A DNA stretch of 57,176 bases. Origin: a virus (taxonomy: Duplodnaviria; Caudoviricetes). Made by a program: the position numbers and the translations under genes. Under the pieces are notes generated by a model that worked only from the letters and a program-made list of their open reading frames with translations, did not search any database and had not been told where the DNA came from. This document shows positions 1 through 57,176 of this stretch, in pieces (within the stretch, counting starts at the first letter, position 1; every line of letters begins with the position of its first letter). The DNA lies in IMG/VR virus record IMGVR_UViG_3300017963_000309, positions 1-57,176 of that record; one strand, 5' to 3'.

Positions 1-11
1 GATATTTTATT

Positions 12-82
12 GCTCCGTTTGTCCATGGGTAAGATACTCGGCTGTCTACCGAGTGAACTGGGTTCAAGTCCCAGACGGAGCG
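12..82 (+). tRNA. tRNA-Asp(GTC)
   Basis: Acceptor GCTCCGT/ACGGAGC, anticodon arm CTCGG-CTGTCTA-CCGAG, T arm CTGGG-TTCAAGT-CCCAG, no encoded CCA. Confidence 0.92.
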
Positions 83-453
83 TAGTCTTGTCAGGCTAGG
101 TGATGTGCTGTCTTGTCCGGTAAAGTCTGGTAAGGTAAGGATTTCATATTTTATGATGTGTGGTTCGGTGCTGCGCGGTAAGGCGCTGTTAGGTTCTGTT
201 CTGTAGGGTAAGGTAAGGAAATTATATTCATGTGGTCGGGTCTTGTGCTGTGGGGCGTGGTAGAGCGCTGTCTGGTGATGAAAGGTCAGGTCAGGTTGCG
301 CGGGGTGGGGCAAGGTATGTTAAGGTAAGGTTATATTATATTCATGTGGTCAGGTGCAGTACAGTGCTGTGATGTGCGGTTCTGTTAACTAAGGTAAGGA
401 TTCATATTCACATGGTTATGTCTGGCGCTGTGTTGTTTTGTTGGGTGATGTAT

Positions 454-571
454 GGTAAGGTAAGGATTTCATATTCATAGGCTCGTAGCTCAGTCAGGTT
501 AGAGTACTGCTCTGATACGGCAGAAGTCACGGGTTCAAATCCCGTCGAGCCTATTAGTTGTTGTGTGGTAA
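454..571 (+). repeat. 118-bp exact copy of the contig end (57059-57176)
   Basis: Direct comparison: GGTAAGGTAAGGATTTC...TTGTGTGGTAA is identical at both places. Confidence 0.95.
479..553 (+). tRNA. tRNA-Ile(GAT)
   Basis: Acceptor AGGCTCG/CGAGCCT, anticodon arm CTGCT-CTGATAC-GGCAG, T arm ACGGG-TTCAAAT-CCCGT. Confidence 0.93.
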
Positions 572-776
572 CGTTCAGTTAGGTGCTGTGCGGTAAACTA
601 AGGTAAGGATTTATATTTTATTAGGTGATGTCCGGTGCAGTTGGGTGGTGTTCGGTGGTGTGGGGCTTGGCTTGGCGTTGTAAGGTAAGGAAGTAATCAC
701 TAAGGAGAAGTCACATAAGTATATAAAGAAAAACTTCTTCAAAAATTAAATTAAATAAAAAAAGAAAAAATTCAGC

Positions 777-1043
777 ATGGAACTTAAAAAAATCAATGGC
801 GTTTTTGAACGGTCGGAAGTCGAGAATGAAACTGGACTCCCAGAAAGAATGACTATCACTGTTGACGATGAAGCGGACATTAACGAAGTGTATCAAATGT
901 TGAAGGATGATGAAAATTTTATCCTAGTTGATACAGAGAACGAAACAGCAAAGTTAGTTATCGCAAATCCGTTAACGTCAAAACTTGAAAACGGCGAACT
1001 TGAAATCGTGTCATCTTCAATTTTAGATGAGGATGATGAATAA
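777..1043 (+). CDS. hypothetical acidic protein
   Basis: 88-aa ORF downstream of a TATA-like TATATAA (~720), first of the + strand block. Confidence 0.7.
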   Translation: MELKKINGVFERSEVENETGLPERMTITVDDEADINEVYQMLKDDENFILVDTENETAKLVIANPLTSKLENGELEIVSSSILDEDDE

Positions 1044-1074
1044 TACTTTCAATTATTGAAAGGAGGATTTAACA

Positions 1075-2406
1075 ATGGATTTAGGAATTTCAATTTTAAT
1101 TGTTTTGTTAGTAATCTTAATCTTAGCAGTATTCTTAGCGTTCGCTTGGTATCGTATCGTACCACCGAGTGAAGCGCATTTAGTCGTAACACCACGAAGC
1201 CGGTTTGTAGTTTCTCCGGACGAAAATGTGGCAACTAATAAAAGAAAAACCTACTTTGCAATTCCCAACTTTATCCCATTCTTCGGTCGTGTAGTGCGAC
1301 AACTTGATGTTACTATTAAGGAACTTGTGATTGAACAAGAAACTTACGAAAAAAATCAAGCGCGGTACATGGTGAAGTCTTCAACGAAATATAGAATTTC
1401 TGATGTAAGGCAAGCTGCTGAAACTTTCATTAATAATGAAGAGTTGAAGAAGCAACTTGTTGAAGTTATTCGTGCTTCGGTTCGTGCCATCACTGTCAAG
1501 TATGACGTGGTTGACGCGAGAGCTTCAAAGAAGAAGATGGAAGAAGAAATTCGCGCAGAAATGACGGATGATTTAAATAAGTGGGGTTTAAACTTGGTTA
1601 ATTTTCAACTGGTAGATTTTCAGGATACTGAAGATAGTGCCATCATCTCCGACATCTCAAAAAGGAGAGAGAAAGAGATTGAAGCTGTTACCAGAGAACG
1701 TAACGCGGAGAAAGAAAAGTCTGCGCGTGTTAAGGAAGCTGAGTCGGATGAAAAAGCAAGACAAAGAGAAATTGAGCGAGACCAAAAGGTTGGAGAACAA
1801 GAGCAACTTAAATTACAAAAAATTTCCGAGCAACAAAAGCTTGCAAAGGAAAAGGAGTATTCCGTTATCGAAGTTGAAACCGTGAGGCAAGCAGAAATTA
1901 ATAAGAAGCAAGCCCAAATTGACGCTGAGAAGCAAAAGGATGTGGCACGAGTTATTCGTGAAGAACAACATCTCATCGGTGAAGGTGAAAAGTTAAGACT
2001 TCAAGAAGTCGCGAAAGGTAATGCTGCAGGAGTTCGTGAAAAAGGATTCGCTGAAGCCGACGCTCTTGACAAGAAACAAATTGCTCTTAACAAGTTTGGT
2101 GATGCTGCTATCCGCGCATTAACAGCCGAACAGATTGTTGCGATGCAACAAGAAGTTGGCGTTGCAGCTGCTAAAGCATTAGAACGTGCAAACGTTCGAG
2201 TATTCGCTGGCGGGGAAGGTGACGGTAAGCAGGGTTTCGACCTTGGTAAAATGATTTCAGCTGTCACCGTTTCAAACGATGAAACTGCTAACGCTGTAAT
2301 GAACCGTATCGCTCGACCTCACGATTTAGGATTATCCGCTCTAGCTTTGAAAGAAGCGACAAAGAGAAACGATAAACCTAAAGAGAACAAGAAGCAGAAG
2401 AAATAA
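1075..2406 (+). CDS. SPFH/band-7 flotillin-like membrane protein
   Basis: N-terminal TM helix, WYRIVPPSEAHLVV SPFH start, long Ala/Glu-rich coiled coil; GGAGG RBS. Confidence 0.85.
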   Translation: MDLGISILIVLLVILILAVFLAFAWYRIVPPSEAHLVVTPRSRFVVSPDENVATNKRKTYFAIPNFIPFFGRVVRQLDVTIKELVIEQETYEKNQARYMVKSSTKYRISDVRQAAETFINNEELKKQLVEVIRASVRAITVKYDVVDARASKKKMEEEIRAEMTDDLNKWGLNLVNFQLVDFQDTEDSAIISDISKRREKEIEAVTRERNAEKEKSARVKEAESDEKARQREIERDQKVGEQEQLKLQKISEQQKLAKEKEYSVIEVETVRQAEINKKQAQIDAEKQKDVARVIREEQHLIGEGEKLRLQEVAKGNAAGVREKGFAEADALDKKQIALNKFGDAAIRALTAEQIVAMQQEVGVAAAKALERANVRVFAGGEGDGKQGFDLGKMISAVTVSNDETANAVMNRIARPHDLGLSALALKEATKRNDKPKENKKQKK

Positions 2407-2506
2407 TTTCAGGATTATGTGAATTTTTATTTTTCCTTTCACTTTTTATATTCAAACAAAAGAGATAAAATGGAAAACAAAAGAAGATGACAAAAGGAGA
2501 TAGAGA

Positions 2507-2917
2507 ATGAACAACACGGTTAACATGACAACCGCAGCTCTTAGTTCTGATATGTCATGGTTTAGTTTAATAATTCTAGTTAGCTTTGTTGCTGTTGTGC
2601 TCTCCCTCCTTGTAATGGCGATGTCGTCAGTTACAAGGTATAAGAAACTTAAAGGAGCTTTAGAATGGTTAACAACAACATTCAATTATTTCCTAATGGG
2701 TCTTGCAACACTTGCAACTCTAGCCGTTCCGGGCTTAGTAATCTTCTTTTTTGGGAAACAAGCCGCAGAGGGTAACACTGCTCCGGTATGGATGACAGCT
2801 TGCATTATCCTTGGTTACTTTGCAATCTCATTACTTGGTTGGTTATCCAAAAAGTTTGTGGTTGACAGAGTTAAACTATTCGAGGAAGAAATAAAAAAAG
2901 AGGGGGAAGATGACTAA
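2507..2917 (+). CDS. membrane protein (3 TM)
   Basis: Three hydrophobic segments; GGAG RBS. Confidence 0.75.
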   Translation: MNNTVNMTTAALSSDMSWFSLIILVSFVAVVLSLLVMAMSSVTRYKKLKGALEWLTTTFNYFLMGLATLATLAVPGLVIFFFGKQAAEGNTAPVWMTACIILGYFAISLLGWLSKKFVVDRVKLFEEEIKKEGEDD

Positions 2918-3416
2918 AGGTTCAACCTTTTTCGGTAAAGATGATGGTAGCGAAGTTTTTCGTCCCGAGTACGAAAAGAAAGAAGTTATCAAGGATGATG
3001 AGGTAACTGAAGATACTTGCAAACCCGAAGAAGATGTAGAAATGTGTGAACGGTGTGATGAACAAGAATACACTGATGAATATAATGATATGCACGTCTG
3101 CGGAGATTGTTTTGCGGAGCTAGATGAAGGTGATGATGATGATAGTGGTGATTATGGTGATGAATTTAGACCTATAGATATAACGACTCTATTAACGGGG
3201 TTAATAGTCTTAGGCATTGTTTTATCTGTCGGAATAACAGTGCTGTCTCAAGTTGGAAAAGCGTTTAATGATTCTGCTGTTAGCAATACAACCGCTGAGA
3301 TGGTTAGTGCTACAGAAGTTTTTATACCATTTGGAGGAATTATGGCAGTGATGCTAATAATTTTGACAGGTGTTCTAGTCATTGTTATGGCACGTTCGCT
3401 TACCAATACCTCCTAA
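2910..3416 (+). CDS. acidic Zn-finger domain fused to a capsid-like two-helix membrane domain
   Basis: CxxC...CxxC; C-terminal LLTGLIVLGIVLSVGITVL resembles LAIGIVVLGIVVSVGATVL of 22527-22817. Confidence 0.6.
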   Translation: MTKGSTFFGKDDGSEVFRPEYEKKEVIKDDEVTEDTCKPEEDVEMCERCDEQEYTDEYNDMHVCGDCFAELDEGDDDDSGDYGDEFRPIDITTLLTGLIVLGIVLSVGITVLSQVGKAFNDSAVSNTTAEMVSATEVFIPFGGIMAVMLIILTGVLVIVMARSLTNTS

Positions 3417-3558
3417 TTCTTCTGCAGCATTTGTACCTTTTATACTGATTGTTATCTATTTGTGCAGTATTTAATTACCGTTTTATGTCTACAAACCCGG
3501 GGTAAGTCGGTAATAAATCTCCCCATATAACTACTATCGTTCTATATCAATCGGTATT

Positions 3559-4206
3559 TTATTTTCTATACAAGTCGCCGAGAACGTCGCGCATCTTATT
3601 CTTATCTTCCCAAGTGAAGATGTCGGGTGAAGCGTAAGCTGAAAGAAATGTATTATAATCATGACCTAACCTAGTACAAATTTCTCCACCATCAATTCCT
3701 AGAGCCTTTAACCAATTCCCGTGCGTCTTCCTGAAAGTGTGGGAAGCGATGTTCCAATAATCTTTGATTCCGGCTTTCTGTCCAGCCTTCTTGTAAGCAA
3801 TGTTCAATGCCGGATTAGAAATGACGCCGATGTAATCATTATCTTTCAAATTATTATCACGGATATATTTTCGTAAGTATTTAGCGAATTGTGAGCTAAC
3901 AGAGATTATCCTAACCTTCCCCTTCTTCTCACCCTTCTTTGCTTTAGTTTTGGTGACCCTCAAGATGATTCTATGATTCTGAAGGTCACAATCTTCAACC
4001 TTAACATTTTGCACTTCCATAATCCTAGCGCCAGTATTAATCAGCACAATAACCGAATGTTTCTGCTTCGGTTTTAGAGCATCCTCAAACTTCATGTACT
4101 CATGCGGGAAGAAGAACCTATCCTTGTTATCTCTAAGCGTATATTGTTTGCCATTTTTGAGCCTTAAAGATTCCAAATTATCCCTTAAATCATCACTTTT
4201 TGCCAT
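3559..4206 (-). CDS. tyrosine recombinase/integrase (mostly catalytic domain)
   Basis: NTGARIMEV (R), HTFRKT (HxxR), RLGH and a downstream Tyr (AYAS). Confidence 0.88.
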   Translation of the reverse strand: MAKSDDLRDNLESLRLKNGKQYTLRDNKDRFFFPHEYMKFEDALKPKQKHSVIVLINTGARIMEVQNVKVEDCDLQNHRIILRVTKTKAKKGEKKGKVRIISVSSQFAKYLRKYIRDNNLKDNDYIGVISNPALNIAYKKAGQKAGIKDYWNIASHTFRKTHGNWLKALGIDGGEICTRLGHDYNTFLSAYASPDIFTWEDKNKMRDVLGDLYRK

Positions 4207-4241
4207 GTTCTAAAATGTTAATGTATAAAGATTTTAAAAAT

Positions 4242-4457
4242 TTAATTGTTCATATACGTTTCAAACTGGTCAGATATAGCGAATGGTACTGTTGTATCCG
4301 TAGCCCAGTCGTAATAAATTACCGGTTTATCTTCAGTGTGCCGCATCAACCAGTATCCATTTTCAACTCCAACGTACTGATAGCCAGCTTCATCTAACTC
4401 CCTAAAAACTGGTCTATCAGCGACGTCTTTTAAGTGTTCTGATAAATCTTTAGTCAT
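4242..4457 (-). CDS. hypothetical protein
   Basis: 71-aa ORF in the - strand block with GGAG RBS. Confidence 0.6.
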   Translation of the reverse strand: MTKDLSEHLKDVADRPVFRELDEAGYQYVGVENGYWLMRHTEDKPVIYYDWATDTTVPFAISDQFETYMNN

Positions 4458-4719
4458 TTTTGACTTGCTCCTTTCTTATACTTAACCACCTGTCCATAAA
4501 ATCCCATACGAGGAAAATACCTAGAAAAATGATTAGAACTATGGTTCCCCAAAAATCTACCAGTTCCATTGTTCATAGAAGTTTAATAACATCTCCTCCC
4601 TTATTAAATCTTCGTTTTTTAGTTCTTCATTTTGCCACATATGCCGGTGACAACAGGTGCACACGACTGTCGACTTCTTCGGCGCTTGCACTCTCTTCCC
4701 ACATTTAATACAAATAAAA

Positions 4720-4974
4720 TTAGTTAGTTTCATCTTTATAGCTCAAATTTTCCATGTATTGTTTTAATTCCCTCACTGTCAAATTTAATGGCGGTAAAGT
4801 GTTGATGTATTCAATGTCATTGATACACTCATCAACGTAAAGGTCATAGAACTTGTTTGCACTGAGGTCATCAAACTCGCAAGCATCACAGTTAGTTGTA
4901 CCGAAGTACCAGTATTGGAAGAGGGCTAAGATGATTAGCGCCACTACAATCCATTTAAGCCAAAGAGTCCTCAT
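4720..4974 (-). CDS. small membrane-anchored CxxC protein
   Basis: N-terminal TM helix, then NCDAC. Confidence 0.6.
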   Translation of the reverse strand: MRTLWLKWIVVALIILALFQYWYFGTTNCDACEFDDLSANKFYDLYVDECINDIEYINTLPPLNLTVRELKQYMENLSYKDETN

Positions 4975-5179
4975 ACGCTTTATTTCTCCTTTTTAGTTCA
5001 AGTAAAACTCCAATAACCACTATTGCCAAGATTATCGCTCCTGTCAAAAAACTGCTCATTCTAGGGTTCACCCCCTATAAAAAACCTTCGTCTTTTTGTC
5101 ATCATAATCCCTGCTCCAACCATTATTCCAAAAGCAAATCCCGCTACAATTCCTAGCGCTGTTGCAATCCCACAATAAT

Positions 5180-5380
5180 TCATTCTATCCCCGTCCTCGT
5201 TTTAGTTTCATATTTTCTTAGGTAAGGTATAAAGTCTACGTCATGATGAACACACTCTTGCATTATTTTACTACGATGATTCTTTTCAATGAGCGCTAAA
5301 CTTTGCTTATTCATGTAATCAGCGCAAACGTTGTAAGCGTTAACGCACTGTTCCACTAATTCATCAATCATGTTGTTCAT
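5180..5380 (-). CDS. hypothetical protein
   Basis: 66-aa ORF in a tightly packed - strand run. Confidence 0.55.
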   Translation of the reverse strand: MNNMIDELVEQCVNAYNVCADYMNKQSLALIEKNHRSKIMQECVHHDVDFIPYLRKYETKTRTGIE

Positions 5381-5509
5381 TTTATGGGTCTGCCCTCGTC
5401 CAGCCTGAATTTAGTAAATATAAAATAATGATTGAGAGTAATAAATTGATGATTACTGAAAGGGTGAATATTAAATCCCACCTAACGCCGCAGATTAAAC
5501 CTTCACAAT

Positions 5510-5857
5510 TCATAATACATTTCCCTCCCTATCAGTTATGATTCCATACCTTTTTTTAAGCCACTTAGCATATTTAATATCTGGCTCGCCACCTAAATCA
5601 TTTCCATTCCAAGTTCCATTTAAAGCATCTTCATAAAGCCCTTCTTGGTCCCAGTCAGCTTCACTAGCGTCCATTAAACATTGATTTAGATAACCAATTT
5701 CTTCTTTAAGTTTTTTTATCTTTTTCTTCTGACTAGATATCAATTTTAAAACCTTACAATAGCAAGGTAACCAATCTTCTCCAATATATTTTTTTTCTAT
5801 CCTAATATCTTCTTTTGATGTTTCAGCACCACAATATTCGCAAAGAATTTTATTCAT
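5510..5857 (-). CDS. hypothetical Zn-finger protein
   Basis: CEYC...CYC; ATGA overlap with the upstream ORF. Confidence 0.6.
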   Translation of the reverse strand: MNKILCEYCGAETSKEDIRIEKKYIGEDWLPCYCKVLKLISSQKKKIKKLKEEIGYLNQCLMDASEADWDQEGLYEDALNGTWNGNDLGGEPDIKYAKWLKKRYGIITDREGNVL

Positions 5858-6099
5858 TCTTCCTCCTCATACTTTAATTCTTTCAACGCTACACAAAAAT
5901 CGCAAGTTCCGTTCGTCATCTCGCAAGAGCATAAAGCGTTCATGAACCGAAGGTAAACATCATCTAACGCTTGACTATGCGCGAATTTAAATATTTTCAC
6001 TGCTTCATCTGGATATTCTTCTGGCGCACAATCCTTTAAACGATACAATTCTGTTAAAATCTCTTTATCGCTGAGCTTCATCTTTAACGACCCTCCCAT
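5854..6099 (-). CDS. hypothetical protein (start possibly at the second Met)
   Basis: CSC...CDFC; coupled to neighbours. Confidence 0.5.
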   Translation of the reverse strand: MGGSLKMKLSDKEILTELYRLKDCAPEEYPDEAVKIFKFAHSQALDDVYLRFMNALCSCEMTNGTCDFCVALKELKYEEEE

Positions 6100-6301
6100 A
6101 TCCTAATCCTTTGAAGAGTATTGCTCCAAAACCTAAACTTAATAAGAAAAATAAAGTTGTTGTTATCCAGTTCGGAATATTTTTTACGGCGTATAGTAAC
6201 CCAATATGCCCCATTACAAGACCTATAGCCCCCCCTGCAAGAAAACCCATACTGGTATTAATTATCCCGTGCAACCAATTCCCAAAAATATTCCAACTCA
6301 T
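6065..6301 (-). CDS. small 2-TM membrane protein
   Basis: Two Gly-rich hydrophobic helices. Confidence 0.55.
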   Translation of the reverse strand: MSWNIFGNWLHGIINTSMGFLAGGAIGLVMGHIGLLYAVKNIPNWITTTLFFLLSLGFGAILFKGLGYGRVVKDEAQR

Positions 6302-6609
6302 GCTCTATAGAACCCCTGCACTCTATCCCATTTAATTATACAATATCCTTCATCGTAAGCTTCCCAAAGTTCGTTAAGTGTAACCTTGACTTCGGGGAAG
6401 TCCACATTGGCACCGGCTACCCGATGATTAGTGAACGTGACCGTACATTCCCCGCAGTCAAGGTTCATGCCATTAATAAGAAGCACCAAGTTAATCGCAA
6501 CGAGTATTAAAATGAGGACAACCGCGGCTACATTAGATTGGTTAATATGAACCATATTATTATCCCAAAGAAAGCCCAGACTAAAGCCACTGGAAGGTTG
6601 AATAACCAA
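6298..6609 (-). CDS. membrane-anchored CxxC protein (start probably at MVHINQ)
   Basis: TM helix then DCGEC; architecture like 4720-4974. Confidence 0.55.
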   Translation of the reverse strand: MVIQPSSGFSLGFLWDNNMVHINQSNVAAVVLILILVAINLVLLINGMNLDCGECTVTFTNHRVAGANVDFPEVKVTLNELWEAYDEGYCIIKWDRVQGFYRA

Positions 6610-6875
6610 TCTTTCTCATACTTTTTAATTGGAGAGAATTCTACCCACGCTGTAGGGTTAGAGAATAAGAATTTATAATATTCGCTTTTCAAGCCTTTTA
6701 ACTCTTTCACGTCCAAATCCATGACCACATCCTTCATCGTGAGACCGTCCGTGTGCGCTCTCTCGTGGCTTATGAGAGCACTTTTCAGCTTAGGATACCT
6801 ATTTAGACGTTTATTCAAATAAACAGTATTATCTACTCTACTTGCGATGCCCCAATTAATCAGTTTCGTTTCCAT
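6528..6875 (-). CDS. putative HExxH metallopeptidase with C-terminal TM
   Basis: LISHERAH zincin motif. Confidence 0.6.
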   Translation of the reverse strand: METKLINWGIASRVDNTVYLNKRLNRYPKLKSALISHERAHTDGLTMKDVVMDLDVKELKGLKSEYYKFLFSNPTAWVEFSPIKKYEKDWLFNLPVALVWAFFGIIIWFILTNLM

Positions 6876-7110
6876 AACTTTCCAACATCCTCATTTGTTC
6901 AGCTTTTAGATATGCGTAATCTACTAAATATTCTTCATCCAAATTGATTGTAACATTAACATCGGAATAATCTACGAATTCAATTATAGCTTGCTTAACT
7001 TCGTTCGCCATAACAGCAGCACCAGTAGCAAAACCTAGACTGTAAGCGATAACCACCGCCAAAGCGATTGATAAGTAAAGTATTGTTCTATTCATCCCAT
7101 TCTCCTCCAA
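6856..7110 (-). CDS. membrane protein
   Basis: N-terminal TM helix. Confidence 0.55.
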   Translation of the reverse strand: MEENGMNRTILYLSIALAVVIAYSLGFATGAAVMANEVKQAIIEFVDYSDVNVTINLDEEYLVDYAYLKAEQMRMLESYGNETD

Positions 7111-7209
7111 AGTCTAAAGTGCAATCCTTGCAAAGTTGGTAAGAAAAATGTGTATCTTTAAGGATGCGAGCATCTTTCACTTCCTTCCCACAATTCTCAC
7201 AACTTACCA

Positions 7210-7410
7210 TTATCTTAAACCGTCTACAGTCTTTTGACTTATTGCGTTATTACACTTCGGACATTTTAGTACGCTTGTTACTGTATGTCTTCCGGGAGTA
7301 CCTAAATCACTTCCAAGACTTTGCTTATTGTTCATATTCACTGTCTTTCTTTGATGGTTAAGGATAATTCCGCACCATCCGCACAAATATTTTCCAGTAG
7401 CTATTTTCAT
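7210..7410 (-). CDS. Zn-ribbon protein
   Basis: CGWC...CPKC. Confidence 0.55.
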   Translation of the reverse strand: MKIATGKYLCGWCGIILNHQRKTVNMNNKQSLGSDLGTPGRHTVTSVLKCPKCNNAISQKTVDGLR

Positions 7411-7751
7411 TTCGTCATCTCCAACATATCTTTTACATCATCAACTTTATTATAGTCAGTATTAGAATTTTGTTTCGCTTGCTCTTGCATCATTTTGTGA
7501 GCCATCCTCGCCATTTTCATTGAACCATACTGAAACCAAAGGATAGCACCTATAACTAATGCCCAGCCTAGAGCTTTAAAATCCCAATAACGAAAGAAAG
7601 CGTCTAAGTTCATGTAAAGGATTAACAAGAAACCAAGGAAGATTATCCACATCAAGTAATAGTCAAAACTTGCTTTCCTTACAGGGTCACCGCCAGTAAC
7701 TTTATCCCCAAGAGAGAAGAATGCGTCAATCGGACTTTTCCTTTTAACCAT
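7407..7751 (-). CDS. 2-TM membrane protein
   Basis: Two hydrophobic helices. Confidence 0.65.
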   Translation of the reverse strand: MVKRKSPIDAFFSLGDKVTGGDPVRKASFDYYLMWIIFLGFLLILYMNLDAFFRYWDFKALGWALVIGAILWFQYGSMKMARMAHKMMQEQAKQNSNTDYNKVDDVKDMLEMTK

Positions 7752-7900
7752 TTTCTTTTGCTTCCAGTGTATAAAGACAGCCTTGTTTTCTGCTAGTCTT
7801 TACATTGAAACCCTCCCTTTTTAATGCTGAATAGTATCTTTCGATAAATTTGTCACGGTGTAAACCTGTCCGACCCTCGACTTCTATTCTAATTTTTATT

Positions 7901-8239
7901 TTATCCATCAGTATCTCCTATTACCAGCGATACTCGGTAACCAGCCCTTTTTAACATCTTCATTTCTTCTTCTGCTATCCTTTCAACGGTAACTTCCCCT
8001 TCTTCCCCAATGAGAGACTGACCAGCTTTCGCGTATTGTTCGTCAAAACCAGTTTTGGTTATTACAATCCACCCCTCTTTAAGTTCAACCGTTATAGGTT
8101 TATCTTTAAATTGTTCTTTTAGTGCTGCCACAATCTTAGGATTGAATGGGATATATTTGATGAACCTTCGCCCATCGTCGAAGAAACGTTCTATTAATCT
8201 GTTATCGGACTTTATCGCTTCAAGTTCGTAATATTTCAT
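7901..8239 (-). CDS. hypothetical protein
   Basis: 112-aa ORF with globular composition. Confidence 0.65.
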   Translation of the reverse strand: MKYYELEAIKSDNRLIERFFDDGRRFIKYIPFNPKIVAALKEQFKDKPITVELKEGWIVITKTGFDEQYAKAGQSLIGEEGEVTVERIAEEEMKMLKRAGYRVSLVIGDTDG

Positions 8240-8453
8240 TTTTCTTTCTTAAATCTCGAAGTTTAATTAGTTGCATAAATTGCATTGAAGGTTTAGAATT
8301 TCGCGGGGTTAAGTGTAAGTTCTTGTAACAAGTTTCCTTTTGACACGCTTGACATACTCTATTCATTTTGCCAGTAGGTCTAAACTTTTCGTGACATCTC
8401 TTGCACTCTCTTAGAAACATCTGCGACTTTCTTGGCATCCGATACACCTCCAC
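8220..8453 (-). CDS. Zn-finger protein
   Basis: CKRC...CQAC. Confidence 0.5.
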   Translation of the reverse strand: MEVYRMPRKSQMFLRECKRCHEKFRPTGKMNRVCQACQKETCYKNLHLTPRNSKPSMQFMQLIKLRDLRKKNEILRT

Positions 8454-8565
8454 ATTTGATACACTTAAAATCGTTAGTCTTTTCTCTGTGATAAATTTGT
8501 GTTGAATTACACTGAATACATCTCATCTTTTTTTCACCAATATAGAAACGAATGCCTCGAACTAT

Positions 8566-8889
8566 TTAAACTTTTTCTTTTTTTCTATTTTTGGCATCCC
8601 ATGCCTTCTTATATTTTCGAACTTTGTCCCGATTCTTTTCTCTCCAGTTTCTCATATATTCTCTTGACTTTTCTCTATTAGCCTTACGCCATTCATTTTG
8701 TTTAGCGTTATATTCTTCCCTGTTTTTTGCCCTACTTTTTAAGACGTGCCCTTTCACCCGTTCTCGAAATTCAGGGTCAGAATGGTATCTCGTTTTAAAA
8801 TAATTGTTACGATATTCACGAGCCTTTTGAATTTTTTCTTCCGGAGTCAATGCCTTGACTTTAGAAATTGCTGAATTATCTTTTGTCAT
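8566..8889 (-). CDS. basic helical protein with (W/Y)RxxNREK repeats
   Basis: Repeated KNREEY/ANREKS/KNRDKV; TTTATAA box shortly upstream of the ATG. Confidence 0.65.
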   Translation of the reverse strand: MTKDNSAISKVKALTPEEKIQKAREYRNNYFKTRYHSDPEFRERVKGHVLKSRAKNREEYNAKQNEWRKANREKSREYMRNWREKNRDKVRKYKKAWDAKNRKKEKV

Positions 8890-8961
8890 AGAATTGGTTT
8901 GTAATGAAAGTTTATAAAGATTTATTTAATCTTATTCAACCTTTGCAGGCGTTCAAGGCAT

Positions 8962-9174
8962 CTAAATCTTTTTACCTTTTTTATCAGACCTGTTGGCACG
9001 GGATTCCCAGTAAATATTTCCGCTTTTCGCTTCTCTCTTTCCCGGCAACTTTGCTTTAATCAAGGCATCTATTGCTTTGTTAGAAGTACCCACTTGATAC
9101 TTAAATTCTCTAAGCACTTTACCTTTCTTTTCTTTTTTCTTCGCCGCTTTAGGTCTTGTGTAAACACTAGCCAT
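8962..9174 (-). CDS. small basic protein
   Basis: Start reassigned to MASVYTRP, ~25 bp after a TTTAAA box; PGKR...YWESRANRSD. Confidence 0.55.
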   Translation of the reverse strand: MASVYTRPKAAKKKEKKGKVLREFKYQVGTSNKAIDALIKAKLPGKREAKSGNIYWESRANRSDKKGKKI

Positions 9175-9539
9175 TAAGAAATATAGGAAGCCGAACTTTA
9201 AATATGTTTTCATTCCATGTAACGATAGTAGTCATTAGAGGTGATTAAAATGTTAGGAATTAATTACCGATTTAGCCTCTCGCAGCCGTGAAGGTCGGTA
9301 TTTTTTTACTATTGGTTCTGATGCGTAGTGGGTAATTTAAGTATTTTTTTCTCCTGAAGAAACTCAGCAGGTTAATGTAATCGGTAAAAGATGTATCATT
9401 TCACCCCCGCAAAAAAAGTATTAAATTACTGACCTACCACCAGAGGTAAGAATTTCTCGGTAATTAATTATCTTTTTTAGGACTAGCTCGGTAAGTCGGT
9501 AAGAATATTCTATCTGTCAAGGCATTTCGGACTTGGCAT

Positions 9540-9601
9540 AAAAAAAAGCGAGAAAGGTAAATGGGGGATATGCGAATAAACCCTAGTAAACCCTTTCTCG
9601 C
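9540..9601 (-). terminator. stem-loop followed by a T-tract
   Basis: GCGAGAAAGG (9548-9557) / CCTTTCTCGC (9592-9601); A8 at 9540-9547 reads as U8 on the - strand. Confidence 0.5.
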
Positions 9602-9630
9602 TAATCTCGACTTTGGTATTAAAGTGAGTA

Positions 9631-9942
9631 TTAAATGTTACTAATCATGTTATTTGTTTCGTACTTATCTTTATTCTTCTTTAAATCATCTTCGGTATGA
9701 ATTAACTCTTTCAAATAGTTGTTAAGTTCTGCTTTTATCCCACTAAAAAAATCGTCAGCACAATCTAAACAAACTTTGTAACCACCCTTACCTAGACAAA
9801 CGCTACCTTTATTAATTGACTTGCGACACCTTATACACATTGTACCCTCAATAATTCGGCACGTTTTAATCATGTCATAATCAACCTTTTGTATGTTTGC
9901 TAGTCCTCTCCAATCAATCATTCCCATTTTATAACTCGTCAA
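9631..9942 (-). CDS. Zn-finger protein
   Basis: CIRC...CLDC. Confidence 0.6.
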   Translation of the reverse strand: MTSYKMGMIDWRGLANIQKVDYDMIKTCRIIEGTMCIRCRKSINKGSVCLGKGGYKVCLDCADDFFSGIKAELNNYLKELIHTEDDLKKNKDKYETNNMISNI

Positions 9943-10288
9943 GCACTGCTTCTTCTTTAGTTAAAATTTTGTAGTGACCTACCTCGTCAATACCGTCAAA
10001 ATAATTTTTAATCACTGCGTTCTCACTAACCCTTAACTTAATAGGGTGACCCTCAACCTTATCAATTAAAATATTAATATTGCCAATTTTAAAGTTCAGC
10101 ACATCATAAGTATATTGTTTACTATTAAATTCAATCAAGAAATCGTTCCACGTTTCACCAGCTTTACTCATAGTTTTTAATGGTGAGAATAAAATCTCGT
10201 CGCTAACTAAGTGATGTTTATGTTTACTTGACTTCTTATCTTTCTTTAGATTGCTTCTATTCAAGCCTTTTTTCTTAACTTTTACCAT
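9929..10288 (-). CDS. hypothetical protein
   Basis: 119-aa ORF coupled to the helicase. Confidence 0.6.
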   Translation of the reverse strand: MVKVKKKGLNRSNLKKDKKSSKHKHHLVSDEILFSPLKTMSKAGETWNDFLIEFNSKQYTYDVLNFKIGNINILIDKVEGHPIKLRVSENAVIKNYFDGIDEVGHYKILTKEEAVLDEL

Positions 10289-13223
10289 TTTTCTTCAATT
10301 TCGTCAATTTAAATCCTAAGTTATACATATTTTTCTTGTACTTATTAGTAATCTTCGGGATTAATCTTACGTCATACCTTTGATTATTCTTGTCTAAGAT
10401 GTAACTGATAACATTCGTGAAATAATAATTATCATCATCTTTTGCCATATCAAAAATGTTATATGTTGTGACTAAGTTCAATTTTGGATTATTTTGGTTC
10501 AGAACTAAATCCAAATCCTTTTGATAATATGAAAACGCCCCACAATAATCTAACCAAATGAAGTCAAACTTCTCACTAGGATTTTTCTTTAAATAAGTAT
10601 AAACTGAACAATTATGTAGTTCAATCTCTAAATCGCTGTCAAGTTTGATTAATGCTTCTTTCAACTTCTTGTACTCTTGATTGTTCGGGATTACTATTTT
10701 GTTTGGTCTAACTTTCCTTTTCTCTAATCGCTTAATACATTCAAGTGACGGACTTTCAAGGAGTAAAACGTTTTGATTATTCTTGATAAGGGATAAGATG
10801 TTATTTCTTATTTCGTTCTTATCTTCTTTAACTTTGAACCCTTTATCTTTTAATTTAAGTGTACCTTTATTTGTCCTTTTCTCTCCCCTTTTTACTGCGA
10901 CATCTTCGGACTTAACCTTATCATTGAATTTAAAATTACTCCTATAACCTTTAGGTCTAAATTTGACATTATTTCTAATTAAATATAATCTGATAGTATT
11001 AGGTGATACATTAAATTTATCAGCTATCTGCTTTTGTGTTGCCCCCATGTTGTACCACTTAATAACATCTTTATGTTTATCTCCGATTGTTGTTTCATTT
11101 CTATGTATAGCGTAACATTTAGTCGAACAAAAATCTTGAATACCATTTTCAGTACGAGATTTAAAATATTTCATCTTCTTTCCACAATTCTTACACTTAG
11201 ATTTTACTGTTCTTGAACCTTTAAACTCGTAATCACAATCTTCTCCGAAGATGTCTTTAATTGCATTTTTCCACTTATTATCATAATGTTTTATCAAAAC
11301 GGGATAACTATTACCAAACTCTGTCGTTTTCGGTATTCTGCCTAACTCTTTCGCTTTCGCTTTTAGTTCTTTTATGAGTTTCTCTTTTGGGATATTCAAT
11401 TCTCTTGCTTTTTCACCTAAACTTTTCAAGAACTTATTCCATGTTCCAAAATATGCTTCGTAAATACTCATACCATATTTAGAACCTTTCTTTAATTTCA
11501 TGTCAGAACTTAATGGCTTTCTTCCTAAAACCTTTTTCATTTGATAATAATTATCAATTAATTCTTGCTTACTTACTCGCTTCCTATTCATGTTATTGGC
11601 ACTAATCGGTTCTCCAATATGTTTTAAGAAGTCAGACCATTTCCCAAAATGTTTTTCATACTTCTTCAAATTGAACTTAGCCCCGTACTTTTTATTAGAA
11701 CTGAAATGTTTTTGTAATGGTCGTTTCCCGAGTTTCTTTTTCATCTTGTAATATTCGGTAATTAATTCCTCTTCCGTTACATCACGTCGTCTGCAATAAG
11801 GAGTTTCCCCCATACTTTCTAAGAATTGTTCCCATGAGTTCCAATATAATCGGTGAAAAAATGCACAATTATTACTTTCTCTTGCCTTTGGTACTCTACC
11901 CAACTTCTCTTTTAATTCTTTATACTCTTGGATTAATTGCTGTTTCGTTGGTCTTTTCTTCATTTGTTTAATGACGTCAAACTTGGTTCGTGTTAATCTA
12001 ATCTTGAAACGTGGGTTAAGTTCTATTAACTGATTTAGTTCTGATTGATTAAGATTACGGTATTTTATATCTGTTACTATATCATGTCCTATAACATCAC
12101 CTAATACTTCAAAATTGATATTACATCTTCTAGCGTTACCAGTGAAATCTAAGACTAATAAATCTTCTTTATTTTTTGACTTCCTTAACCCTCTACCAAC
12201 TTGTTGAGTGAAAATTATATGACTGCTTGTAGGTCTTAACATTATGATACTGTCACATGACGGAACATCAATCCCCTCATTAAACAAATCACGAACGAAG
12301 ATGATTTCGTATTCATTCTCTTTGAAGCCCTTAATGATTTTCTTTCTTTTCCCTCTTGAAATCTTATCAACGCTTAACAGATTTCTTCCAGTTAATGCGA
12401 CAGATTTAATGCCTTGACTATTGAAGTAATTAGCAAGTCTATGTGCGTGTTCAACCGTTGCGGAGAAACAAATAGTTTTTTTCTTCTTAAACTTCTTTTT
12501 GATTATATCCTCATACTCTTGTAGTATCGCTTCATCATACTTCTTGATACAAATCTTTTTATTCAAATCTTTCTCTGAATAACTTGAACCATTATATTTA
12601 ATCTTAGAAAAATCAATATCGTTATCGACACACCAGTAACTTAAATTTGTAAGTAAATTACTTTCTATCGCTTCATGCGTTTTCACTTCATACAACTTCT
12701 TACCAATAATTTTAAAGATACTTTTATTATCCATTCGGTAGGGAGTACCAGTCATTCCCAACATAAACTTTGGTTCAAAGTATTTTAATACTTCTCGGTA
12801 TGTACTAGCTTGGTAATGATGTGCTTCATCTACAATAATATAATCAAACTCTTTCTTGTCAAAATTTTCTAAACTCCTTGAAAGTGATTGAATAGTGCCA
12901 AAAGTACACTGTTCAATTTGTTTCTTATTTCCGTTATAATACCCGTAACAGATATTAAAATCTTTTAAACAACTTTGAAATTCTTTTTCATTCGCTTGTA
13001 AAAGGATATCATTATTGTGACAAATGTAGAGAAATGAAGCTTTAGGATTTCTTTTAAGTAAACTTTTAACCCATAACGCACTCATGAAAGTTTTCCCCGT
13101 ACCAGTAGGTAGAACTATAACGCCCCCCTTTTCTTTTGTCTTTGCTAAAATTTTCAAAGCTTCTTGTTGGTACTTGTTAGGTAAGAATACTTTCTGCGGT
13201 TCTTGTAGTATTTGTTTACTCAT
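10275..13223 (-). CDS. SF2 (Res/DEAH) helicase fused to homing-endonuclease-associated repeats, Zn finger, HTH and a methyltransferase-like C-terminus
   Basis: LPTGTGKT, IVDEAHH, GMTGTP, QQVGRGLR; four K.LGR.P...W repeats; FDFIWLDYCG. Confidence 0.85.
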   Translation of the reverse strand: MSKQILQEPQKVFLPNKYQQEALKILAKTKEKGGVIVLPTGTGKTFMSALWVKSLLKRNPKASFLYICHNNDILLQANEKEFQSCLKDFNICYGYYNGNKKQIEQCTFGTIQSLSRSLENFDKKEFDYIIVDEAHHYQASTYREVLKYFEPKFMLGMTGTPYRMDNKSIFKIIGKKLYEVKTHEAIESNLLTNLSYWCVDNDIDFSKIKYNGSSYSEKDLNKKICIKKYDEAILQEYEDIIKKKFKKKKTICFSATVEHAHRLANYFNSQGIKSVALTGRNLLSVDKISRGKRKKIIKGFKENEYEIIFVRDLFNEGIDVPSCDSIIMLRPTSSHIIFTQQVGRGLRKSKNKEDLLVLDFTGNARRCNINFEVLGDVIGHDIVTDIKYRNLNQSELNQLIELNPRFKIRLTRTKFDVIKQMKKRPTKQQLIQEYKELKEKLGRVPKARESNNCAFFHRLYWNSWEQFLESMGETPYCRRRDVTEEELITEYYKMKKKLGKRPLQKHFSSNKKYGAKFNLKKYEKHFGKWSDFLKHIGEPISANNMNRKRVSKQELIDNYYQMKKVLGRKPLSSDMKLKKGSKYGMSIYEAYFGTWNKFLKSLGEKARELNIPKEKLIKELKAKAKELGRIPKTTEFGNSYPVLIKHYDNKWKNAIKDIFGEDCDYEFKGSRTVKSKCKNCGKKMKYFKSRTENGIQDFCSTKCYAIHRNETTIGDKHKDVIKWYNMGATQKQIADKFNVSPNTIRLYLIRNNVKFRPKGYRSNFKFNDKVKSEDVAVKRGEKRTNKGTLKLKDKGFKVKEDKNEIRNNILSLIKNNQNVLLLESPSLECIKRLEKRKVRPNKIVIPNNQEYKKLKEALIKLDSDLEIELHNCSVYTYLKKNPSEKFDFIWLDYCGAFSYYQKDLDLVLNQNNPKLNLVTTYNIFDMAKDDDNYYFTNVISYILDKNNQRYDVRLIPKITNKYKKNMYNLGFKLTKLKKNGKS

Positions 13224-13323
13224 TTTATCTTCTCCTTAATTTCTATTAACAATCCCCTTATATCAAACAACAATTCGGGTATAGTTTCAAAACTATTATT
13301 CACTTCTTGCATTTCTTCTTTAG

Positions 13324-13752
13324 TTAATCTCGGCATTTTTCTTTCTCCATTTTTTCTTTAATTATCCTGTTATATGTTTGTTCATGTTTGACCTTAAATT
13401 CTTCTTCCGTCAAATTCTTGTAAATTCTTTCATCACATTTCTTACAATTATACTGTTCCCAGTATTTCCACTTATCCTTTGGTAAGGGCATTTTTGTGTC
13501 ATTCTTCCAATCCCAATCTCTTGTAGTAATTGTATAGTATTTTGGTTCATCTTCCAAATCATGTTTATCATCTCCGCAATCAATTCTTTTCGTTGTATAT
13601 TTTCTAATCGTTTCTGTTGTAAGCGTAAACTTCTCTCCACAAGTTTCACACTCGTATTCTTCTCCGTCACTGTCATCAAACTCCCAACTATCAGAATACT
13701 CATAGTTACAATGTGGACAAATTATCTCATCTTCATTAAAGTGTTCTACCAT
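13324..13752 (-). CDS. Zn-ribbon protein
   Basis: CPHC, CETC, CKKC. Confidence 0.65.
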   Translation of the reverse strand: MVEHFNEDEIICPHCNYEYSDSWEFDDSDGEEYECETCGEKFTLTTETIRKYTTKRIDCGDDKHDLEDEPKYYTITTRDWDWKNDTKMPLPKDKWKYWEQYNCKKCDERIYKNLTEEEFKVKHEQTYNRIIKEKMEKEKCRD

Positions 13753-13756
13753 TTTC

Positions 13757-14080
13757 TTAACTCACGTAAGGCGTAACCTTTTCCTTTTTAGTTTCCTTTT
13801 TCTCGTCATCATTTTCAAGTTGTTTAAGTAATTCTTTCAACATTTGTTTAACATCTTCTTTAGTTGGTTCTTTACTATTATCCCAACGGAGTAAACCCTC
13901 ATCACATTTGCAATTATAACATACATCACAATTCTCGTTAATCTCGTGAGGTTCTGCCCCACAACATTCACACGCACGACAACCGCCTTGAATATTGTAA
14001 GCACATTTTAATTGGTCACACTTAGTAGTTTTCATTTTAACTTGATAACTTCCCCCCAGTTTAATGCACTCTCTTGACAC
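13757..14080 (-). CDS. Cys-rich protein (start probably at MKTTKC)
   Basis: Multiple Cys clusters. Confidence 0.55.
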   Translation of the reverse strand: MSRECIKLGGSYQVKMKTTKCDQLKCAYNIQGGCRACECCGAEPHEINENCDVCYNCKCDEGLLRWDNSKEPTKEDVKQMLKELLKQLENDDEKKETKKEKVTPYVS

Positions 14081-15228
14081 CCGTTAGCACATAGTACCCA
14101 TAAAGTTCTAATTTCTTCTTCTGCTGGGTAGTCGGTATATCCGTCAGTAAAATTTATTACCAGTCTTGTGTTAGGAATATTTTCTTTCAAGTAATCATAA
14201 ATTGGCTTATGTGAAGTACCACCCCCGCCAGTAATTTTAATCTTGGATATCTCGTCATCATGCCCGTTACCCACATCATAAACTTCTTTGATATCACTAT
14301 CACAAATGATTATTTTCATTCTAAGGTTATTAAACGATTTTGCTATCCCTCTTATCTCTGTCATGAACTCGGTTAATTCTTGTTTAGAGATTGAAGCACT
14401 TGTATCTAAGCTTACCACAATCTCTATACTCTCCCGAAGTATGCTCGGCATATAAACGCCACAACTTACAGAACGTTTAGAGGGTCTGCTGTAAGTGTAA
14501 TCAAAGGGGAGTTCTCTCGTGATATACTTGTAAAGTAATTGCTTCCAATCGACTTTTTCATTAAGTAACTCGTCAATCATTAAAGTCATGCCTTGAGGTA
14601 ACTTACCCCTCTCTCTAGCAAAAGCACTAGCTTCTGCTACTGCCCGTTTCCATTTATCTTTGTTACCTTGAACGATTTCCCTTTTCTCTTTCCCGTCACC
14701 TTGAATATGTTTATCGAAACCGACGTATTGAATTTTGCCCTTTTTATCTAACTGCTTAAACAATTCTCGGTAAACTTGCTCGGCACTTTTCTTATCCAAA
14801 TCGTAAACCTTGACTTCCATGAAACTGCACATATGATTATATGGGATAAGGTTCACGCTGTTAGGTTCATTAAATCTTGGTAAACTTAACCCGTTCGTTA
14901 CGAGTATATCGTTTATTACCATATCACACGCCACGTTATACAACTCGGCACATTCAATCTTTTTGCCCCTACTCAAATGTTCTAAGACTATATGCATTAC
15001 TTCGTGAGCAAGAACTCCATGAAGTTCTTCATCTACAATCTTTAAAACGAACTTAGGATTATAATAACAATTCCCCTTACTATCAACAGCCATACTCGGC
15101 ATTTCCTTATCATCTACAACTTCTTTATACTTCATGTTCATTATGAGGTACGCAAAAAAGGGGTTAGTCTTTTGTAGTTTAACTTTCGCTTTCAAGATTT
15201 TTGTTTCTGCTTCTTTATTTTCTACCAT
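14032..15228 (-). CDS. metallopeptidase + vWA domain protein (DUF2201-like)
   Basis: AHEVMH, MIDAS-like DTSAS, GGGGT, FTDG. Confidence 0.88.
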   Translation of the reverse strand: MVENKEAETKILKAKVKLQKTNPFFAYLIMNMKYKEVVDDKEMPSMAVDSKGNCYYNPKFVLKIVDEELHGVLAHEVMHIVLEHLSRGKKIECAELYNVACDMVINDILVTNGLSLPRFNEPNSVNLIPYNHMCSFMEVKVYDLDKKSAEQVYRELFKQLDKKGKIQYVGFDKHIQGDGKEKREIVQGNKDKWKRAVAEASAFARERGKLPQGMTLMIDELLNEKVDWKQLLYKYITRELPFDYTYSRPSKRSVSCGVYMPSILRESIEIVVSLDTSASISKQELTEFMTEIRGIAKSFNNLRMKIIICDSDIKEVYDVGNGHDDEISKIKITGGGGTSHKPIYDYLKENIPNTRLVINFTDGYTDYPAEEEIRTLWVLCANGCQESALNWGEVIKLK

Positions 15229-15230
15229 GA

Positions 15231-15590
15231 TTATAATTTTCGTAATATTTTGTTCATTTCATTTAATTTTAATTCTTCTTGAACTTTCATTTTCTGCTTC
15301 TTTGTTAAGTGCCTTGACTTATGTATCTTCATCTCAATCATGAGATTGAATAAGTCCGTTCTTGTAACGTACCATGACCATTCTTTCCATGGGGCTTCAA
15401 TATTGAACCTTTTCATGTTATGATACTTACTCTTAATCGCTTCCCAAATTTCCCCACGAGTTAAAAACTTTCTCTTTGTATCATCTTTTTTCACTATTTC
15501 ATAAGTATTTTTCTCTCCCTTAACTTCCCTATAAGTGAAATACTTATGAAAATCTTCAATGTCTTTTCTTCGCTGTATTCTGTTTACCAT
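15231..15590 (-). CDS. hypothetical protein
   Basis: 119-aa ORF in the operon. Confidence 0.6.
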   Translation of the reverse strand: MVNRIQRRKDIEDFHKYFTYREVKGEKNTYEIVKKDDTKRKFLTRGEIWEAIKSKYHNMKRFNIEAPWKEWSWYVTRTDLFNLMIEMKIHKSRHLTKKQKMKVQEELKLNEMNKILRKL

Positions 15591-15686
15591 TTGAACGCCC
15601 TCAATCAGTAAAGCAATACCGACTTCTGCACATATAATGCAATAAATCGGTATTACTTTACTCCTTTAACCATCTAAAAAAGTATT

Positions 15687-16757
15687 TTAGGACAAAATGT
15701 CCGCATAACTTTTCAATAAATCAACACCTTTTTTGGAGTTGGTGATTGATTTTCGGAAATGTGCTTCGTCAGTATTCTTCAAAAACCTTAATAGAAGTAT
15801 AGAAAATTCCGCTTCTAAGTGGTCACATAACGGTAAGATTTTCTCGAACAGTTTCTTGTCTGCTCGATATCGTTCCGCAACCGTACCGATTAAAACATAT
15901 TTTAAATCAATTTCTTCAATCTTCTTTACTTGTTTTGGTTCTTTAAAGATATTATCCAAATCAATTTTAGTCTGCAATCTTAGGAAAGCGACGAACTCTT
16001 TAGCTGTACCCTCTCCCACGCTTGAACCAATAAGTTGCTCTACTTGCTTCTTATCTTTCCGACCTTTAATTAATCGGCTACAAAAAGCCCAACTTCTCGG
16101 AGTAGGAAACGCTTTATCTTTATTCTTATCCCCAATCTTGTAAAGTGTGTCGGATTTAAAATTTAAGAAAGCTATAATGTTCCCGTCGATATTATGCTTC
16201 ATAGCCCACTCACTCCAATTTTCTACTGTTGGAATATCTAACTCGGCATGAATAAACCGATTACATAAAGCACTACTCATATCGAACACATTACATTTAT
16301 CTTCCATACGATTACCAGCACTAATGATTACCCAACCGTTAGGTAGAACGTAATCACCAACACGCCTATCCAAAATTAATTGGTAAGCTACCGCTTGAAT
16401 AGAGGGCGGACTTAAATTCAGTTCATCAAAGAATATAATGCCTTGACTATCTTCATCTCTTGGTAACCAGTTCGGGAATAACCATTTAGTAGTGCCCTCT
16501 TTCACGTCTTGAATAGGCAACCCTCTAAGGTCACTCGGTTCTAATTGTGAAATACGCACATCAAGAAAACCAAACTTCTCTTTATCGTTAGCATTTTCGG
16601 TAAATTCTAACTCTTTACTTTTAGCAATCTCTTGTGCCACTTGCTTAATCGTTTGACTTTTCCCAATACCAACACCGCCCCAAACAAATAATGGAGTTTT
16701 AGTTTCGTAAGCAATCTGTAAATGCTCTTTCAATTCCGCATGATTTATATTAACCAT
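15687..16757 (-). CDS. MoxR-like AAA+ ATPase
   Basis: WGGVGIGKS, DLRGLP, FFDELN, AGNR, ALCNRF, PTPRSW. Confidence 0.9.
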   Translation of the reverse strand: MVNINHAELKEHLQIAYETKTPLFVWGGVGIGKSQTIKQVAQEIAKSKELEFTENANDKEKFGFLDVRISQLEPSDLRGLPIQDVKEGTTKWLFPNWLPRDEDSQGIIFFDELNLSPPSIQAVAYQLILDRRVGDYVLPNGWVIISAGNRMEDKCNVFDMSSALCNRFIHAELDIPTVENWSEWAMKHNIDGNIIAFLNFKSDTLYKIGDKNKDKAFPTPRSWAFCSRLIKGRKDKKQVEQLIGSSVGEGTAKEFVAFLRLQTKIDLDNIFKEPKQVKKIEEIDLKYVLIGTVAERYRADKKLFEKILPLCDHLEAEFSILLLRFLKNTDEAHFRKSITNSKKGVDLLKSYADILS

Positions 16758-16793
16758 TTTTTATTTTTGAACCCCCTTACAGTAATCTTCATT

Positions 16794-17651
16794 TTAAATA
16801 TTCTCCAACGCTTCGTAAGTAATAGCTATCTCACTAACTACTTCATCTAATTTATTTTCCTTATCCTCATTACTAGACTTATCCGCAATATGCTTTTTAA
16901 TCGCATGAATTATATTATCTGTTTTTTCGTCTAGTAATTCATCATAAACAATTAATTTACTTAGATTAAACCTCATAATGTCGTGGGGTAAAATCTTTTC
17001 ACGATTTAGGAAAGTTCCAAAATCTGAACCGTCGTATTCCATTAATTTTTCTATCCTCGCTTCGTCGATATCTATTTCGTTAATTTCCCCGTCAGTATCA
17101 AACTTAACACTTGTTTCATTATCAATAGAAACCTCATTATATCCATTATCTAAATTGAAGCTAAGGTTTTGAAAAGCGGTCGCTAGTTTCAAGAAATCTT
17201 TCCTATTTCTGCTTAAAATATTATCCGCAATATCAAGGCATAAGTCTTGGTCTTTTAATATCTGCATTAATACTATGAAATTATCACTGTTCATACTATA
17301 ACCGCCTGTAAGTTGCCACTCATCAACTAAAGGGTTTAATTGACAACCATAACTTACAATGCCTAGACCGTTACAATTAATTCCAATTTCAACATCATTT
17401 CTTGAATAATAACCTGTCCTGTTTGTTAAATGGAATTTATCCCTTATCTTCTTTTTCTTGGTAACACTCGTCAAGGCGTGGATTAACTTCGGCAACTTTT
17501 TAAGAAAACTTTTTTGGTTCGTGTTGGCTATTTTATCCTTTAATTCTTTCAAGGCATTATTTACGTTACTTCTGTTCTTTAAAAGTGGTTTAAAATGTTC
17601 TTGTAGTTTCTCTTGCAATTTTTCGTTTCGTTTCAAGGCGTTCTTTTTCAT
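16794..17651 (-). CDS. hypothetical protein
   Basis: 285-aa ORF. Confidence 0.7.
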   Translation of the reverse strand: MKKNALKRNEKLQEKLQEHFKPLLKNRSNVNNALKELKDKIANTNQKSFLKKLPKLIHALTSVTKKKKIRDKFHLTNRTGYYSRNDVEIGINCNGLGIVSYGCQLNPLVDEWQLTGGYSMNSDNFIVLMQILKDQDLCLDIADNILSRNRKDFLKLATAFQNLSFNLDNGYNEVSIDNETSVKFDTDGEINEIDIDEARIEKLMEYDGSDFGTFLNREKILPHDIMRFNLSKLIVYDELLDEKTDNIIHAIKKHIADKSSNEDKENKLDEVVSEIAITYEALENI

Positions 17652-17653
17652 AT

Positions 17654-18037
17654 TTATATCTTCCTAGCCAAATAATCTGCATGAGAATTAATATCCTCAT
17701 AGATTAGCTGTTTTAGTTCTTCCGTATTATGTAAAATTATGTTAGGTTTATTTTGTACCATATCTTTAAAACAACTAAAACCGAGTGCTCTCGCTAGTTC
17801 CCCTTTATGTTTTGCTGTTGTCATGCTGTACCCGTCACCATTAAATAAATATGTTCCGTCTTTCAATTTCACGCATAAAGGGAAATGGTAACCGTAAGAA
17901 TATAAAACTAATTTCCCGTTTTTGCTTTCACTAAAAAGGTTTTTTACTTGGGCTTCTTGCCCATATACAAACTCTTGTGCTACTTCGCTATTTTTCATCT
18001 TAAAAAATCTCCCCGTTTTCAGTGAATTTATATTCAT
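17654..18037 (-). CDS. hypothetical protein (start probably at MKNSEV)
   Basis: LYSYGYHFP...YSMTTAKH, a pattern typical of viral early proteins. Confidence 0.65.
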   Translation of the reverse strand: MNINSLKTGRFFKMKNSEVAQEFVYGQEAQVKNLFSESKNGKLVLYSYGYHFPLCVKLKDGTYLFNGDGYSMTTAKHKGELARALGFSCFKDMVQNKPNIILHNTEELKQLIYEDINSHADYLARKI

Positions 18038-18551
18038 TAATTTGAATATTATCTTTTATGTTTTCGTCACTGTCTTGATATTCAATTTCTTCATAACCAA
18101 TTTTTTCCAACTTTTTACAAATATCATGATAGAACTCATTAAACTCATTTTCAGTTTTTTCATATTCTTTAATTTTTATTAATTGAAGTTCTTCTGTCAA
18201 ATCTCCGTCATTTTCTTCATCTTCTAGTTCTTCCATTTCAATATCAATAGTATTAGAGTGACAATAATAATTGCTTAAATTCCCCTCTTTACAATAAAAC
18301 CTAACGCCTTGAAATTCAAAAGCCCCAACAAAACTTAACCCGTCACCCTTAGAATATCCTAAAGAATACCTTAAACGTGGTTCATCAAGGCACTTAATCT
18401 TATACTCTTCCAATATCTCTCTTAAGTGTTCTTGTAGATTTTCTTCTAAAAAATGATAATCATTAGTTTCTCGAAAATGATTTAAAACTTTTTCTTGAAT
18501 ATCTTCTTTTAGTTCTTCAAAATCATATACAATTATTGTTTTTTGTTCCAT
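18000..18551 (-). CDS. acidic hypothetical protein
   Basis: 183 aa; YDFEEL...NEYKFTENG. Confidence 0.7.
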   Translation of the reverse strand: MEQKTIIVYDFEELKEDIQEKVLNHFRETNDYHFLEENLQEHLREILEEYKIKCLDEPRLRYSLGYSKGDGLSFVGAFEFQGVRFYCKEGNLSNYYCHSNTIDIEMEELEDEENDGDLTEELQLIKIKEYEKTENEFNEFYHDICKKLEKIGYEEIEYQDSDENIKDNIQINEYKFTENGEIF

Positions 18552-18552
18552 A

Positions 18553-18792
18553 TTATAATTTATTAATAGTGTTCATATTTTCCACTACTTCTTTTAGTTC
18601 TTGATTATTTGAAATAAGGCTTTTAATAACTGTTTCAAATTCATAAGACTCCCATGTTCTATTATAATAACAAGCTTTTGTTTTGTCAATTTCTACGCCG
18701 TTCTTATAAAGAACTGCTAAATGTCTAAAACCGTACCGTGTGTTTTCACTCCAACACTTTATACTAAAATCTCCATATTCTACTGTTTTCAT
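18553..18792 (-). CDS. hypothetical protein
   Basis: Start MKTVEYG after GGAG RBS; YYNRTWESYEF. Confidence 0.65.
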   Translation of the reverse strand: MKTVEYGDFSIKCWSENTRYGFRHLAVLYKNGVEIDKTKACYYNRTWESYEFETVIKSLISNNQELKEVVENMNTINKL

Positions 18793-18793
18793 T

Positions 18794-18924
18794 TTTTTAT
18801 CTCCGTATCTCCCTCTAATATAGTGAGAAGAAAAACCCACTTAATCAAGTGCCTTTATAGTGCCTTGATTTATGTTTTTATCTCCGTATCTCCCTCTAAT
18901 ATAGTGAGAAGAAAAACCCACTTA
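18794..18924 (-). promoter_or_regulatory. 50-bp direct repeat (18794-18843, 18875-18924), putative early promoter/RBS unit; degenerate copies at ~19104-19152 and ~20270-20297
   Basis: Exact duplicate; - strand reads TAAGTGGGTTTTTCTTCTCACTATATTAGAGGGAGATACGGAG upstream of a start codon. Confidence 0.65.
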
Positions 18925-19248
18925 GACCTATGAAGGCATTATACCCTCAAGGCGTGAATGAAGGCACTACTTGCCTTTACTGGTCTGTTTCTTCTATTAA
19001 CCACTTAAATGAACCGTTCTGAATAATTGGTTTAAATTTATGCGGTGAAATTTCTATATAAGATAAATTGTCTTTTTTGCTTTTTTGCTTATTCATTTTT
19101 CTTTATATCTCCTAAACACTCTTTAATATAGTGTGAAGAAAAAACCATTTAAAAGAATATAGAAGAAATGATAATTAATAAAATAAAATATATATTAATT
19201 AATTTAATTAAAAAAAATAAAAAAAGGGGTATAAAACCCCATTAAAAT

Positions 19249-19800
19249 TTAAAGCACTTCATAAGCCACAATAGGCTTAATAAAATTCCTTTTTACCACG
19301 CTAAAAGGGGAATTTGTATAAACTCCTTGTTTGGCTTTTGGCTTATGGCTTTTTATCTCTGAAAATTGAAAACTAAAATTAACCTTTTGGTTTATGTTAG
19401 ATTTTCCAATTAAAACCTTTTTTGGTATTTTCTTTTTATTATCATATTCCCAATTATAATAAAAAACTTTATACCCGTTTTTACTCATAAGCATATTATA
19501 AGAACCATAATCTAAACTATTAAGCGGTTTATTTTCCAAGCTTGTATAAGTTTTATTTTCAGAAGTCTTTTTTATTTTGTTTTCAGTCATCAAAATCCTT
19601 AAAACTTCTTTTGTTATTCTTTGTTTATTACTCTTTTTTATTTCGCTTGGAAAAAAAGAATAAAATAAACTTAATTTAAAACTCTTGTAATTATGGCTTT
19701 TAAGGTAGTTGTGGAACGTTTTAGAGATTAAACTTAATTTCTGTTCTCTTTGTTCTTTCCTAAGACCTTTTAAGCTTGTGATTATTTCGCATATTTCCAT
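19249..19800 (-). CDS. basic hypothetical protein
   Basis: 183-aa ORF in an AT-rich region. Confidence 0.6.
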   Translation of the reverse strand: MEICEIITSLKGLRKEQREQKLSLISKTFHNYLKSHNYKSFKLSLFYSFFPSEIKKSNKQRITKEVLRILMTENKIKKTSENKTYTSLENKPLNSLDYGSYNMLMSKNGYKVFYYNWEYDNKKKIPKKVLIGKSNINQKVNFSFQFSEIKSHKPKAKQGVYTNSPFSVVKRNFIKPIVAYEVL

Positions 19801-19939
19801 TTATTAAAACCCCCCTTATAATACTTTTTTGTTTATGGTTATTTTTCACCATGTCTTTTTTTAGGAAAAATAGTTTATAAAACTATTTTTTTAAGTCACT
19901 ACATATTAATAGTAAAAAAATTAATAAAAAATATTCTAT

Positions 19940-20245
19940 TTAACCCAATAATTCTATTTTACTTTTTGAAGTTAAAACAAGATATTGTTTAAGGTTTTTC
20001 TCTAAATCTGTTTTAACCTTAAAAGCTAGTTCATCATTAAAGGGGTTAAACTCATTGACTACAATTTCTATAATAAAACTTTTTTCGTGCCCCATTTCCC
20101 AAAAACCCGAAACATTTTTTATTAAAGAAAATCCTTTAATTTTATTTTCGTTTAATGTTCTTATGGCTTTTTGATATTCACACTTTTTGGTTTTATTGTT
20201 ATGACCAATAAAAAAACGGTATAATACATTTTCGCTTTTTTCCAT
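19940..20245 (-). CDS. small alpha/beta protein, possibly PII-like (DUF3574/SAM-lyase-like)
   Basis: FFIG...GFS...GFW...EKSFIIEI...LKQ pattern; weak recognition. Confidence 0.4.
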   Translation of the reverse strand: MEKSENVLYRFFIGHNNKTKKCEYQKAIRTLNENKIKGFSLIKNVSGFWEMGHEKSFIIEIVVNEFNPFNDELAFKVKTDLEKNLKQYLVLTSKSKIELLG

Positions 20246-20435
20246 TTTTATTAAACTCCATGTTTAGTTAATTATAGGGAGAAAAAAAACCCACTTAATT
20301 TTTAATAGTGGTGACTAAAAGTAACCATTAATAACCATTGATGACCAACCCCGAAAATCGAAAATCGTCAAAATTAAATAAATTAAATACTGGGGCATTA
20401 TTTTATTTATTTTTATTAAAATCGGCATTTTCGGG

Positions 20436-20558
20436 GATGCCTTGATGATGCCTAGGGATGCCTAGGTCATGCCTTGTTTTTAGAAAAAATACCGACTTGA
20501 AAAAAAGTGTCGGTGAAAATCAGTAAAAAAATCCTATTCTTTATATTATGATGCCTTG
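20436..20558. repeat. ATGCCTWG repeats (4 phased copies plus 1)
   Basis: Copies at 20436, 20447, 20457, 20468 and 20550. Confidence 0.7.
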
Positions 20559-20567
20559 ATTAAAGGA

Positions 20568-20708
20568 TTACTTCTTGCCAACAATTAGAGCCATTTTGAT
20601 TCCAGTCTTAGGACAAGTTCCCATCATAAAAGTTCGTCCAGATTTTGTAACCTTCTTTGGGTTTTTCATTTCATGCTTCTTCTTGCATTTCATACAGTAC
20701 GCTAACAT
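20568..20708 (-). CDS. DUF5679-like small Zn-binding protein (46 aa)
   Basis: Manual translation MLAYCMKCKKKHEMKNPKKVTKSGRTFMMGTCPKTGIKMALIVGKK; GGAGG RBS. Confidence 0.7.
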   Translation of the reverse strand: MLAYCMKCKKKHEMKNPKKVTKSGRTFMMGTCPKTGIKMALIVGKK

Positions 20709-21409
20709 TTTACTTACCTCCTTTTCTCCAATTTAGCTTCCATTTTTAGAAGAGCAGGATAATAGGTGCAACCAAATTCTCTGATGTGGTCACCGACTAT
20801 TTTGCGCGCTATCTTACGAGATTTGGTATGTTCCATCTCTAAGTCTATCCACTGCTTCTTGACTTTACACTTCATCATAATACTCCTAAAGCTTATGCTT
20901 CTTTAAAACTTCTTTGGATTTGCTGCCTGCAAGTTTTTCAGCCATCTCTTCTTGAACTTTCTTTGGCTTCGTCTTAACTGGCAGTTCAGGTGCTTTGTAT
21001 GTTTTACCTAATTTCATTTCATCTCCTCCTTTTTCCTTTAATTGGTGTTTTCTTAAATGGTACAGTAGGATTCTTCTGTTTTACATCTAAGACTTCGAAA
21101 CCTGCTGAAGTGAAATGGTACTTAACCCATGCCCCTATCCGGGAATTAAAACTTTGGTAGATAGGCATTTTAATCATCCTCCATTTCGAGTTCAAACTCG
21201 TAATCTTTACCTTTCTTAAAATATTCGCCTTTAGTAACTTGCCTTCTGTTAAGCTTACCAAAGATGATGTCGTTATAATCTTGAAGAATAGGCTTTCTTT
21301 TTCTCATGCTTACACCTCCTCTTTTTCTTCGGTTTCATCTCTGTTGTCTTCTTGATAACGTGAGCACCAACAGCCACATTCACCAAAGTTCCAAATACAT
21401 TTCCCATAT

Positions 21410-22081
21410 TTATCTTCGTACACCAAACATTCGTCCAGTAGCTCCTCCATCGCCAGATTTAATTATACCATTACCTGAACTTAATTTCCTATTAATTTTT
21501 ACAGGATTGCCGCCGAAGCCCCAGAATTGTTGTTTATTCCCGAATAGTTGGAGAAGCCTTTGCTGTTGCGGTGTAGGAGGGATATAAGGTTCCCTTTGAA
21601 TTTCAGGGACGCCTTCATCTTCATAAAAGTCTAATTTACCAATTCTCATACTTTTGTCAACAGGTCTGCCTCTCGGTCTTCCAGTCTGTGGGATTGGTTT
21701 ATATTTTCTTGGTCTACCCCTCTTTCCTTTAGTCTTTGAAGATTTCTTAACTAAACCGGCTAACGGGTCTACACGCCCTTTTTTTACTGTGCCAAATTTT
21801 CTTAAAGTCTTGGCACCTTTTTCACCTAAATAGAATTCTTCATCAATACGCTTTTGTGCAATTTTATCTTCTTTTTCTTTTCTACGTTTTTTTAGAATTT
21901 GTGCTTTAATATTTTCATCACTCATACTTTTATCGAATTGTTTCTTAAAAGTTTCAACATCTTCAGCTTTATCACCTTCAGCTAATTCCCGACTGATATC
22001 TCTGTCTAATGCTAATTGTTCAGCTTTAACTATTTGTGCTTGAAATTCTTCTAATTCTTTTTCTTCTTCTTTGGTTGGCAT
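21410..22081 (-). CDS. basic protein with AT-hook motifs (candidate DNA-condensing protein)
   Basis: KRGRPRK and GRPRGRP. Confidence 0.65.
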   Translation of the reverse strand: MPTKEEEKELEEFQAQIVKAEQLALDRDISRELAEGDKAEDVETFKKQFDKSMSDENIKAQILKKRRKEKEDKIAQKRIDEEFYLGEKGAKTLRKFGTVKKGRVDPLAGLVKKSSKTKGKRGRPRKYKPIPQTGRPRGRPVDKSMRIGKLDFYEDEGVPEIQREPYIPPTPQQQRLLQLFGNKQQFWGFGGNPVKINRKLSSGNGIIKSGDGGATGRMFGVRR

Positions 22082-22141
22082 TTATCATATAAATTTCCTT
22101 TCACTTTTTACTGAATTAAATTTAAAATAAAAAAGAACAAG

Positions 22142-22168
22142 CCCCCAAGGCTTCAGCGACCTTGGGGG
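22142..22168 (-). terminator. GC hairpin after the capsid genes
   Basis: CCCCCAAGG/CCTTGGGGG followed by TTGTTCTTTTT on the - strand. Confidence 0.6.
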
Positions 22169-22196
22169 GTGGTTAATTATTATATTAGTTGAATAC

Positions 22197-22508
22197 TTAA
22201 TAGCTTGCGCCGCCAGTTCTTCCGCCAAAAGCGAGGAAGATTAAAGACAGTACAACAGCCGCAACACCAACAATTACGATGATGTTGAACCAGTTACCGT
22301 ACTCAGCTAGACCTGTTGCAGCGTCATCAGCGATGTTGTAGGCAGTCCCACAACCCGATGTGTTAACAGCATTACAATCAACAGTGCCTGTTAAATGCGT
22401 ATCACGCATATTAACCAGAACAGTTGCACCGATTGATACAACAATACCTAAGATTACAACACCTATTGCTAGGTCAGTTAGGTCAACAGCAGACTTTTGT
22501 AACTTCAT
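22197..22508 (-). CDS. putative major capsid protein 2 (two hydrophobic helices, spindle-shaped-virus type)
   Basis: Hairpin of two long hydrophobic helices; near-identical to its neighbour apart from a Cys-containing loop insert. Confidence 0.65.
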   Translation of the reverse strand: MKLQKSAVDLTDLAIGVVILGIVVSIGATVLVNMRDTHLTGTVDCNAVNTSGCGTAYNIADDAATGLAEYGNWFNIIVIVGVAAVVLSLIFLAFGGRTGGASY

Positions 22509-22526
22509 GGTTCATCTCGGCTATAC

Positions 22527-22817
22527 TTAGTAGCTCATTCCACCAGTTCTTCCGCCAAATGCTAAGAAGATAAGTGAAAGAACAACTGCAGCTACACCAA
22601 CGATTACGATGATATTAAACCAGTTACCGTATTCAGCAAGTCCTGTTGCAGCGTCATCAGCTAAATTATAAGCGATGTCACCCTGAGTATTAGTATCCCT
22701 TACGTTCACTAATACTGTAGCGCCAACAGAAACAACGATACCTAGAACAACAATACCAATCGCCAAGTCAGTTAAATCAACAGCAGATTTTTGTAGTTTC
22801 ATTGTATAGTTTTCCAT
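22527..22817 (-). CDS. putative major capsid protein 1
   Basis: Paralog of 22197-22508; TTAAAG box upstream. Confidence 0.65.
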   Translation of the reverse strand: MENYTMKLQKSAVDLTDLAIGIVVLGIVVSVGATVLVNVRDTNTQGDIAYNLADDAATGLAEYGNWFNIIVIVGVAAVVLSLIFLAFGGRTGGMSY

Positions 22818-22874
22818 AATTTACTTAATTCTAGGAGTTAAAGATACTTTAAGAAACCACGATGACAGCTGTCA

Positions 22875-23102
22875 TCACGTTAGAACAAGCTTACCACAAT
22901 CTCTTGAAGTCTTATGTATTCTAAAATTGAACTCTTTCTTCTTTGATAACTTACCAGCGACAAGTTCAGAGATAGTAGGATAATCAATAGTTAAGGTTCT
23001 AAGACCATACTGTTTCTTAATCTTCTCTGCTAGGGGTTCACCTATTTTCCCAAATTGGCTGATGAGACTTTCATGCACTCTTATCTGTCTTGAGCTTACC
23101 AT
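22875..23102 (-). CDS. small putative DNA-binding protein
   Basis: N-terminal strand RQIRVH followed by helices. Confidence 0.5.
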   Translation of the reverse strand: MVSSRQIRVHESLISQFGKIGEPLAEKIKKQYGLRTLTIDYPTISELVAGKLSKKKEFNFRIHKTSRDCGKLVLT

Positions 23103-23103
23103 A

Positions 23104-23427
23104 TTAATTCCTCTGTTGACTTACTATAATTGCTGAAACGATGGTTAGTGTTAGGAAAACCATTGGATAAGTTATTGCTAAGAATCCGTTCCACCAAAGA
23201 TAAGTCGTGAGTATGAATGAAATGAAAGCTGCTGAAGTTAATGCTGACCCTACCCCGAATGGCAAGGCTAGAGCAAAGAGAGCTAGGAAGACGAACACTG
23301 GCAAAACTTTAGCCATGACGCCTTGACTTATGTATGCTGGATAGCCCAAGAAAAAGTCGGAAGCCGAGCTAACATTGGTTCCGTTATAACTCGTTGGATA
23401 CTCATGATAATTATTTCCTACTGCCAT
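23104..23427 (-). CDS. membrane protein (virion module)
   Basis: Three TM helices, N-glycosylation sequons. Confidence 0.7.
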   Translation of the reverse strand: MAVGNNYHEYPTSYNGTNVSSASDFFLGYPAYISQGVMAKVLPVFVFLALFALALPFGVGSALTSAAFISFILTTYLWWNGFLAITYPMVFLTLTIVSAIIVSQQRN

Positions 23428-23428
23428 G

Positions 23429-23896
23429 TTATATGTTTGAATTACCTCCCGTCATTGCTGCTACGATTGCTAAGATAATAAGGATTACTATAAGCATAGT
23501 CATCAAGTCTATTAACCATGCTGGAACAACGTCCGTCCCTAAGATGAGGGTTGTTGCACTCGTCATCCCAACATCAATTAAGCTAACTGGTAATTTTAGT
23601 ATTGCTCCAAGACCAACGAAGGAGTTCCAGAACGTTTGGAGTAGTCCTGTTTGAACCGTAATGTTACCTACGCTATATTGTATCTCCTTAATGTTAGCTT
23701 GTAAGGCGTCCTGACTTGTCGCCAAATCTTCGAAAGTTTGATTTTGCACTTCCGGAATTGTAGCACTATACTGCTCAGCTCCTTCAGTCATAAAGTAGAA
23801 AGCTCCACCAACTATTGTGAAGCCAAGGATTAACACTATAAAGATTGTCGTAAAACTTAATGCCGACTTCTGCCAATTTATCCTCGTATTAACCAT
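23429..23896 (-). CDS. membrane protein, minor virion protein candidate
   Basis: QKSA followed by a hydrophobic N-terminus, as in the capsid genes; C-terminal TM. Confidence 0.7.
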   Translation of the reverse strand: MVNTRINWQKSALSFTTIFIVLILGFTIVGGAFYFMTEGAEQYSATIPEVQNQTFEDLATSQDALQANIKEIQYSVGNITVQTGLLQTFWNSFVGLGAILKLPVSLIDVGMTSATTLILGTDVVPAWLIDLMTMLIVILIILAIVAAMTGGNSNI

Positions 23897-26800
23897 GCTA
23901 TGATGCCTCCTGTGATAACTATCCCCATAAGGGTCAAGTAATTTATTACTACAAAACCAAGTAAGCTTGATATAAATAATGCTAGTAGAGCCGCCACAAT
24001 TCCCGCTACTGGATTAACGAACATTACGCCTACGACTAATATTCCCAGCATGAAAGCATAAAACGTGCTGTCTTCGGCTCCTAGAGCGTCTCCGATAGTC
24101 TGTGAGAATGACCCGCCGACTATCTCAAGTATCCAATCAATCCCTGAAGCTGGTGAACCTGTCGCATAAAATGTTGCGATATAAGTTCCATTACCATAAC
24201 TTGCAATATTGCATAATAGAGTAGCCGATGCTGCCGTTGAACAAGTGTCGCAAATTAATGTGTCTCCTGCCGCATTTTTCTTGGTTACTCTCAAACAACC
24301 TTCAGTGAACTTACCGTCAGGTCTTGAATATGTTAGGTAGAAGTCTTGCGTTGAATTTGTATAGTACAGGTTATAATCAATATCTTGGAACTTCTCGAAT
24401 TCGAATACTGTATCTTCTCCTAATGTAAAATCTCTTGGACTTTCAAAAATGTTCTCAGGTAACGTTGTTTCTACCGTTTCCCCGTCTTTAACTAAAACGA
24501 ACTTGTATAAGCTGTCAAGCCAGTTAAGGTATACAACATCTGAACCGATACTTGATGTACTAGCTTGCGTTACCGTGATGAAACTGTTTGTTCCAATATC
24601 ATAATATTGCACATTGATTAAAACATTTGGAACATAGAAACCAGCTTGGTCGAAAACTCGAAGAACCGTCGCGTCAGCCAAACTAGAATTTAGCAAATAA
24701 ATTGTTTGATTCGTGAAACTGTCTTGCGATAAATTCGCCGCTACCAAAAAGTTTGAACTTGGAACATAATCTGTTGCTTCCACTTCAACCTGATTATTCA
24801 CTACAATCGTTTCATTAAAATTAAGGCAAAAAGTGTACCTACTATCATTTTCCACAGTATCTTGATATGAAATATTTTGTACTACACTTCCGGTACCGTT
24901 GTATAAGTAGTAAAACCAACTTGAAGCTAGAGTTGTGTTAAGTAAGCCAAACGGGCTTCTCGCGTCACGAGTTGTATACCTTATAACTTCTTGCGGGTCG
25001 CCAGCATCACACCTTGTAAGTTCTAGGTTGTAAACTGTTTGATTATTTACAGGACTTGTAGCTACTCCTGAACCATTAACAGTCGTGATATTAAGGTTAA
25101 AATAGAATGACTTATTCTCGTCAGCAGCAACTAATGGTACATTAATCGTTCTAGTAAGATTAGTTTGATTCCCTGTAACTGTGGGGATTGCCGAATATGA
25201 TGTACCGTCATAAACCAAATTCCCTGTAACTGATAATACCCCTGTCGATAAATTGATTACTGCCACAAATTCTGTTTGGTCAGTTTCGATGACTTCACTC
25301 TCATAGATAATACTTTGTGTTGCCGCCAGTACGACCCATGATACTGTTTCACTCCCAAGGTTACCGAAACTATCATTGGCGTATAAAGTTAAAGAATTAA
25401 TCCCCGTGATGTAATTAAAATTTGTATTAGTTAAACAACTAATAGTATTATTACTTCCATCATATTCGTACCAACAATCGTCAAGGATAGTAGTATTAGT
25501 GATAGAAAAGTTAAGGTCTACTGTATCATTGTCTGTCAATGTATCATACAATGTTACAGGACTTGTTATCGTAATATTTGGCGCTATTGTTGAAGTTACA
25601 ATCGTGGTAGAATTGCTTGAAGTATAATTGAACCAATCAGTCGCTGTCAATGTAAAAGTTATACTTGAAGGGATACTTTCATTTGGATAATTGAAAGTGG
25701 TTGTATTGGCATTACAATCTACAGTAAGATTATCGAACGCCCATAAAAGAGCTGAAGTATTTTCAATCTTCATTACAACATTTTGTCCGCCCTCACTCGG
25801 ATACCTTCTGAAACATACATATTTTCCAACATTCGTCGCATTTACATAAACTACTGGAGATGTGAACTCATCATTCATACAATTAATGTCATCACTTGGC
25901 GCTGTCCAGTTAGAGTAAGAAAAACCCGCTTGTTTTTGGAACGAAACACCATTATTATAGAACCAATCAGCAGTTGTACCTTGCAAACCTGCATCAGTAA
26001 AATTATACCATGTAAACCCTCCGCCAGTCCATGCGAAATAAGTAGTCAAATTACTATCATTATCAATGAACTGATAATTGTCAGCTTCAATCACACATGA
26101 TGTTGCATTAAGTTCCGTGACCGTCCAGTTAAAATCAAAACTTTCATTAGGTTGCGTTATAATTGTACCGTTAGTTGGCGCTGTAATATTAACAACTGGC
26201 GCGTTACTATCAACATTTAATGTGTAAGTGGTACTTGTTTTTGTTGTATTATCAACCGAGACACCGTTACAATTCCAAGTATAAACTCCGTCAGGTATTG
26301 AAGCGTTTGTGTATGTGGCTGTCAAGTTTTCTGACTGGCTTGAATTTGTCACCTGAGCTACAACATTACCATCAAACGTCATATTAAGGGCAGTCATCCC
26401 AGTATTATACGTTCCCGTACAATTAAAAAATACGTTACCGTCTGTATCGTAGGCATTATTTAAAGGTTCAATCAATGTTATCACTGGAGATAAAGTTCCA
26501 GATTCCTCAGCACCTAGGATGTAAGTATTAGTTTGGTCACTCATTGAATAATATTCTGCCACTGTATCAGGAGTTACTCCACTTGTCGGGCTAAATACTA
26601 CAAATTCATCAATACCACCATCAAAGAAATTTTGAACAGTTATATCATTTGCGTACGCACCAAGCCTTATATCTTGCCCAGCAAATAGTGAGATGAAAGA
26701 ATCAACATTTGCGTGAGTAACGCTTACATAGGAACCATCATAATAGATGTACATCCCAGTAGTATTTGCAATGTTAAATAAATGATGCCAACCTGTGTCA

Positions 26801-28437
26801 ATATCTCCCACATCAGCAACTAAAGCTCCACCGGGTGAACCTCCAACTCCAAGTTTTGTCCACTGAATATCTTCACTTCCTCCACTAATTCTTGCTTGAA
26901 TACCGCCTCCACCACCAGCCCTTCCAGCACCAAAGAAAATTTCATTAGCTGAAACTGTACCATCAGCGTGTTTGAACCATAATGAGAAGCTAACATTAGG
27001 ATTAAAGTCTGTCAAGATTGAATCATCAAAATCGCCGGGCAACGTTTCATACTGTTTTGTTGAAGCATCGTAAGTATGATAATTACCAATGTGCCCTGAT
27101 ACAAGTGTACCATTACCTGTTGCATCGAATACTCCTGTTGCATCAACAGGTGTTGTTTCGTCTAAGAAGTAATATGCGTGCGGAGTCTTAAACGTAGCAT
27201 TAATATCGGAAGTTGAAGTTGAAACTGCCGGGTTCCCGTAGTACATATAAAAAGTGTTATTAGTGCCAGTAACATTATTAGTTTCGATTGTTACAGTGAA
27301 CCAATCAGAATCAACATAATCCCTTATCGTATAATTCAATTCTACTGTTTCAGTGCTGTCAAGGAAACGAACGTCCGAGAAATTACCATTCATTTTCCCT
27401 GTTTCAAAAGATAAATTAAGTGTTGGGTATTCACCAGTCAAATTACTTAATAACCTTTTATAATCCCAATCAGAATTCCACCACGCCCAATACTGTCTTA
27501 TAATGTCAGTCTCAAAACCTTGTAAGGATACTGCCCAGTCAACGCTTGAATATGGCGACTTTTTCGCCAAAATTTTCCAATAATAACTTCCAGCTTCCAA
27601 CGTTTCAAAATTGTATTCCTCGTAAACAATCTCGTCATAATATTCTGTGACTGACCCATTAACGAAAGGGTTACAAATGTCAAAAGTTCCAGTAGCGTTT
27701 ACTATCTCGCTACAATTAGGGTTATAAGTATCATGAGTATTATTGAAAGTTTCCATCTGCCCGACATAAATTTTAACATCGCTCAAATTAACCAAAGAAC
27801 CGACAGTGTTAACAAAATCGTAACCGTTAAACAATTCGTCGTTTTGGTACAAGACTGAGGTACCTCGAGCTTCACAATCTGTTAAACAATAGTCAGTATT
27901 ATAAGTTAGTGCGACATCTTGAACAACAACCTCGCTATCATTCTTAATCTCCAAATTATCGTCAACATAACTTACACTTGAAGAATGTTCACCGAACTTG
28001 ATAGTATCCTCATTAACGATGTCAACATCAACACACATCTTCTTCACCTTACCGCCCTCGGTTTCAACCTCCATATCTGAAGGTTCAACTTCACCAGTCT
28101 TAACTCCATTATTACGAAGCGTGGCTTTACTTTCTTGGATTATATCGTCATTAATCCTTAAATTCAATTCTTTCGGAACAAGACAAACTTTCGCTTTCCC
28201 ATTATCAAGATTTTCAATAATTGTATCAAAGTATTCTTCTTGTATTCCATTCTCATACTCATGAACCCATTTAGGACTATGAGTTAAAGTGTAACCGTTC
28301 AAGTCATCTTCACAACTCCAGAACGGTATCCAATCGCACCACTGAAAAGCGCTAACAGATGGTAGAAGAACCAGCATCATTGCTAGCACTACAAAGAAAC
28401 GAAGCCTATGCTTTTTATCCATAAAGTTTAATGTCAT
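23878..28437 (-). CDS. large surface glycoprotein/adhesin (DUF2341 + LamG + Ig-like), C-terminal TMs
   Basis: Signal peptide, WWNSDWDYKR and FSDVRF, SFSLWFK...WHHL...FDGGIDEF, many NxS/T. Confidence 0.85.
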   Translation of the reverse strand: MTLNFMDKKHRLRFFVVLAMMLVLLPSVSAFQWCDWIPFWSCEDDLNGYTLTHSPKWVHEYENGIQEEYFDTIIENLDNGKAKVCLVPKELNLRINDDIIQESKATLRNNGVKTGEVEPSDMEVETEGGKVKKMCVDVDIVNEDTIKFGEHSSSVSYVDDNLEIKNDSEVVVQDVALTYNTDYCLTDCEARGTSVLYQNDELFNGYDFVNTVGSLVNLSDVKIYVGQMETFNNTHDTYNPNCSEIVNATGTFDICNPFVNGSVTEYYDEIVYEEYNFETLEAGSYYWKILAKKSPYSSVDWAVSLQGFETDIIRQYWAWWNSDWDYKRLLSNLTGEYPTLNLSFETGKMNGNFSDVRFLDSTETVELNYTIRDYVDSDWFTVTIETNNVTGTNNTFYMYYGNPAVSTSTSDINATFKTPHAYYFLDETTPVDATGVFDATGNGTLVSGHIGNYHTYDASTKQYETLPGDFDDSILTDFNPNVSFSLWFKHADGTVSANEIFFGAGRAGGGGGIQARISGGSEDIQWTKLGVGGSPGGALVADVGDIDTGWHHLFNIANTTGMYIYYDGSYVSVTHANVDSFISLFAGQDIRLGAYANDITVQNFFDGGIDEFVVFSPTSGVTPDTVAEYYSMSDQTNTYILGAEESGTLSPVITLIEPLNNAYDTDGNVFFNCTGTYNTGMTALNMTFDGNVVAQVTNSSQSENLTATYTNASIPDGVYTWNCNGVSVDNTTKTSTTYTLNVDSNAPVVNITAPTNGTIITQPNESFDFNWTVTELNATSCVIEADNYQFIDNDSNLTTYFAWTGGGFTWYNFTDAGLQGTTADWFYNNGVSFQKQAGFSYSNWTAPSDDINCMNDEFTSPVVYVNATNVGKYVCFRRYPSEGGQNVVMKIENTSALLWAFDNLTVDCNANTTTFNYPNESIPSSITFTLTATDWFNYTSSNSTTIVTSTIAPNITITSPVTLYDTLTDNDTVDLNFSITNTTILDDCWYEYDGSNNTISCLTNTNFNYITGINSLTLYANDSFGNLGSETVSWVVLAATQSIIYESEVIETDQTEFVAVINLSTGVLSVTGNLVYDGTSYSAIPTVTGNQTNLTRTINVPLVAADENKSFYFNLNITTVNGSGVATSPVNNQTVYNLELTRCDAGDPQEVIRYTTRDARSPFGLLNTTLASSWFYYLYNGTGSVVQNISYQDTVENDSRYTFCLNFNETIVVNNQVEVEATDYVPSSNFLVAANLSQDSFTNQTIYLLNSSLADATVLRVFDQAGFYVPNVLINVQYYDIGTNSFITVTQASTSSIGSDVVYLNWLDSLYKFVLVKDGETVETTLPENIFESPRDFTLGEDTVFEFEKFQDIDYNLYYTNSTQDFYLTYSRPDGKFTEGCLRVTKKNAAGDTLICDTCSTAASATLLCNIASYGNGTYIATFYATGSPASGIDWILEIVGGSFSQTIGDALGAEDSTFYAFMLGILVVGVMFVNPVAGIVAALLALFISSLLGFVVINYLTLMGIVITGGIIAWLIRG

Positions 28438-28913
28438 AATTGCGCTCCCGAGCCACTTCCAGATTTAAATGATACAACTACCACTAATAAGATAATGCCA
28501 ATTATTACTATTATTGGAAGATATTCCATGAACAAAGAAGCTATCGTGACTTTATCCCCACTATCACCCAACTCACTTCCAATCAAATTACCGTAAACGT
28601 TTGAATATATGACTGCTAAAGTTATTAGAACGCCAAGGATTATGACGCCAACGAATATCATGATTGGACTTCGTAATACTGCGCCAGTAGAAAGCATGAT
28701 GAAGCCGAAAATTCCAATGATTAGGAAGGGGATTAAACTGTCAAAGAAAGCTAGACCGCTACCTGTTTGTGAGAGGGCGTCATTAATTTTATCAGCGTCA
28801 CCCGACGGCACTGAACTGTTTAATCCTTCAGCTAATGGGTTTTGAATTTTATCGAACGCATAATTTGCCACTAGAAGAAATATGGAAATAGTTGCAAGGA
28901 TTACAATTATCAT
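28434..28913 (-). CDS. multi-TM virion membrane protein (may start upstream)
   Basis: Four hydrophobic helices; in-frame upstream NKRGQAEGFLTWF. Confidence 0.7.
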   Translation of the reverse strand: MIIVILATISIFLLVANYAFDKIQNPLAEGLNSSVPSGDADKINDALSQTGSGLAFFDSLIPFLIIGIFGFIMLSTGAVLRSPIMIFVGVIILGVLITLAVIYSNVYGNLIGSELGDSGDKVTIASLFMEYLPIIVIIGIILLVVVVSFKSGSGSGAQL

Positions 28914-28954
28914 GAACCAAGTTAAGAATCCTTCCGCTTGCCCTCTTTTATTTG

Positions 28955-29635
28955 TTAGTATGGGTCTGATTTTTCCCTCTTAGCTTTCTTTGCCTCTTTT
29001 ACTTTATTGAACGCTTCAATCGTGTAGAAGATGAAGATGTATGCAATATAGAATATGAAAACTACCACACCCAAAATTAACGCTGTCTGCCCCATTAGTT
29101 GTAAAGAGCTTGACGTTGAAAACATTATCAAAGTCGAATTAATTAGAATCACTGTAGCTAATACCGCTGATAAGTAGAAGAATGATTTCACTTTCCACTT
29201 CTCTTTAGAAAATGTAAAACCTATAGCGAACAAGATGAAAACGAGAACAGCCATCGGCATTAAAGCTAAAGGTTGCGATGAAGAAAATGATTGACCGTTA
29301 GAAGTGACATGAAAATCATAATTTGAACATTGGATAACGCCCGCCAAATCGCCGCAAGTTGTTACGATGTATTGTCCGAGTTGAGAAGTGTCAGAGAATT
29401 GATAATAAAAAGTTTGACCTTGTTTAGTCATGTTTGAATTAATGAACGTTTCAGAACTATCAGGAAACTTCACTTTCTGCAGGTTGACATAACTACAGGT
29501 TGCACAGACTTGACTTAGATTGATTGCATTATCTTGTGCGAAAGTGCCCAACGTTTGAACTTGCGCTACCGCGAGTGGTAACACGAAGAAGAACATTGCG
29601 AGCGTAAAATATTTTATCACAGCTTTTTCCATCAT
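28955..29635 (-). CDS. membrane glycoprotein
   Basis: Signal peptide, CxxC beta domain, three C-terminal TMs. Confidence 0.75.
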   Translation of the reverse strand: MMEKAVIKYFTLAMFFFVLPLAVAQVQTLGTFAQDNAINLSQVCATCSYVNLQKVKFPDSSETFINSNMTKQGQTFYYQFSDTSQLGQYIVTTCGDLAGVIQCSNYDFHVTSNGQSFSSSQPLALMPMAVLVFILFAIGFTFSKEKWKVKSFFYLSAVLATVILINSTLIMFSTSSSLQLMGQTALILGVVVFIFYIAYIFIFYTIEAFNKVKEAKKAKREKSDPY

Positions 29636-29670
29636 TTATCTTAATAATTCATCTTATTTATATTTTGTGT

Positions 29671-31914
29671 TTATGGGACAATGATTCCATGCGTATACCT
29701 TCCAGAGTAGTTCCATGTCCCTGCAGCTACAGCAGTAGTATTTGTTGGTTCATAGTATGTCAAATTTCTATCACCATACTCCCAAACTCCCGCTTCAGTC
29801 AAGTTATAATTTGTGGTGTCGACAATGAAATCAAACGCTGTTAGAGTTCTATCAGTCTCATTCCAAATACCAAGACTAATCAAGCTGTAATTAGTTACAT
29901 CCTCATAATAAGTAAGATTCCTGTCAGTGTATCCCCAAACATCGTCAGCAGTTAGATTAACAAGCCCTGTGTCAATCTCAAAGTCGAAACCTGTCAACTC
30001 ACGATTAGTATAATTCCACACTCCAACACTTATCAAGCTGTAATTAGTTTTGTCAGTTGAAGGAGGATAATATGTAAGGTTCCGTTGAACATAGGTCCAA
30101 ACATCCTCAGCTGATAGATTGATTAAGCCCGTGTCAATAGTAAATGTGAAATCTGTTAATTGCCTATCAGTATTATTCCAAACGTAATCACTCATTACAG
30201 CGTAATCAACAGTGACGGGTTCAGTATATGTAAGGTTTCTTGAACTATACTCCCAGACGTCTTGAGCTGTCAAATTAATATCGGTAGTATTAACAATAAA
30301 ATTGAACGCTGTTAATTGCCTATCCGAATAACTCCAAACTCCTTCATTGATTAAAGTATAATTTGTTACATCCTCAGTGTAAGTCAAATTCCTATTATCA
30401 TTAGTCCAAACATCATAACTTATCGCGTCCAAGATAGTGGAAGAAATAGTTCCAGTATAATTCCAGATAGCGTTAACGAATTGTGTTATAATATTAGTTG
30501 AAACGTTACCAGAATAGTTCCAAACCTGAGATGTTGTTTCGTGAGCAGTTTGGTTCAACACATTATAATTTATTGTACCATTAAAATCTTCCCATGTCGC
30601 GTTAACATAACTTTGCCTGTAATGGTCGAACCAATCATTGATATGAATTTCTCCTGAACCTTTCAATTCTTGAATTATACCTGAAGCAGTCTTCAAATTA
30701 ATGTTAAGCCAGTTATCGTACTGGTTGAAACCTGTACCTGATGACGCAGTAACTCTTATTCTTATGATACCTGAAGCGTTAATGAACCCTTCGTCAGGGA
30801 TATGGTTTGAAACGAAATCGTTCAATCCTGTTGGAGAACCACCTGTCGCGTGACCAGAGAATGTTAAATTATTTGGTAAATGATACCATGTTCCCGACGT
30901 GAAATTGTACGCTTCAAATTCAAGCAGGGCATTGATTGAAGCTTCACCCATGTAAAAGAGTAAAAGGTTGGTGACGTTACTCGTGTTCAATGCGTGAACA
31001 GAAGTGTCAAAATCGTATATTGCTTGACATTTTTTCGTCGCACCACCAGTTGATGTACACGAAGTGTAAATGTAATCAACATAAGCGTTAAGTCCGATAG
31101 GGCTTGAGGCATAAGTTCCTATAACTTCCGTCCTCGCTGGGAAGTTTGAGTCCATACCGTCAGTGTAATAAACGAAAGTACTACTCAGTTCCGCTGAACA
31201 TCCAGCCGTCATCATGTAAACACCCGTCTCGTTTGGCAAGGTTGTAATGTCGTAATAATAAAGCCCATTACTTCCTTCTAAATGTAACATTGGAGCATTA
31301 ATGATGTAATGGTCGGCAGTAGAATTAACTCTTTCTGGATAATAAACGTCAATAGAACAAGCACCTTGATTCTCTGGTAAACCCTGATTATCTCTTAACT
31401 GTAAGAAAATTCTAGCTTTTTCCCCGGGACGATATTCGGTACCGAAGAATTCGAACTCGCCGTTTGGGTCATTCATGTAAGTTAAATCAATCCAGCCAGT
31501 GATAGTCCCCAAATCATCATCAGGTCGTAGAGTTATTTCGTATACACCTTCTCTCGTTATAACATTGGTGCAATCGAAAAAGATTGTACCTTCCCCCGCG
31601 TTAGCATACGATGTGTGAACTAGGAAGGAAGGATTATTACACTCTTGACCGTTAACCCATAAGTAATACCTGATGGTTGGATTATGCCACACTTGAAAAG
31701 TTATCATAGCGTTTTGTACTTCACTTATCCCGTCAGGAGTATCAACAGTTAAATTATAAGAATAATCTGTATCACCTTCCATCAATTCTCGGTACAGAGG
31801 GTCTAAGTAAATCTTATTAAATTGTTGAGTTGGCTGTTCCGCCGGAACTAAGCTTAAACCAAACAAAAAGATTGCACCTATAGCAAGACAGATTGCGAAT
31901 AGTTTCAATTTCAT
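29671..31914 (-). CDS. secreted fibre-like glycoprotein with VWxYxxRxLT repeats
   Basis: Signal peptide; about 9 repeats in the C-terminal half. Confidence 0.8.
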   Translation of the reverse strand: MKLKLFAICLAIGAIFLFGLSLVPAEQPTQQFNKIYLDPLYRELMEGDTDYSYNLTVDTPDGISEVQNAMITFQVWHNPTIRYYLWVNGQECNNPSFLVHTSYANAGEGTIFFDCTNVITREGVYEITLRPDDDLGTITGWIDLTYMNDPNGEFEFFGTEYRPGEKARIFLQLRDNQGLPENQGACSIDVYYPERVNSTADHYIINAPMLHLEGSNGLYYYDITTLPNETGVYMMTAGCSAELSSTFVYYTDGMDSNFPARTEVIGTYASSPIGLNAYVDYIYTSCTSTGGATKKCQAIYDFDTSVHALNTSNVTNLLLFYMGEASINALLEFEAYNFTSGTWYHLPNNLTFSGHATGGSPTGLNDFVSNHIPDEGFINASGIIRIRVTASSGTGFNQYDNWLNINLKTASGIIQELKGSGEIHINDWFDHYRQSYVNATWEDFNGTINYNVLNQTAHETTSQVWNYSGNVSTNIITQFVNAIWNYTGTISSTILDAISYDVWTNDNRNLTYTEDVTNYTLINEGVWSYSDRQLTAFNFIVNTTDINLTAQDVWEYSSRNLTYTEPVTVDYAVMSDYVWNNTDRQLTDFTFTIDTGLINLSAEDVWTYVQRNLTYYPPSTDKTNYSLISVGVWNYTNRELTGFDFEIDTGLVNLTADDVWGYTDRNLTYYEDVTNYSLISLGIWNETDRTLTAFDFIVDTTNYNLTEAGVWEYGDRNLTYYEPTNTTAVAAGTWNYSGRYTHGIIVP

Positions 31915-31915
31915 G

Positions 31916-32956
31916 TTATCCTTGGACGTTAGTGAAATATTTAATTGTTACTGTGAACGAGTTTGATGGTGCAACGTTACTGAAGTTTAATGTTACTTGA
32001 TTATTAATCGGATATGACTTAAAAATGTTCCAGACTCCTGAATGCGGTGAAAGGTCGGCATCAATAGTTTCCCCCGTTCCCAACTCATACATAGCGAACC
32101 GGTAATTACCTCCACCTGAAGGTGTAATGATTATCTGCGCAATCTCAAAGTTGAATGTTTCAGGTACAACGAAGTTACTTGAACCGGAAAAAGCGCCAGT
32201 AGTATAAGTCACCGTATCATTATTGACTGTATAGTTGACCTGCGACCAATCAGTAATTGTTGTACCGTTTAATGTGATTGAAGAGAAGTTTAAAGCTGAA
32301 GCGTTAATATTGTTAACATAATTCTGCACTGATTGATTAAAGTATGATTCATTGAATGTAAGGTAAGTTCCATTGAAGATTAACCACGGAGCTTCAGCCG
32401 TCCAATCATAAATGCCATAGAAGTTGCCGCCGAAGAAGTTTAATCCCGTATAATTTTCTCCTGTATAATTCCCCCCAATGTAATATGAAGCGTTCACGGC
32501 TTGCGCTATCACTGTCCCGTTCTCAAACGAGATGTTAGTTAAACGTGAACCGTCGCCAACAAAATAAGTGGCTCGCACCTCTGTCGCGGAAATGTTTAAC
32601 ACTTCAGCATTATCTTGTATGCCTGAAGAAATTGAAACGTTACCAATGTAAAGAGTAGAATTTGAAACGTATAAATCTTTCGTAACGTTAACATATTCAA
32701 AAGTACCGTTAGTGGCTTGAATGTTTTGAGTAAAGGTTACTAGAGAAGCAGAATTTGAACCGTCGGGTAACATCCATCTATCAATATCGAATGGGTAACC
32801 GTTCCAAAAGATAGAATTGTTCACAGTGTCCAACGTAATATTGCCGGACACGCCGAGAATGGGTAAATTCGGATTACTATAACCAAATTCTTGCACCTCC
32901 GCCAAGATGGGTGAGATAAATAATAACATCATCACCAAAAATGCTACAACTTTCAT
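31916..32956 (-). CDS. secreted beta-rich fibre-like glycoprotein
   Basis: Signal peptide, FVGDGSRLTN fibre-like motif, many sequons. Confidence 0.75.
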   Translation of the reverse strand: MKVVAFLVMMLLFISPILAEVQEFGYSNPNLPILGVSGNITLDTVNNSIFWNGYPFDIDRWMLPDGSNSASLVTFTQNIQATNGTFEYVNVTKDLYVSNSTLYIGNVSISSGIQDNAEVLNISATEVRATYFVGDGSRLTNISFENGTVIAQAVNASYYIGGNYTGENYTGLNFFGGNFYGIYDWTAEAPWLIFNGTYLTFNESYFNQSVQNYVNNINASALNFSSITLNGTTITDWSQVNYTVNNDTVTYTTGAFSGSSNFVVPETFNFEIAQIIITPSGGGNYRFAMYELGTGETIDADLSPHSGVWNIFKSYPINNQVTLNFSNVAPSNSFTVTIKYFTNVQG

Positions 32957-33168
32957 TATTTATTCGAAGGACTTGAAATTAATAAAGGTTTAGTTTTCTT
33001 TTCCTTCCTTTCAGGCATAACAAAATAATATAATATTGCGAGGAAGACGAAGAGTTCGCCGATGATTATCTTTATTGGATTTTTACTTTCCCTCGTCTTC
33101 TCTGCCCTAAGCATTTGCATCTCTACCAATTCTTCATTTGTTGTAGGTTTAACGTACACTTCTTTCAT
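32956..33168 (-). CDS. small membrane protein
   Basis: Single TM; coupled to neighbours. Confidence 0.55.
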   Translation of the reverse strand: MKEVYVKPTTNEELVEMQMLRAEKTRESKNPIKIIIGELFVFLAILYYFVMPERKEKKTKPLLISSPSNK

Positions 33169-33389
33169 ATCTGCTCCACTGTATGTTTAACTACTAATTT
33201 CTCGAAGAATTCTTCCTGCGCGTGCAACATATCCATCACAGTCTTCTTCGCTAACCGTGTCTTGTAAATGATGTAAGCAATAAATATTTCTTCATCAATC
33301 CCCGTTTCACGGAAAGCGTCGAAAGCGTTACTAAGAGTTTCAAGCTGCTTATTTAATTTGTTAATCGGACTGCTCATCCTCACCTCCAA
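33165..33389 (-). CDS. hypothetical protein
   Basis: Helical 74-aa ORF. Confidence 0.55.
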   Translation of the reverse strand: MEVRMSSPINKLNKQLETLSNAFDAFRETGIDEEIFIAYIIYKTRLAKKTVMDMLHAQEEFFEKLVVKHTVEQI

Positions 33390-33651
33390 GTTTTAATTTC
33401 TGTACATCATTATAGAAGAGGTGAAGGTAAGGGCTATACACTTTCATTACTTCCTGAAGAGCATAGTCATGACCGATGATATAACCATTCTCAAATGCTT
33501 TTTTTTCTTCTTCACTCATCTTTGCCCTCGCTTTTTAGTCTTTTCTTTATTTTCCATATTTTTCTGTCTAATACAGTCCAAAGAAAGCCATAAAACACCA
33601 TCATTGTTAAGCTACCTAAAATGAACCCAATATAAAAATATGCTACTTCAT

Positions 33652-33876
33652 TCATTCTTTCACCTCGCTGTTGTCTTTTTTTATGAGTGTTCTTTTATAC
33701 TTTTCGCTTTCATAAATAAATGCACATTTCTTTGAACAAGTGATAGTATTTTTATGTCTTATGTCATAATATGCACTTTTAGAAGGTTTTTTATCTAATG
33801 CTCTCATATATTGTTTTTTACAAATAACACAAATTACTATTTCATGTTCACCATTAAATCCACCACTAATTCCCAT
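33652..33876 (-). CDS. Zn-finger protein
   Basis: CVIC...CSKKC. Confidence 0.55.
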   Translation of the reverse strand: MGISGGFNGEHEIVICVICKKQYMRALDKKPSKSAYYDIRHKNTITCSKKCAFIYESEKYKRTLIKKDNSEVKE

Positions 33877-34045
33877 TATGCCGACACCTCTTGTTTGTCT
33901 TTCTTTACGATATTAATCATGGCAATATTAGGCGATAGTTCAAAATGGCAATAAGCACATCTATATCCAGATGTATCGGGGATACATCCCCCACTACATC
34001 TTGCTCTTGGTTTTATTGTTGAACTTTTCATTTTGGCTTCTTCTA

Positions 34046-34870
34046 TCATTCTTCGCTATCTCCCTTGTCTTTCTTCACGACGTTATGAATAATCGGCGTA
34101 ATTACATCATTGAAATATTCAGGTGTGTGAAAATGTCTTTTGTTGGGTGCTTCATCTATCTTTAATTGCTTCTCTATGAAATCGTCTAATACTTGCAAGT
34201 TCTCAATAATGTGATTTTCGTTTTGATTTCTTTTATTTTGAATAATCTTAACTAGGATTTCCTTAATCTCTGATGAGACATTCTTATCATAGGAAAGTGC
34301 TGAAAGTGTTGTTTCAAAATCAATCATGGGTAAACTTCCCCTTTCTTTGACCCAAATAGAATTAATAATTCCCCTACAAGTGTAAAGATATTTCTTTGGA
34401 GTTGATGGATAATTCTGAGGCTTAATGTATTTTAGATAGTTCTGTTTTCCCATTGATTTATAATGATAGTATAAACTAATTGGATTAAATAAGTTGTTTG
34501 AAAATCTCACAAATTCTTTAGGTCTTTCACCAAAGTAAAGTATATTAGAATTAAGCCATTCAATTACTGTTGGATTTGAAGATGATAACATCTTACTAAA
34601 CTTTAGAATATCAAACCCTTGCATATCAATTAAACTACCCTCTGGACTTATCCTTTCAAATTTCTCATTAAAAGCAACAGTAATAACATCACTCTTTGGA
34701 TTGATTAAGGTATATTCTTGTGGTTTACGATAGAAAACAAATCTTACGTCATAATCAGAATCCTTACTCGCCATCCCCCATGCTCTTGAACCTGACTCTA
34801 CTGCAAATAATATTTGTACATCATACTCTTTTGCTACTTGCATTAATAATTCGTTTATCTTCTCTTTCAT
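34046..34870 (-). CDS. Pol-beta-type nucleotidyltransferase (Nuc-transf/YcgL-like family)
   Basis: AVESGSRAWGMASKDSDYDVRFVF, NPTVIEWL, KKYLY. Confidence 0.88.
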   Translation of the reverse strand: MKEKINELLMQVAKEYDVQILFAVESGSRAWGMASKDSDYDVRFVFYRKPQEYTLINPKSDVITVAFNEKFERISPEGSLIDMQGFDILKFSKMLSSSNPTVIEWLNSNILYFGERPKEFVRFSNNLFNPISLYYHYKSMGKQNYLKYIKPQNYPSTPKKYLYTCRGIINSIWVKERGSLPMIDFETTLSALSYDKNVSSEIKEILVKIIQNKRNQNENHIIENLQVLDDFIEKQLKIDEAPNKRHFHTPEYFNDVITPIIHNVVKKDKGDSEE

Positions 34871-34919
34871 TTGCTATCACCTTCTTCCTTTTCTATGTTT
34901 TGTTTTTCCATTTCGTATT

Positions 34920-35222
34920 TTAATCCGTTTCGGAATCCTCTGGCTCTGATTTAATTTTTGGCAAATCGCTATGGATATTTTCATTCATTTCACAAGCATA
35001 TTTATGACTTACATTTTTATAACTACTCTCTATATCTTCAAAATCATATTCATTCTCCATAGCAATTTTATCCCCTTTCCAATCATTACTCAATAACCAA
35101 AGGAGTAATCTACCTACATTGAGATTATAAATTGTTTCATAAAATTTGTAGCCACCGTCAAGTTGATGTCCAAATAAATATTCCTTCTTTGTATGGTTTA
35201 CTATTGAGTATGCGGTTCCCAT
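34920..35222 (-). CDS. hypothetical protein
   Basis: MG..Y.IVNHTKKEYL N-terminus common in viral accessory genes. Confidence 0.65.
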   Translation of the reverse strand: MGTAYSIVNHTKKEYLFGHQLDGGYKFYETIYNLNVGRLLLWLLSNDWKGDKIAMENEYDFEDIESSYKNVSHKYACEMNENIHSDLPKIKSEPEDSETD

Positions 35223-35228
35223 CGTGTA

Positions 35229-35390
35229 TTAATTGGACTCGGAGTCCTGTTTTAGTTCTTTAATAATATCTATTAAACTATCCCACTCAAAAAAAACATT
35301 GTTCTTTCGTCCATTCAAAATTAAGTTTTGAATATCTTCTAGGGCTTGGTTGTATCCTTCTTCAAAATTAAACTTTATCTTCTCTTTCAT
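35229..35390 (-). CDS. small hypothetical protein (53 aa)
   Basis: Manual translation MKEKIKFNFEEGYNQALEDI...QDSESN; GGTGA RBS. Confidence 0.5.
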   Translation of the reverse strand: MKEKIKFNFEEGYNQALEDIQNLILNGRKNNVFFEWDSLIDIIKELKQDSESN

Positions 35391-35416
35391 TTGCTATCAC
35401 CTTCTTCCTACTTGTC

Positions 35417-35758
35417 TCATTTATTTTCCTCCATTAGTTTCTCTAGTTCTGGCGAGATTTCAAGTTCAGTGCTATCTCTCCTTTCCACATCTAATTTACC
35501 CATAAACTTTTTAGCTTTTGTCTCCACTTCCTTGATAAATTTAAACATAGCTGTTTGATTTGTCGGGTTAATGTCATGGTGACATTCTTGACAAATAGGG
35601 ATTTTTATATTGAACCTTGGACTATACATTTGTGGAATTGAGTGATGATAAGTTTTCCTTTTCTTTATTTGGTCTTTATCAAAATTCCCTCCACATCTCC
35701 AACAAAAATCATATTTGTTTAGTGTAATAGTATTATTCTTTGCCTTTGCCATCGTCAT
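35417..35758 (-). CDS. HNH-like endonuclease
   Basis: CWRC...HHSIP...PICQECHHDIN. Confidence 0.7.
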   Translation of the reverse strand: MTMAKAKNNTITLNKYDFCWRCGGNFDKDQIKKRKTYHHSIPQMYSPRFNIKIPICQECHHDINPTNQTAMFKFIKEVETKAKKFMGKLDVERRDSTELEISPELEKLMEENK

Positions 35759-35765
35759 TTAATCC

Positions 35766-36377
35766 TTAACTGAAGTCTTTATGTTTTATTTTAGTTATTA
35801 TTCTTCTACCATTTCTTGCAGACATTTCTACCTTCGGTCTTAATACTATCCCCTCTGCAATAAAGTCTCCAAATTCAGAATTAAATCCATTACGTGTCAT
35901 TTCAATAGCATCGTTTAGTGTTCCCTCACCAATTATCTTCACAGTTTTTAATCCTAGTTTTTCGGCTATTTCTTCAACGGCTTCTCTTTTAAGCCACCAT
36001 TTTCCAACCTTGACATCAAAAAGTATAAAACTCACTCCATCAGAAATATAGTTTCCACCACTCTTTTGTATTCCTGCACCATAACCTTCGCCGTATAAGC
36101 AAACTTCATCATCAAAAATTTCCTCAAACTTTTCTTTATCAAACATTTCTTGTAATTTCTCCATTAAGAAAACTGGCATTTGTGCATTGTCTGTCTTTCC
36201 TCCGAATCTTAACTTTTCCCCATCCCACATTATTCTGATATTAGTTCCATCTATCTTTTCAGTAAACACCCAAGAGTTATCTTTTAGATATTCAAACTCT
36301 GGCAGAGAATACTCTTCTGTAAACTTCCCTTTATTATCTCTTTTGAAGATTGATTGTATTTTATGGTATTCTCTCAT
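35766..36377 (-). CDS. ATP-dependent RNA ligase (Rnl2-like adenylation domain)
   Basis: TEKIDGTN, LYGE, FDV, AEGIV, KIK. Confidence 0.88.
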   Translation of the reverse strand: MREYHKIQSIFKRDNKGKFTEEYSLPEFEYLKDNSWVFTEKIDGTNIRIMWDGEKLRFGGKTDNAQMPVFLMEKLQEMFDKEKFEEIFDDEVCLYGEGYGAGIQKSGGNYISDGVSFILFDVKVGKWWLKREAVEEIAEKLGLKTVKIIGEGTLNDAIEMTRNGFNSEFGDFIAEGIVLRPKVEMSARNGRRIITKIKHKDFS

Positions 36378-36388
36378 CGTATCGTATT

Positions 36389-37012
36389 TTAATTGGACTC
36401 GGAGTCCTCATCTCCTAATAATTTTGTCATTTCTTTTAAAAATCTTTTCTCGGTAGGTAACTTGTTTAAGCTGTATTTTTTTAATAATCGGACAGGGAAA
36501 TATCCACCTTCATTTTTCAACTGTGTATAAAATCTCTCCCTTTTATTCATAGGAGATGTATTAAATCCTTGAAAAATCTCAAAAGTATTTTTATCTAAAT
36601 CAATAACATAACAAAATTCACACATCAAAGAGTCTTTTGCAAAATCAATTTCGTTTCTTAAAATAATGTCTTTATCATCTGAGCTACAAATGTTAGATAA
36701 AATCTCAGCTCCTATATCCCTACTAACAAAAAGATTAAACCATCTTTTCTGTTCAGCAGTTCTATTGTCAGGTTCACTTGACCATTCAGCACAATTTTTA
36801 TAGTAGGAATCAAGAAATTTCTTATCCCTACCTACTCTATCCCAAAACCTTACATTCTTAAGTCTTTTTCTAAGATTTTGAATATTCTCTTTTACCCTTA
36901 AAAATCTTAAAGCTGTTAAACCCTGCCCTTCAGGGTAGCCATCCCATTGCCCATATTGAGCAATTTGATATTTATTATCTTTCACTACGCAAGTTAAGTT
37001 TCTTGTTCCCAT
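36389..37012 (-). CDS. conserved hypothetical viral protein
   Basis: MGTR...QYGQWDGYPEG...YVIDLD. Confidence 0.75.
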   Translation of the reverse strand: MGTRNLTCVVKDNKYQIAQYGQWDGYPEGQGLTALRFLRVKENIQNLRKRLKNVRFWDRVGRDKKFLDSYYKNCAEWSSEPDNRTAEQKRWFNLFVSRDIGAEILSNICSSDDKDIILRNEIDFAKDSLMCEFCYVIDLDKNTFEIFQGFNTSPMNKRERFYTQLKNEGGYFPVRLLKKYSLNKLPTEKRFLKEMTKLLGDEDSESN

Positions 37013-37672
37013 CGTATTTTAGCACTTCTGTGACTCCTTCCATTTATCTATAAAGAGTTTGAGTGTTTTCCCATTATCTTGAATTGATTCTTCAATCTTG
37101 GCATCCCACATCTCAATAATCTTCCTACCATCAACCATTACTACAATCCTATTTTCTTTTCTTAATTCCATTTTTAGCACTTAGGTGACTCCTTCAAATT
37201 TATCTTTTTGTTCCTTCAGTAAACCTTCCTCGATATCTTTCATTAGTTGGTACTTAATTAGGAAATCGTTTAGTGCCCCTTGCTTGATATCATTCTTCAA
37301 TCTTTCAAACTTTTCTTCATAACTTAACTTTCTTGGCATCTTTCTCCTCCTTCAACTCTTTATCTAAACATTTCTTATCATTGCAGATGAACTTGCCGCC
37401 ACTAATGGCGCCCCAGTTCTCGGTTAGGATAATTCTTTTCTCGCAGTGCTTGCACAGAACGTCACGGTATAATTCTCTTCGTATCATTTTAAGGAGGTCG
37501 TCACGGGGTAAGGTATGTTATGTATAAAAAAGAGGTGATATAGCTTAATCCCAAAAGAAAAAGGTTTTACCGCCAAGATGCTACTTTCAAAAGTTTTTAC
37601 CCCGTGACTGTCCATAGTTTTTGGACGCACCTTTTCTTTAAATATGTGAGCGAGCACTGGAGAGTGAGAACA

Positions 37673-37746
37673 TAGTCCCGCGAGGATTCGAACCCCGGTA
37701 TCTGATTCCAAAGACCAGCGCATTTGTCCAGCTATGCTACGGGACT
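37673..37746 (-). tRNA. tRNA-Gln(TTG)
   Basis: AGTCCCG/CGGGACT (archaeal-type A1:U72); CTGGT-CTTTGGA-ATCAG. Confidence 0.9.
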
Positions 37747-37749
37747 AAA

Positions 37750-37824
37750 TGGGGCTGCGCGGATTCGAACCACGATAACGTACTTCCAAAGCACGGATAC
37801 TAAACCAAATTATATTACAACCCC
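37750..37824 (-). tRNA. tRNA-Pro(TGG)
   Basis: GGGGTTG/CAGCCCC; CGTGC-TTTGGAA-GTACG. Confidence 0.82.
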
Positions 37825-37911
37825 AGTTAAGAAAAAATGTCTATTCACTGTTGGGGCTGCCAAATTGTCATAAGAAAAATAAAGAAAAAGGTTATTTAAA
37901 GTTTATCATGT

Positions 37912-38070
37912 TTACTTGATAATCTTTCTTTTTTGACATTGCATACACCATTCAACAGTTCGCTTGAGATACTTCTTTCCAGTCTTTCGGTCACCACGAC
38001 CGTACCTCTTGAAAACACGATGAACAGTTTCTTCTCCGCAATGTTTGCAAAGTTGTTCGTTGTACTTCAT
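37912..38070 (-). CDS. 52-aa basic Zn-ribbon protein
   Basis: Manual translation MKYNEQLCKHCGEETVH...WCMQCQKRKIIK; GGAGG RBS. Confidence 0.6.
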   Translation of the reverse strand: MKYNEQLCKHCGEETVHRVFKRYGRGDRKTGKKYLKRTVEWCMQCQKRKIIK

Positions 38071-38150
38071 TTAAGCCTCCACGTTTAAATCACGTGGAGC
38101 TTCTTTGCTTACTCATTATGAAATGAGAGTTTGATACTATTTAAATTTTA

Positions 38151-38221
38151 TGCGAGCAAAGGGAATTGAACCCCCGCTAAATGGTTGGAAACCACTTGTC
38201 ATACCACTAGACCATACTCGC
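38151..38221 (-). tRNA. tRNA-Gly(TCC)
   Basis: GCGAGTA/TGCTCGC; AGTGG-TTTCCAA-CCATT. Confidence 0.88.
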
Positions 38222-38223
38222 AA

Positions 38224-38310
38224 TCGAGGGAGTAGGATTTGAACCTACGAGGACATAAAAGCCCATGGAGCTTAAATCCATTCCGTTTGACCAGACTCCG
38301 GCATCCCCCG
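38224..38310 (-). tRNA. tRNA-Leu(TAA)
   Basis: ATGGA-TTTAAGC-TCCAT; long variable arm. Confidence 0.88.
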
Positions 38311-38313
38311 GAA

Positions 38314-38399
38314 TGAAGGGTACAGGATTCGAACCTGTGTAGGTCAAGAGACCACGAGTCCTAAGCCCGCCCCGTTTAACCTGACTCCGGCAACCCTTC
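38314..38399 (-). tRNA. tRNA-Leu(TAG)
   Basis: GAAGGGT/ACCCTTC; GCGGG-CTTAGGA-CTCGT; long variable arm. Confidence 0.88.
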
Positions 38400-38403
38400 A
38401 ATA

Positions 38404-38475
38404 TGGACTCTGAGGGTACTGACCCCCCTCCTCCTCGTTGCAAACGAGGTATGCTACCAGTAACACCAAGAGCCC
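38404..38475 (-). tRNA. tRNA-Ala(TGC)
   Basis: G3:U70 pair; CCTCG-TTTGCAA-CGAGG; atypical T loop. Confidence 0.82.
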
Positions 38476-38477
38476 AA

Positions 38478-38549
38478 TAGACCCGCAGGGATTCGCACCC
38501 CAGTCGCCGCCGTGTAAAGGCGGAGTGATAACTCCTACACTACAGGTCT
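38478..38549 (-). tRNA. tRNA-Val(TAC)
   Basis: AGACCTG/CGGGTCT; CCGCC-TTTACAC-GGCGG. Confidence 0.85.
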
Positions 38550-38551
38550 GA

Positions 38552-38624
38552 ACCGACCGGGCGGACTTGCACCACCTCCACGGGGATATGACCCCACGCA
38601 CACTACTTGTTATGTTACAGTCGG
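38552..38624 (-). tRNA. tRNA-like gene with CAT anticodon (Met/Ile2), irregular anticodon loop
   Basis: CCGACTG/CGGTCGG; TGGGG-TCATAT-CCCCG; T arm GGTGG-TGCAAGT-CCGCC. Confidence 0.6.
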
Positions 38625-38633
38625 AATATGAAA

Positions 38634-38953
38634 TGGCAAGCCCCGTCAATCCTACTAACCGCATCAAAGCACAGGGTTCGTCAGGGGCTTGCCAAGCCCC
38701 GGTTCGTGCCTTACCCTCTTATGTTATGGCAGGCTCAATAGTTAGAGCCGAGGGTCTTTATCAGGGCTTGTATGATTTGTCGGTTTTATAGTCTTTTTCA
38801 ACGAGCGAATTCTTCACATGAGCGACAAGTGTTCTTCCCGTCCTCAAGACTTTTTGTGCCGCGCGTTATCTAACAGATAACTATAAGTGGTAACGGGCGG
38901 CAGTAAAGCTTCAGACGCAAATCCTAATGGCGCTAAATGCGGTGCCCGTTACC
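38634..38953. ncRNA. putative structured non-coding RNA of unknown class
   Basis: GC-richer tract with stems 38634-44/38684-94, 38865-81 and 38889-98/38944-53. Confidence 0.4.
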
Positions 38954-39028
38954 GAGGTACATCACACATAATGATGCAAAATAAAAGAAAAATGAAATTT
39001 AAATATTTATCCCACTACTGGGAAGAAG

Positions 39029-39367
39029 TTACATCTGTTGAGATGATGCTTCAATAGGTTGACCTGCTTCAGGTTTCTTTTCCACGACCTTGTATCGTGT
39101 CTTCAAACCTTCGCCTTCCTTTAGAACTTTGACATACTTGATTGTAGGATTATTCTCAATCATAGTTTTCAAGTCGTCAAGCACAGTATTTGGAACTCTA
39201 TACTTTTCATCACCAACAGTAATGAAATGGTAAGAGAACTCTTTGCCATCACTATCTTCCTTTGTTTCAAGGTCAATAGGTAAATTGATGTCAACAATGT
39301 CCAAATCTGCGATATTCTTGGTTTGCTTTGGTTCGTAAACCTGTGCAGCTTCCTTTAACGTTGCCAT
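39029..39367 (-). CDS. putative ssDNA-binding protein
   Basis: Start MATLKE after GGAGG; KEGEGLKTRYKV motif; follows the primase-helicase. Confidence 0.55.
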   Translation of the reverse strand: MATLKEAAQVYEPKQTKNIADLDIVDINLPIDLETKEDSDGKEFSYHFITVGDEKYRVPNTVLDDLKTMIENNPTIKYVKVLKEGEGLKTRYKVVEKKPEAGQPIEASSQQM

Positions 39368-39409
39368 TCTGGGTTGTTTCCTCCATAATTTAGTTGAATT
39401 TGATAGTTT

Positions 39410-39506
39410 ACTAGACAGACTAGACAGACTAGACAAAGATTTGAATTAGGTGTCCTATAGGGAATTAATTGAGAAACCCGTCTAGTTTGTCTAGTTTGTC
39501 TAGTTA
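39410..39506. repeat. inverted iteron clusters (3x ACTAGAC, 3x GTCTAGT, 9-bp period), putative replication origin
   Basis: 39410-39436 and 39480-39506, immediately downstream of the primase-helicase stop. Confidence 0.75.
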
Positions 39507-39509
39507 CGC

Positions 39510-41609
39510 TTAAATTTTCCATTTTACCCCCATCCAACACCTCATTTGACCGCCTTTTCCGTCCCATAACCAATTAAAATACTTCTTTTCTTGCTCAAAC
39601 CCCATTGAAGTTAGCTTTTTCTTAATATTATGGTCGGATAATTCACGATGTTTATTTTCCACACACCACTGTTTAAACTTTTTATTGAAATCACTGACAC
39701 CAATGTACCCATTTCCATCATGTTCACAATTCTCATCAAAGAATTTTTGAAAGAAATCGCTCTTATCTTCATACCTTTTCATTCTTTCCTCTACTGACCC
39801 TTCATTAGTAAACTCACGATTTTTGATAAGTTCTTTTAAAAGACCCAGACATTTTTTTGCCAAGTTGTTATATTCTTCTTCAGGAATATCTACAAGAATA
39901 TCTTTCTTTTCGGTGAACTGGTTTGGGAAATCTATAATGAGCCATCTCCTATAGAAACCGATTGTTTTGTCATTAGTGGTGGGAAGGTTATTAGTGGCAA
40001 TAATTATCTTTGCGTAATTCTTATCTTCGAAAGGATTTTTATTTTTATACTCAAAATTCATCAAGTCTCCACCGGTTAATTTCTTTAGGGTAGATGTCTT
40101 TGACATCTCATTGAAATTTGTCTCACCCATCATGCAAACTAATTTTCGATGTAATCTTGTGACTTCAAATCTTGATTGTAATAAAACATCTAGTTCGGTT
40201 GCACAACAGTTATCCGTCCCAATGAATTTCCTTAGAAGGTCGAGATACTTACTCTTACCATTCATCCCACCACCGATGAAGCAAAATAAACGATTAATGG
40301 GATAATCTGGAACCATACAATAGGCAATGATTTCATATAAGGTTTGAACATGGTCTTTTCCGACCCACTCTTCAAAAATCCTATCCATGGTTGGCGTATC
40401 AGACGTTTTCCCCATCTTGTAGGGGATAGGATTTGTAGCTTTATATTTTGGAGTTGCCATAAACTTTTCTCCAGTTTCAAAATCGTAAATCTCATCATCG
40501 AATTGTATCCATGTAGGTTTAATTTCTGGAGGGATAATCTTCCTTGTGTATTGTTTTAGGGAATTAAGTATTTTCGTTCTGTGAGAAGGAGTAATAATAT
40601 CCTGTCCTGTTGCAGTTTCAACAACATTAAGAACGTCAACTTCATCTACAATCTTCCAATAATGTTTTTCCTTATTCCATAACCACCACATCCCGCTTTC
40701 ATCATAATACATTGGTTGCATCCCAGTATAAGTTTCAGTTTGACCTTGGATTGAGAATATCTTTTCAGTTTCCTTCTTAACATAATCTCTTCGAGATTGT
40801 TTAAGTTCATCTTCGAGACTGGCTTCTTCTGCAAGTAACTCAAGTGCATCTTTGAATGAACATTTCTTATATTCTTTCACTAAACTAAAGATATTCCATG
40901 AACCATCGCAGTGGAAACAGTGAGCCGTCTCATCATTAAAGCCAAGACATTTACCACCGGCTGAAGCGTGAAATAAACATTGTGTAGGATTCTTTGTTGT
41001 ATCAATTCCCAGTGAGGAAAGGACGTCACCCATCGTTAACTTTGATTGTATTTGATTCAAGAAGTCGTCTTCAATTTCCATCTTCGGCATCTCGATTTTC
41101 GCTTCCTTCTTCCGAGGATTCTTGTCAAAGAACATTAAGATTGCTTTTAATTCTGCGTAGTCAATACTAGCTATTGAAATATCTTCAACTACTTCATATT
41201 TGGTTCCGTTTGGGTGAATTGAGCCGGCGCCGACCACCTGCTTCCCTTCCCCCTGAACATCAGCTAACGTATTCATATTTTCGTCGAAGACCTTGAAGCT
41301 GTCTGCCAAGTTGGTAAAAAAATACTTATGCAATAATCCAGAACCGGTACGAACGGTAAAAGTTTTGGGTAAGACTTGTATCGCATCCTCTTGAACATCA
41401 GCATCATCAAAGTCAACAATTACTAATTGTTCAACACCTCCACCCATGACGCCATAGTTACCACCCTCATTTAGATGTGAAATTAGTTCATCATCATCGT
41501 AGGATATCTTTTTCTTTTGCCATTCCTTCTGGAACGGTCTCTTTCCGGATTTTTCTAATAAAACAAAATTAATACCTTCTTTTTGTAATTGCTTAGGAAT
41601 TGTCACCAT
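39510..41609 (-). CDS. primase-polymerase + Zn finger + D5-like SF3 helicase
   Basis: VIVDFD, TGSGLLHKYF, GSIHPNG; CLFH...CFHC; GGGMNGKS, ATNNLP, FYRRW. Confidence 0.92.
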   Translation of the reverse strand: MVTIPKQLQKEGINFVLLEKSGKRPFQKEWQKKKISYDDDELISHLNEGGNYGVMGGGVEQLVIVDFDDADVQEDAIQVLPKTFTVRTGSGLLHKYFFTNLADSFKVFDENMNTLADVQGEGKQVVGAGSIHPNGTKYEVVEDISIASIDYAELKAILMFFDKNPRKKEAKIEMPKMEIEDDFLNQIQSKLTMGDVLSSLGIDTTKNPTQCLFHASAGGKCLGFNDETAHCFHCDGSWNIFSLVKEYKKCSFKDALELLAEEASLEDELKQSRRDYVKKETEKIFSIQGQTETYTGMQPMYYDESGMWWLWNKEKHYWKIVDEVDVLNVVETATGQDIITPSHRTKILNSLKQYTRKIIPPEIKPTWIQFDDEIYDFETGEKFMATPKYKATNPIPYKMGKTSDTPTMDRIFEEWVGKDHVQTLYEIIAYCMVPDYPINRLFCFIGGGMNGKSKYLDLLRKFIGTDNCCATELDVLLQSRFEVTRLHRKLVCMMGETNFNEMSKTSTLKKLTGGDLMNFEYKNKNPFEDKNYAKIIIATNNLPTTNDKTIGFYRRWLIIDFPNQFTEKKDILVDIPEEEYNNLAKKCLGLLKELIKNREFTNEGSVEERMKRYEDKSDFFQKFFDENCEHDGNGYIGVSDFNKKFKQWCVENKHRELSDHNIKKKLTSMGFEQEKKYFNWLWDGKGGQMRCWMGVKWKI

Positions 41610-41889
41610 CAGTCACCTCGAAATAGCTTTTTGCAAAAGCTTTCGACCACTTTTTTAATTGGTCATTTAAAGCTAAATCATAATTCATGTGACATTCTTC
41701 GCAAAGATTGTGCCTCCCCCATTTGTCTGCTAAGTTCTTACGGTCTTTGCGGGCAACGGCTTCAAAACAGAATAGGTAGCATGGAACATCATGGCTTAAC
41801 TGTATTTCAGGTTCAATGAAATCCCCGCCACAATGTTGACATTTCATTCCCTGACCTCCTCGATTTGTGTTCGACCGGCAGGAAAGCAT
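41593..41889 (-). CDS. HNH-like protein (start probably at MKCQHC)
   Basis: CQHC...SHDVP...LCEECH. Confidence 0.6.
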   Translation of the reverse strand: MLSCRSNTNRGGQGMKCQHCGGDFIEPEIQLSHDVPCYLFCFEAVARKDRKNLADKWGRHNLCEECHMNYDLALNDQLKKWSKAFAKSYFEVTDGDNS

Positions 41890-42408
41890 TTGAAATCTCC
41901 CGTTTTCTCGTCGATAAATTCGATTGAGTCTCCGACTCTTTGGTACTTGCTGATTGTAAAGATTAGCACGTGACCATCTAAAGTTAGGGTTTTCAGTTTA
42001 TATTTCATCATCTCGTTTCACCTCATTTACTGAAGTCCTAATAGAAAACAAAACCCCTTTAAATAAATTTCTTACCCTTTAAAAATTACAACAGAATATA
42101 CTACTTTTTAAAATAACTCTTAAAGAACGAGTCAGCGTCAGAGAAATCTAAGCGACCGAAATGTTTTTGCATGAGGAGTTCCCTTTCCTCATTAGTCAGG
42201 CTCAGGAAGAACTTCATCTCCCTCTTCTTCAACCTCTTTTGTTTCATCGTTCACCTCTGTTTTAACTATATGGTCAAGCGTGTTACCCAAAGAAATCTCG
42301 TGAGCAATCTCTGCCGCTGTGAAGAATTCTCCTTTCAAGGGTTGTACTTGTTCCATTGTATTTATGAGGTGTAACTTTTATTTAAGTGTTGCGTAGTTTA
42401 TTCTGAAT

Positions 42409-42729
42409 TTATTTTGACCAATCAATATTTTTGTTTTGAATCGTTACTTTTTCCCATTGTCTTCCAAAATAATCTAAATTGCCAGTTCCTTCATCTTTAA
42501 GCCTATCCATATATCTCTTTTTCTCCTTTTCAAATTCTGTCCCAGTCATATCATATTCTTCTTGCCTCTTCCGATTAAAAGGTCTACAGTCGAATAAGTC
42601 TGGAACTTTATCACCGTCTCTGTCAGGTAGAAGTTTACGCATGAAAGATTTTTTATTTGGTGTCATCCGACCCCAACGTTTCTGTTGCGGGACTGATGCA
42701 CCTTTTGTGTTTTTCTTAAATCCAAACAT
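42409..42729 (-). CDS. basic protein with DxDxDxVPD motif (paralog 1)
   Basis: PDRDGDKVPDLFDCRPFN. Confidence 0.7.
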   Translation of the reverse strand: MFGFKKNTKGASVPQQKRWGRMTPNKKSFMRKLLPDRDGDKVPDLFDCRPFNRKRQEEYDMTGTEFEKEKKRYMDRLKDEGTGNLDYFGRQWEKVTIQNKNIDWSK

Positions 42730-43139
42730 ACGAGAAATAGGAATTCAAACTTTAAATAACTTTACTTTTAAGAATATATTTTCTACCATCTATAGGGCAA
42801 GTTATTTGTCATGGCATCTTCCCATATCACATATTCATCTGCGTAACAATCATCGCAAACTCCTAAATCCACTATCTCTTTTTCTTTCTTGCAACGCTTA
42901 CAGATTTTATTTCTTTTTCTACTATCCTGTCTCTTGCGATTAAATGGTTGACAATCGAAATGGTCAGGGACTTTATCTCTATCCCTGTCCGGTAGAAGGA
43001 GTCGATTAAAACTCTTTTGTTGTGGTGCCATCATTGCCCACCTTTTCTGTTGGTACGGTGATGCGCCACTTATCTTCCTATTTTTCCCAAATCCAAACAT
43101 ACGAGAAATAGGAATTCAAACTTTAAATAACTTTACTTT
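42718..43139 (-). promoter_or_regulatory. duplicated 51-bp leaderless promoter/start (42718-42768 = 43089-43139)
   Basis: - strand AAAGTTATTTAAAG about 25 bp before the ATG; exact duplicate. Confidence 0.75.
42783..43100 (-). CDS. basic protein with DxDxDxVPD motif + Zn finger (paralog 2)
   Basis: PDRDRDKVPDHFDCQPFN; CKRC...CDDC. Confidence 0.7.
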   Translation of the reverse strand: MFGFGKNRKISGASPYQQKRWAMMAPQQKSFNRLLLPDRDRDKVPDHFDCQPFNRKRQDSRKRNKICKRCKKEKEIVDLGVCDDCYADEYVIWEDAMTNNLPYRW

Positions 43140-43319
43140 ATCCGTAGAAAACATTTTAAAGATTGTTGTTGTAGAATATTGAAGGAAAGAAGTTCGAAAG
43201 AACTAGCAAAGGGAAAGAAGTTCGAAGGTTTCAAAATATTAAATTCAGCTAATGTTTTGAATTCTTCAAAGTTAATAAACCTTTCTCTTATTTAGTGGTA
43301 ACTTTCAAATAATAAAAAA

Positions 43320-43571
43320 ATGAAAATCGGAAAAATAAGTCATTTGTTTAACTTTAAGCAGAACTTTTATTGTGCTCATTGTGTGAAGAAGATGAAGAGG
43401 AGTGAGGCTTATCTTCAGTTAAAAATGGAATGGGGAAGATTCCAAGAGAGTTACCCTAAGTTGTGTAAAGAATGTTTTATGAAGATTACCGAAAATGCAG
43501 AGTGGTTCTTCGAGAATGAAGAAGAAGAATATAATAATTGGGTAACTCAGAAAAAGCTTGATAAACTTTAA
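43320..43571 (+). CDS. Zn-finger protein
   Basis: CAHC...CKEC. Confidence 0.6.
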   Translation: MKIGKISHLFNFKQNFYCAHCVKKMKRSEAYLQLKMEWGRFQESYPKLCKECFMKITENAEWFFENEEEEYNNWVTQKKLDKL

Positions 43572-43574
43572 ATT

Positions 43575-44384
43575 TTAAGGCATCATAGGGACAATATTTG
43601 TTGAACCGTTACCTAACGGCGCTTGCATCGGAGGTTCGGTTTCTGCTGCTTGTTGACCGGCAATTTTACAAGTCTCCATCGAGACATCGTAAGTCAAGTA
43701 AAGGAAGACAATTCCCAGAACACCGACGACGGCGATGACTGCAATCGGAAGTAAATATTTCATAAACTTGTCATACTTCGCTATCCTTCTTAATCTTGAA
43801 TTTTCGATTTCGTTCAACGTCGTGTTAACGTCGTCCCAGTCGATGACGTCGAATTCCATGACGCCGAGATGGTCGCGGATGTTGAACGGTACTAAATTTT
43901 CATGGTAAACTGTTTGCCCTTTTTCATCTAACATTTCTTTTACCGCGATGAAGTTTCCATTCTCATCTTCAGCCATTAGACCTTTCTCGGTTGACGTGAC
44001 TTTTATTGGCTTGTACTGCTTACTTCCATATTTTAATAGGTGAACTTTACCGACGGTTGGACGCAATTTATTGATTAACCATTCCAATAAGTTTGTTGGT
44101 TTGTAAGCATAATGTAGCACGCAGTCGAAAGGTACAACGTCTATTGTATCCCTCATTTTTTGTAAGATATAATTCGTGTGCCCCGTTTCTTTCTCAAAAA
44201 TTCTACCCAACCTATCGTTTGTTACAATAATATTATCGCCACGTCGTTCAAGGATTTCGGCATCGAGTGGAAACTTGCCCCACTTAAACTTTGCTATCAC
44301 TAGAGCGCCAACAGGGATTACCCACCATGAGAAGTATGCAACGAAAATCCATAACGCGTTCATTGTTTGTTCTAAAATTGCCAT
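43575..44384 (-). CDS. membrane protein with N- and C-terminal TMs
   Basis: 269 aa; two anchors around a soluble domain. Confidence 0.75.
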   Translation of the reverse strand: MAILEQTMNALWIFVAYFSWWVIPVGALVIAKFKWGKFPLDAEILERRGDNIIVTNDRLGRIFEKETGHTNYILQKMRDTIDVVPFDCVLHYAYKPTNLLEWLINKLRPTVGKVHLLKYGSKQYKPIKVTSTEKGLMAEDENGNFIAVKEMLDEKGQTVYHENLVPFNIRDHLGVMEFDVIDWDDVNTTLNEIENSRLRRIAKYDKFMKYLLPIAVIAVVGVLGIVFLYLTYDVSMETCKIAGQQAAETEPPMQAPLGNGSTNIVPMMP

Positions 44385-44506
44385 CTTAATTCATGCTAAG
44401 GACAACGATGACAAGTATCATCGCTAAAATTGCTTTAATTATTTCGAAGCCGAGGATTCCTGCAATCATCCCTTGCAAGAACCGTTTATTTTCAGCTATC
44501 ATCATT

Positions 44507-45115
44507 TTATTCGTAAGGTGTTCTAGGCTTCCTCTCACCTATCTGCGCTGACTCAATTCGTTTCACTGTTTGTGATATTGCCTTTAAGACTCTACCATCT
44601 TTCTGCATTGTTCGCGCGTCTTGAACTTGTTGTTTAATTTTTTTGAAGACCATGGAACGTAGGGCTTTTTCTATCCCCCATTCCTTCCTCTTCATTGTAA
44701 GTAAGTATGATAGAACTTTTTCGAACTCATGCAAATCCAAATTCATCTCTCTGTCATCAGTGGTACCCATCGGCGTGATTTGGTTCACACCACACATTTT
44801 TATTGCTGACAAGATTTCTTCAATCGCTTCATCGTGGGGGACGTAGATTTCCACGACTTGCCCGTACGGGTCTTTAACTTTTTCCTTGATAGGTTTTTCA
44901 GTCTTAGTATTGGTTCGGATGAATAAAGGTTTAGAAACTTGGAACCAAATATTTTCACCTTCCGGTGTTTGAATTAGCTCCTCGCCACGGAACTCGTGGC
45001 GGAGGACTTGGAGGATTTTATGGGCGCCAGTCAAAACTTCAACCAAAGAAGCAATTTGTTGTTTTGTCTGCGCCTCATCAGGATAATATGATTGAGACTC
45101 GTCACCAAAGTCCAT
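44507..45115 (-). CDS. hypothetical protein
   Basis: 202 aa; TTTATAA box about 25 bp upstream of the ATG. Confidence 0.75.
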   Translation of the reverse strand: MDFGDESQSYYPDEAQTKQQIASLVEVLTGAHKILQVLRHEFRGEELIQTPEGENIWFQVSKPLFIRTNTKTEKPIKEKVKDPYGQVVEIYVPHDEAIEEILSAIKMCGVNQITPMGTTDDREMNLDLHEFEKVLSYLLTMKRKEWGIEKALRSMVFKKIKQQVQDARTMQKDGRVLKAISQTVKRIESAQIGERKPRTPYE

Positions 45116-45517
45116 GGGAAAACTAAGCAGTTTTTACTTATAAATAGTCGGGAAAAATATAAAACTTTAAGTAGAAGCGATGCGTGGAATATTCATAAAA
45201 ATCATGTAAGGGATGAATAATTCGAAAGAATTAGAAATCATGTAAGGGTTCCCACCGAACTCTTATCTTTTCTAATGAAATGAATTATAAAAATCTATGG
45301 GTAGTTGAAACTCTATTTCCTAGTAGTATATTTTGAGGGGAAAATATAAAACTTTAAGTAGTTCATCCTCGTAGAATATTAAAAGGAATGAATAATTAAA
45401 ACCAGAAAAAGGAATGAATAAGACGGGCAGTCTTATTCTTTCTAAGTATCCGTTTTATTTAAATCTTTGCTAGTTAGAACTATATCATTTTAATATATAT
45501 TTTGTGGGAAAAAGAAG

Positions 45518-45733
45518 TCAACGTAAAGAAACCTTCCCTCGACATCGCCATTTCTTTCTTGACAATCTTAAAGGTGAACAGGGATTCTTCGCTGCTTCAG
45601 GGAATTCAAGAAGTTGAGCATAAGAACGGGCACAGTAAGAGTCACCTTTTTTAGTCCCGGGTTTTATCGTTGCACCTTTTTGTCCATGTTCAACAACTTT
45701 CCCGTCACACTTTGTCTTCCACTTCTTTTCCAT
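45518..45733 (-). CDS. small basic viral protein (DUF6321-like)
   Basis: SYCARS...SRKKWRC. Confidence 0.55.
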   Translation of the reverse strand: MEKKWKTKCDGKVVEHGQKGATIKPGTKKGDSYCARSYAQLLEFPEAAKNPCSPLRLSRKKWRCRGKVSLR

Positions 45734-46475
45734 CTTCTAAATCTAATGCTTGTAGAACGTCAGGTTTTTCTTCCTTATTTTCTTGTAAGGCTTGCGCTCG
45801 ACGGTTAGGAGCCTTAGCTTCGTATTCTTCTTGACTTTCCCCTTTGTGCTTCCAATGAGGTAAAGGATACTGTTTTCTATGCCGTGGTAATTTTGAAGTT
45901 TCAGGTTCCTTTTCGTGATAATAGCTATCAACTGTAACTGGGATTTCTTCTATTCCTAGTTCCTCAGCCGCAATGGCTGTATGTCTTCCTTCGTGACCTG
46001 CTGGTTTACCTTCACGATATTCTAAGAAACCTATAGGTACACTTTCTTTTTTGGATTTAATCTTCTCTTTTATTGGTTTAATACTACTTCTATTTTTTTT
46101 AAAGTATGATTTATAATCTTCATAACTTTCTTTGTAATCAGGGTCTCTTTCTTGCGCTTCTCGATAGGTTTCTTTTAAGAATTTCTCAGGTTTCATTTTA
46201 ACAGTTTTTATTCGTTTAGCGCTGGTACTAGAAAAACCGTATTCGTGAGCCCAACCTTTTTTCTTCCGATTGAAAGGTTGACAATCGAAAATGTCGGGAA
46301 CTTTATCCCGGTCGCTGTCAGCGAAGATGGCACGATTAAACATCTTTTGTCTCTTCGGCATACCCGCCCAACGCTTTTGCGTGAAGAGTGAAGCGCCTTT
46401 TTTTACCGCCTTTTTTTTAGGAAGTTTAGAACTAAGGAAATTTATTCGCGGTTTTTTGTTTGTGATTCCTAACAT
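45705..46475 (-). CDS. DxDxDxVPD-motif protein (paralog 3) fused to a ParB/Srx-like domain
   Basis: DSDRDKVPDIFDCQPFN; HEGRHTAIAAEELGIEEIPV. Confidence 0.7.
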   Translation of the reverse strand: MLGITNKKPRINFLSSKLPKKKAVKKGASLFTQKRWAGMPKRQKMFNRAIFADSDRDKVPDIFDCQPFNRKKKGWAHEYGFSSTSAKRIKTVKMKPEKFLKETYREAQERDPDYKESYEDYKSYFKKNRSSIKPIKEKIKSKKESVPIGFLEYREGKPAGHEGRHTAIAAEELGIEEIPVTVDSYYHEKEPETSKLPRHRKQYPLPHWKHKGESQEEYEAKAPNRRAQALQENKEEKPDVLQALDLEDGKEVEDKV

Positions 46476-46480
46476 GAGTA

Positions 46481-49400
46481 TTAAAATCCGAACGGTGTTC
46501 TTTTCGTCCTTTTCGCCGGTCTTCTTTCTAAAGGCTTATCTTTACGGAAAGCTTTCTTTTCAACGAAAGTATTCTTAGGTAATGGCGACCGTTGCCCCGT
46601 CCTCGAAACGCTGAAAGTTCTAAACTTATTCTTGTTCCGTTTAAAGTAGCCAGTCTTCTTATCATCCAATGGACTTTTTTTCTTCTTCTTCTGAACAATA
46701 GGTTTCCCTTCAACAACTCTACCGACAGCTGACCTAAACTTGTCAACCTTCTCCGCCATAGTATCAAGAGCCGCAGCCATAGTTTTCGGCTTTTTATGTA
46801 TCCGCTTAAAATCTTCTTGACCTTCAGGGATGTACTCGGCGTAGTGAGGTTTGTAAACTTTCCTTTTACCTTTTGGAATATCAAGAGGAGGTAAAGGGAA
46901 ACCCGTGATTGGTGGAGTTGTTGGTGGTCTTGGTCTTGGAGGCCTAATAGGTGGAGTAATAGGAGTAGGCGTTGGAGTTGTAATTACTGTTCTTGTTACC
47001 GAAGGAGTTGGTGTAGGTGGAGTTGGAGTAGGATAGGCTACTGCTGTCGCTGTTAATTCTTGGACACCAATACTTGTATCAATCTTTGGTGTCGCCGTTA
47101 AAGAAGGTAGAGTTTTTATATCTGTTTTGCTTTTAGTTCCAAGTAAGTTAAGCACGCCGACTTGTGGCGCAATACTATATACTGGAGTGATTGCCGCTTC
47201 AGCTTGAAGAACTGTAGGCGTTACCGCTTGACCTATTAGTAAGGCTGAAGGGTCTTTAACTAATTGTGAAGAAATTGCTTGAGTTTCAGTTGTAGGAGGT
47301 ATCATGTTTACTTGTTTCATATAATCAGCCCAGCCACCATACCTCGGGGCAGCGCCCACTTTATCTATCCCAAAAACTTGTAATGCAGGGTCTTTAATAC
47401 TTTTTAACCAATCATCAATACTATCTGCTTCTTGAAAAGTCTGGAACGGTTCAGCGAAGAAACGATTGAATGGTGTATCTGCTTCACTACCTTTAATAAT
47501 TGAGACGGGTTGTTTGCTAGGGTCTAACTGTTTAAATTCAATTCTCGATGTTGGTTTAAAGAAAATTCTTTTATCAGGTTTCCAACCGGTAGCTTTTACA
47601 CCTTCAGGGGTTTTAATAACTAATTTCCCTCGAGGAATATCTGTAACTTGCGCTCTACTTGCTGGAGAAACGTAAGCAATTAAGTCGTCTCCTTGCTCGA
47701 AACCGATACCTGTATATAATCTTCTTAATTCTTCACCTTTTAAGTTTACTTTAACGCTAGCACCCGAAGTTTTAAGGTTTTTAATATTTTCTAACAATCT
47801 GCCTTTCACATACACTTTATCAGATAATGGCTTCGCTCGACCACCAAAATCGAAAGTAGATTTTCGTACCAATTCACCTTTTACTCTATCATAAACATAA
47901 TTGGCTCCCGCCCCTTTTCGAATGACCCATTTCCCGTTAACTTTTTCTACATCGTAACCCGTTAAAGTTTTACTCGTGTAACCTCCAGCTTGTTTTGTTT
48001 CAGTTACCAAAATTCTATATTTATCCTTATTGAATTTTAAGATTCTACCTTCGCCTTGTCCTTCAGCTTTTTGTAATTGTTTAAACCTTTCTTCGTCAAG
48101 AGGTTTACGTCCAGCACTCCTAGCAGCTAAAGCTGAACCCGCAGTTACAGCTGTGAAACCTGCAGCACCTCCAATACCTGCAGCGATTGAGTAACCAATA
48201 TCTGCGGATTTTTTATATTCCTGCATCCCAGTTCCGACGCCAATAACTCCGGCAGTAGTTCCAACAACAGGTGTAGTAGATAATATACCGCCAACACTTT
48301 TTCCAGCGAGGACAGTTCTAGGTTTTCCTAAAGCTCCAATTACACTCTTACCGACGGTAGTTTTCGCTGCAACAGCCCCGCCAACCTGTGCTACTAATGC
48401 CGTTTTTTCAACATCATAAGCAGTAGTGAAACCTTTCAAAGCGTCAGATGCTAAAATTGTTGTAGGTATATCCTTCTCAGCACGATATTTTTTTTCACTT
48501 TCTTTTGCGAATTTCCAACCGGTGCCCTTGATACCCTTATTAATTGATTCACCAAATTCCGCGGTAGTTTCAATCTTGTATCTATAATCCTCATACATTG
48601 AATAATATTGTTTAACCGCTTTATCGTACTGTTTTTTTATTCTTTCATATTCTTTTACATCCGCCTCTGTAATATTTTCTTTTGAAGCTAAAGCGTTAAG
48701 TTCCTTTGACCATTTATTAATGCCCAATTCTAATTTCTTGAACATCGGTTTCTCGACGATGGCTTCGGCTTCAGCCTTACGTTTTTCAAATTCAGCAATA
48801 TCTTTTTCTAATTGTTCTTGTTGCTTTTCTAGGAATGGTCGAATTTCTCCACCTCTAAAACCGCCCTTCCATACATTACTTTCTTCTAACAGTTCTTTAT
48901 ATTGGTCAATACTTTCCTTATCAGGTAAGTAAATCGGTTCATCTAAATATTTTGGAATAACAATTTCTTCAACTTTCTGATAGAGTTCTGTAACTTCCCC
49001 TACACCTTTAATTATTTCTTTTTCTTGTTCTGGAGTGTAAGTAATTTTTGGGAATTGTAATCTTTCTCTTACTTCTGCTGAGAGGTCGGGGGTAGGTTGC
49101 GAAGGTTCAGGCATCTTTGGTGGACTCGGAATGCCCATTTGTATAACTTCCCTTTTCTTTGGTTCATCCAATCTTACGATTTGTTCGGGACGAATGACTT
49201 GAGGTTTCTGTCCAGCAGCTTTAGCGGCAGCTGCTTGTCTTTGAGCTTTCAGTTCTGCTTCCGCTTTCCTACGGTTTGCTTCAAGTTTTGCTTTTAAGGC
49301 GTCAAGTTGTTGCTGTTGCTGTTGTGTTAGTTGTCCCTTAGAAGAGGATTGCTGCACTCTTTGCGCCGCAGAACTTGCAGTCCTATAATCGCCCGATTGT

Positions 49401-49564
49401 ATCGCTTTGTTATACTCTGAAACTGCCTTATTATATGCTTGCTCTTTTTGAGATAATGGTTTAGAAACTGTACGCCCGCCCCTTGATACTTTCCTCTCCT
49501 TTTTAGAAATCATTTTCATAGGAGTCCTTATCACCGTTCTTTTTGTTGCCATTTTTTGCACCAT
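46481..49564 (-). CDS. 1027-aa putative virion protein (coiled coil, Gly/Ala hydrophobic core, Pro/Thr linker, basic C-terminus)
   Basis: Composition and architecture only. Confidence 0.7.
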   Translation of the reverse strand: MVQKMATKRTVIRTPMKMISKKERKVSRGGRTVSKPLSQKEQAYNKAVSEYNKAIQSGDYRTASSAAQRVQQSSSKGQLTQQQQQQLDALKAKLEANRRKAEAELKAQRQAAAAKAAGQKPQVIRPEQIVRLDEPKKREVIQMGIPSPPKMPEPSQPTPDLSAEVRERLQFPKITYTPEQEKEIIKGVGEVTELYQKVEEIVIPKYLDEPIYLPDKESIDQYKELLEESNVWKGGFRGGEIRPFLEKQQEQLEKDIAEFEKRKAEAEAIVEKPMFKKLELGINKWSKELNALASKENITEADVKEYERIKKQYDKAVKQYYSMYEDYRYKIETTAEFGESINKGIKGTGWKFAKESEKKYRAEKDIPTTILASDALKGFTTAYDVEKTALVAQVGGAVAAKTTVGKSVIGALGKPRTVLAGKSVGGILSTTPVVGTTAGVIGVGTGMQEYKKSADIGYSIAAGIGGAAGFTAVTAGSALAARSAGRKPLDEERFKQLQKAEGQGEGRILKFNKDKYRILVTETKQAGGYTSKTLTGYDVEKVNGKWVIRKGAGANYVYDRVKGELVRKSTFDFGGRAKPLSDKVYVKGRLLENIKNLKTSGASVKVNLKGEELRRLYTGIGFEQGDDLIAYVSPASRAQVTDIPRGKLVIKTPEGVKATGWKPDKRIFFKPTSRIEFKQLDPSKQPVSIIKGSEADTPFNRFFAEPFQTFQEADSIDDWLKSIKDPALQVFGIDKVGAAPRYGGWADYMKQVNMIPPTTETQAISSQLVKDPSALLIGQAVTPTVLQAEAAITPVYSIAPQVGVLNLLGTKSKTDIKTLPSLTATPKIDTSIGVQELTATAVAYPTPTPPTPTPSVTRTVITTPTPTPITPPIRPPRPRPPTTPPITGFPLPPLDIPKGKRKVYKPHYAEYIPEGQEDFKRIHKKPKTMAAALDTMAEKVDKFRSAVGRVVEGKPIVQKKKKKSPLDDKKTGYFKRNKNKFRTFSVSRTGQRSPLPKNTFVEKKAFRKDKPLERRPAKRTKRTPFGF

Positions 49565-49592
49565 TTATAAGTTGTCCAGCTTTATATAATTT

Positions 49593-49961
49593 ATGTCAGG
49601 TGATGATGCAACAACAGATACTATTGAGTTCAATAGTATGGTTAATATTTTAAAACGTTTAGACAAAATCACAAATTTTATTAATTATAATAGGGCGAAG
49701 GGGAATTATAAAGTAATGCATGGCTACCTCGTTGATTACTTTAAAGAGATTGTGGCAGATTTAACAAAGGAAGAGATGGATAGGGCATGGCGTGAATTGA
49801 ATGAAGTTAGGAAATTTTTAAACTTTAACACTGACTTGCCCCCTAACCCAAAAGTGCCAAAGATGTTGGATGAAATTGATATAAATTTACGATTGCTGGC
49901 TAAAGCTCACGGATACCTTACGAAAAATACACAGTCAGTAAAATCTAAGCTCATAGGTTAG
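49593..49961 (+). CDS. hypothetical helical protein
   Basis: Divergent from 49564; TTTATAA at 49565; precedes the ATPase. Confidence 0.7.
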   Translation: MSGDDATTDTIEFNSMVNILKRLDKITNFINYNRAKGNYKVMHGYLVDYFKEIVADLTKEEMDRAWRELNEVRKFLNFNTDLPPNPKVPKMLDEIDINLRLLAKAHGYLTKNTQSVKSKLIG

Positions 49962-49965
49962 GGAA

Positions 49966-51024
49966 ATGAAAGTAATGATTGATGAGCCCATGTTTAAGAA
50001 GGGTTCTTATCCCGCACAACAAAGTGACGGTCTTTACATGGATGGTGCTTTAGTCGAATTAGTAGAAATTTACGCAAGAAATATTGTCAAGGATAATCAA
50101 TTTGCAATAAATATGGGTTCTTCAACTTTTGGTGTTCGGACGGGAAAATCTACATTAGCCCAACAAATTTGTTATTATTACACCTACCGGGTAAATAAGT
50201 TGCATGGGCTAGATATTATATTTGACCACCGAAATATTGTTTTTAATTCAGAAGATTTGATTAAAAGGGCAGCAGCAGTTCCACGTTATTCTGCATTAAT
50301 ATTAGATGAAGGTGATGATTTAACAGAACACGCTTTCTCAAAGACTATGAAAGACTTGCAGAAATTCTTTAGAAAATCGGGGCAGTTAAATTTGTTCATC
50401 ATACTAATACTTCCTTCATTTTTTGATTGTCCAAAGTTTTTGGCTATGAATAGGACAAACGCATTTATCGACGTAAAATTTGAAGGAGAGTTTGATAGGG
50501 GTTATTTTGAGTATTATAATTTCACTGATAAGAAAAAATTGTATGTAAAAGGTAAAAAATTTCATGATTACGATGTCCAAAGAGCAACAATCCCAAATGG
50601 TCGTTTTGTTAACAAATATTGTGTTGACGAGGAAATATATCGCAAAATGAAATTAGATGACTTTATTAAAAAAGATGACGAAATCGAGGAAAAAATACCT
50701 ATGAAAGTCTATCGTAAGATTGAGAGTGAGATATTCACAAAAGTTTTTAAAGCAATAAAGATGGATATGAGAGGTAAGATTTCAGTTAAGAAAATGGCAA
50801 AATATTTTGGACGTTCAGAGAGAACTTGTCATCGCTTCTTGACAGAGAATGAAGACGAGATTGTTAGGTTAATTAAGCGAGGAAATTTTGAGCGTGACGA
50901 CGGCATATTGGCAGAGTCTAATGATACTATTGACCTTACCAAGGAAGAGGGCGAGGTGCGGGACACCACGGAGGGAGAGGGATATATAGAAGACGGCGAT
51001 GAACAAATGAACGATGAAAAATAA
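49966..51024 (+). CDS. P-loop ATPase (Zot/FtsK-like morphogenesis or packaging) with C-terminal HTH
   Basis: GVRTGKSTLA, LILDEG, FFRK; KMAKYFGRSERT. Confidence 0.75.
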   Translation: MKVMIDEPMFKKGSYPAQQSDGLYMDGALVELVEIYARNIVKDNQFAINMGSSTFGVRTGKSTLAQQICYYYTYRVNKLHGLDIIFDHRNIVFNSEDLIKRAAAVPRYSALILDEGDDLTEHAFSKTMKDLQKFFRKSGQLNLFIILILPSFFDCPKFLAMNRTNAFIDVKFEGEFDRGYFEYYNFTDKKKLYVKGKKFHDYDVQRATIPNGRFVNKYCVDEEIYRKMKLDDFIKKDDEIEEKIPMKVYRKIESEIFTKVFKAIKMDMRGKISVKKMAKYFGRSERTCHRFLTENEDEIVRLIKRGNFERDDGILAESNDTIDLTKEEGEVRDTTEGEGYIEDGDEQMNDEK

Positions 51025-52246
51025 ACAAGTGTTTACAACCGAGGGAAAGATTAGCACAACCTTTAATGACTTCTTTAGGGCATTAAAAGAACAGTCAAAA
51101 CAAAAAAGGTTAATTAGTGGCACATTGGAAGAAGAAGTTTTATTTGATATTGATAAAAAAGATATAATCATCTTTGAAGTTGATGTTGATAAACTTGATT
51201 TTGAAGTCCCGAATGGGAAAAAAAGAAATCTAATAATCCCCTCAGAAAAAATCTTTGTTGAAATCCCTGAACTTTATTTTGATAATAAAAAGGAGAAAGT
51301 TCTTTTATTGGGTGGCTTTTTAATTTATCATTCAAAATTATTTAGTGAGAAGTTTAATGAAAAAATCGTCGTAATTCAAATGCAATTAGAATATACAAAT
51401 ACTGAAACTGGTGAATGTTATACAACTCCTTTGAGTTTACCTTACAAAAAAGGTATTCCCACAATAGAAGAAGAAATTACTGAAGAAATGAATTGGCACC
51501 ATGGTGATGAAAAAAAAGAAGGTTTCCAATTAAGTAATAACATCAAAACATCTATTGTAAAATATGTTCAAAAGGTTTGCATTACAACGCTTTACAAAAT
51601 AGAACGTAAAGAATATACCAAATATAAAAAATGGACGCCACGAGGTTTCATCGAGAAACCAATTATTTATGCTCATGATGTCTCACGTCATAAACGACAT
51701 TTCTGGGAGGACAGTGGACGGTTCAAAATTCCCGGGTTGACTTTAAAAGAACGGGAAGAAAAAGGTTACGGCACTGATGAAGTGGTTTTTCGTGACGGTG
51801 AATTAAGACGTGATGTCCCGTTTCGGATTATAGGTGAATACTTAGTTGGTAAGATTAAGAAGAAGCGTGAAGATAACCGTAGAATAAAAGTAGCTAAGGG
51901 TCGCGTATTAAGATGTGAACAGAAAGTCTATGAAATCCTTCGTGAAATATTTCCGCATAAAATTATCACGCGACATGACCGTAGAACTTTGAAAGGTTTG
52001 GAACTCGATTTTAACTTACCTGAACTTCGTCTTGGTGTGGAATATGATGGTGAACAACACTATGATAAGGAATTGTGTGAAGCAGTTTTCAAATCAAACT
52101 TTGACGAACTCGTTCGACGGGATAGGAAGAAGGATAAACTTTGCCAAAGGAAGAAGATAAAATTACTAAGGATAAAATATGACGAACCTCTTACGAAGAC
52201 CCACTTTAAGAAAAAATTAAATGCTATGGAAGTTGCTACTTCCTAG
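51014..52246 (+). CDS. protein with C-terminal DUF559/Vsr-like endonuclease domain
   Basis: LELDFNLPELRLGVEYDGEQHY...RDRKKD...LLRIKY. Confidence 0.75.
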   Translation: MKNKQVFTTEGKISTTFNDFFRALKEQSKQKRLISGTLEEEVLFDIDKKDIIIFEVDVDKLDFEVPNGKKRNLIIPSEKIFVEIPELYFDNKKEKVLLLGGFLIYHSKLFSEKFNEKIVVIQMQLEYTNTETGECYTTPLSLPYKKGIPTIEEEITEEMNWHHGDEKKEGFQLSNNIKTSIVKYVQKVCITTLYKIERKEYTKYKKWTPRGFIEKPIIYAHDVSRHKRHFWEDSGRFKIPGLTLKEREEKGYGTDEVVFRDGELRRDVPFRIIGEYLVGKIKKKREDNRRIKVAKGRVLRCEQKVYEILREIFPHKIITRHDRRTLKGLELDFNLPELRLGVEYDGEQHYDKELCEAVFKSNFDELVRRDRKKDKLCQRKKIKLLRIKYDEPLTKTHFKKKLNAMEVATS

Positions 52247-52287
52247 GTGTCGCACACTTTTATAAATAAAACAATCTATGAATTACA

Positions 52288-52539
52288 ATGAAAAAAAGTA
52301 AATTATTTGCAAGAGTTTTTTGGGCAACGATATTCCTCTGGATTTTTTTCCTAGGAACTTCAGCATACGTTGGCTACCACAACCATCCAAATTTCATTTG
52401 GTATAATGTGGGGATAATGTTCGCCACAATATTGTTCCTTGCTTTAATGCTAGGATTCAAAAGAAAGGAATTCAAAACCGAACTAGCTTTTGCTGCAAAG
52501 AAGTTTAGCGAAGAACTTAACACCACGTCACGCCGGTAA
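52288..52539 (+). CDS. 2-TM membrane protein
   Basis: Two hydrophobic helices; TTTATAAA upstream. Confidence 0.65.
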   Translation: MKKSKLFARVFWATIFLWIFFLGTSAYVGYHNHPNFIWYNVGIMFATILFLALMLGFKRKEFKTELAFAAKKFSEELNTTSRR

Positions 52540-52689
52540 TCATACTCAAGTCTATCGCGGGAGACTGACGTAAAAAGACTTGAGGGGTCAGTTCAGGGTT
52601 CACCTGTTTTTTGTCCAAATTAACTGTGACCCATTTTTACTACGTAAAAACCGCTCACCCTCATCGTCAATCCCCGCGCTTGATATTTA

Positions 52690-52831
52690 AGTATGGTGAA
52701 GTAGGGTTCAGTCAGGTAATGTGGGGTTCGGTTCGGTAAGGAGAGGAAATCATATTCAAATCCGGTTCGGTAGGGTGTTGCGGTGTAAAGTGAGGTACTG
52801 TACTGTCTGGTGAGGTAATGTAAGGTAAGGA
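52690..52831 (+). repeat. orphan two-unit (DGY-NN)n array
   Basis: Same 5-nt register; units end TAAGGAGAGGAAATCATATTCA (52737) and TAAGGTAAGGA (52821). Confidence 0.88.
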
Positions 52832-52991
52832 ACAAAAAATAAAATGAAAATAAAAGAAAACGAAACACGGGGAACAATGTCAACTTTAGGCGTAAAAATG
52901 ACCAAGTATACCATGGACAAGAAGCGGTATACCAGTAAACTGATGGACGCAGAAAACCCTAACTGGAGAGAAGAAGGAGAATATTATTAAG

Positions 52992-53399
52992 ATGGCAAAT
53001 TGGAATTTAAGAGCAGGGAAGTCCACTTTGCAAGAAGCAATGGCAAATTTGATGAGACAAAAAAGTTATACTAGAAAAAAAGAAAGGAAGATGGATGACA
53101 TCTTCGGAACTAAATCCAAGGAGAAAACAAATATGGAAGTAAAAAGTAGATACGAAGTTATCGCGGAATTGGAACAGAAGAAAAATCATCTAATCCAAGA
53201 ACGTGAAGGTTTCAAAGATAAGGTAAAGGATATTAAGAAAGATATTCGTGAGTCTGAAAGAGAACTTGAAGACAAGAAGGAAGACCTTAAAGATTTTGAA
53301 GAAACTATTGATGAACGTAAAGAAACAATCAATGAGTTAATTAAATCTGTTGATGAAAGCTTGAAACGATTTCAAGATTTGAGACATTCGAAGAAATAA
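52992..53399 (+). CDS. coiled-coil protein
   Basis: K/E-rich heptads. Confidence 0.65.
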   Translation: MANWNLRAGKSTLQEAMANLMRQKSYTRKKERKMDDIFGTKSKEKTNMEVKSRYEVIAELEQKKNHLIQEREGFKDKVKDIKKDIRESERELEDKKEDLKDFEETIDERKETINELIKSVDESLKRFQDLRHSKK

Positions 53400-53534
53400 A
53401 TGATTTCAGAAAAAGTAAAAGCAAGATTTATGAAGAAAGGTGAAAATCATTTAACAAGAAGTAATAGTCTTAGAAAAAATAAAACTAAATTTAGTCCCCT
53501 CCCTAAGATACTGTTCAACTGAAAATTGAACTCC

Positions 53535-53606
53535 AAGATGGTAGCTTAATGGTAAAGCACTCGACTTGTAATCGAGAGATTGCCGGCTCGAAACCGGCTC
53601 ACACTA
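53535..53606 (+). pseudogene. tRNA-Thr(TGT)-like gene with broken acceptor stem
   Basis: D arm GCTT-AATGGTA-AAGC, CTCGA-CTTGTAA-TCGAG and GCCGG-CTCGAAA-CCGGC are intact; AAGATGG/TCACACT pairs poorly. Confidence 0.7.
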
Positions 53607-53628
53607 ACGGAGGGGATTCATATTCAAA

Positions 53629-53760
53629 ATGGAAACAATGAAAATTAAACTGGAAGGATTAGCAGAGTTAGGTTTGGGGATGGCTTGGGGCGGTTTCTGC
53701 CTAGTTTTACTGATGATAGGTCTCTGTATCGGACTCGCTATTGTTGTAGCATCTGGATAA
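53629..53760 (+). CDS. small hydrophobic peptide (43 aa)
   Basis: Manual translation METMKIKLEGLAELGLGMAWGGFCLVLLMIG... Confidence 0.4.
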   Translation: METMKIKLEGLAELGLGMAWGGFCLVLLMIGLCIGLAIVVASG

Positions 53761-53762
53761 TC

Positions 53763-54227
53763 ATGGCAAAAGATAAGGACGAGGTAATAAAACTTGAAGG
53801 AAAGAAATATAAGAAAACAAAATTCATAATTGAAGAGACTCACCCCGTCATCGGTCGCATTCTAATTATTGATGATAAGAAGTTTAAAATTATGGATGAG
53901 AGTGCTATCGGCGAACACCGTTCTGGAACCTTCATCGCTCCATTAACTGGAGATGATGAAGAAAGGATGCAAGAGTATGATGAAGATTTAGAAAACCTTA
54001 GCGAGAAACTTGCAGGGAGAGTTGACATCAAAAAACTCATCAAAGAAAATATTAAGAATAAAAAACATCAAGAAATCAAAACCGGTCTTTTCATTTTAAA
54101 CGAGATGGAGAAAGGTAACAAGTCAGCAGAAGAAGAACATATCAAAGGATGTTATCAATACGTGGCACATTATAAAAACCATTCCTTCGACTTTTTTTCT
54201 GGCGCACCACCGGAGGTTATTGAATAA
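53763..54227 (+). CDS. hypothetical protein
   Basis: Start reassigned to MAKDKD within ORF 53685-54227. Confidence 0.65.
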   Translation: MAKDKDEVIKLEGKKYKKTKFIIEETHPVIGRILIIDDKKFKIMDESAIGEHRSGTFIAPLTGDDEERMQEYDEDLENLSEKLAGRVDIKKLIKENIKNKKHQEIKTGLFILNEMEKGNKSAEEEHIKGCYQYVAHYKNHSFDFFSGAPPEVIE

Positions 54228-54589
54228 TCATGGCAAATGAAGATATAAAAGCGGAACTTGAAAAGTTGAAGCAGGAAGATGCGAACGCTCTTGAAAGGCA
54301 AAACCTTAACAGGGAAATGCAAAAGTATAAAGCGCGTAAGTGGGAAAGGCAACACCCAAGATTGGCTCGACTTAGAAACATTTTTAATCGCGGTGGCTGG
54401 TAAATCACTACGGTGCAGTGGTGGGAAGAATTTATATAGTCTAGTATTTTATAGAATTTATGAAAACGCAAAGTCACCATCTTTTGACTGTTTTGTTAAA
54501 AGATTTATGGAAACAAATTGATAGGGTCGGAGAAGATTTCGAATTAGCAAAAGCCATATCAACAGTTGTGAATTACTTAGAGGAAGATG

Positions 54590-54736
54590 ATGGAGAATAG
54601 AAATGAAACGCACGCTTCAATGGAAGTAACGAAAGACGTTAGAGCTAGACTTAATAGGATTAAAGGAGCGAAAGACTTCAGAACATACAACCAAACCATC
54701 TTATATTTACTTAAAAAATACGAAAATTCAGATTAA
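54590..54736 (+). CDS. ribbon-helix-helix-like DNA-binding protein (48 aa)
   Basis: Manual translation ...SMEVTKDVRARLNRIKGAKDFRTYNQTILYLL. Confidence 0.6.
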   Translation: MENRNETHASMEVTKDVRARLNRIKGAKDFRTYNQTILYLLKKYENSD

Positions 54737-54813
54737 TCTTTTACATAAAAGATTTTAGATTCAACGAAAAGGGACGTTTTAACGTCGATAAATAAAATGT
54801 TTAAGGACAAAAA

Positions 54814-55182
54814 ATGGTAACTAAAGAAGAACGTAAGCGAATGGTTTGGAGACAATTCGGGAAGCAGAAGTATGAAGAGATTAGTAAATTTCTTTTCTGG
54901 TTCATTGCTATTGGTTTATTTGTTTCTTTACTTTCAGGCGCATTATATTCTTGGAGCTCACTTGCTTGCGAGAATGGATGGCTAACAGCAACAGAGTTTA
55001 ATGGAACTTGCGATTATGAAGAAATAACGATGGTTGCAGTTGCTTCACTTTTCATATTAATAATGATTATTGCAGCAATGATTGGCTTAATTTTAACAGT
55101 TCGGAATTGGTTAAAAAAGAACTGGAAACAAGCAGAAGAAAAAGTTACCGCGGAATTAAAGAAGCAGAGGAATAAGAAATGA
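54814..55182 (+). CDS. 2-TM membrane protein
   Basis: Two TM helices around a Cys loop. Confidence 0.65.
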   Translation: MVTKEERKRMVWRQFGKQKYEEISKFLFWFIAIGLFVSLLSGALYSWSSLACENGWLTATEFNGTCDYEEITMVAVASLFILIMIIAAMIGLILTVRNWLKKNWKQAEEKVTAELKKQRNKK

Positions 55183-55379
55183 CTAGCTATATTTATTATG
55201 ATTGCGGTTGTGCATATTCTTTTTCCCTAGATGGATGGGGAAAGGGTCAAGAATTGGAATGTGAAAATCTTTGTGATGAACACGCAAAAGACATTGATGA
55301 TGAAGACAAGGAGCCAGAAGAAGGAAACTCACTAACAGTTGTAAGGAGGGCAAGAAAGAATGAAAAAGATAAAAGTTGA
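55179..55379 (+). CDS. small Cys/acidic protein
   Basis: DCGC...LCDEH; overlaps both neighbours. Confidence 0.5.
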   Translation: MTSYIYYDCGCAYSFSLDGWGKGQELECENLCDEHAKDIDDEDKEPEEGNSLTVVRRARKNEKDKS

Positions 55380-55905
55380 AATTAAAAGTATTTCGCCTTT
55401 ACTTATGAACTCGCCAAAAGCTATGATTGATGAGGCATTAGGTCAGGAGATGAAACTTAAGACCAAAAAATATGACCCAAAAGAAGAAGCTGAAAAAGTT
55501 GCATATAGGAACGAGAAGGGAAAACTCTTCGTACCGTCAACAGCCATCCGTGCTGCTATGATTAACGCATCCAGTTTCAAGAAGATTGGGAAGTATGCAG
55601 CCAAATCGATTGTTAGTGCATCCGTTTATATTCCTGAACCAGAAATTGTTTTGGATAAACAAGCTTATGAAGTCGACAGTAGAACCGTCGTAATTCAGAG
55701 GAACAGAGTTGTAAAGTTCCGACCTATTATTAAAGATTGGAAACTAAACTTTGAAATTGTTTATAATGAAAATTTGATTGATGAAAAATTCATCAGACAG
55801 ATTTTGACCGAAGCTGGGCAAAGGATTGGACTACTAGATTTCCGTCCACAAAAGACTGGAAGTTTTGGTATGTTTGAAGTAACTAAATGGACAGTTCAAA
55901 AATAA
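55360..55905 (+). CDS. stand-alone RAMP/Cas7-like RNA-binding protein
   Basis: IKSISPLLMN (first RRM strand), LFVPSTAIRAAM (PxSSxKG-like helix), Gly-rich C-terminal loop IGLLDFRPQKTGSFGMFEV; no other cas genes in the window. Confidence 0.8.
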   Translation: MKKIKVEIKSISPLLMNSPKAMIDEALGQEMKLKTKKYDPKEEAEKVAYRNEKGKLFVPSTAIRAAMINASSFKKIGKYAAKSIVSASVYIPEPEIVLDKQAYEVDSRTVVIQRNRVVKFRPIIKDWKLNFEIVYNENLIDEKFIRQILTEAGQRIGLLDFRPQKTGSFGMFEVTKWTVQK

Positions 55906-55913
55906 TTTGAAAA

Positions 55914-56648
55914 ATGGCAAGTAAAGTAAGGCAAATTCAGAAGAGAGTCGTAATCAAAGACATCTCTCTCGACAAAGAACTTTATCCTCGTGAAAACTAT
56001 TACTGGAAACAGGCTAAAGGTTACGCTACTGCAATGGAGCAAGGTGACCAGTTCCCTAAGATTATCTTAGGTTTGAACAACGGTACACTTTATCTTATTG
56101 ATGGTAGGCACAGGATTGAAGCTCATAAGATTTTGAAAATCAAAGAAATTGACGCTGTAGTATACCACGGGTTATCGAAAGCAGAAATCTTTAAGATGGC
56201 TGTTAAGACTAACACTACTCATGGTATGAGTTTATCTGCATACGACCGGAGACGGTGCGCTGTGAAGTTAATAGAACTTGGTGTCAAGAATGCTGAGGTT
56301 GCAAATCTTATCAATGTCGAAAGTGATGAACTTCAAGATTTCGTTGGACAAAGGATGGTTAACACTATCACCGGCGAAGCGGTTGAAGCTGAAGAAGATG
56401 AAGGTTTCTTCAAGAGTATGGGTAACCGTATTTTGAAGAACACTTTGAAACATTACGCTGGAACTTCCGGCGCTGAAGCTCAACGAGTTATTGATTTACA
56501 AAAGAAACTTCCAACTTCAATGAACCAAGATAAGGTATGGGCTACGGCTGTTTACCTCTTGGAGAATGATTTGGCAGATTTGGATAGTAAAGAAAATCTT
56601 GAAAAGATTGGACGATTGAAGACTCTTTTACGAAAAGTAAAACTTTAA
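55914..56648 (+). CDS. ParB/Srx-domain protein with HTH
   Basis: FPKIIL...YLIDGRHRIEA, NTTHG, GVKNAEVANLINV. Confidence 0.82.
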   Translation: MASKVRQIQKRVVIKDISLDKELYPRENYYWKQAKGYATAMEQGDQFPKIILGLNNGTLYLIDGRHRIEAHKILKIKEIDAVVYHGLSKAEIFKMAVKTNTTHGMSLSAYDRRRCAVKLIELGVKNAEVANLINVESDELQDFVGQRMVNTITGEAVEAEEDEGFFKSMGNRILKNTLKHYAGTSGAEAQRVIDLQKKLPTSMNQDKVWATAVYLLENDLADLDSKENLEKIGRLKTLLRKVKL

Positions 56649-56842
56649 AACCAAAAGATTGTTTATTTTTATTATTAAATTTCAGGCGGGTGACCAACCC
56701 TTATCCGTCTTTATTATTTTCACATTTACGGGACGTAACCTAGGTAATTTAAACTTATACAACCTTACCTTGTCCCGTTGATTACGGGGACGACCTTTTC
56801 TTGAAACCTCCTTGCATAGTTTTCTTTGAGGTTGTTCCTGTA

Positions 56843-57176
56843 TCATATTCAATAAAGTATTGCGCGGCAATGTACTGTGATGTTTGGTTGGGTACTGTTT
56901 TCTAAGGTAAGGAATTATATTCATTGGGTGCTGTGTGGTTTTGTCAAGTGATGTATTGTTTGTCGCGGTTCTGTAGAGTAAGGTAAGGAAATTATATTCA
57001 TACGGTTCGGTTAGTTCCGGCTTGGCAAAGTCCTGTGGGCTGTTGCGGGGTGGGGTTCGGTAAGGTAAGGATTTCATATTCATAGGCTCGTAGCTCAGTC
57101 AGGTTAGAGTACTGCTCTGATACGGCAGAAGTCACGGGTTCAAATCCCGTCGAGCCTATTAGTTGTTGTGTGGTAA
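56843..57176 (+). repeat. (DGY-NN)n array, right arm: 3 full units, tRNA-Ile and the start of the next unit
   Basis: Opens with TCATATTCA; TAAGGTAAGG at 56903, 56979 and 57061. Confidence 0.92.
57084..57158 (+). tRNA. tRNA-Ile(GAT), identical to 479-553
   Basis: Exact sequence copy. Confidence 0.9.

Follow-up and report, generated by a model that had tools for sequence, protein, structure and literature searches.

A VIPR-type locus in an uncultivated virus

The window, by which we mean the whole stretch of 57,176 bases analyzed here, is a complete-looking virus record. It carries a vipr gene, a ParB-like gene, and arrays of pentamer-based units in which tRNA genes are embedded (Table 1).

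Table 1. Features of the window discussed in the text
Feature	Position	Strand	Evidence
tRNA-Asp(GTC), no encoded CCA, head-like GATATTTTAT before it	11..83	+	ARAGORN; Rfam 47.6 bits at 12-82
vrRNA unit directly 3' of tRNA-Asp, 11 pentamers, no own head	84..141	+	
Four head-body-tail units (142-219, 220-331, 332-400, 401-466) of 13, 20, 11, and 11 pentamers	142..466	+	
Head (467-477, TTTCATATTCAT), then tRNA-Ile(GAT) at 478-554, no encoded CCA	467..554	+	ARAGORN; Rfam 69.3 bits at 479-553
vrRNA unit directly 3' of tRNA-Ile (555-609, no own head) and last unit (610-691)	555..691	+	
Integrase-family gene (tyrosine integrase)	3559-4206		
Ordinary tight tRNA cluster	37672-38549	-	ARAGORN, Rfam
Second vrRNA array, a mini-array of two units (52690-52747, 52748-52831), lying 5' of the gene that starts at 52845	52690..52831	+	
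tRNA-like remnant, anticodon-loop TGT, no acceptor stem	53539..53601	+	Rfam tRNA 50.1 bits over model positions 5-66
vipr, 181-aa minimal RAMP (Cas7-like), putative protein partner of the guide RNAs	55360..55905	+	
ParB-like gene between vipr and the array	55914..56648	+	PHROG ParB-like families, best E 4e-13
First head TCATATTCAAT, array start, no tail before it	56843..56853	+	Sequence, motif match
Three vrRNA units, bodies ending at 56913, 56989, and 57071; 11, 12, and 14 pentamers	56857..57071	+	
Head, tRNA-Ile (57083-57159), and first 17 nt of the next unit; exact copy of 467-571	57072..57176	+	

The 181-aa Vipr protein has 203 homologs, nearly all of which are unnamed, and also matches phrog_4652. 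An AlphaFold2 model built on an alignment of 32 homologs has a pLDDT of 85.7, and a Foldseek search of the PDB with this model returned Csm3/Cas7 chains (E about 1e-6, probability 1.0). The family profile, A1, matches the PDB entry 36pp_D, "SUSP1 Vipr protein," at positions 1-174 (E 3.8e-14), the sole PDB sequence matched, and it also matches the vipr open reading frame (ORF) of the SUSP1 genome (E 3.1e-16). The C-terminal motif FRPQKxGxFG is invariant or nearly so across the 32 sequences. The nearest Vipr relatives in genome bins are found in a Woesearchaeota bin (60% identity), in other archaeal bins, and in CPR bacterial bins, suggesting a small-celled archaeon or bacterium as the probable host.

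VIPR (Viral Interference Programmable Repeat), as found in Escherichia phage SUSP1, is described in 2026 preprints as pairing Vipr, a minimal RAMP protein, with vrRNAs, each of which consists of 9 to 16 pentamers with a constant GGY and a variable NN, followed by a constant 3' tail (bioRxiv 10.64898/2026.04.26.720920). The preprint text has the NN dinucleotides pairing with DNA with one base skipped between them, presents the systems as mostly viral and used against competing mobile elements, and lists plain tandem, "staggered," single-vrRNA, and hammerhead ribozyme-interspersed arrays among the architectures (bioRxiv 10.64898/2026.04.26.720920). At the sequence level, the defining traits of VIPR are present in the window: a Vipr homolog, pentamer vrRNAs, a constant 3' tail, and a viral genome with arrays flanking vipr. 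The RAMP fold, the profile match to the solved SUSP1 Vipr, and the pentamer makeup thus identify the region, by homology, as a VIPR locus of an uncultivated virus that comprises vipr, its ParB-like neighbor, and vrRNA guide arrays. The sequence-only reading had described a guide-RNA array lacking Cas6, and this description held up: a vrRNA array stands beside Vipr as the single minimal RAMP, and a Pfam scan of the 58 ORFs found no Cas families. Several other readings of the period-5 DNA were dropped on the VIPR match, namely, a partition centromere or iterons beside the ParB-like gene, Chi-site clusters or G-quadruplex tracts, TRAP-like protein-binding RNA or box C/D RNAs, and minus-strand coding sequence. 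Two ORFs (2-313 and 56682-57083) overlap the arrays and would read them as minus-strand coding sequence; they are presumed to be by-products of the skewed composition.

The main array starts 195 nt 3' of the parB-like gene, which itself lies 3' of vipr. The same order of vipr, parB-like gene, and array also occurs in four related loci (L120, L121, L183, and L189), and this recurrence suggests that the ParB-like gene may encode a candidate accessory (vap-like) DNA-binding protein of the window's clade. Single-protein searches with the ParB-like and Band-7 proteins found no relatives in viral contigs.

Anatomy of the arrays

Four stretches of the window (84-466, 555-691, 56857-57071, and 52690-52831) have array composition, being G/T rich on the plus strand with 9 to 12% C. 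The autocorrelation of G at lag 5 and its multiples is 0.31 to 0.49 in all four, and all 22 of the 100-nt segments with a period-5 G power above 8 lie inside arrays. The tail, GGTAAGGTAAGGA, has 16 matches with at most 2 mismatches against 1.12 expected, a count reached in 0 of 100 shuffles, and 14 of the 16 are on the plus strand within 129-691, 52730-52831, and 56901-57071. Twelve units of 11 to 20 NN-KGY pentamers can be delimited, and each of them closes with GGTAAGGTAAGGA or with a sequence that differs from it at no more than 2 positions. Among the 129 body pentamers of these units, G or T occupies position 3 in 113, G occupies position 4 in 121, and T or C occupies position 5 in 128. 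A unit thus has an A/T-rich head, (W)TYATATTCAT; a body of 9 to 18 pentamers, each with a variable NN and a constant KGY; and the tail AAGGT AAGGA.

The head, TCATATTCAT, stands ahead of the units except where a body lies directly 3' of a tRNA. On its placement, we read the head as a 5' element of the unit that is separate from the tail, because it is present before the first main-array unit (56843-56853) with no preceding tail and absent after the last units (691 and 52831); beyond 691, the next gene starts at 777. Over the whole window, the head motif has 65 matches with at most 1 mismatch, against 25.6 expected, and these are scattered and mostly within genes. A sigma-70 promoter scan returned 0 sites in 1-1100 and none at the heads in 52200-57176, and Tandem Repeats Finder reported nothing in the arrays.

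The guide function of the units rests on homology to described vrRNAs. The NN content of the last unit (610-691) agrees with L134 at 23 of 24 positions and with L121 at 22 of 24. This conserved guide has no exact match in viral contigs. A search of 2.9 Mb of fetched loci with the 12 guides, allowing up to 3 mismatches and counting both strands, found no DNA targets above the chance level given by other skip rules.

The window resembles the SUSP1 VIPR locus, as described in the preprint text, in its single small RAMP, its tandem pentamers with a constant 3' tail, the arrays flanking vipr, and the lack of Cas6 and CRISPR repeats. It differs in its constant trinucleotide, which is KGY (G or T first) rather than the strict GGY of the published text, although the preprints also mention consensus motifs related to GGY. 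Its tail consists of two constant pentamers only, whereas that of the SUSP1 locus reads as a structured pseudoknot. The TCATATTCAT heads and the embedded tRNA genes are further differences from VIPR as the preprint text presents it.

tRNA genes at unit boundaries

ARAGORN calls nine tRNA genes in the window, and Rfam gives eleven tRNA matches (gathering score, 29). The sequence-only reading had placed tRNAs inside the guide array, and both programs bear this out: tRNA-Asp (11-83) and tRNA-Ile (478-554, with a copy at 57083-57159) are found at unit boundaries, on the same strand as the array. The terminal copy of tRNA-Ile is likewise called by ARAGORN and scores 69.3 bits in Rfam. The claim that each tRNA starts right after a repeat tail needed correction. 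Around tRNA-Ile, the order is tail (454-466), head (467-477), tRNA (478-554), in-register body from 555, and tail (597-609), such that a head of 11 to 12 nt intervenes; upstream of tRNA-Asp, only 10 nt are visible (GATATTTTAT), and these resemble the head variants at 146-154 and 613-621.

The next unit does follow within a few nucleotides, as had been noted. The gap is 1 to 6 nt after tRNA-Ile and 0 to 6 nt over all embedded tRNAs, and the body after tRNA-Asp begins at 84 or, in register, from the discriminator base. In the 56-nt flanks, 8 of 9 pentamers are in phase on both sides of tRNA-Ile and 9 of 9 downstream of tRNA-Asp, while, among 20,000 stretches drawn at random from related loci, only 0.72% have 7 or more. 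Both post-tRNA guides lack a head of their own and are of normal length, with 11 pentamers each. The tRNAs are genuine, share the strand of the array, and abut guides too closely to leave space for separate promoters. The embedded tRNAs are therefore presumably transcribed as part of the array precursor.

ARAGORN does not call the tRNA-like remnant at 53539-53601. Downstream of the remnant lie a head motif (53618-53626) and an ATG (53630), and whether it belongs to the VIPR system is uncertain.

The ends of the record and array variants

The window ends in 118 bases (57059-57176) that repeat 454-571 letter for letter. A 189-nt public contig joins the context of 57045-57058 (14 bases) to 454-628 with 0 differences and comes from two DNA runs in two studies. 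Given the end repeat and this joining contig, the end of the window appears to continue into 572 onward; most likely, the assembly is circular and both tRNA-Ile copies represent a single gene that shows up at each of its ends. A 559-nt public contig spans tRNA-Asp and the units after it (1-363) with one difference. Public contigs are fragmented across the array, 371-444 having no public contig cover, and several different upstream contexts converge in them on the block of tail plus tRNA-Ile. In X1 and X2, the contig with 1-363 has depths of 4.9 and 5.7, compared with 12.2 and 11.7, respectively, for the contig with 599-1100. There is thus a weak hint that 1-453, with tRNA-Asp and five units, is a minority variant of the array in the population.

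Related loci of the same clade

A first DNA pattern scan gave 12 single matches, and the period-5 screen flagged only L012 and L015, both of which lacked arrays on inspection. A search for two tails 50 to 80 nt apart found six viral contigs, four of them with arrays of the same kind; three of these four arrays were inspected, and each begins immediately 3' of a vipr-like gene. No tRNA is present in any of the six contigs. The set of relatives was extended by Vipr alignment, which gave 72 viral loci and 7 genome loci, and by a tail-plus-head pattern, which gave 105 metagenome stretches. In the 190 related loci (1.317 Mb), arrays were called in 89 and ARAGORN found 19 tRNAs.

A tRNA embedded with array on both sides occurs in two of the 89 array-bearing loci, L183 (tRNA-Asp, Rfam 60.6 bits) and L189 (tRNA-Val, Rfam 65.5 bits). 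Both contigs have vipr (54% and 47% identity, respectively) and a ParB-like gene upstream. Their tRNAs encode no CCA and follow a shortened linker (GGAAATCA or GGGAATTA), with the tRNA standing in for most of the head; the next body begins at most 3 nt downstream of the tRNA and has no head. The tRNA-Asp genes of the window and L183 are alike at 49 of 73 bases, no more than unrelated tRNAs are, and this low likeness points to separate acquisition of the embedded tRNAs in different viruses. Close relatives with long arrays and a shared locus architecture (L120 and L121) have no tRNA. In the comparison of tRNA positions across related arrays, proposed in the sequence-only reading, most related arrays are without a tRNA, which counts against that reading, and the arrangement recurs in L183 and L189.

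tRNA-guide junctions elsewhere

In 5 of the 13 loci examined in a second Vipr clade (28% identity), a tRNA-Cys is placed precisely in the interval that separates the upstream ORF's stop codon from the first guide. Where the tRNA is missing, the array starts at the stop codon itself (TAG directly followed by GCAGG) in 7 of 8 loci; in the remaining tRNA-less locus, L075, no array was seen. Two different tRNA-Cys sequences, alike at 47 of 74 positions, occupy this slot. The type found in L073 encodes CCA, which means that RNase Z need not act there. Since relatives without the tRNA exist, the tRNA is, on this comparison, evidently dispensable in the second clade.

In a targeted scan, we also searched viral contigs for a T-loop consensus with four in-phase GGY pentamers within 11 to 30 nt downstream, which yielded 66 loci; being built to find T-loops before GGY repeats, the scan shows recurrence and not frequency. 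In these loci, 15 of 114 ARAGORN tRNAs adjoin at least 6 of 9 in-phase GGY pentamers. Two calls of "tRNA-Ser" (L210 and L266) were dropped, as Rfam did not confirm them. There are 13 tRNA-to-vrRNA junctions in seven loci, and Rfam confirmed 11 of the tRNAs, those in loci other than L230 and L251. In L241, four tRNA-Arg isoacceptors are each followed by a guide, as are tRNA-Val, Val, Leu, and Leu in L273, a virus of 395 kb; in L230 and L251, guides lie inside clusters of 25 to 33 tRNAs. A Vipr homolog is encoded in four of the five tRNA-junction records checked.

A tRNA-like minihelix between guides

Most matches of the targeted scan are not tRNAs but an element of about 46 nt, with an outer stem of 4 to 5 bp and an inner stem of 6 bp capped by a GGUUCRANUCC loop. 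It is located between guide bodies and, in some arrays (L259 and L208), also at both ends. A covariance model built from 47 copies gave 129 matches in the 66 scanned loci. Covariation in the alignment fitted to this model is 0.679, against 0.167 in shuffles, of which 0 of 500 are as high, and at most 0.191 in slid controls; on an ungapped alignment, the values are 0.623 and 0.166. In the model-fitted alignment, pairing holds in 99.2% of cells of the inner helix and 70.4% of the outer. A Vipr homolog is encoded in three of five minihelix or tRNA-Gln records. The model has no match in the window, nor in 86 loci of the window's own clade, including the SUSP1 locus, and Rfam at E values up to 1 reports no family in four minihelix-bearing loci.

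In form, the element resembles an acceptor stem plus a T-arm. An acceptor-plus-T-arm minihelix is the part of a tRNA that is recognized by RNase P and RNase Z. Minihelices cannot decode and yet occupy the same slots and covary, which argues that a tRNA-shaped module has been selected in the inter-guide slot for its structure or processing.

A proposed route of guide maturation and its alternatives

RNase P and RNase Z cut at the ends of tRNAs. In the route we propose, tRNA-Asp and tRNA-Ile would serve as co-oriented genes in the slot between head and body, where host RNase P would cut at the tRNA 5' end and RNase Z after the discriminator base, no CCA being encoded. With these cuts, the tRNA would be freed, the upstream guide would be trimmed, and the headless downstream guide would obtain its 5' end. 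Excision of a tRNA would by necessity part the guides on either side of it. Punctuation by tRNAs would then be a local, optional substitute for setting guide ends by heads, and the tRNA would also gain expression from the array. The array anatomy, the membership of Vipr in its family, the tRNA register, and the recurrence in other viruses are observed, and co-transcription, cleavage by RNase P and RNase Z, and a benefit to guide maturation are what we infer from this arrangement. That the tRNA takes over the end-defining role of the head is suggested by the missing head of the downstream guide in all four embedded cases, the best internal sign.

The idea that host tRNA processing helps mature the guides, raised in the sequence-only reading, survives in part. 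In its favor, the tRNAs are in register, the guides downstream are headless, and the junctions recur in independent lineages. As a general maturation route of the window array, tRNA processing nevertheless cannot serve, since only two unit starts in the window follow a tRNA while the others have only a head, and since most related arrays are without tRNAs (embedded in 2 of 89). We lean somewhat toward tRNA punctuation as one of several interchangeable ways of setting vrRNA ends, with heads serving here and ribozymes, staggered arrays, and minihelices elsewhere. A wider version, in which RNase P and RNase Z are the natural maturation nucleases for VIPR guides across viruses through either real tRNAs or a dedicated, evolved tRNA-like minihelix, is plausible but rather less likely.

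The main rival holds that the tRNAs are passengers, parked in a strongly transcribed array for their expression, found at boundaries only since insertion elsewhere destroys a guide, and adding nothing to maturation. The absence of tRNAs from most junctions and most related arrays speaks for it, as do the tRNA-less sister loci of the second clade and the ordinary tRNA cluster elsewhere in the virus (37672-38549). Similarly, the single guides between tRNAs in viral clusters (L230, L251, and L273) could equally be guides hitchhiking on tRNA operons. However, simple insertion between complete units would not be expected to leave the 3' guide headless, as it is after tRNA-Ile and tRNA-Asp in the window and in L183 and L189, and passage for expression does not account for the covarying minihelices, which have no decoding role to express. 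We regard the passenger explanation as unlikely, though it is the one to be taken most seriously.

Two further explanations were weighed. The tRNAs could be anchors for exchanging array segments, as the sequence-only reading had also suggested, or attachment sites for the tyrosine integrase encoded at 3559-4206; the differing upstream contexts that join the tail-plus-tRNA-Ile block in public contigs would agree with this, as would the hint of array variants in the lower depth of the 1-363 contig (4.9 and 5.7 versus 12.2 and 11.7 for 599-1100). Shared tail and head repeats alone could nevertheless explain both the branching in the assembly and an exchange of units. The tRNAs are, moreover, complete and of different identities at exact guide boundaries in unrelated lineages, and no att-like partial tRNA copy was seen, making a role in recombination or integration improbable. 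Alternatively, misassembly of a repeat-rich region might have joined tRNAs to the array, given that the contig ends inside the 118-base repeat, that public contigs are fragmented across the array, and that 1-453 looks like an alternative path of lower depth. Such an artifact is very hard to reconcile with the 189-nt contig that covers tail, head, tRNA-Ile, and next unit without a difference in two studies, with the 559-nt contig across tRNA-Asp and its following units, and with the same arrangement in the independent contigs L183 and L189; we give it hardly any weight.

Relation to known systems and significance

A tRNA abutting another functional RNA is known from mitochondrial polycistronic transcripts, herpesvirus tRNA-miRNA units, plant tRNA-snoRNA genes, and the synthetic polycistronic tRNA-gRNA design for CRISPR, and in such tRNA-linked transcripts, excision by RNase P and RNase Z makes the ends of the neighboring RNA. 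The window differs from these in its RNA class and host and in that punctuation is partial, whereas tRNAs and guides alternate in L241 and L273. Like Cas6-processed CRISPR arrays, it places a guide array beside a RAMP-family protein, and the content of the array seems to vary in the population. Unlike CRISPR arrays, it has no direct repeats of 25 to 40 nt and no cas genes besides the RAMP, and its guide information is noncontiguous.

The closest parallel within VIPR is the hammerhead-interspersed array of types I and V, which likewise sets guide ends by a cleavable RNA module between guides, with no dedicated Cas6-like nuclease, according to the legend of fig. S19 (bioRxiv 10.64898/2026.04.26.720920). 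These published arrays show that VIPR does make use of cleavable RNA modules as punctuation. The hammerhead is self-cleaving as described there, while the module in the window is a complete tRNA, on which host RNase P and RNase Z would act in trans, and is present at some junctions only. Neither a hammerhead nor any other Rfam ribozyme was found in the relatives scanned or, at the gathering score, in the window, and the linkers of the window are the 11- to 12-nt heads.

VIPR itself is already described, while the preprint texts, supplementary data aside, do not describe tRNA-embedded arrays, tRNA-led arrays, or the minihelix module. In their main text, methods, and legends, tRNA is mentioned in one preprint alone, in the methods for delimiting intergenic regions, and these texts address the cutting of vrRNA precursors only through the hammerhead-interspersed and "staggered" arrays.

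The tRNAs and minihelices at guide boundaries offer a concrete, testable route of guide biogenesis, namely, the action of RNase P and RNase Z on array transcripts. If correct, this route would explain how a one-protein system operates with no processing nuclease and how guides are made in the absence of Cas6 by a system that has been proposed to be older than CRISPR. It would also give the engineered polycistronic tRNA-gRNA design a natural equivalent, would link viral tRNA clusters to RNAs of inter-virus warfare, and would supply natural templates for multiplexed guide expression. The contig depths hint, in addition, that VIPR arrays differ among members of one viral population, as is the case for CRISPR arrays.

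tRNAs and tRNA-like elements among viral guides

Guides, the tandem pentamers of variable dinucleotides and a constant trinucleotide, occur next to tRNAs in several retrieved viral loci. tRNAs and guides form an alternating run with four tRNA-Arg genes in L241 (2500-4240), and the minus strand of L273 (11050-12030) carries an alternation with tRNAs Val, Val, Leu, and Leu. Single guides lie within viral clusters of 25 to 33 tRNAs in L230 and L251. Among five of these records with tRNA junctions, four encode a Vipr homolog.

Many viral arrays with canonical GGY/NN guides carry a tRNA-like minihelix of ~46 nt between guides, and in some cases at both array ends as well (L208 to L273, the set from our scan of viral contigs for a T-loop followed by GGY). 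The element is built from an outer stem of 4 to 5 bp and a 6-bp stem closed by the loop GGUUCRANUCC. Its covariance model, R1, yielded 129 matches in the 66 loci scanned, with strong covariation. In the four loci searched, the minihelix matched no Rfam family, and it was not found in the Vipr clade to which the window belongs.

In a second Vipr clade (L071 to L083), the array, whose units open with GGCAGGC, starts at the stop codon that ends the preceding open reading frame. A tRNA-Cys is inserted exactly at this stop codon and array start in 5 of the 13 loci, the slot being filled by two different tRNA-Cys sequences.

Features of the window and example minihelix arrays
Feature	Location	Details
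RlaP-family nucleotidyltransferase	window 34046-34870	
RNA ligase	window 35766-36377	
Guide mini-array	window 52690-52831	two units, separate; tail as in main array
tRNA-like remnant	window 53539-53630	with head and ATG; scores 50.1 bits against Rfam tRNA (model positions 5-66)
Minihelix array	L266:3380-4300	minus strand
Minihelix array	L259:1775-2170	
Minihelix array	L226:1700-2010	minus strand

Further features of the window

The window's tRNA-like remnant is missing the acceptor stem, and ARAGORN makes no tRNA call there. Downstream of it comes the head motif TCATATTCA, with an ATG 3 nt further on; head and ATG are spaced identically in the related loci L183 and L121. The reference system of Escherichia phage SUSP1 (L275, record 27001-30561, vipr strand) has a conserved motif of ~25 nt before each guide, of the type AGGTCTTT..AGGGTCTTTTA, and a structured tail after each guide. 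This motif is a 5' element analogous to the window's head but unlike it.

A small gene (ATG at 52845) follows the mini-array, which is located ~2.5 kb upstream of vipr. In the last guide (622-691), the variable dinucleotides agree with those in L121 at 22 of 24 positions and with those in L134 at 23 of 24. Related viruses thus conserve this guide, although no target was found for it. Minus-strand open frames of 104 and 133 amino acids run antisense through the arrays (2-313 and 56682-57083) and are probably by-products of C-poor composition rather than genes.

The two RNA-repair genes (34046-36377) adjoin a minus-strand tRNA cluster (37672-38549), an arrangement that looks like a tRNA-repair module.

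Possible population variants and hosts

The window ends (1-571 and 57059-57176 region) share an exact 118-base repeat, the contig terminating within it, and public contigs close the circle, with position 57176 running on into 572. The public contig with 1-363 is covered less than half as deeply as the one with 599-1100, which suggests that array variants are present within the viral population. Genome-bin titles of Vipr relatives (L201 to L207) name Woesearchaeota (60% identity), Bathyarchaeota, Thermoplasmatales, a euryarchaeote, Saccharibacteria, and Paceibacterota, thus hinting at DPANN or CPR hosts for the window's Vipr clade.

Follow-up and report, generated by a model that had tools for sequence, protein, structure and literature searches.

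A probable VIPR locus with tRNA-bearing guide arrays and a ParB-like partner in the genome of an uncultured virus

Introduction

What kind of system is encoded where a solitary gene for a Cas7-like protein stands beside arrays of short, strictly spaced repeats in a viral genome? This question is raised by a 57,176-nt virus genome (Duplodnaviria; Caudoviricetes; IMG/VR record IMGVR_UViG_3300017963_000309), analysed here over its whole length. Its viral context is given by the virus record itself, with a CheckV completeness of 100, and by genes for a helicase, a primase and an integrase; queries with the primase or with a 352-aa ATPase returned no close relatives of the virus. On one strand the genome carries a gene for a Vipr homologue, a gene for a ParB-like accessory protein and 12 guide units. 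As a whole, the locus is best explained as a VIPR (Viral Interference Programmable Repeat) system of an uncultured virus, a reading to which we assign a probability of about 0.85.

VIPR was first described in preprints of 2026, in which seven types are published (bioRxiv 10.64898/2026.04.26.720920); a further source is 10.64898/2026.10.15.759431. The initial annotation of the locus as an unnamed new kind of system is thus superseded by work already in print (bioRxiv 10.64898/2026.04.26.720920). The resemblance to VIPR, which the same annotation had pointed out, is borne out by sequence homology to the solved Vipr of SUSP1.

Identity of the Cas7-like protein

Two plus-strand open reading frames lie exactly where they had been placed before: vipr at 55360-55905 (181 aa) and the accessory gene, here called vap, at 55914-56648 (244 aa). 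Based on homology and fold, Vipr is predicted to be a RAMP/Cas7-like guide-binding protein. In a sequence search it matched PDB entry 36pp_D, ‘SUSP1 Vipr protein’, with an E value of 1.4e-8, and it also matched phrog_4652 (E 9.3e-25). Relatives were found in 158 phage records, phiSUSP1 included (E 4e-9), the identity to SUSP1 Vipr being 24 %. A search against Pfam assigned no family to the protein. The AF2 model reached a pLDDT of 86.9, and its best Foldseek matches were chains of type III-A Csm complexes (E 9e-7, TM 0.47-0.61), in agreement with the RAMP/Cas7 fold that had been proposed.

At the residue level, the RNA-contact residues of SUSP1, R138, D177, W178 and R179, whose roles are described in 10.64898/2026.04.26.720927, have R121, D160, F161 and R162 as their aligned counterparts. 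All four of the latter are invariant or nearly so across 33 homologues. Vipr N17 aligns with SUSP1 H17, in a stretch where the alignment is poorly conserved.

Organisation of the guide arrays

The periodicity of the arrays was measured as lag-5 identity, which amounted to 0.48-0.53 in four array segments versus 0.28-0.29 after shuffling (2000 shuffles per segment, z 5.7-10.6, with 0 of 2000 reaching the observed value). The segment at 56860-57082, from which the period of five had first been proposed, is the weakest of the four (0.48). Genome-wide, the 40 best 100-nt intervals for period 5 all fall in 41-591 or 52681-52781. The fixed 5-nt register also holds up: when stepping back by five from each constant end, it is unbroken in all 12 units.

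Each unit consists of 8-17 variable DGY/NN pentamers, a constant GGTAAGGTAAGGA end of 13 nt and an AT-rich linker. The DGY triplets had been read correctly. Over 118 pentamers, position 1 is G in 52, T in 36, A in 10 and C in 2 %, position 2 is G in 97 %, position 3 is T in 84 and C in 15 % (Y in 99 %), and positions 4-5 are variable. The freedom of triplet position 1 may follow from the His that reads G1 in SUSP1 being an Asn in this clade. Two earlier statements have to be corrected. Firstly, the unit lengths do not vary in steps of 5 nt, since whole units measure 66-114 nt (residues mod 5 of 1, 2, 3 and 4); it is the repeat tract alone that is in register, the AT-rich linker being variable. 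Secondly, the array is not confined to 56856-57176, as it continues at the genome start (84-695) and two more units are found at 52690-52835.

All units lie on the plus strand. Downstream of the genes, a solitary linker-like box (56843-56855) precedes E1 (56856-56924), E2 (56925-57001) and E3 (57002-57083), whose borders, drawn from register and composition, are good to about +/-2 nt. The genome start holds S1a (84-154), S1b (155-232), S1c (233-346), S1d (347-412) and the start of S1e, all within 1-452, followed by S2a (555-621), identified by register and composition, and by the last unit, S2b (622-695), identified by register and target search. Upstream of vipr, period and register delimit U1 (52690-52762) and U2 (52763-52835). 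Between vap and the array, a consensus scan picked up a terminator-like hairpin followed by a T run (56684-56710).

The constant 13-nt end is present in all units. No structure is predicted (z -1.8 to +1.5), and a structured tail like that of the SUSP1 vrRNAs is unsupported. The position of the AT-rich box, ahead of the first unit and missing after the last in five of five arrays, is that of an element 5' of or between units. Hammerhead or other ribozyme families of Rfam were absent from the arrays of the genome and of 20 related loci, and sigma-70-like promoter sites were not enriched (14 found, 12.1 +/- 3.3 expected). Reading the linker as an archaeal TATA box was rejected, as transcripts would start 3-4 pentamers inside the unit. 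Also set aside was the idea that the tail core, present in inverted form at 56763-56771, provides an anti-repeat: no such copy was seen in the array leaders of related loci L027 and L003, and a 9-mer is expected by chance about 0.4 times in the genome.

Relation to known RNA-guided systems

Relatives of the locus carry the same kind of array: in 41 of 79 loci, period-5 arrays occur on the same strand as vipr and no more than 1.5 kb away from it, and 64 of the 80 closest loci contain arrays. Shuffled copies of the loci (793 kb) yielded 0 arrays. An NCBIfam search returned nothing, and PADLOC gave chance-level matches alone.

The lack of other cas genes, claimed earlier, was confirmed by a Pfam scan of 80 ORFs that found no Cas family, and the tandem-repeat table of the genome contains no CRISPR-like array. 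A CRISPR-Cas system with a type I or III Cas7 was therefore rejected, there being neither a repeat-spacer array nor partner cas genes. The modelled Vipr fold is shared with the Cas7/Csm3 backbone of type III CRISPR-Cas; in contrast to the latter, the VIPR locus has no CRISPR array or other cas gene and its target would be DNA. Vipr is described as a filament along the guide in which the thumb flips bases (10.64898/2026.04.26.720927), with a footprint of 5 nt and 3 flipped bases, as opposed to the 6-nt period and one displaced position of Class 1 CRISPR.

By analogy with the published SUSP1 work, Vipr subunits would polymerise along each transcript, with G2 and Y3 of every triplet held by the conserved thumb arginine and the G-loop D-F-R. 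The presented NN pairs would then pair with DNA reading NN-x-NN-x, and this pairing would block transcription. The earlier proposal that each Cas7-like subunit binds one triplet and displays the NN for gapped pairing is supported by the homology to SUSP1 Vipr, the period-5 arrays of relatives and the 1-nt-skip fit of one guide. For the present locus, we infer array expression, guide processing and silencing.

The closest tested example is the type II VIPR of Escherichia phage SUSP1 (10.64898/2026.04.26.720920), with which the locus shares a homologous Vipr. Shared features are also guides on the vipr strand in which some 9-16 pentamers combine a fixed triplet with a variable NN, the placement of guides on either side of the genes, one adjoining accessory gene and a viral genome without cas genes or a CRISPR array. 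In both published VIPR and this locus, the 1-nt-skip rule fits a natural gene, the skipped base falling on the wobble position. Several differences from SUSP1 were found as well. Vipr identity is only 24 %, triplet position 1 is free (DGY), and a 13-nt constant end with an AT-rich linker is seen, with no structured or pseudoknot tail predicted. Furthermore, the accessory protein is ParB-like and bears no relation to the product encoded next after SUSP1 vipr, the array contains tRNA genes, and one guide fits a methylase gene instead of a satellite or prophage regulator.

Degenerate triplets have precedents in print, namely the non-canonical VIPR repeats NNNGG, YNNNG and NNNNG (10.64898/2026.04.26.720920, Methods section 20) and the WGT/NN and TGH/NN repeats (10.64898/2026.10.21.760802). 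These share with the locus one degenerate position in the fixed triplet and Vipr-like genes alongside. Thus, the relaxed DGY of the initial annotation is right as a composition, but its novelty is covered by the printed YNNNG and WGT/NN variants. Those texts give motif classes only, and tRNAs, ParB or targets of non-canonical arrays were not found in them.

The label of an archaeal virus is plausible. Among seven named genome contigs with relatives, four are archaeal MAGs, the best (60 %) being a Woesearchaeota MAG; a 1.5-kb contig binned as Saccharibacteria also holds a relative at 60 %. The locus provides sequence-only evidence for the VIPR code, independently of the Escherichia and Pseudomonas systems in print.

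tRNA genes at unit borders

The three tRNAs noticed within the array were confirmed by both ARAGORN and Rfam, all on the plus strand. They are a tRNA-Ile (GAT) at a unit boundary (57084-57158, 69.3 bits), a tRNA-Ile (GAT) of identical sequence at 479-553 (69.3 bits) and a tRNA-Asp at 12-82 (47.6 bits). We propose that guides would be freed from the precursor by cleavage at naked AT-rich linkers and, where a tRNA is embedded, by RNase P and RNase Z.

The competing explanation is that these tRNAs are ordinary viral cargo that landed in a repeat-rich array by recombination, the guides being released without them, either through cleavage of the AT-rich linker by host RNases or through the use of separate promoters. 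It is a serious contender, to which we give somewhat less than an even chance. Nine of the 12 unit borders in the genome, and all of those in L027 and L003, have no tRNA, another cluster of 7-8 tRNAs sits elsewhere (37672-38549), and the linker stands before the first unit and not after the last, as a 5' signal would. However, tRNAs on the array strand lie exactly at unit borders in 3/3 cases in the genome and also in five related loci (L122/L124, L141, L153 and L155), in four of which the tRNA replaces the distal part of the linker. The tRNA-Asp recurs, in divergent copies, in three distinct related loci (four including the duplicate L122/L124) besides the genome. In a distant clade, three of the five tRNA-bearing loci have a tRNA-Cys directly ahead of the array.

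Engineered arrays of tRNAs and guide RNAs are used in genome editing. In nature, vrRNA arrays interspersed with hammerhead ribozymes exist (10.64898/2026.04.26.720920, Results). Both likewise place between guides a self-contained RNA element that can set their ends. Unlike the hammerhead arrays as published, the present one has a genuine tRNA gene, needing host RNase P and RNase Z, and has the inter-guide element at only some borders. The main texts of four VIPR preprints yielded no tRNA genes at unit boundaries. Such tRNA-punctuated arrays suggest a simple, host-supplied guide maturation and could be useful in engineering multi-guide VIPR arrays.

A guide matching methylase genes

For one guide of the 12, the 1-nt-skip (NNx) rule fits a natural target. 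Under this rule, the 11 NN pairs of S2b spell out motif I, the SAM-binding motif, of N6-adenine DNA methylase genes, the skipped base being the wobble position of the target gene. In 53 of 53 N6_Mtase loci, motif I is where S2b scores best with skip 1 (14-21 of 22 letters matched), and under skip 0, 2 or 3 the score is never above 15 in these loci. Over a whole 736-kb archaeal contig, the sole combination of guide and skip to stand out is S2b with skip 1, which reaches 21/22 at one site versus <=17/22 elsewhere. The other 11 guides stayed at chance level with skip 0-3 in the masked genome, 79 viral/genome loci, 80 metagenome loci, the 53 methylase loci and the 736-kb archaeal contig.

The best score of S2b is 21/22, and matches of 22/22 belong only to the related virus L133, the Vipr of which is 54 % identical. 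Of 33 loci, three match the counterpart guide of L133 at 22/22 and two more at 21/22; the perfect targets are three archaeal hsdM-type genes, one of them an hsdM adjoining hsdS. Between S2b and this counterpart, NN letters agree at 22 of 24 positions, compared with only 6 of 12 for triplet position 1. In two viruses whose Vipr proteins are only 54 % identical, the NN series is kept while the first triplet letter drifts, and natural genes fit this series only when one base is skipped.

S2b would accordingly target the DNA that encodes motif I in a type I hsdM-like N6-adenine methylase gene, belonging either to a host or to a rival element, and the restriction-modification operon may be switched off as a result. 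Because motif I is near-universal, neither the host nor the bearer of the gene can be named from the match. Silencing a methylase gene leaves already-made enzyme in place, which counts against such a switch-off.

Methylase genes of this kind are often mobile. S2b could also be directed at restriction-modification or methylase genes of rival viruses or plasmids, serving competition between elements and not host counter-defence, and the published natural VIPR targets, i.e. satellites, prophages and other VIPR loci, would fit this. Nevertheless, the perfect matches occur in genomes binned as cellular archaea, and one hsdS-hsdM pair lies beside NUDIX and Fic genes with 0 viral genes in 4 kb. We consider competition of this sort unlikely, albeit worth keeping in mind. 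Targeting of restriction-modification methylase genes via a conserved protein motif was not found in the main texts of the four VIPR preprints. If true, such targeting would make VIPR a means of counter-defence in addition to a weapon used among mobile elements.

The ParB-like partner

The product of vap combines a ParB/Srx N-domain, with an invariant DGxHR motif, and a helical/HTH part. It matches phrog_1033 (E 4e-13), and blocks within 11-140 of the AF2 model have pLDDT values of 81-96. Foldseek matches of the model to Noc, ParB and KorB (E 8e-9 to 1e-6) sustain the ParB-like partner originally proposed, with a modelled fold shared with these ParB-family proteins. A vap homologue adjoins vipr in 18 of 79 loci and in 68 of the 80 closest loci; below 32 % identity, the ParB gene is found in 0 of 29 loci and arrays in 12 of 29. 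The protein is unrelated to the product of the gene that follows SUSP1 vipr (E 6.2). Putatively, it helps to hold or spread silencing.

A ParB-like gene, tasParB, likewise shares an operon with an RNA-guided DNA binder in TIGR-TasA, the guide system of which differs from VIPR (Science 2025, PMC12045711). As a ParB-like partner thus accompanies two unrelated RNA-guided DNA binders, its role is a well-posed question.

The proximity of a ParB-like gene to 12 copies of a constant motif might also mean that the repeats form a partition site (a DNA centromere or iteron field) for this protein, instead of guide-RNA genes. This is very improbable given the Vipr homologue with conserved RNA-contact residues beside the repeats, a 5-nt code with variable NN that is unexpected in a field of binding sites, and one unit that spells a protein motif codon by codon. 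Moreover, VIPR clades without the ParB gene have the same kind of array, no ParA family occurs among the 80 scanned ORFs, and the repeats are direct, not palindromic as in parS. Least credible of all is that the arrays are coding sequence: open minus-strand frames of 133 and 87 aa do cross them (56682-57083 and 52620-52883), but the composition of a G/T-rich repeat leaves its complement free of stop codons, the differences between unit lengths are not multiples of 3, and the matching frames in L027 are broken into pieces.

The VIPR reading can be extended to a counter-defence system in viruses of small archaea, combining a methylase guide in codon register, tRNA-released guides and ParB-spread silencing. 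This we put forward tentatively, as a doubtful proposal. By reading two bases and skipping the wobble base, the guide would recognise the near-universal SAM-binding motif despite synonymous codons, and a single guide could disarm type I restriction-modification methylase genes of many hosts. Host tRNA-processing enzymes would free the guides from tRNA-punctuated precursors, and the ParB-like partner would putatively spread silencing across adjoining defence genes.

Genome arrangement and a small reading frame

The last 119 bases (57058-57176) are an exact copy of 453-571, in the same orientation, and probably mark the joint at which the main genome is closed circularly. It is crossed by a read-contig of 189 nt and depth 14, which leads from the E3 end as far as 628. 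A low-depth junction also connects E3 directly to S2b. In both runs, word depth of the contig is 4.9 and 5.7, respectively, over 1-363 versus 12-14 from 454 on. This suggests that the genome is a circle (453-57057) together with a minor array variant (1-452), the lower-depth branch comprising a linker end, the tRNA-Asp, units S1a-S1d and the start of S1e. Such an arrangement was not found in the main texts of the four VIPR preprints.

Finally, a small Cys-rich ORF of 66 aa (55179-55379, plus strand) overlaps the start of vipr and may be an accessory gene. Searches gave no family for it, and tblastn gave 0 hits. A Cys-rich ORF of similar size lies in the same place in L027, and in L003 an ORF with a CxxC...CxxC pattern follows the array.

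A Vipr protein with a Cas7-like fold and a ParB-like partner

The 181-aa protein encoded at 55360-55905 (+) has no Pfam or NCBIfam family; it matches PHROG 4652 (E 9.3e-25) and, over residues 48-170, PDB 36pp_D, ‘SUSP1 Vipr protein’ (E 1.4e-8), SUSP1 being an Escherichia phage with a tested VIPR system. Its AlphaFold model (pLDDT 86.9, 33-sequence alignment) gave 133 Foldseek matches at E <= 0.001. Type III-A Csm complex chains were closest (E 9e-7 and up, TM 0.47-0.61), and the model is consistent with the Cas7-family subunit Csm3, the fold that the initial annotation had expected.

VIPR was described in 2026 as a system in which the RAMP protein Vipr carries guides made up of 9-16 YNNGG repeats and a tail and reads double-stranded DNA as NN-x-NN (‘1-nt skip’); it has one accessory vap gene, seven types were defined, and alternative repeats (NNNGG, YNNNG, NNNNG) as well as hammerhead-interspersed arrays were reported (10.64898/2026.04.26.720920). 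The present locus is a genuine VIPR locus and so belongs to a kind of system already on record. Because the mechanism first proposed here, with triplet-binding subunits and gapped NN pairing resembling VIPR, matches this published work, it is not new. Nor does the relaxed DGY triplet hold as a novelty, since relaxed repeats including WGT/NN and TGH/NN variants appear in a later preprint (10.64898/2026.10.21.760802).

The adjoining 244-aa gene (55914-56648, +) was likewise confirmed as ParB-like. Its product matches ParB-like PHROGs (E 4e-13), and its model, whose pLDDT is 81-96 in blocks 11-140 and low thereafter, has Noc, ParB and KorB as Foldseek matches (E 8e-9 to 1e-6). The motifs DGxHR, YPR and HG are invariant among 11 homologues, and the protein is unrelated to the product of the gene after SUSP1 vipr (E 6.2). 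A tasParB-type gene adjoins TIGR-TasA (PMC12045711). Small Cys-rich, zinc-ribbon-like ORFs also adjoin vipr or the array in the three closest loci examined (window 55179-55379; L027 5817-6020; L003 about 6760-6860), with no detectable sequence similarity to one another.

Period and code of the guide arrays

A G/T-rich, gene-free stretch extends 3' of the ParB-like gene up to the window end; similar stretches lie at the window start (84-695) and, smaller, at 52690-52835. As anticipated, these arrays are periodic: lag-5 self-identity of four array segments was 0.48-0.53 as compared to 0.28-0.29 after shuffling (z 5.7-10.6; reached by 0 of 2000 shuffles), and the genome-wide top 40 lag-5 windows of 100 nt all fell inside arrays. 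When the register was traced backwards in 5-nt steps from each unit's constant end, it was continuous in all 12 units. The resulting 118 pentamers showed G 52, T 36, A 10 and C 2 % at position 1, G 97 % at position 2, T 84 and C 15 % at position 3, and variable positions 4-5.

Each unit consists of an AT-rich box (consensus near TCATATTCAT), NN, 8-17 variable DGY/NN pentamers and the constant GGTAAGGTAAGGA. In five of five arrays examined, of which two are in the window, two in L003 and one in L027, the box precedes the first unit and is absent behind the last; it thus behaves as an element between units or 5' of them, not as part of a 3' tail. No predicted folding of the 12 guide units was found (z -1.8 to +1.5).

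Residue roles named in the structural VIPR preprint (10.64898/2026.04.26.720927) were transferred by residue alignment to SUSP1 Vipr (phage record KT454805.2). The thumb residue R138, which holds G2, corresponds to R121, and the G-loop residues D177, W178 and R179, which hold the triplet, to D160, F161 and R162; among 33 homologues the aligned contact residues are invariant or nearly so. H17, which reads G1, corresponds in a weakly aligned stretch to N17, and position 17 is His in one homologue. The Asn replacing H17 is, within the limits of this weak alignment, a possible reason why triplet position 1 would be free here.

In the array leader, a hairpin (56720-56780) includes at 56763-56771 the 9-nt core of the constant guide end in inverted orientation; no such copy was seen in the L027 and L003 leaders as far as read, and its presence here is compatible with chance.

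tRNAs at unit borders

The embedded tRNAs of the initial annotation are genuine by the agreement of two programs: tRNA-Ile at 57084-57158 with a copy at 479-553, and tRNA-Asp at 12-82, all on the array strand. Each is flanked exactly by the AT-rich box of one unit on one side and by the opening pentamers of the following unit on the other. In five related loci, too, a tRNA lies inside the array on the array strand (Rfam 58.8-65.5 bits, also found by ARAGORN), namely tRNA-Asp in L122/L124 (identical sequence), L141 and L153 and tRNA-Val in L155. The Asp copies of these loci are divergent, and in all four Asp-bearing loci the tRNA takes the place of the distal part of the AT-rich box. In a distant clade (28 % identity), the period-5 region begins at the 3' end of a tRNA-Cys in three of five tRNA-bearing loci. 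This tRNA lies about 0.9-1.5 kb after vipr and directly before the array (L052, L057, L058, also L056 and L062), and the array there has another constant motif and a looser repeat. In three of four VIPR preprints the main text lacks the word ‘tRNA’, and the fourth uses it in other contexts only.

Wherever a tRNA is present, RNase P and RNase Z may cut the precursor. At tRNA-less borders cutting would take place within the linker, which has no triplet and would be the only stretch left uncovered by Vipr.

Two further tRNA-like stretches, 53539-53601 (+; 50.1 bits, model positions 5-66), situated past the upstream guide pair and ahead of vipr, and 38404-38475 (-; 44.6 bits), were found by Rfam and not listed by ARAGORN. 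Separately, an RlaP-type nucleotidyltransferase (Pfam E 9e-52) and an RNA ligase (E 7e-20) at 34046-36374 (-) adjoin a cluster of 7-8 tRNA genes at 37672-38549 (-). Together these genes resemble a tRNA repair set, perhaps one that counters host anticodon nucleases.

Related loci and host

Adjacent period-5 arrays, predicted for homologues, were indeed common. At E <= 0.001, 203 Vipr homologues were found. Of 79 viral and genome loci with a vipr homologue, 41 had, no more than 1.5 kb from vipr and on its strand, a strict xGYnn array, as compared to none in shuffled copies (793 kb). The ParB-like gene occurred in 18 of the 79, all with a Vipr identity of at least 32 %. The closest 80 metagenome loci (39-87 % identity) carried the ParB-like gene in 68 and arrays in 64 cases, many of those missing either being contigs of only 1-2 kb. 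L027 (56 %) has the order Cys-rich small ORF, vipr, ParB-like gene and 12-unit array, and its units share the window's constant end; in L003, which is one contig with L140 (LAZR01000515.1, 30 kb), the ParB-like gene comes first. As the published survey probably had access to an NCBI contig of this length, the clade probably belongs to one of the seven VIPR types. Additions to VIPR that merit testing are this clade, with its ParB partner and tRNA-punctuated arrays, and the methylase-motif guide described below.

Four of the seven named genome contigs with relatives are archaeal MAGs. The best-scoring is a Woesearchaeota MAG (60 %), and a 1.5-kb contig binned as Saccharibacteria also reaches 60 %. 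An archaeal host is plausible.

A guide complementary to methylase motif I

No targets were found for 11 guides in any sequence scanned. The NN series of the last unit, S2b (622-695), recurs in a unit of L133 (Vipr 54 % identical). NN letters agree at 22/24 and triplet position 1 at 6/12, so the NN letters are kept and position 1 is left to drift. With the third base of each codon taken as free, S2b translates to [D/E]-P-A-[C/W]-G-S-G-G-[F/L]-[F/L]-V, and the two L133 differences translate to Ser -> Thr and Gly -> Ala.

We took this peptide to be motif I of N6-adenine methylases and then tested it on fetched genes, chosen by Pfam PF02384. The best skip-1 site of S2b (one target base passed over between NN pairs) was motif I, in frame, in 53 of 53 loci, scoring 15-20 of 22 in 33 and 14-21 of 22 in 20; skips 0, 2 and 3 gave at most 15, and the other 11 guides 0.53-0.71 of guide length. 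The L133 guide reached 22/22 in L185, L188 and L189 and 21/22 in L190 and L191, with at most 15 under other skip rules; the L188 target is an hsdM gene (HsdM_N + N6_Mtase) directly after hsdS. On a 736-kb archaeal contig, S2b at skip 1 was the sole outlier (21/22, one site). Exact look-up of the 18-20-letter NN series of all arrays matched S2b and the L133 guide alone, the 20-letter series at skip 1 only; L159 is a weaker third case (18/22).

The complementarity of S2b-type guides to methylase motif-I DNA is demonstrated. Such a guide may serve to silence a restriction-modification operon belonging to the virus's host rather than to a rival element. The window itself lacks a methylase-type site for S2b (best 15/22). 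Methyltransferases or methylases, restriction-modification and anti- or counter-defense do not appear in the main texts of the two biological VIPR preprints, target tables aside.

Genome ends and array variants

The final 119 bases of the window equal 453-571. Read-contig word depth was compared in two runs covering the region. Both contained a short contig (depth about 14) running from the end of E3, the last of the guide units E1-E3 (56856-57083), through tRNA-Ile to 628, and both placed 1-363 on a contig of depth about 5 reaching 196 bases past position 1. In a further contig (46 nt, depth 4), the E3 end is followed directly by the linker before S2b (599-628), with tRNA-Ile and the unit S2a bypassed. 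The guide array seems to vary within the virus population. The simplest reading, a hint given the coarse depths, is that the main genome is a circle of 56,605 bases (453-57057) with the array order E1-E2-E3-tRNA-Ile-S2a-S2b and minor array variants beside it.

Shortly downstream of the last guide lies a gene for an SPFH/Band 7 membrane protein (1075-2403, +; Pfam E 2e-17), with an 88-aa ORF (777-1043) in between. Elsewhere, a 352-aa ATPase, for which no family was found, precedes a 410-aa protein with an HNH-type C-terminus (51014-52243, +), and an SNF2/ResIII helicase (10275-13220, -) carries four homing-endonuclease-associated repeats.
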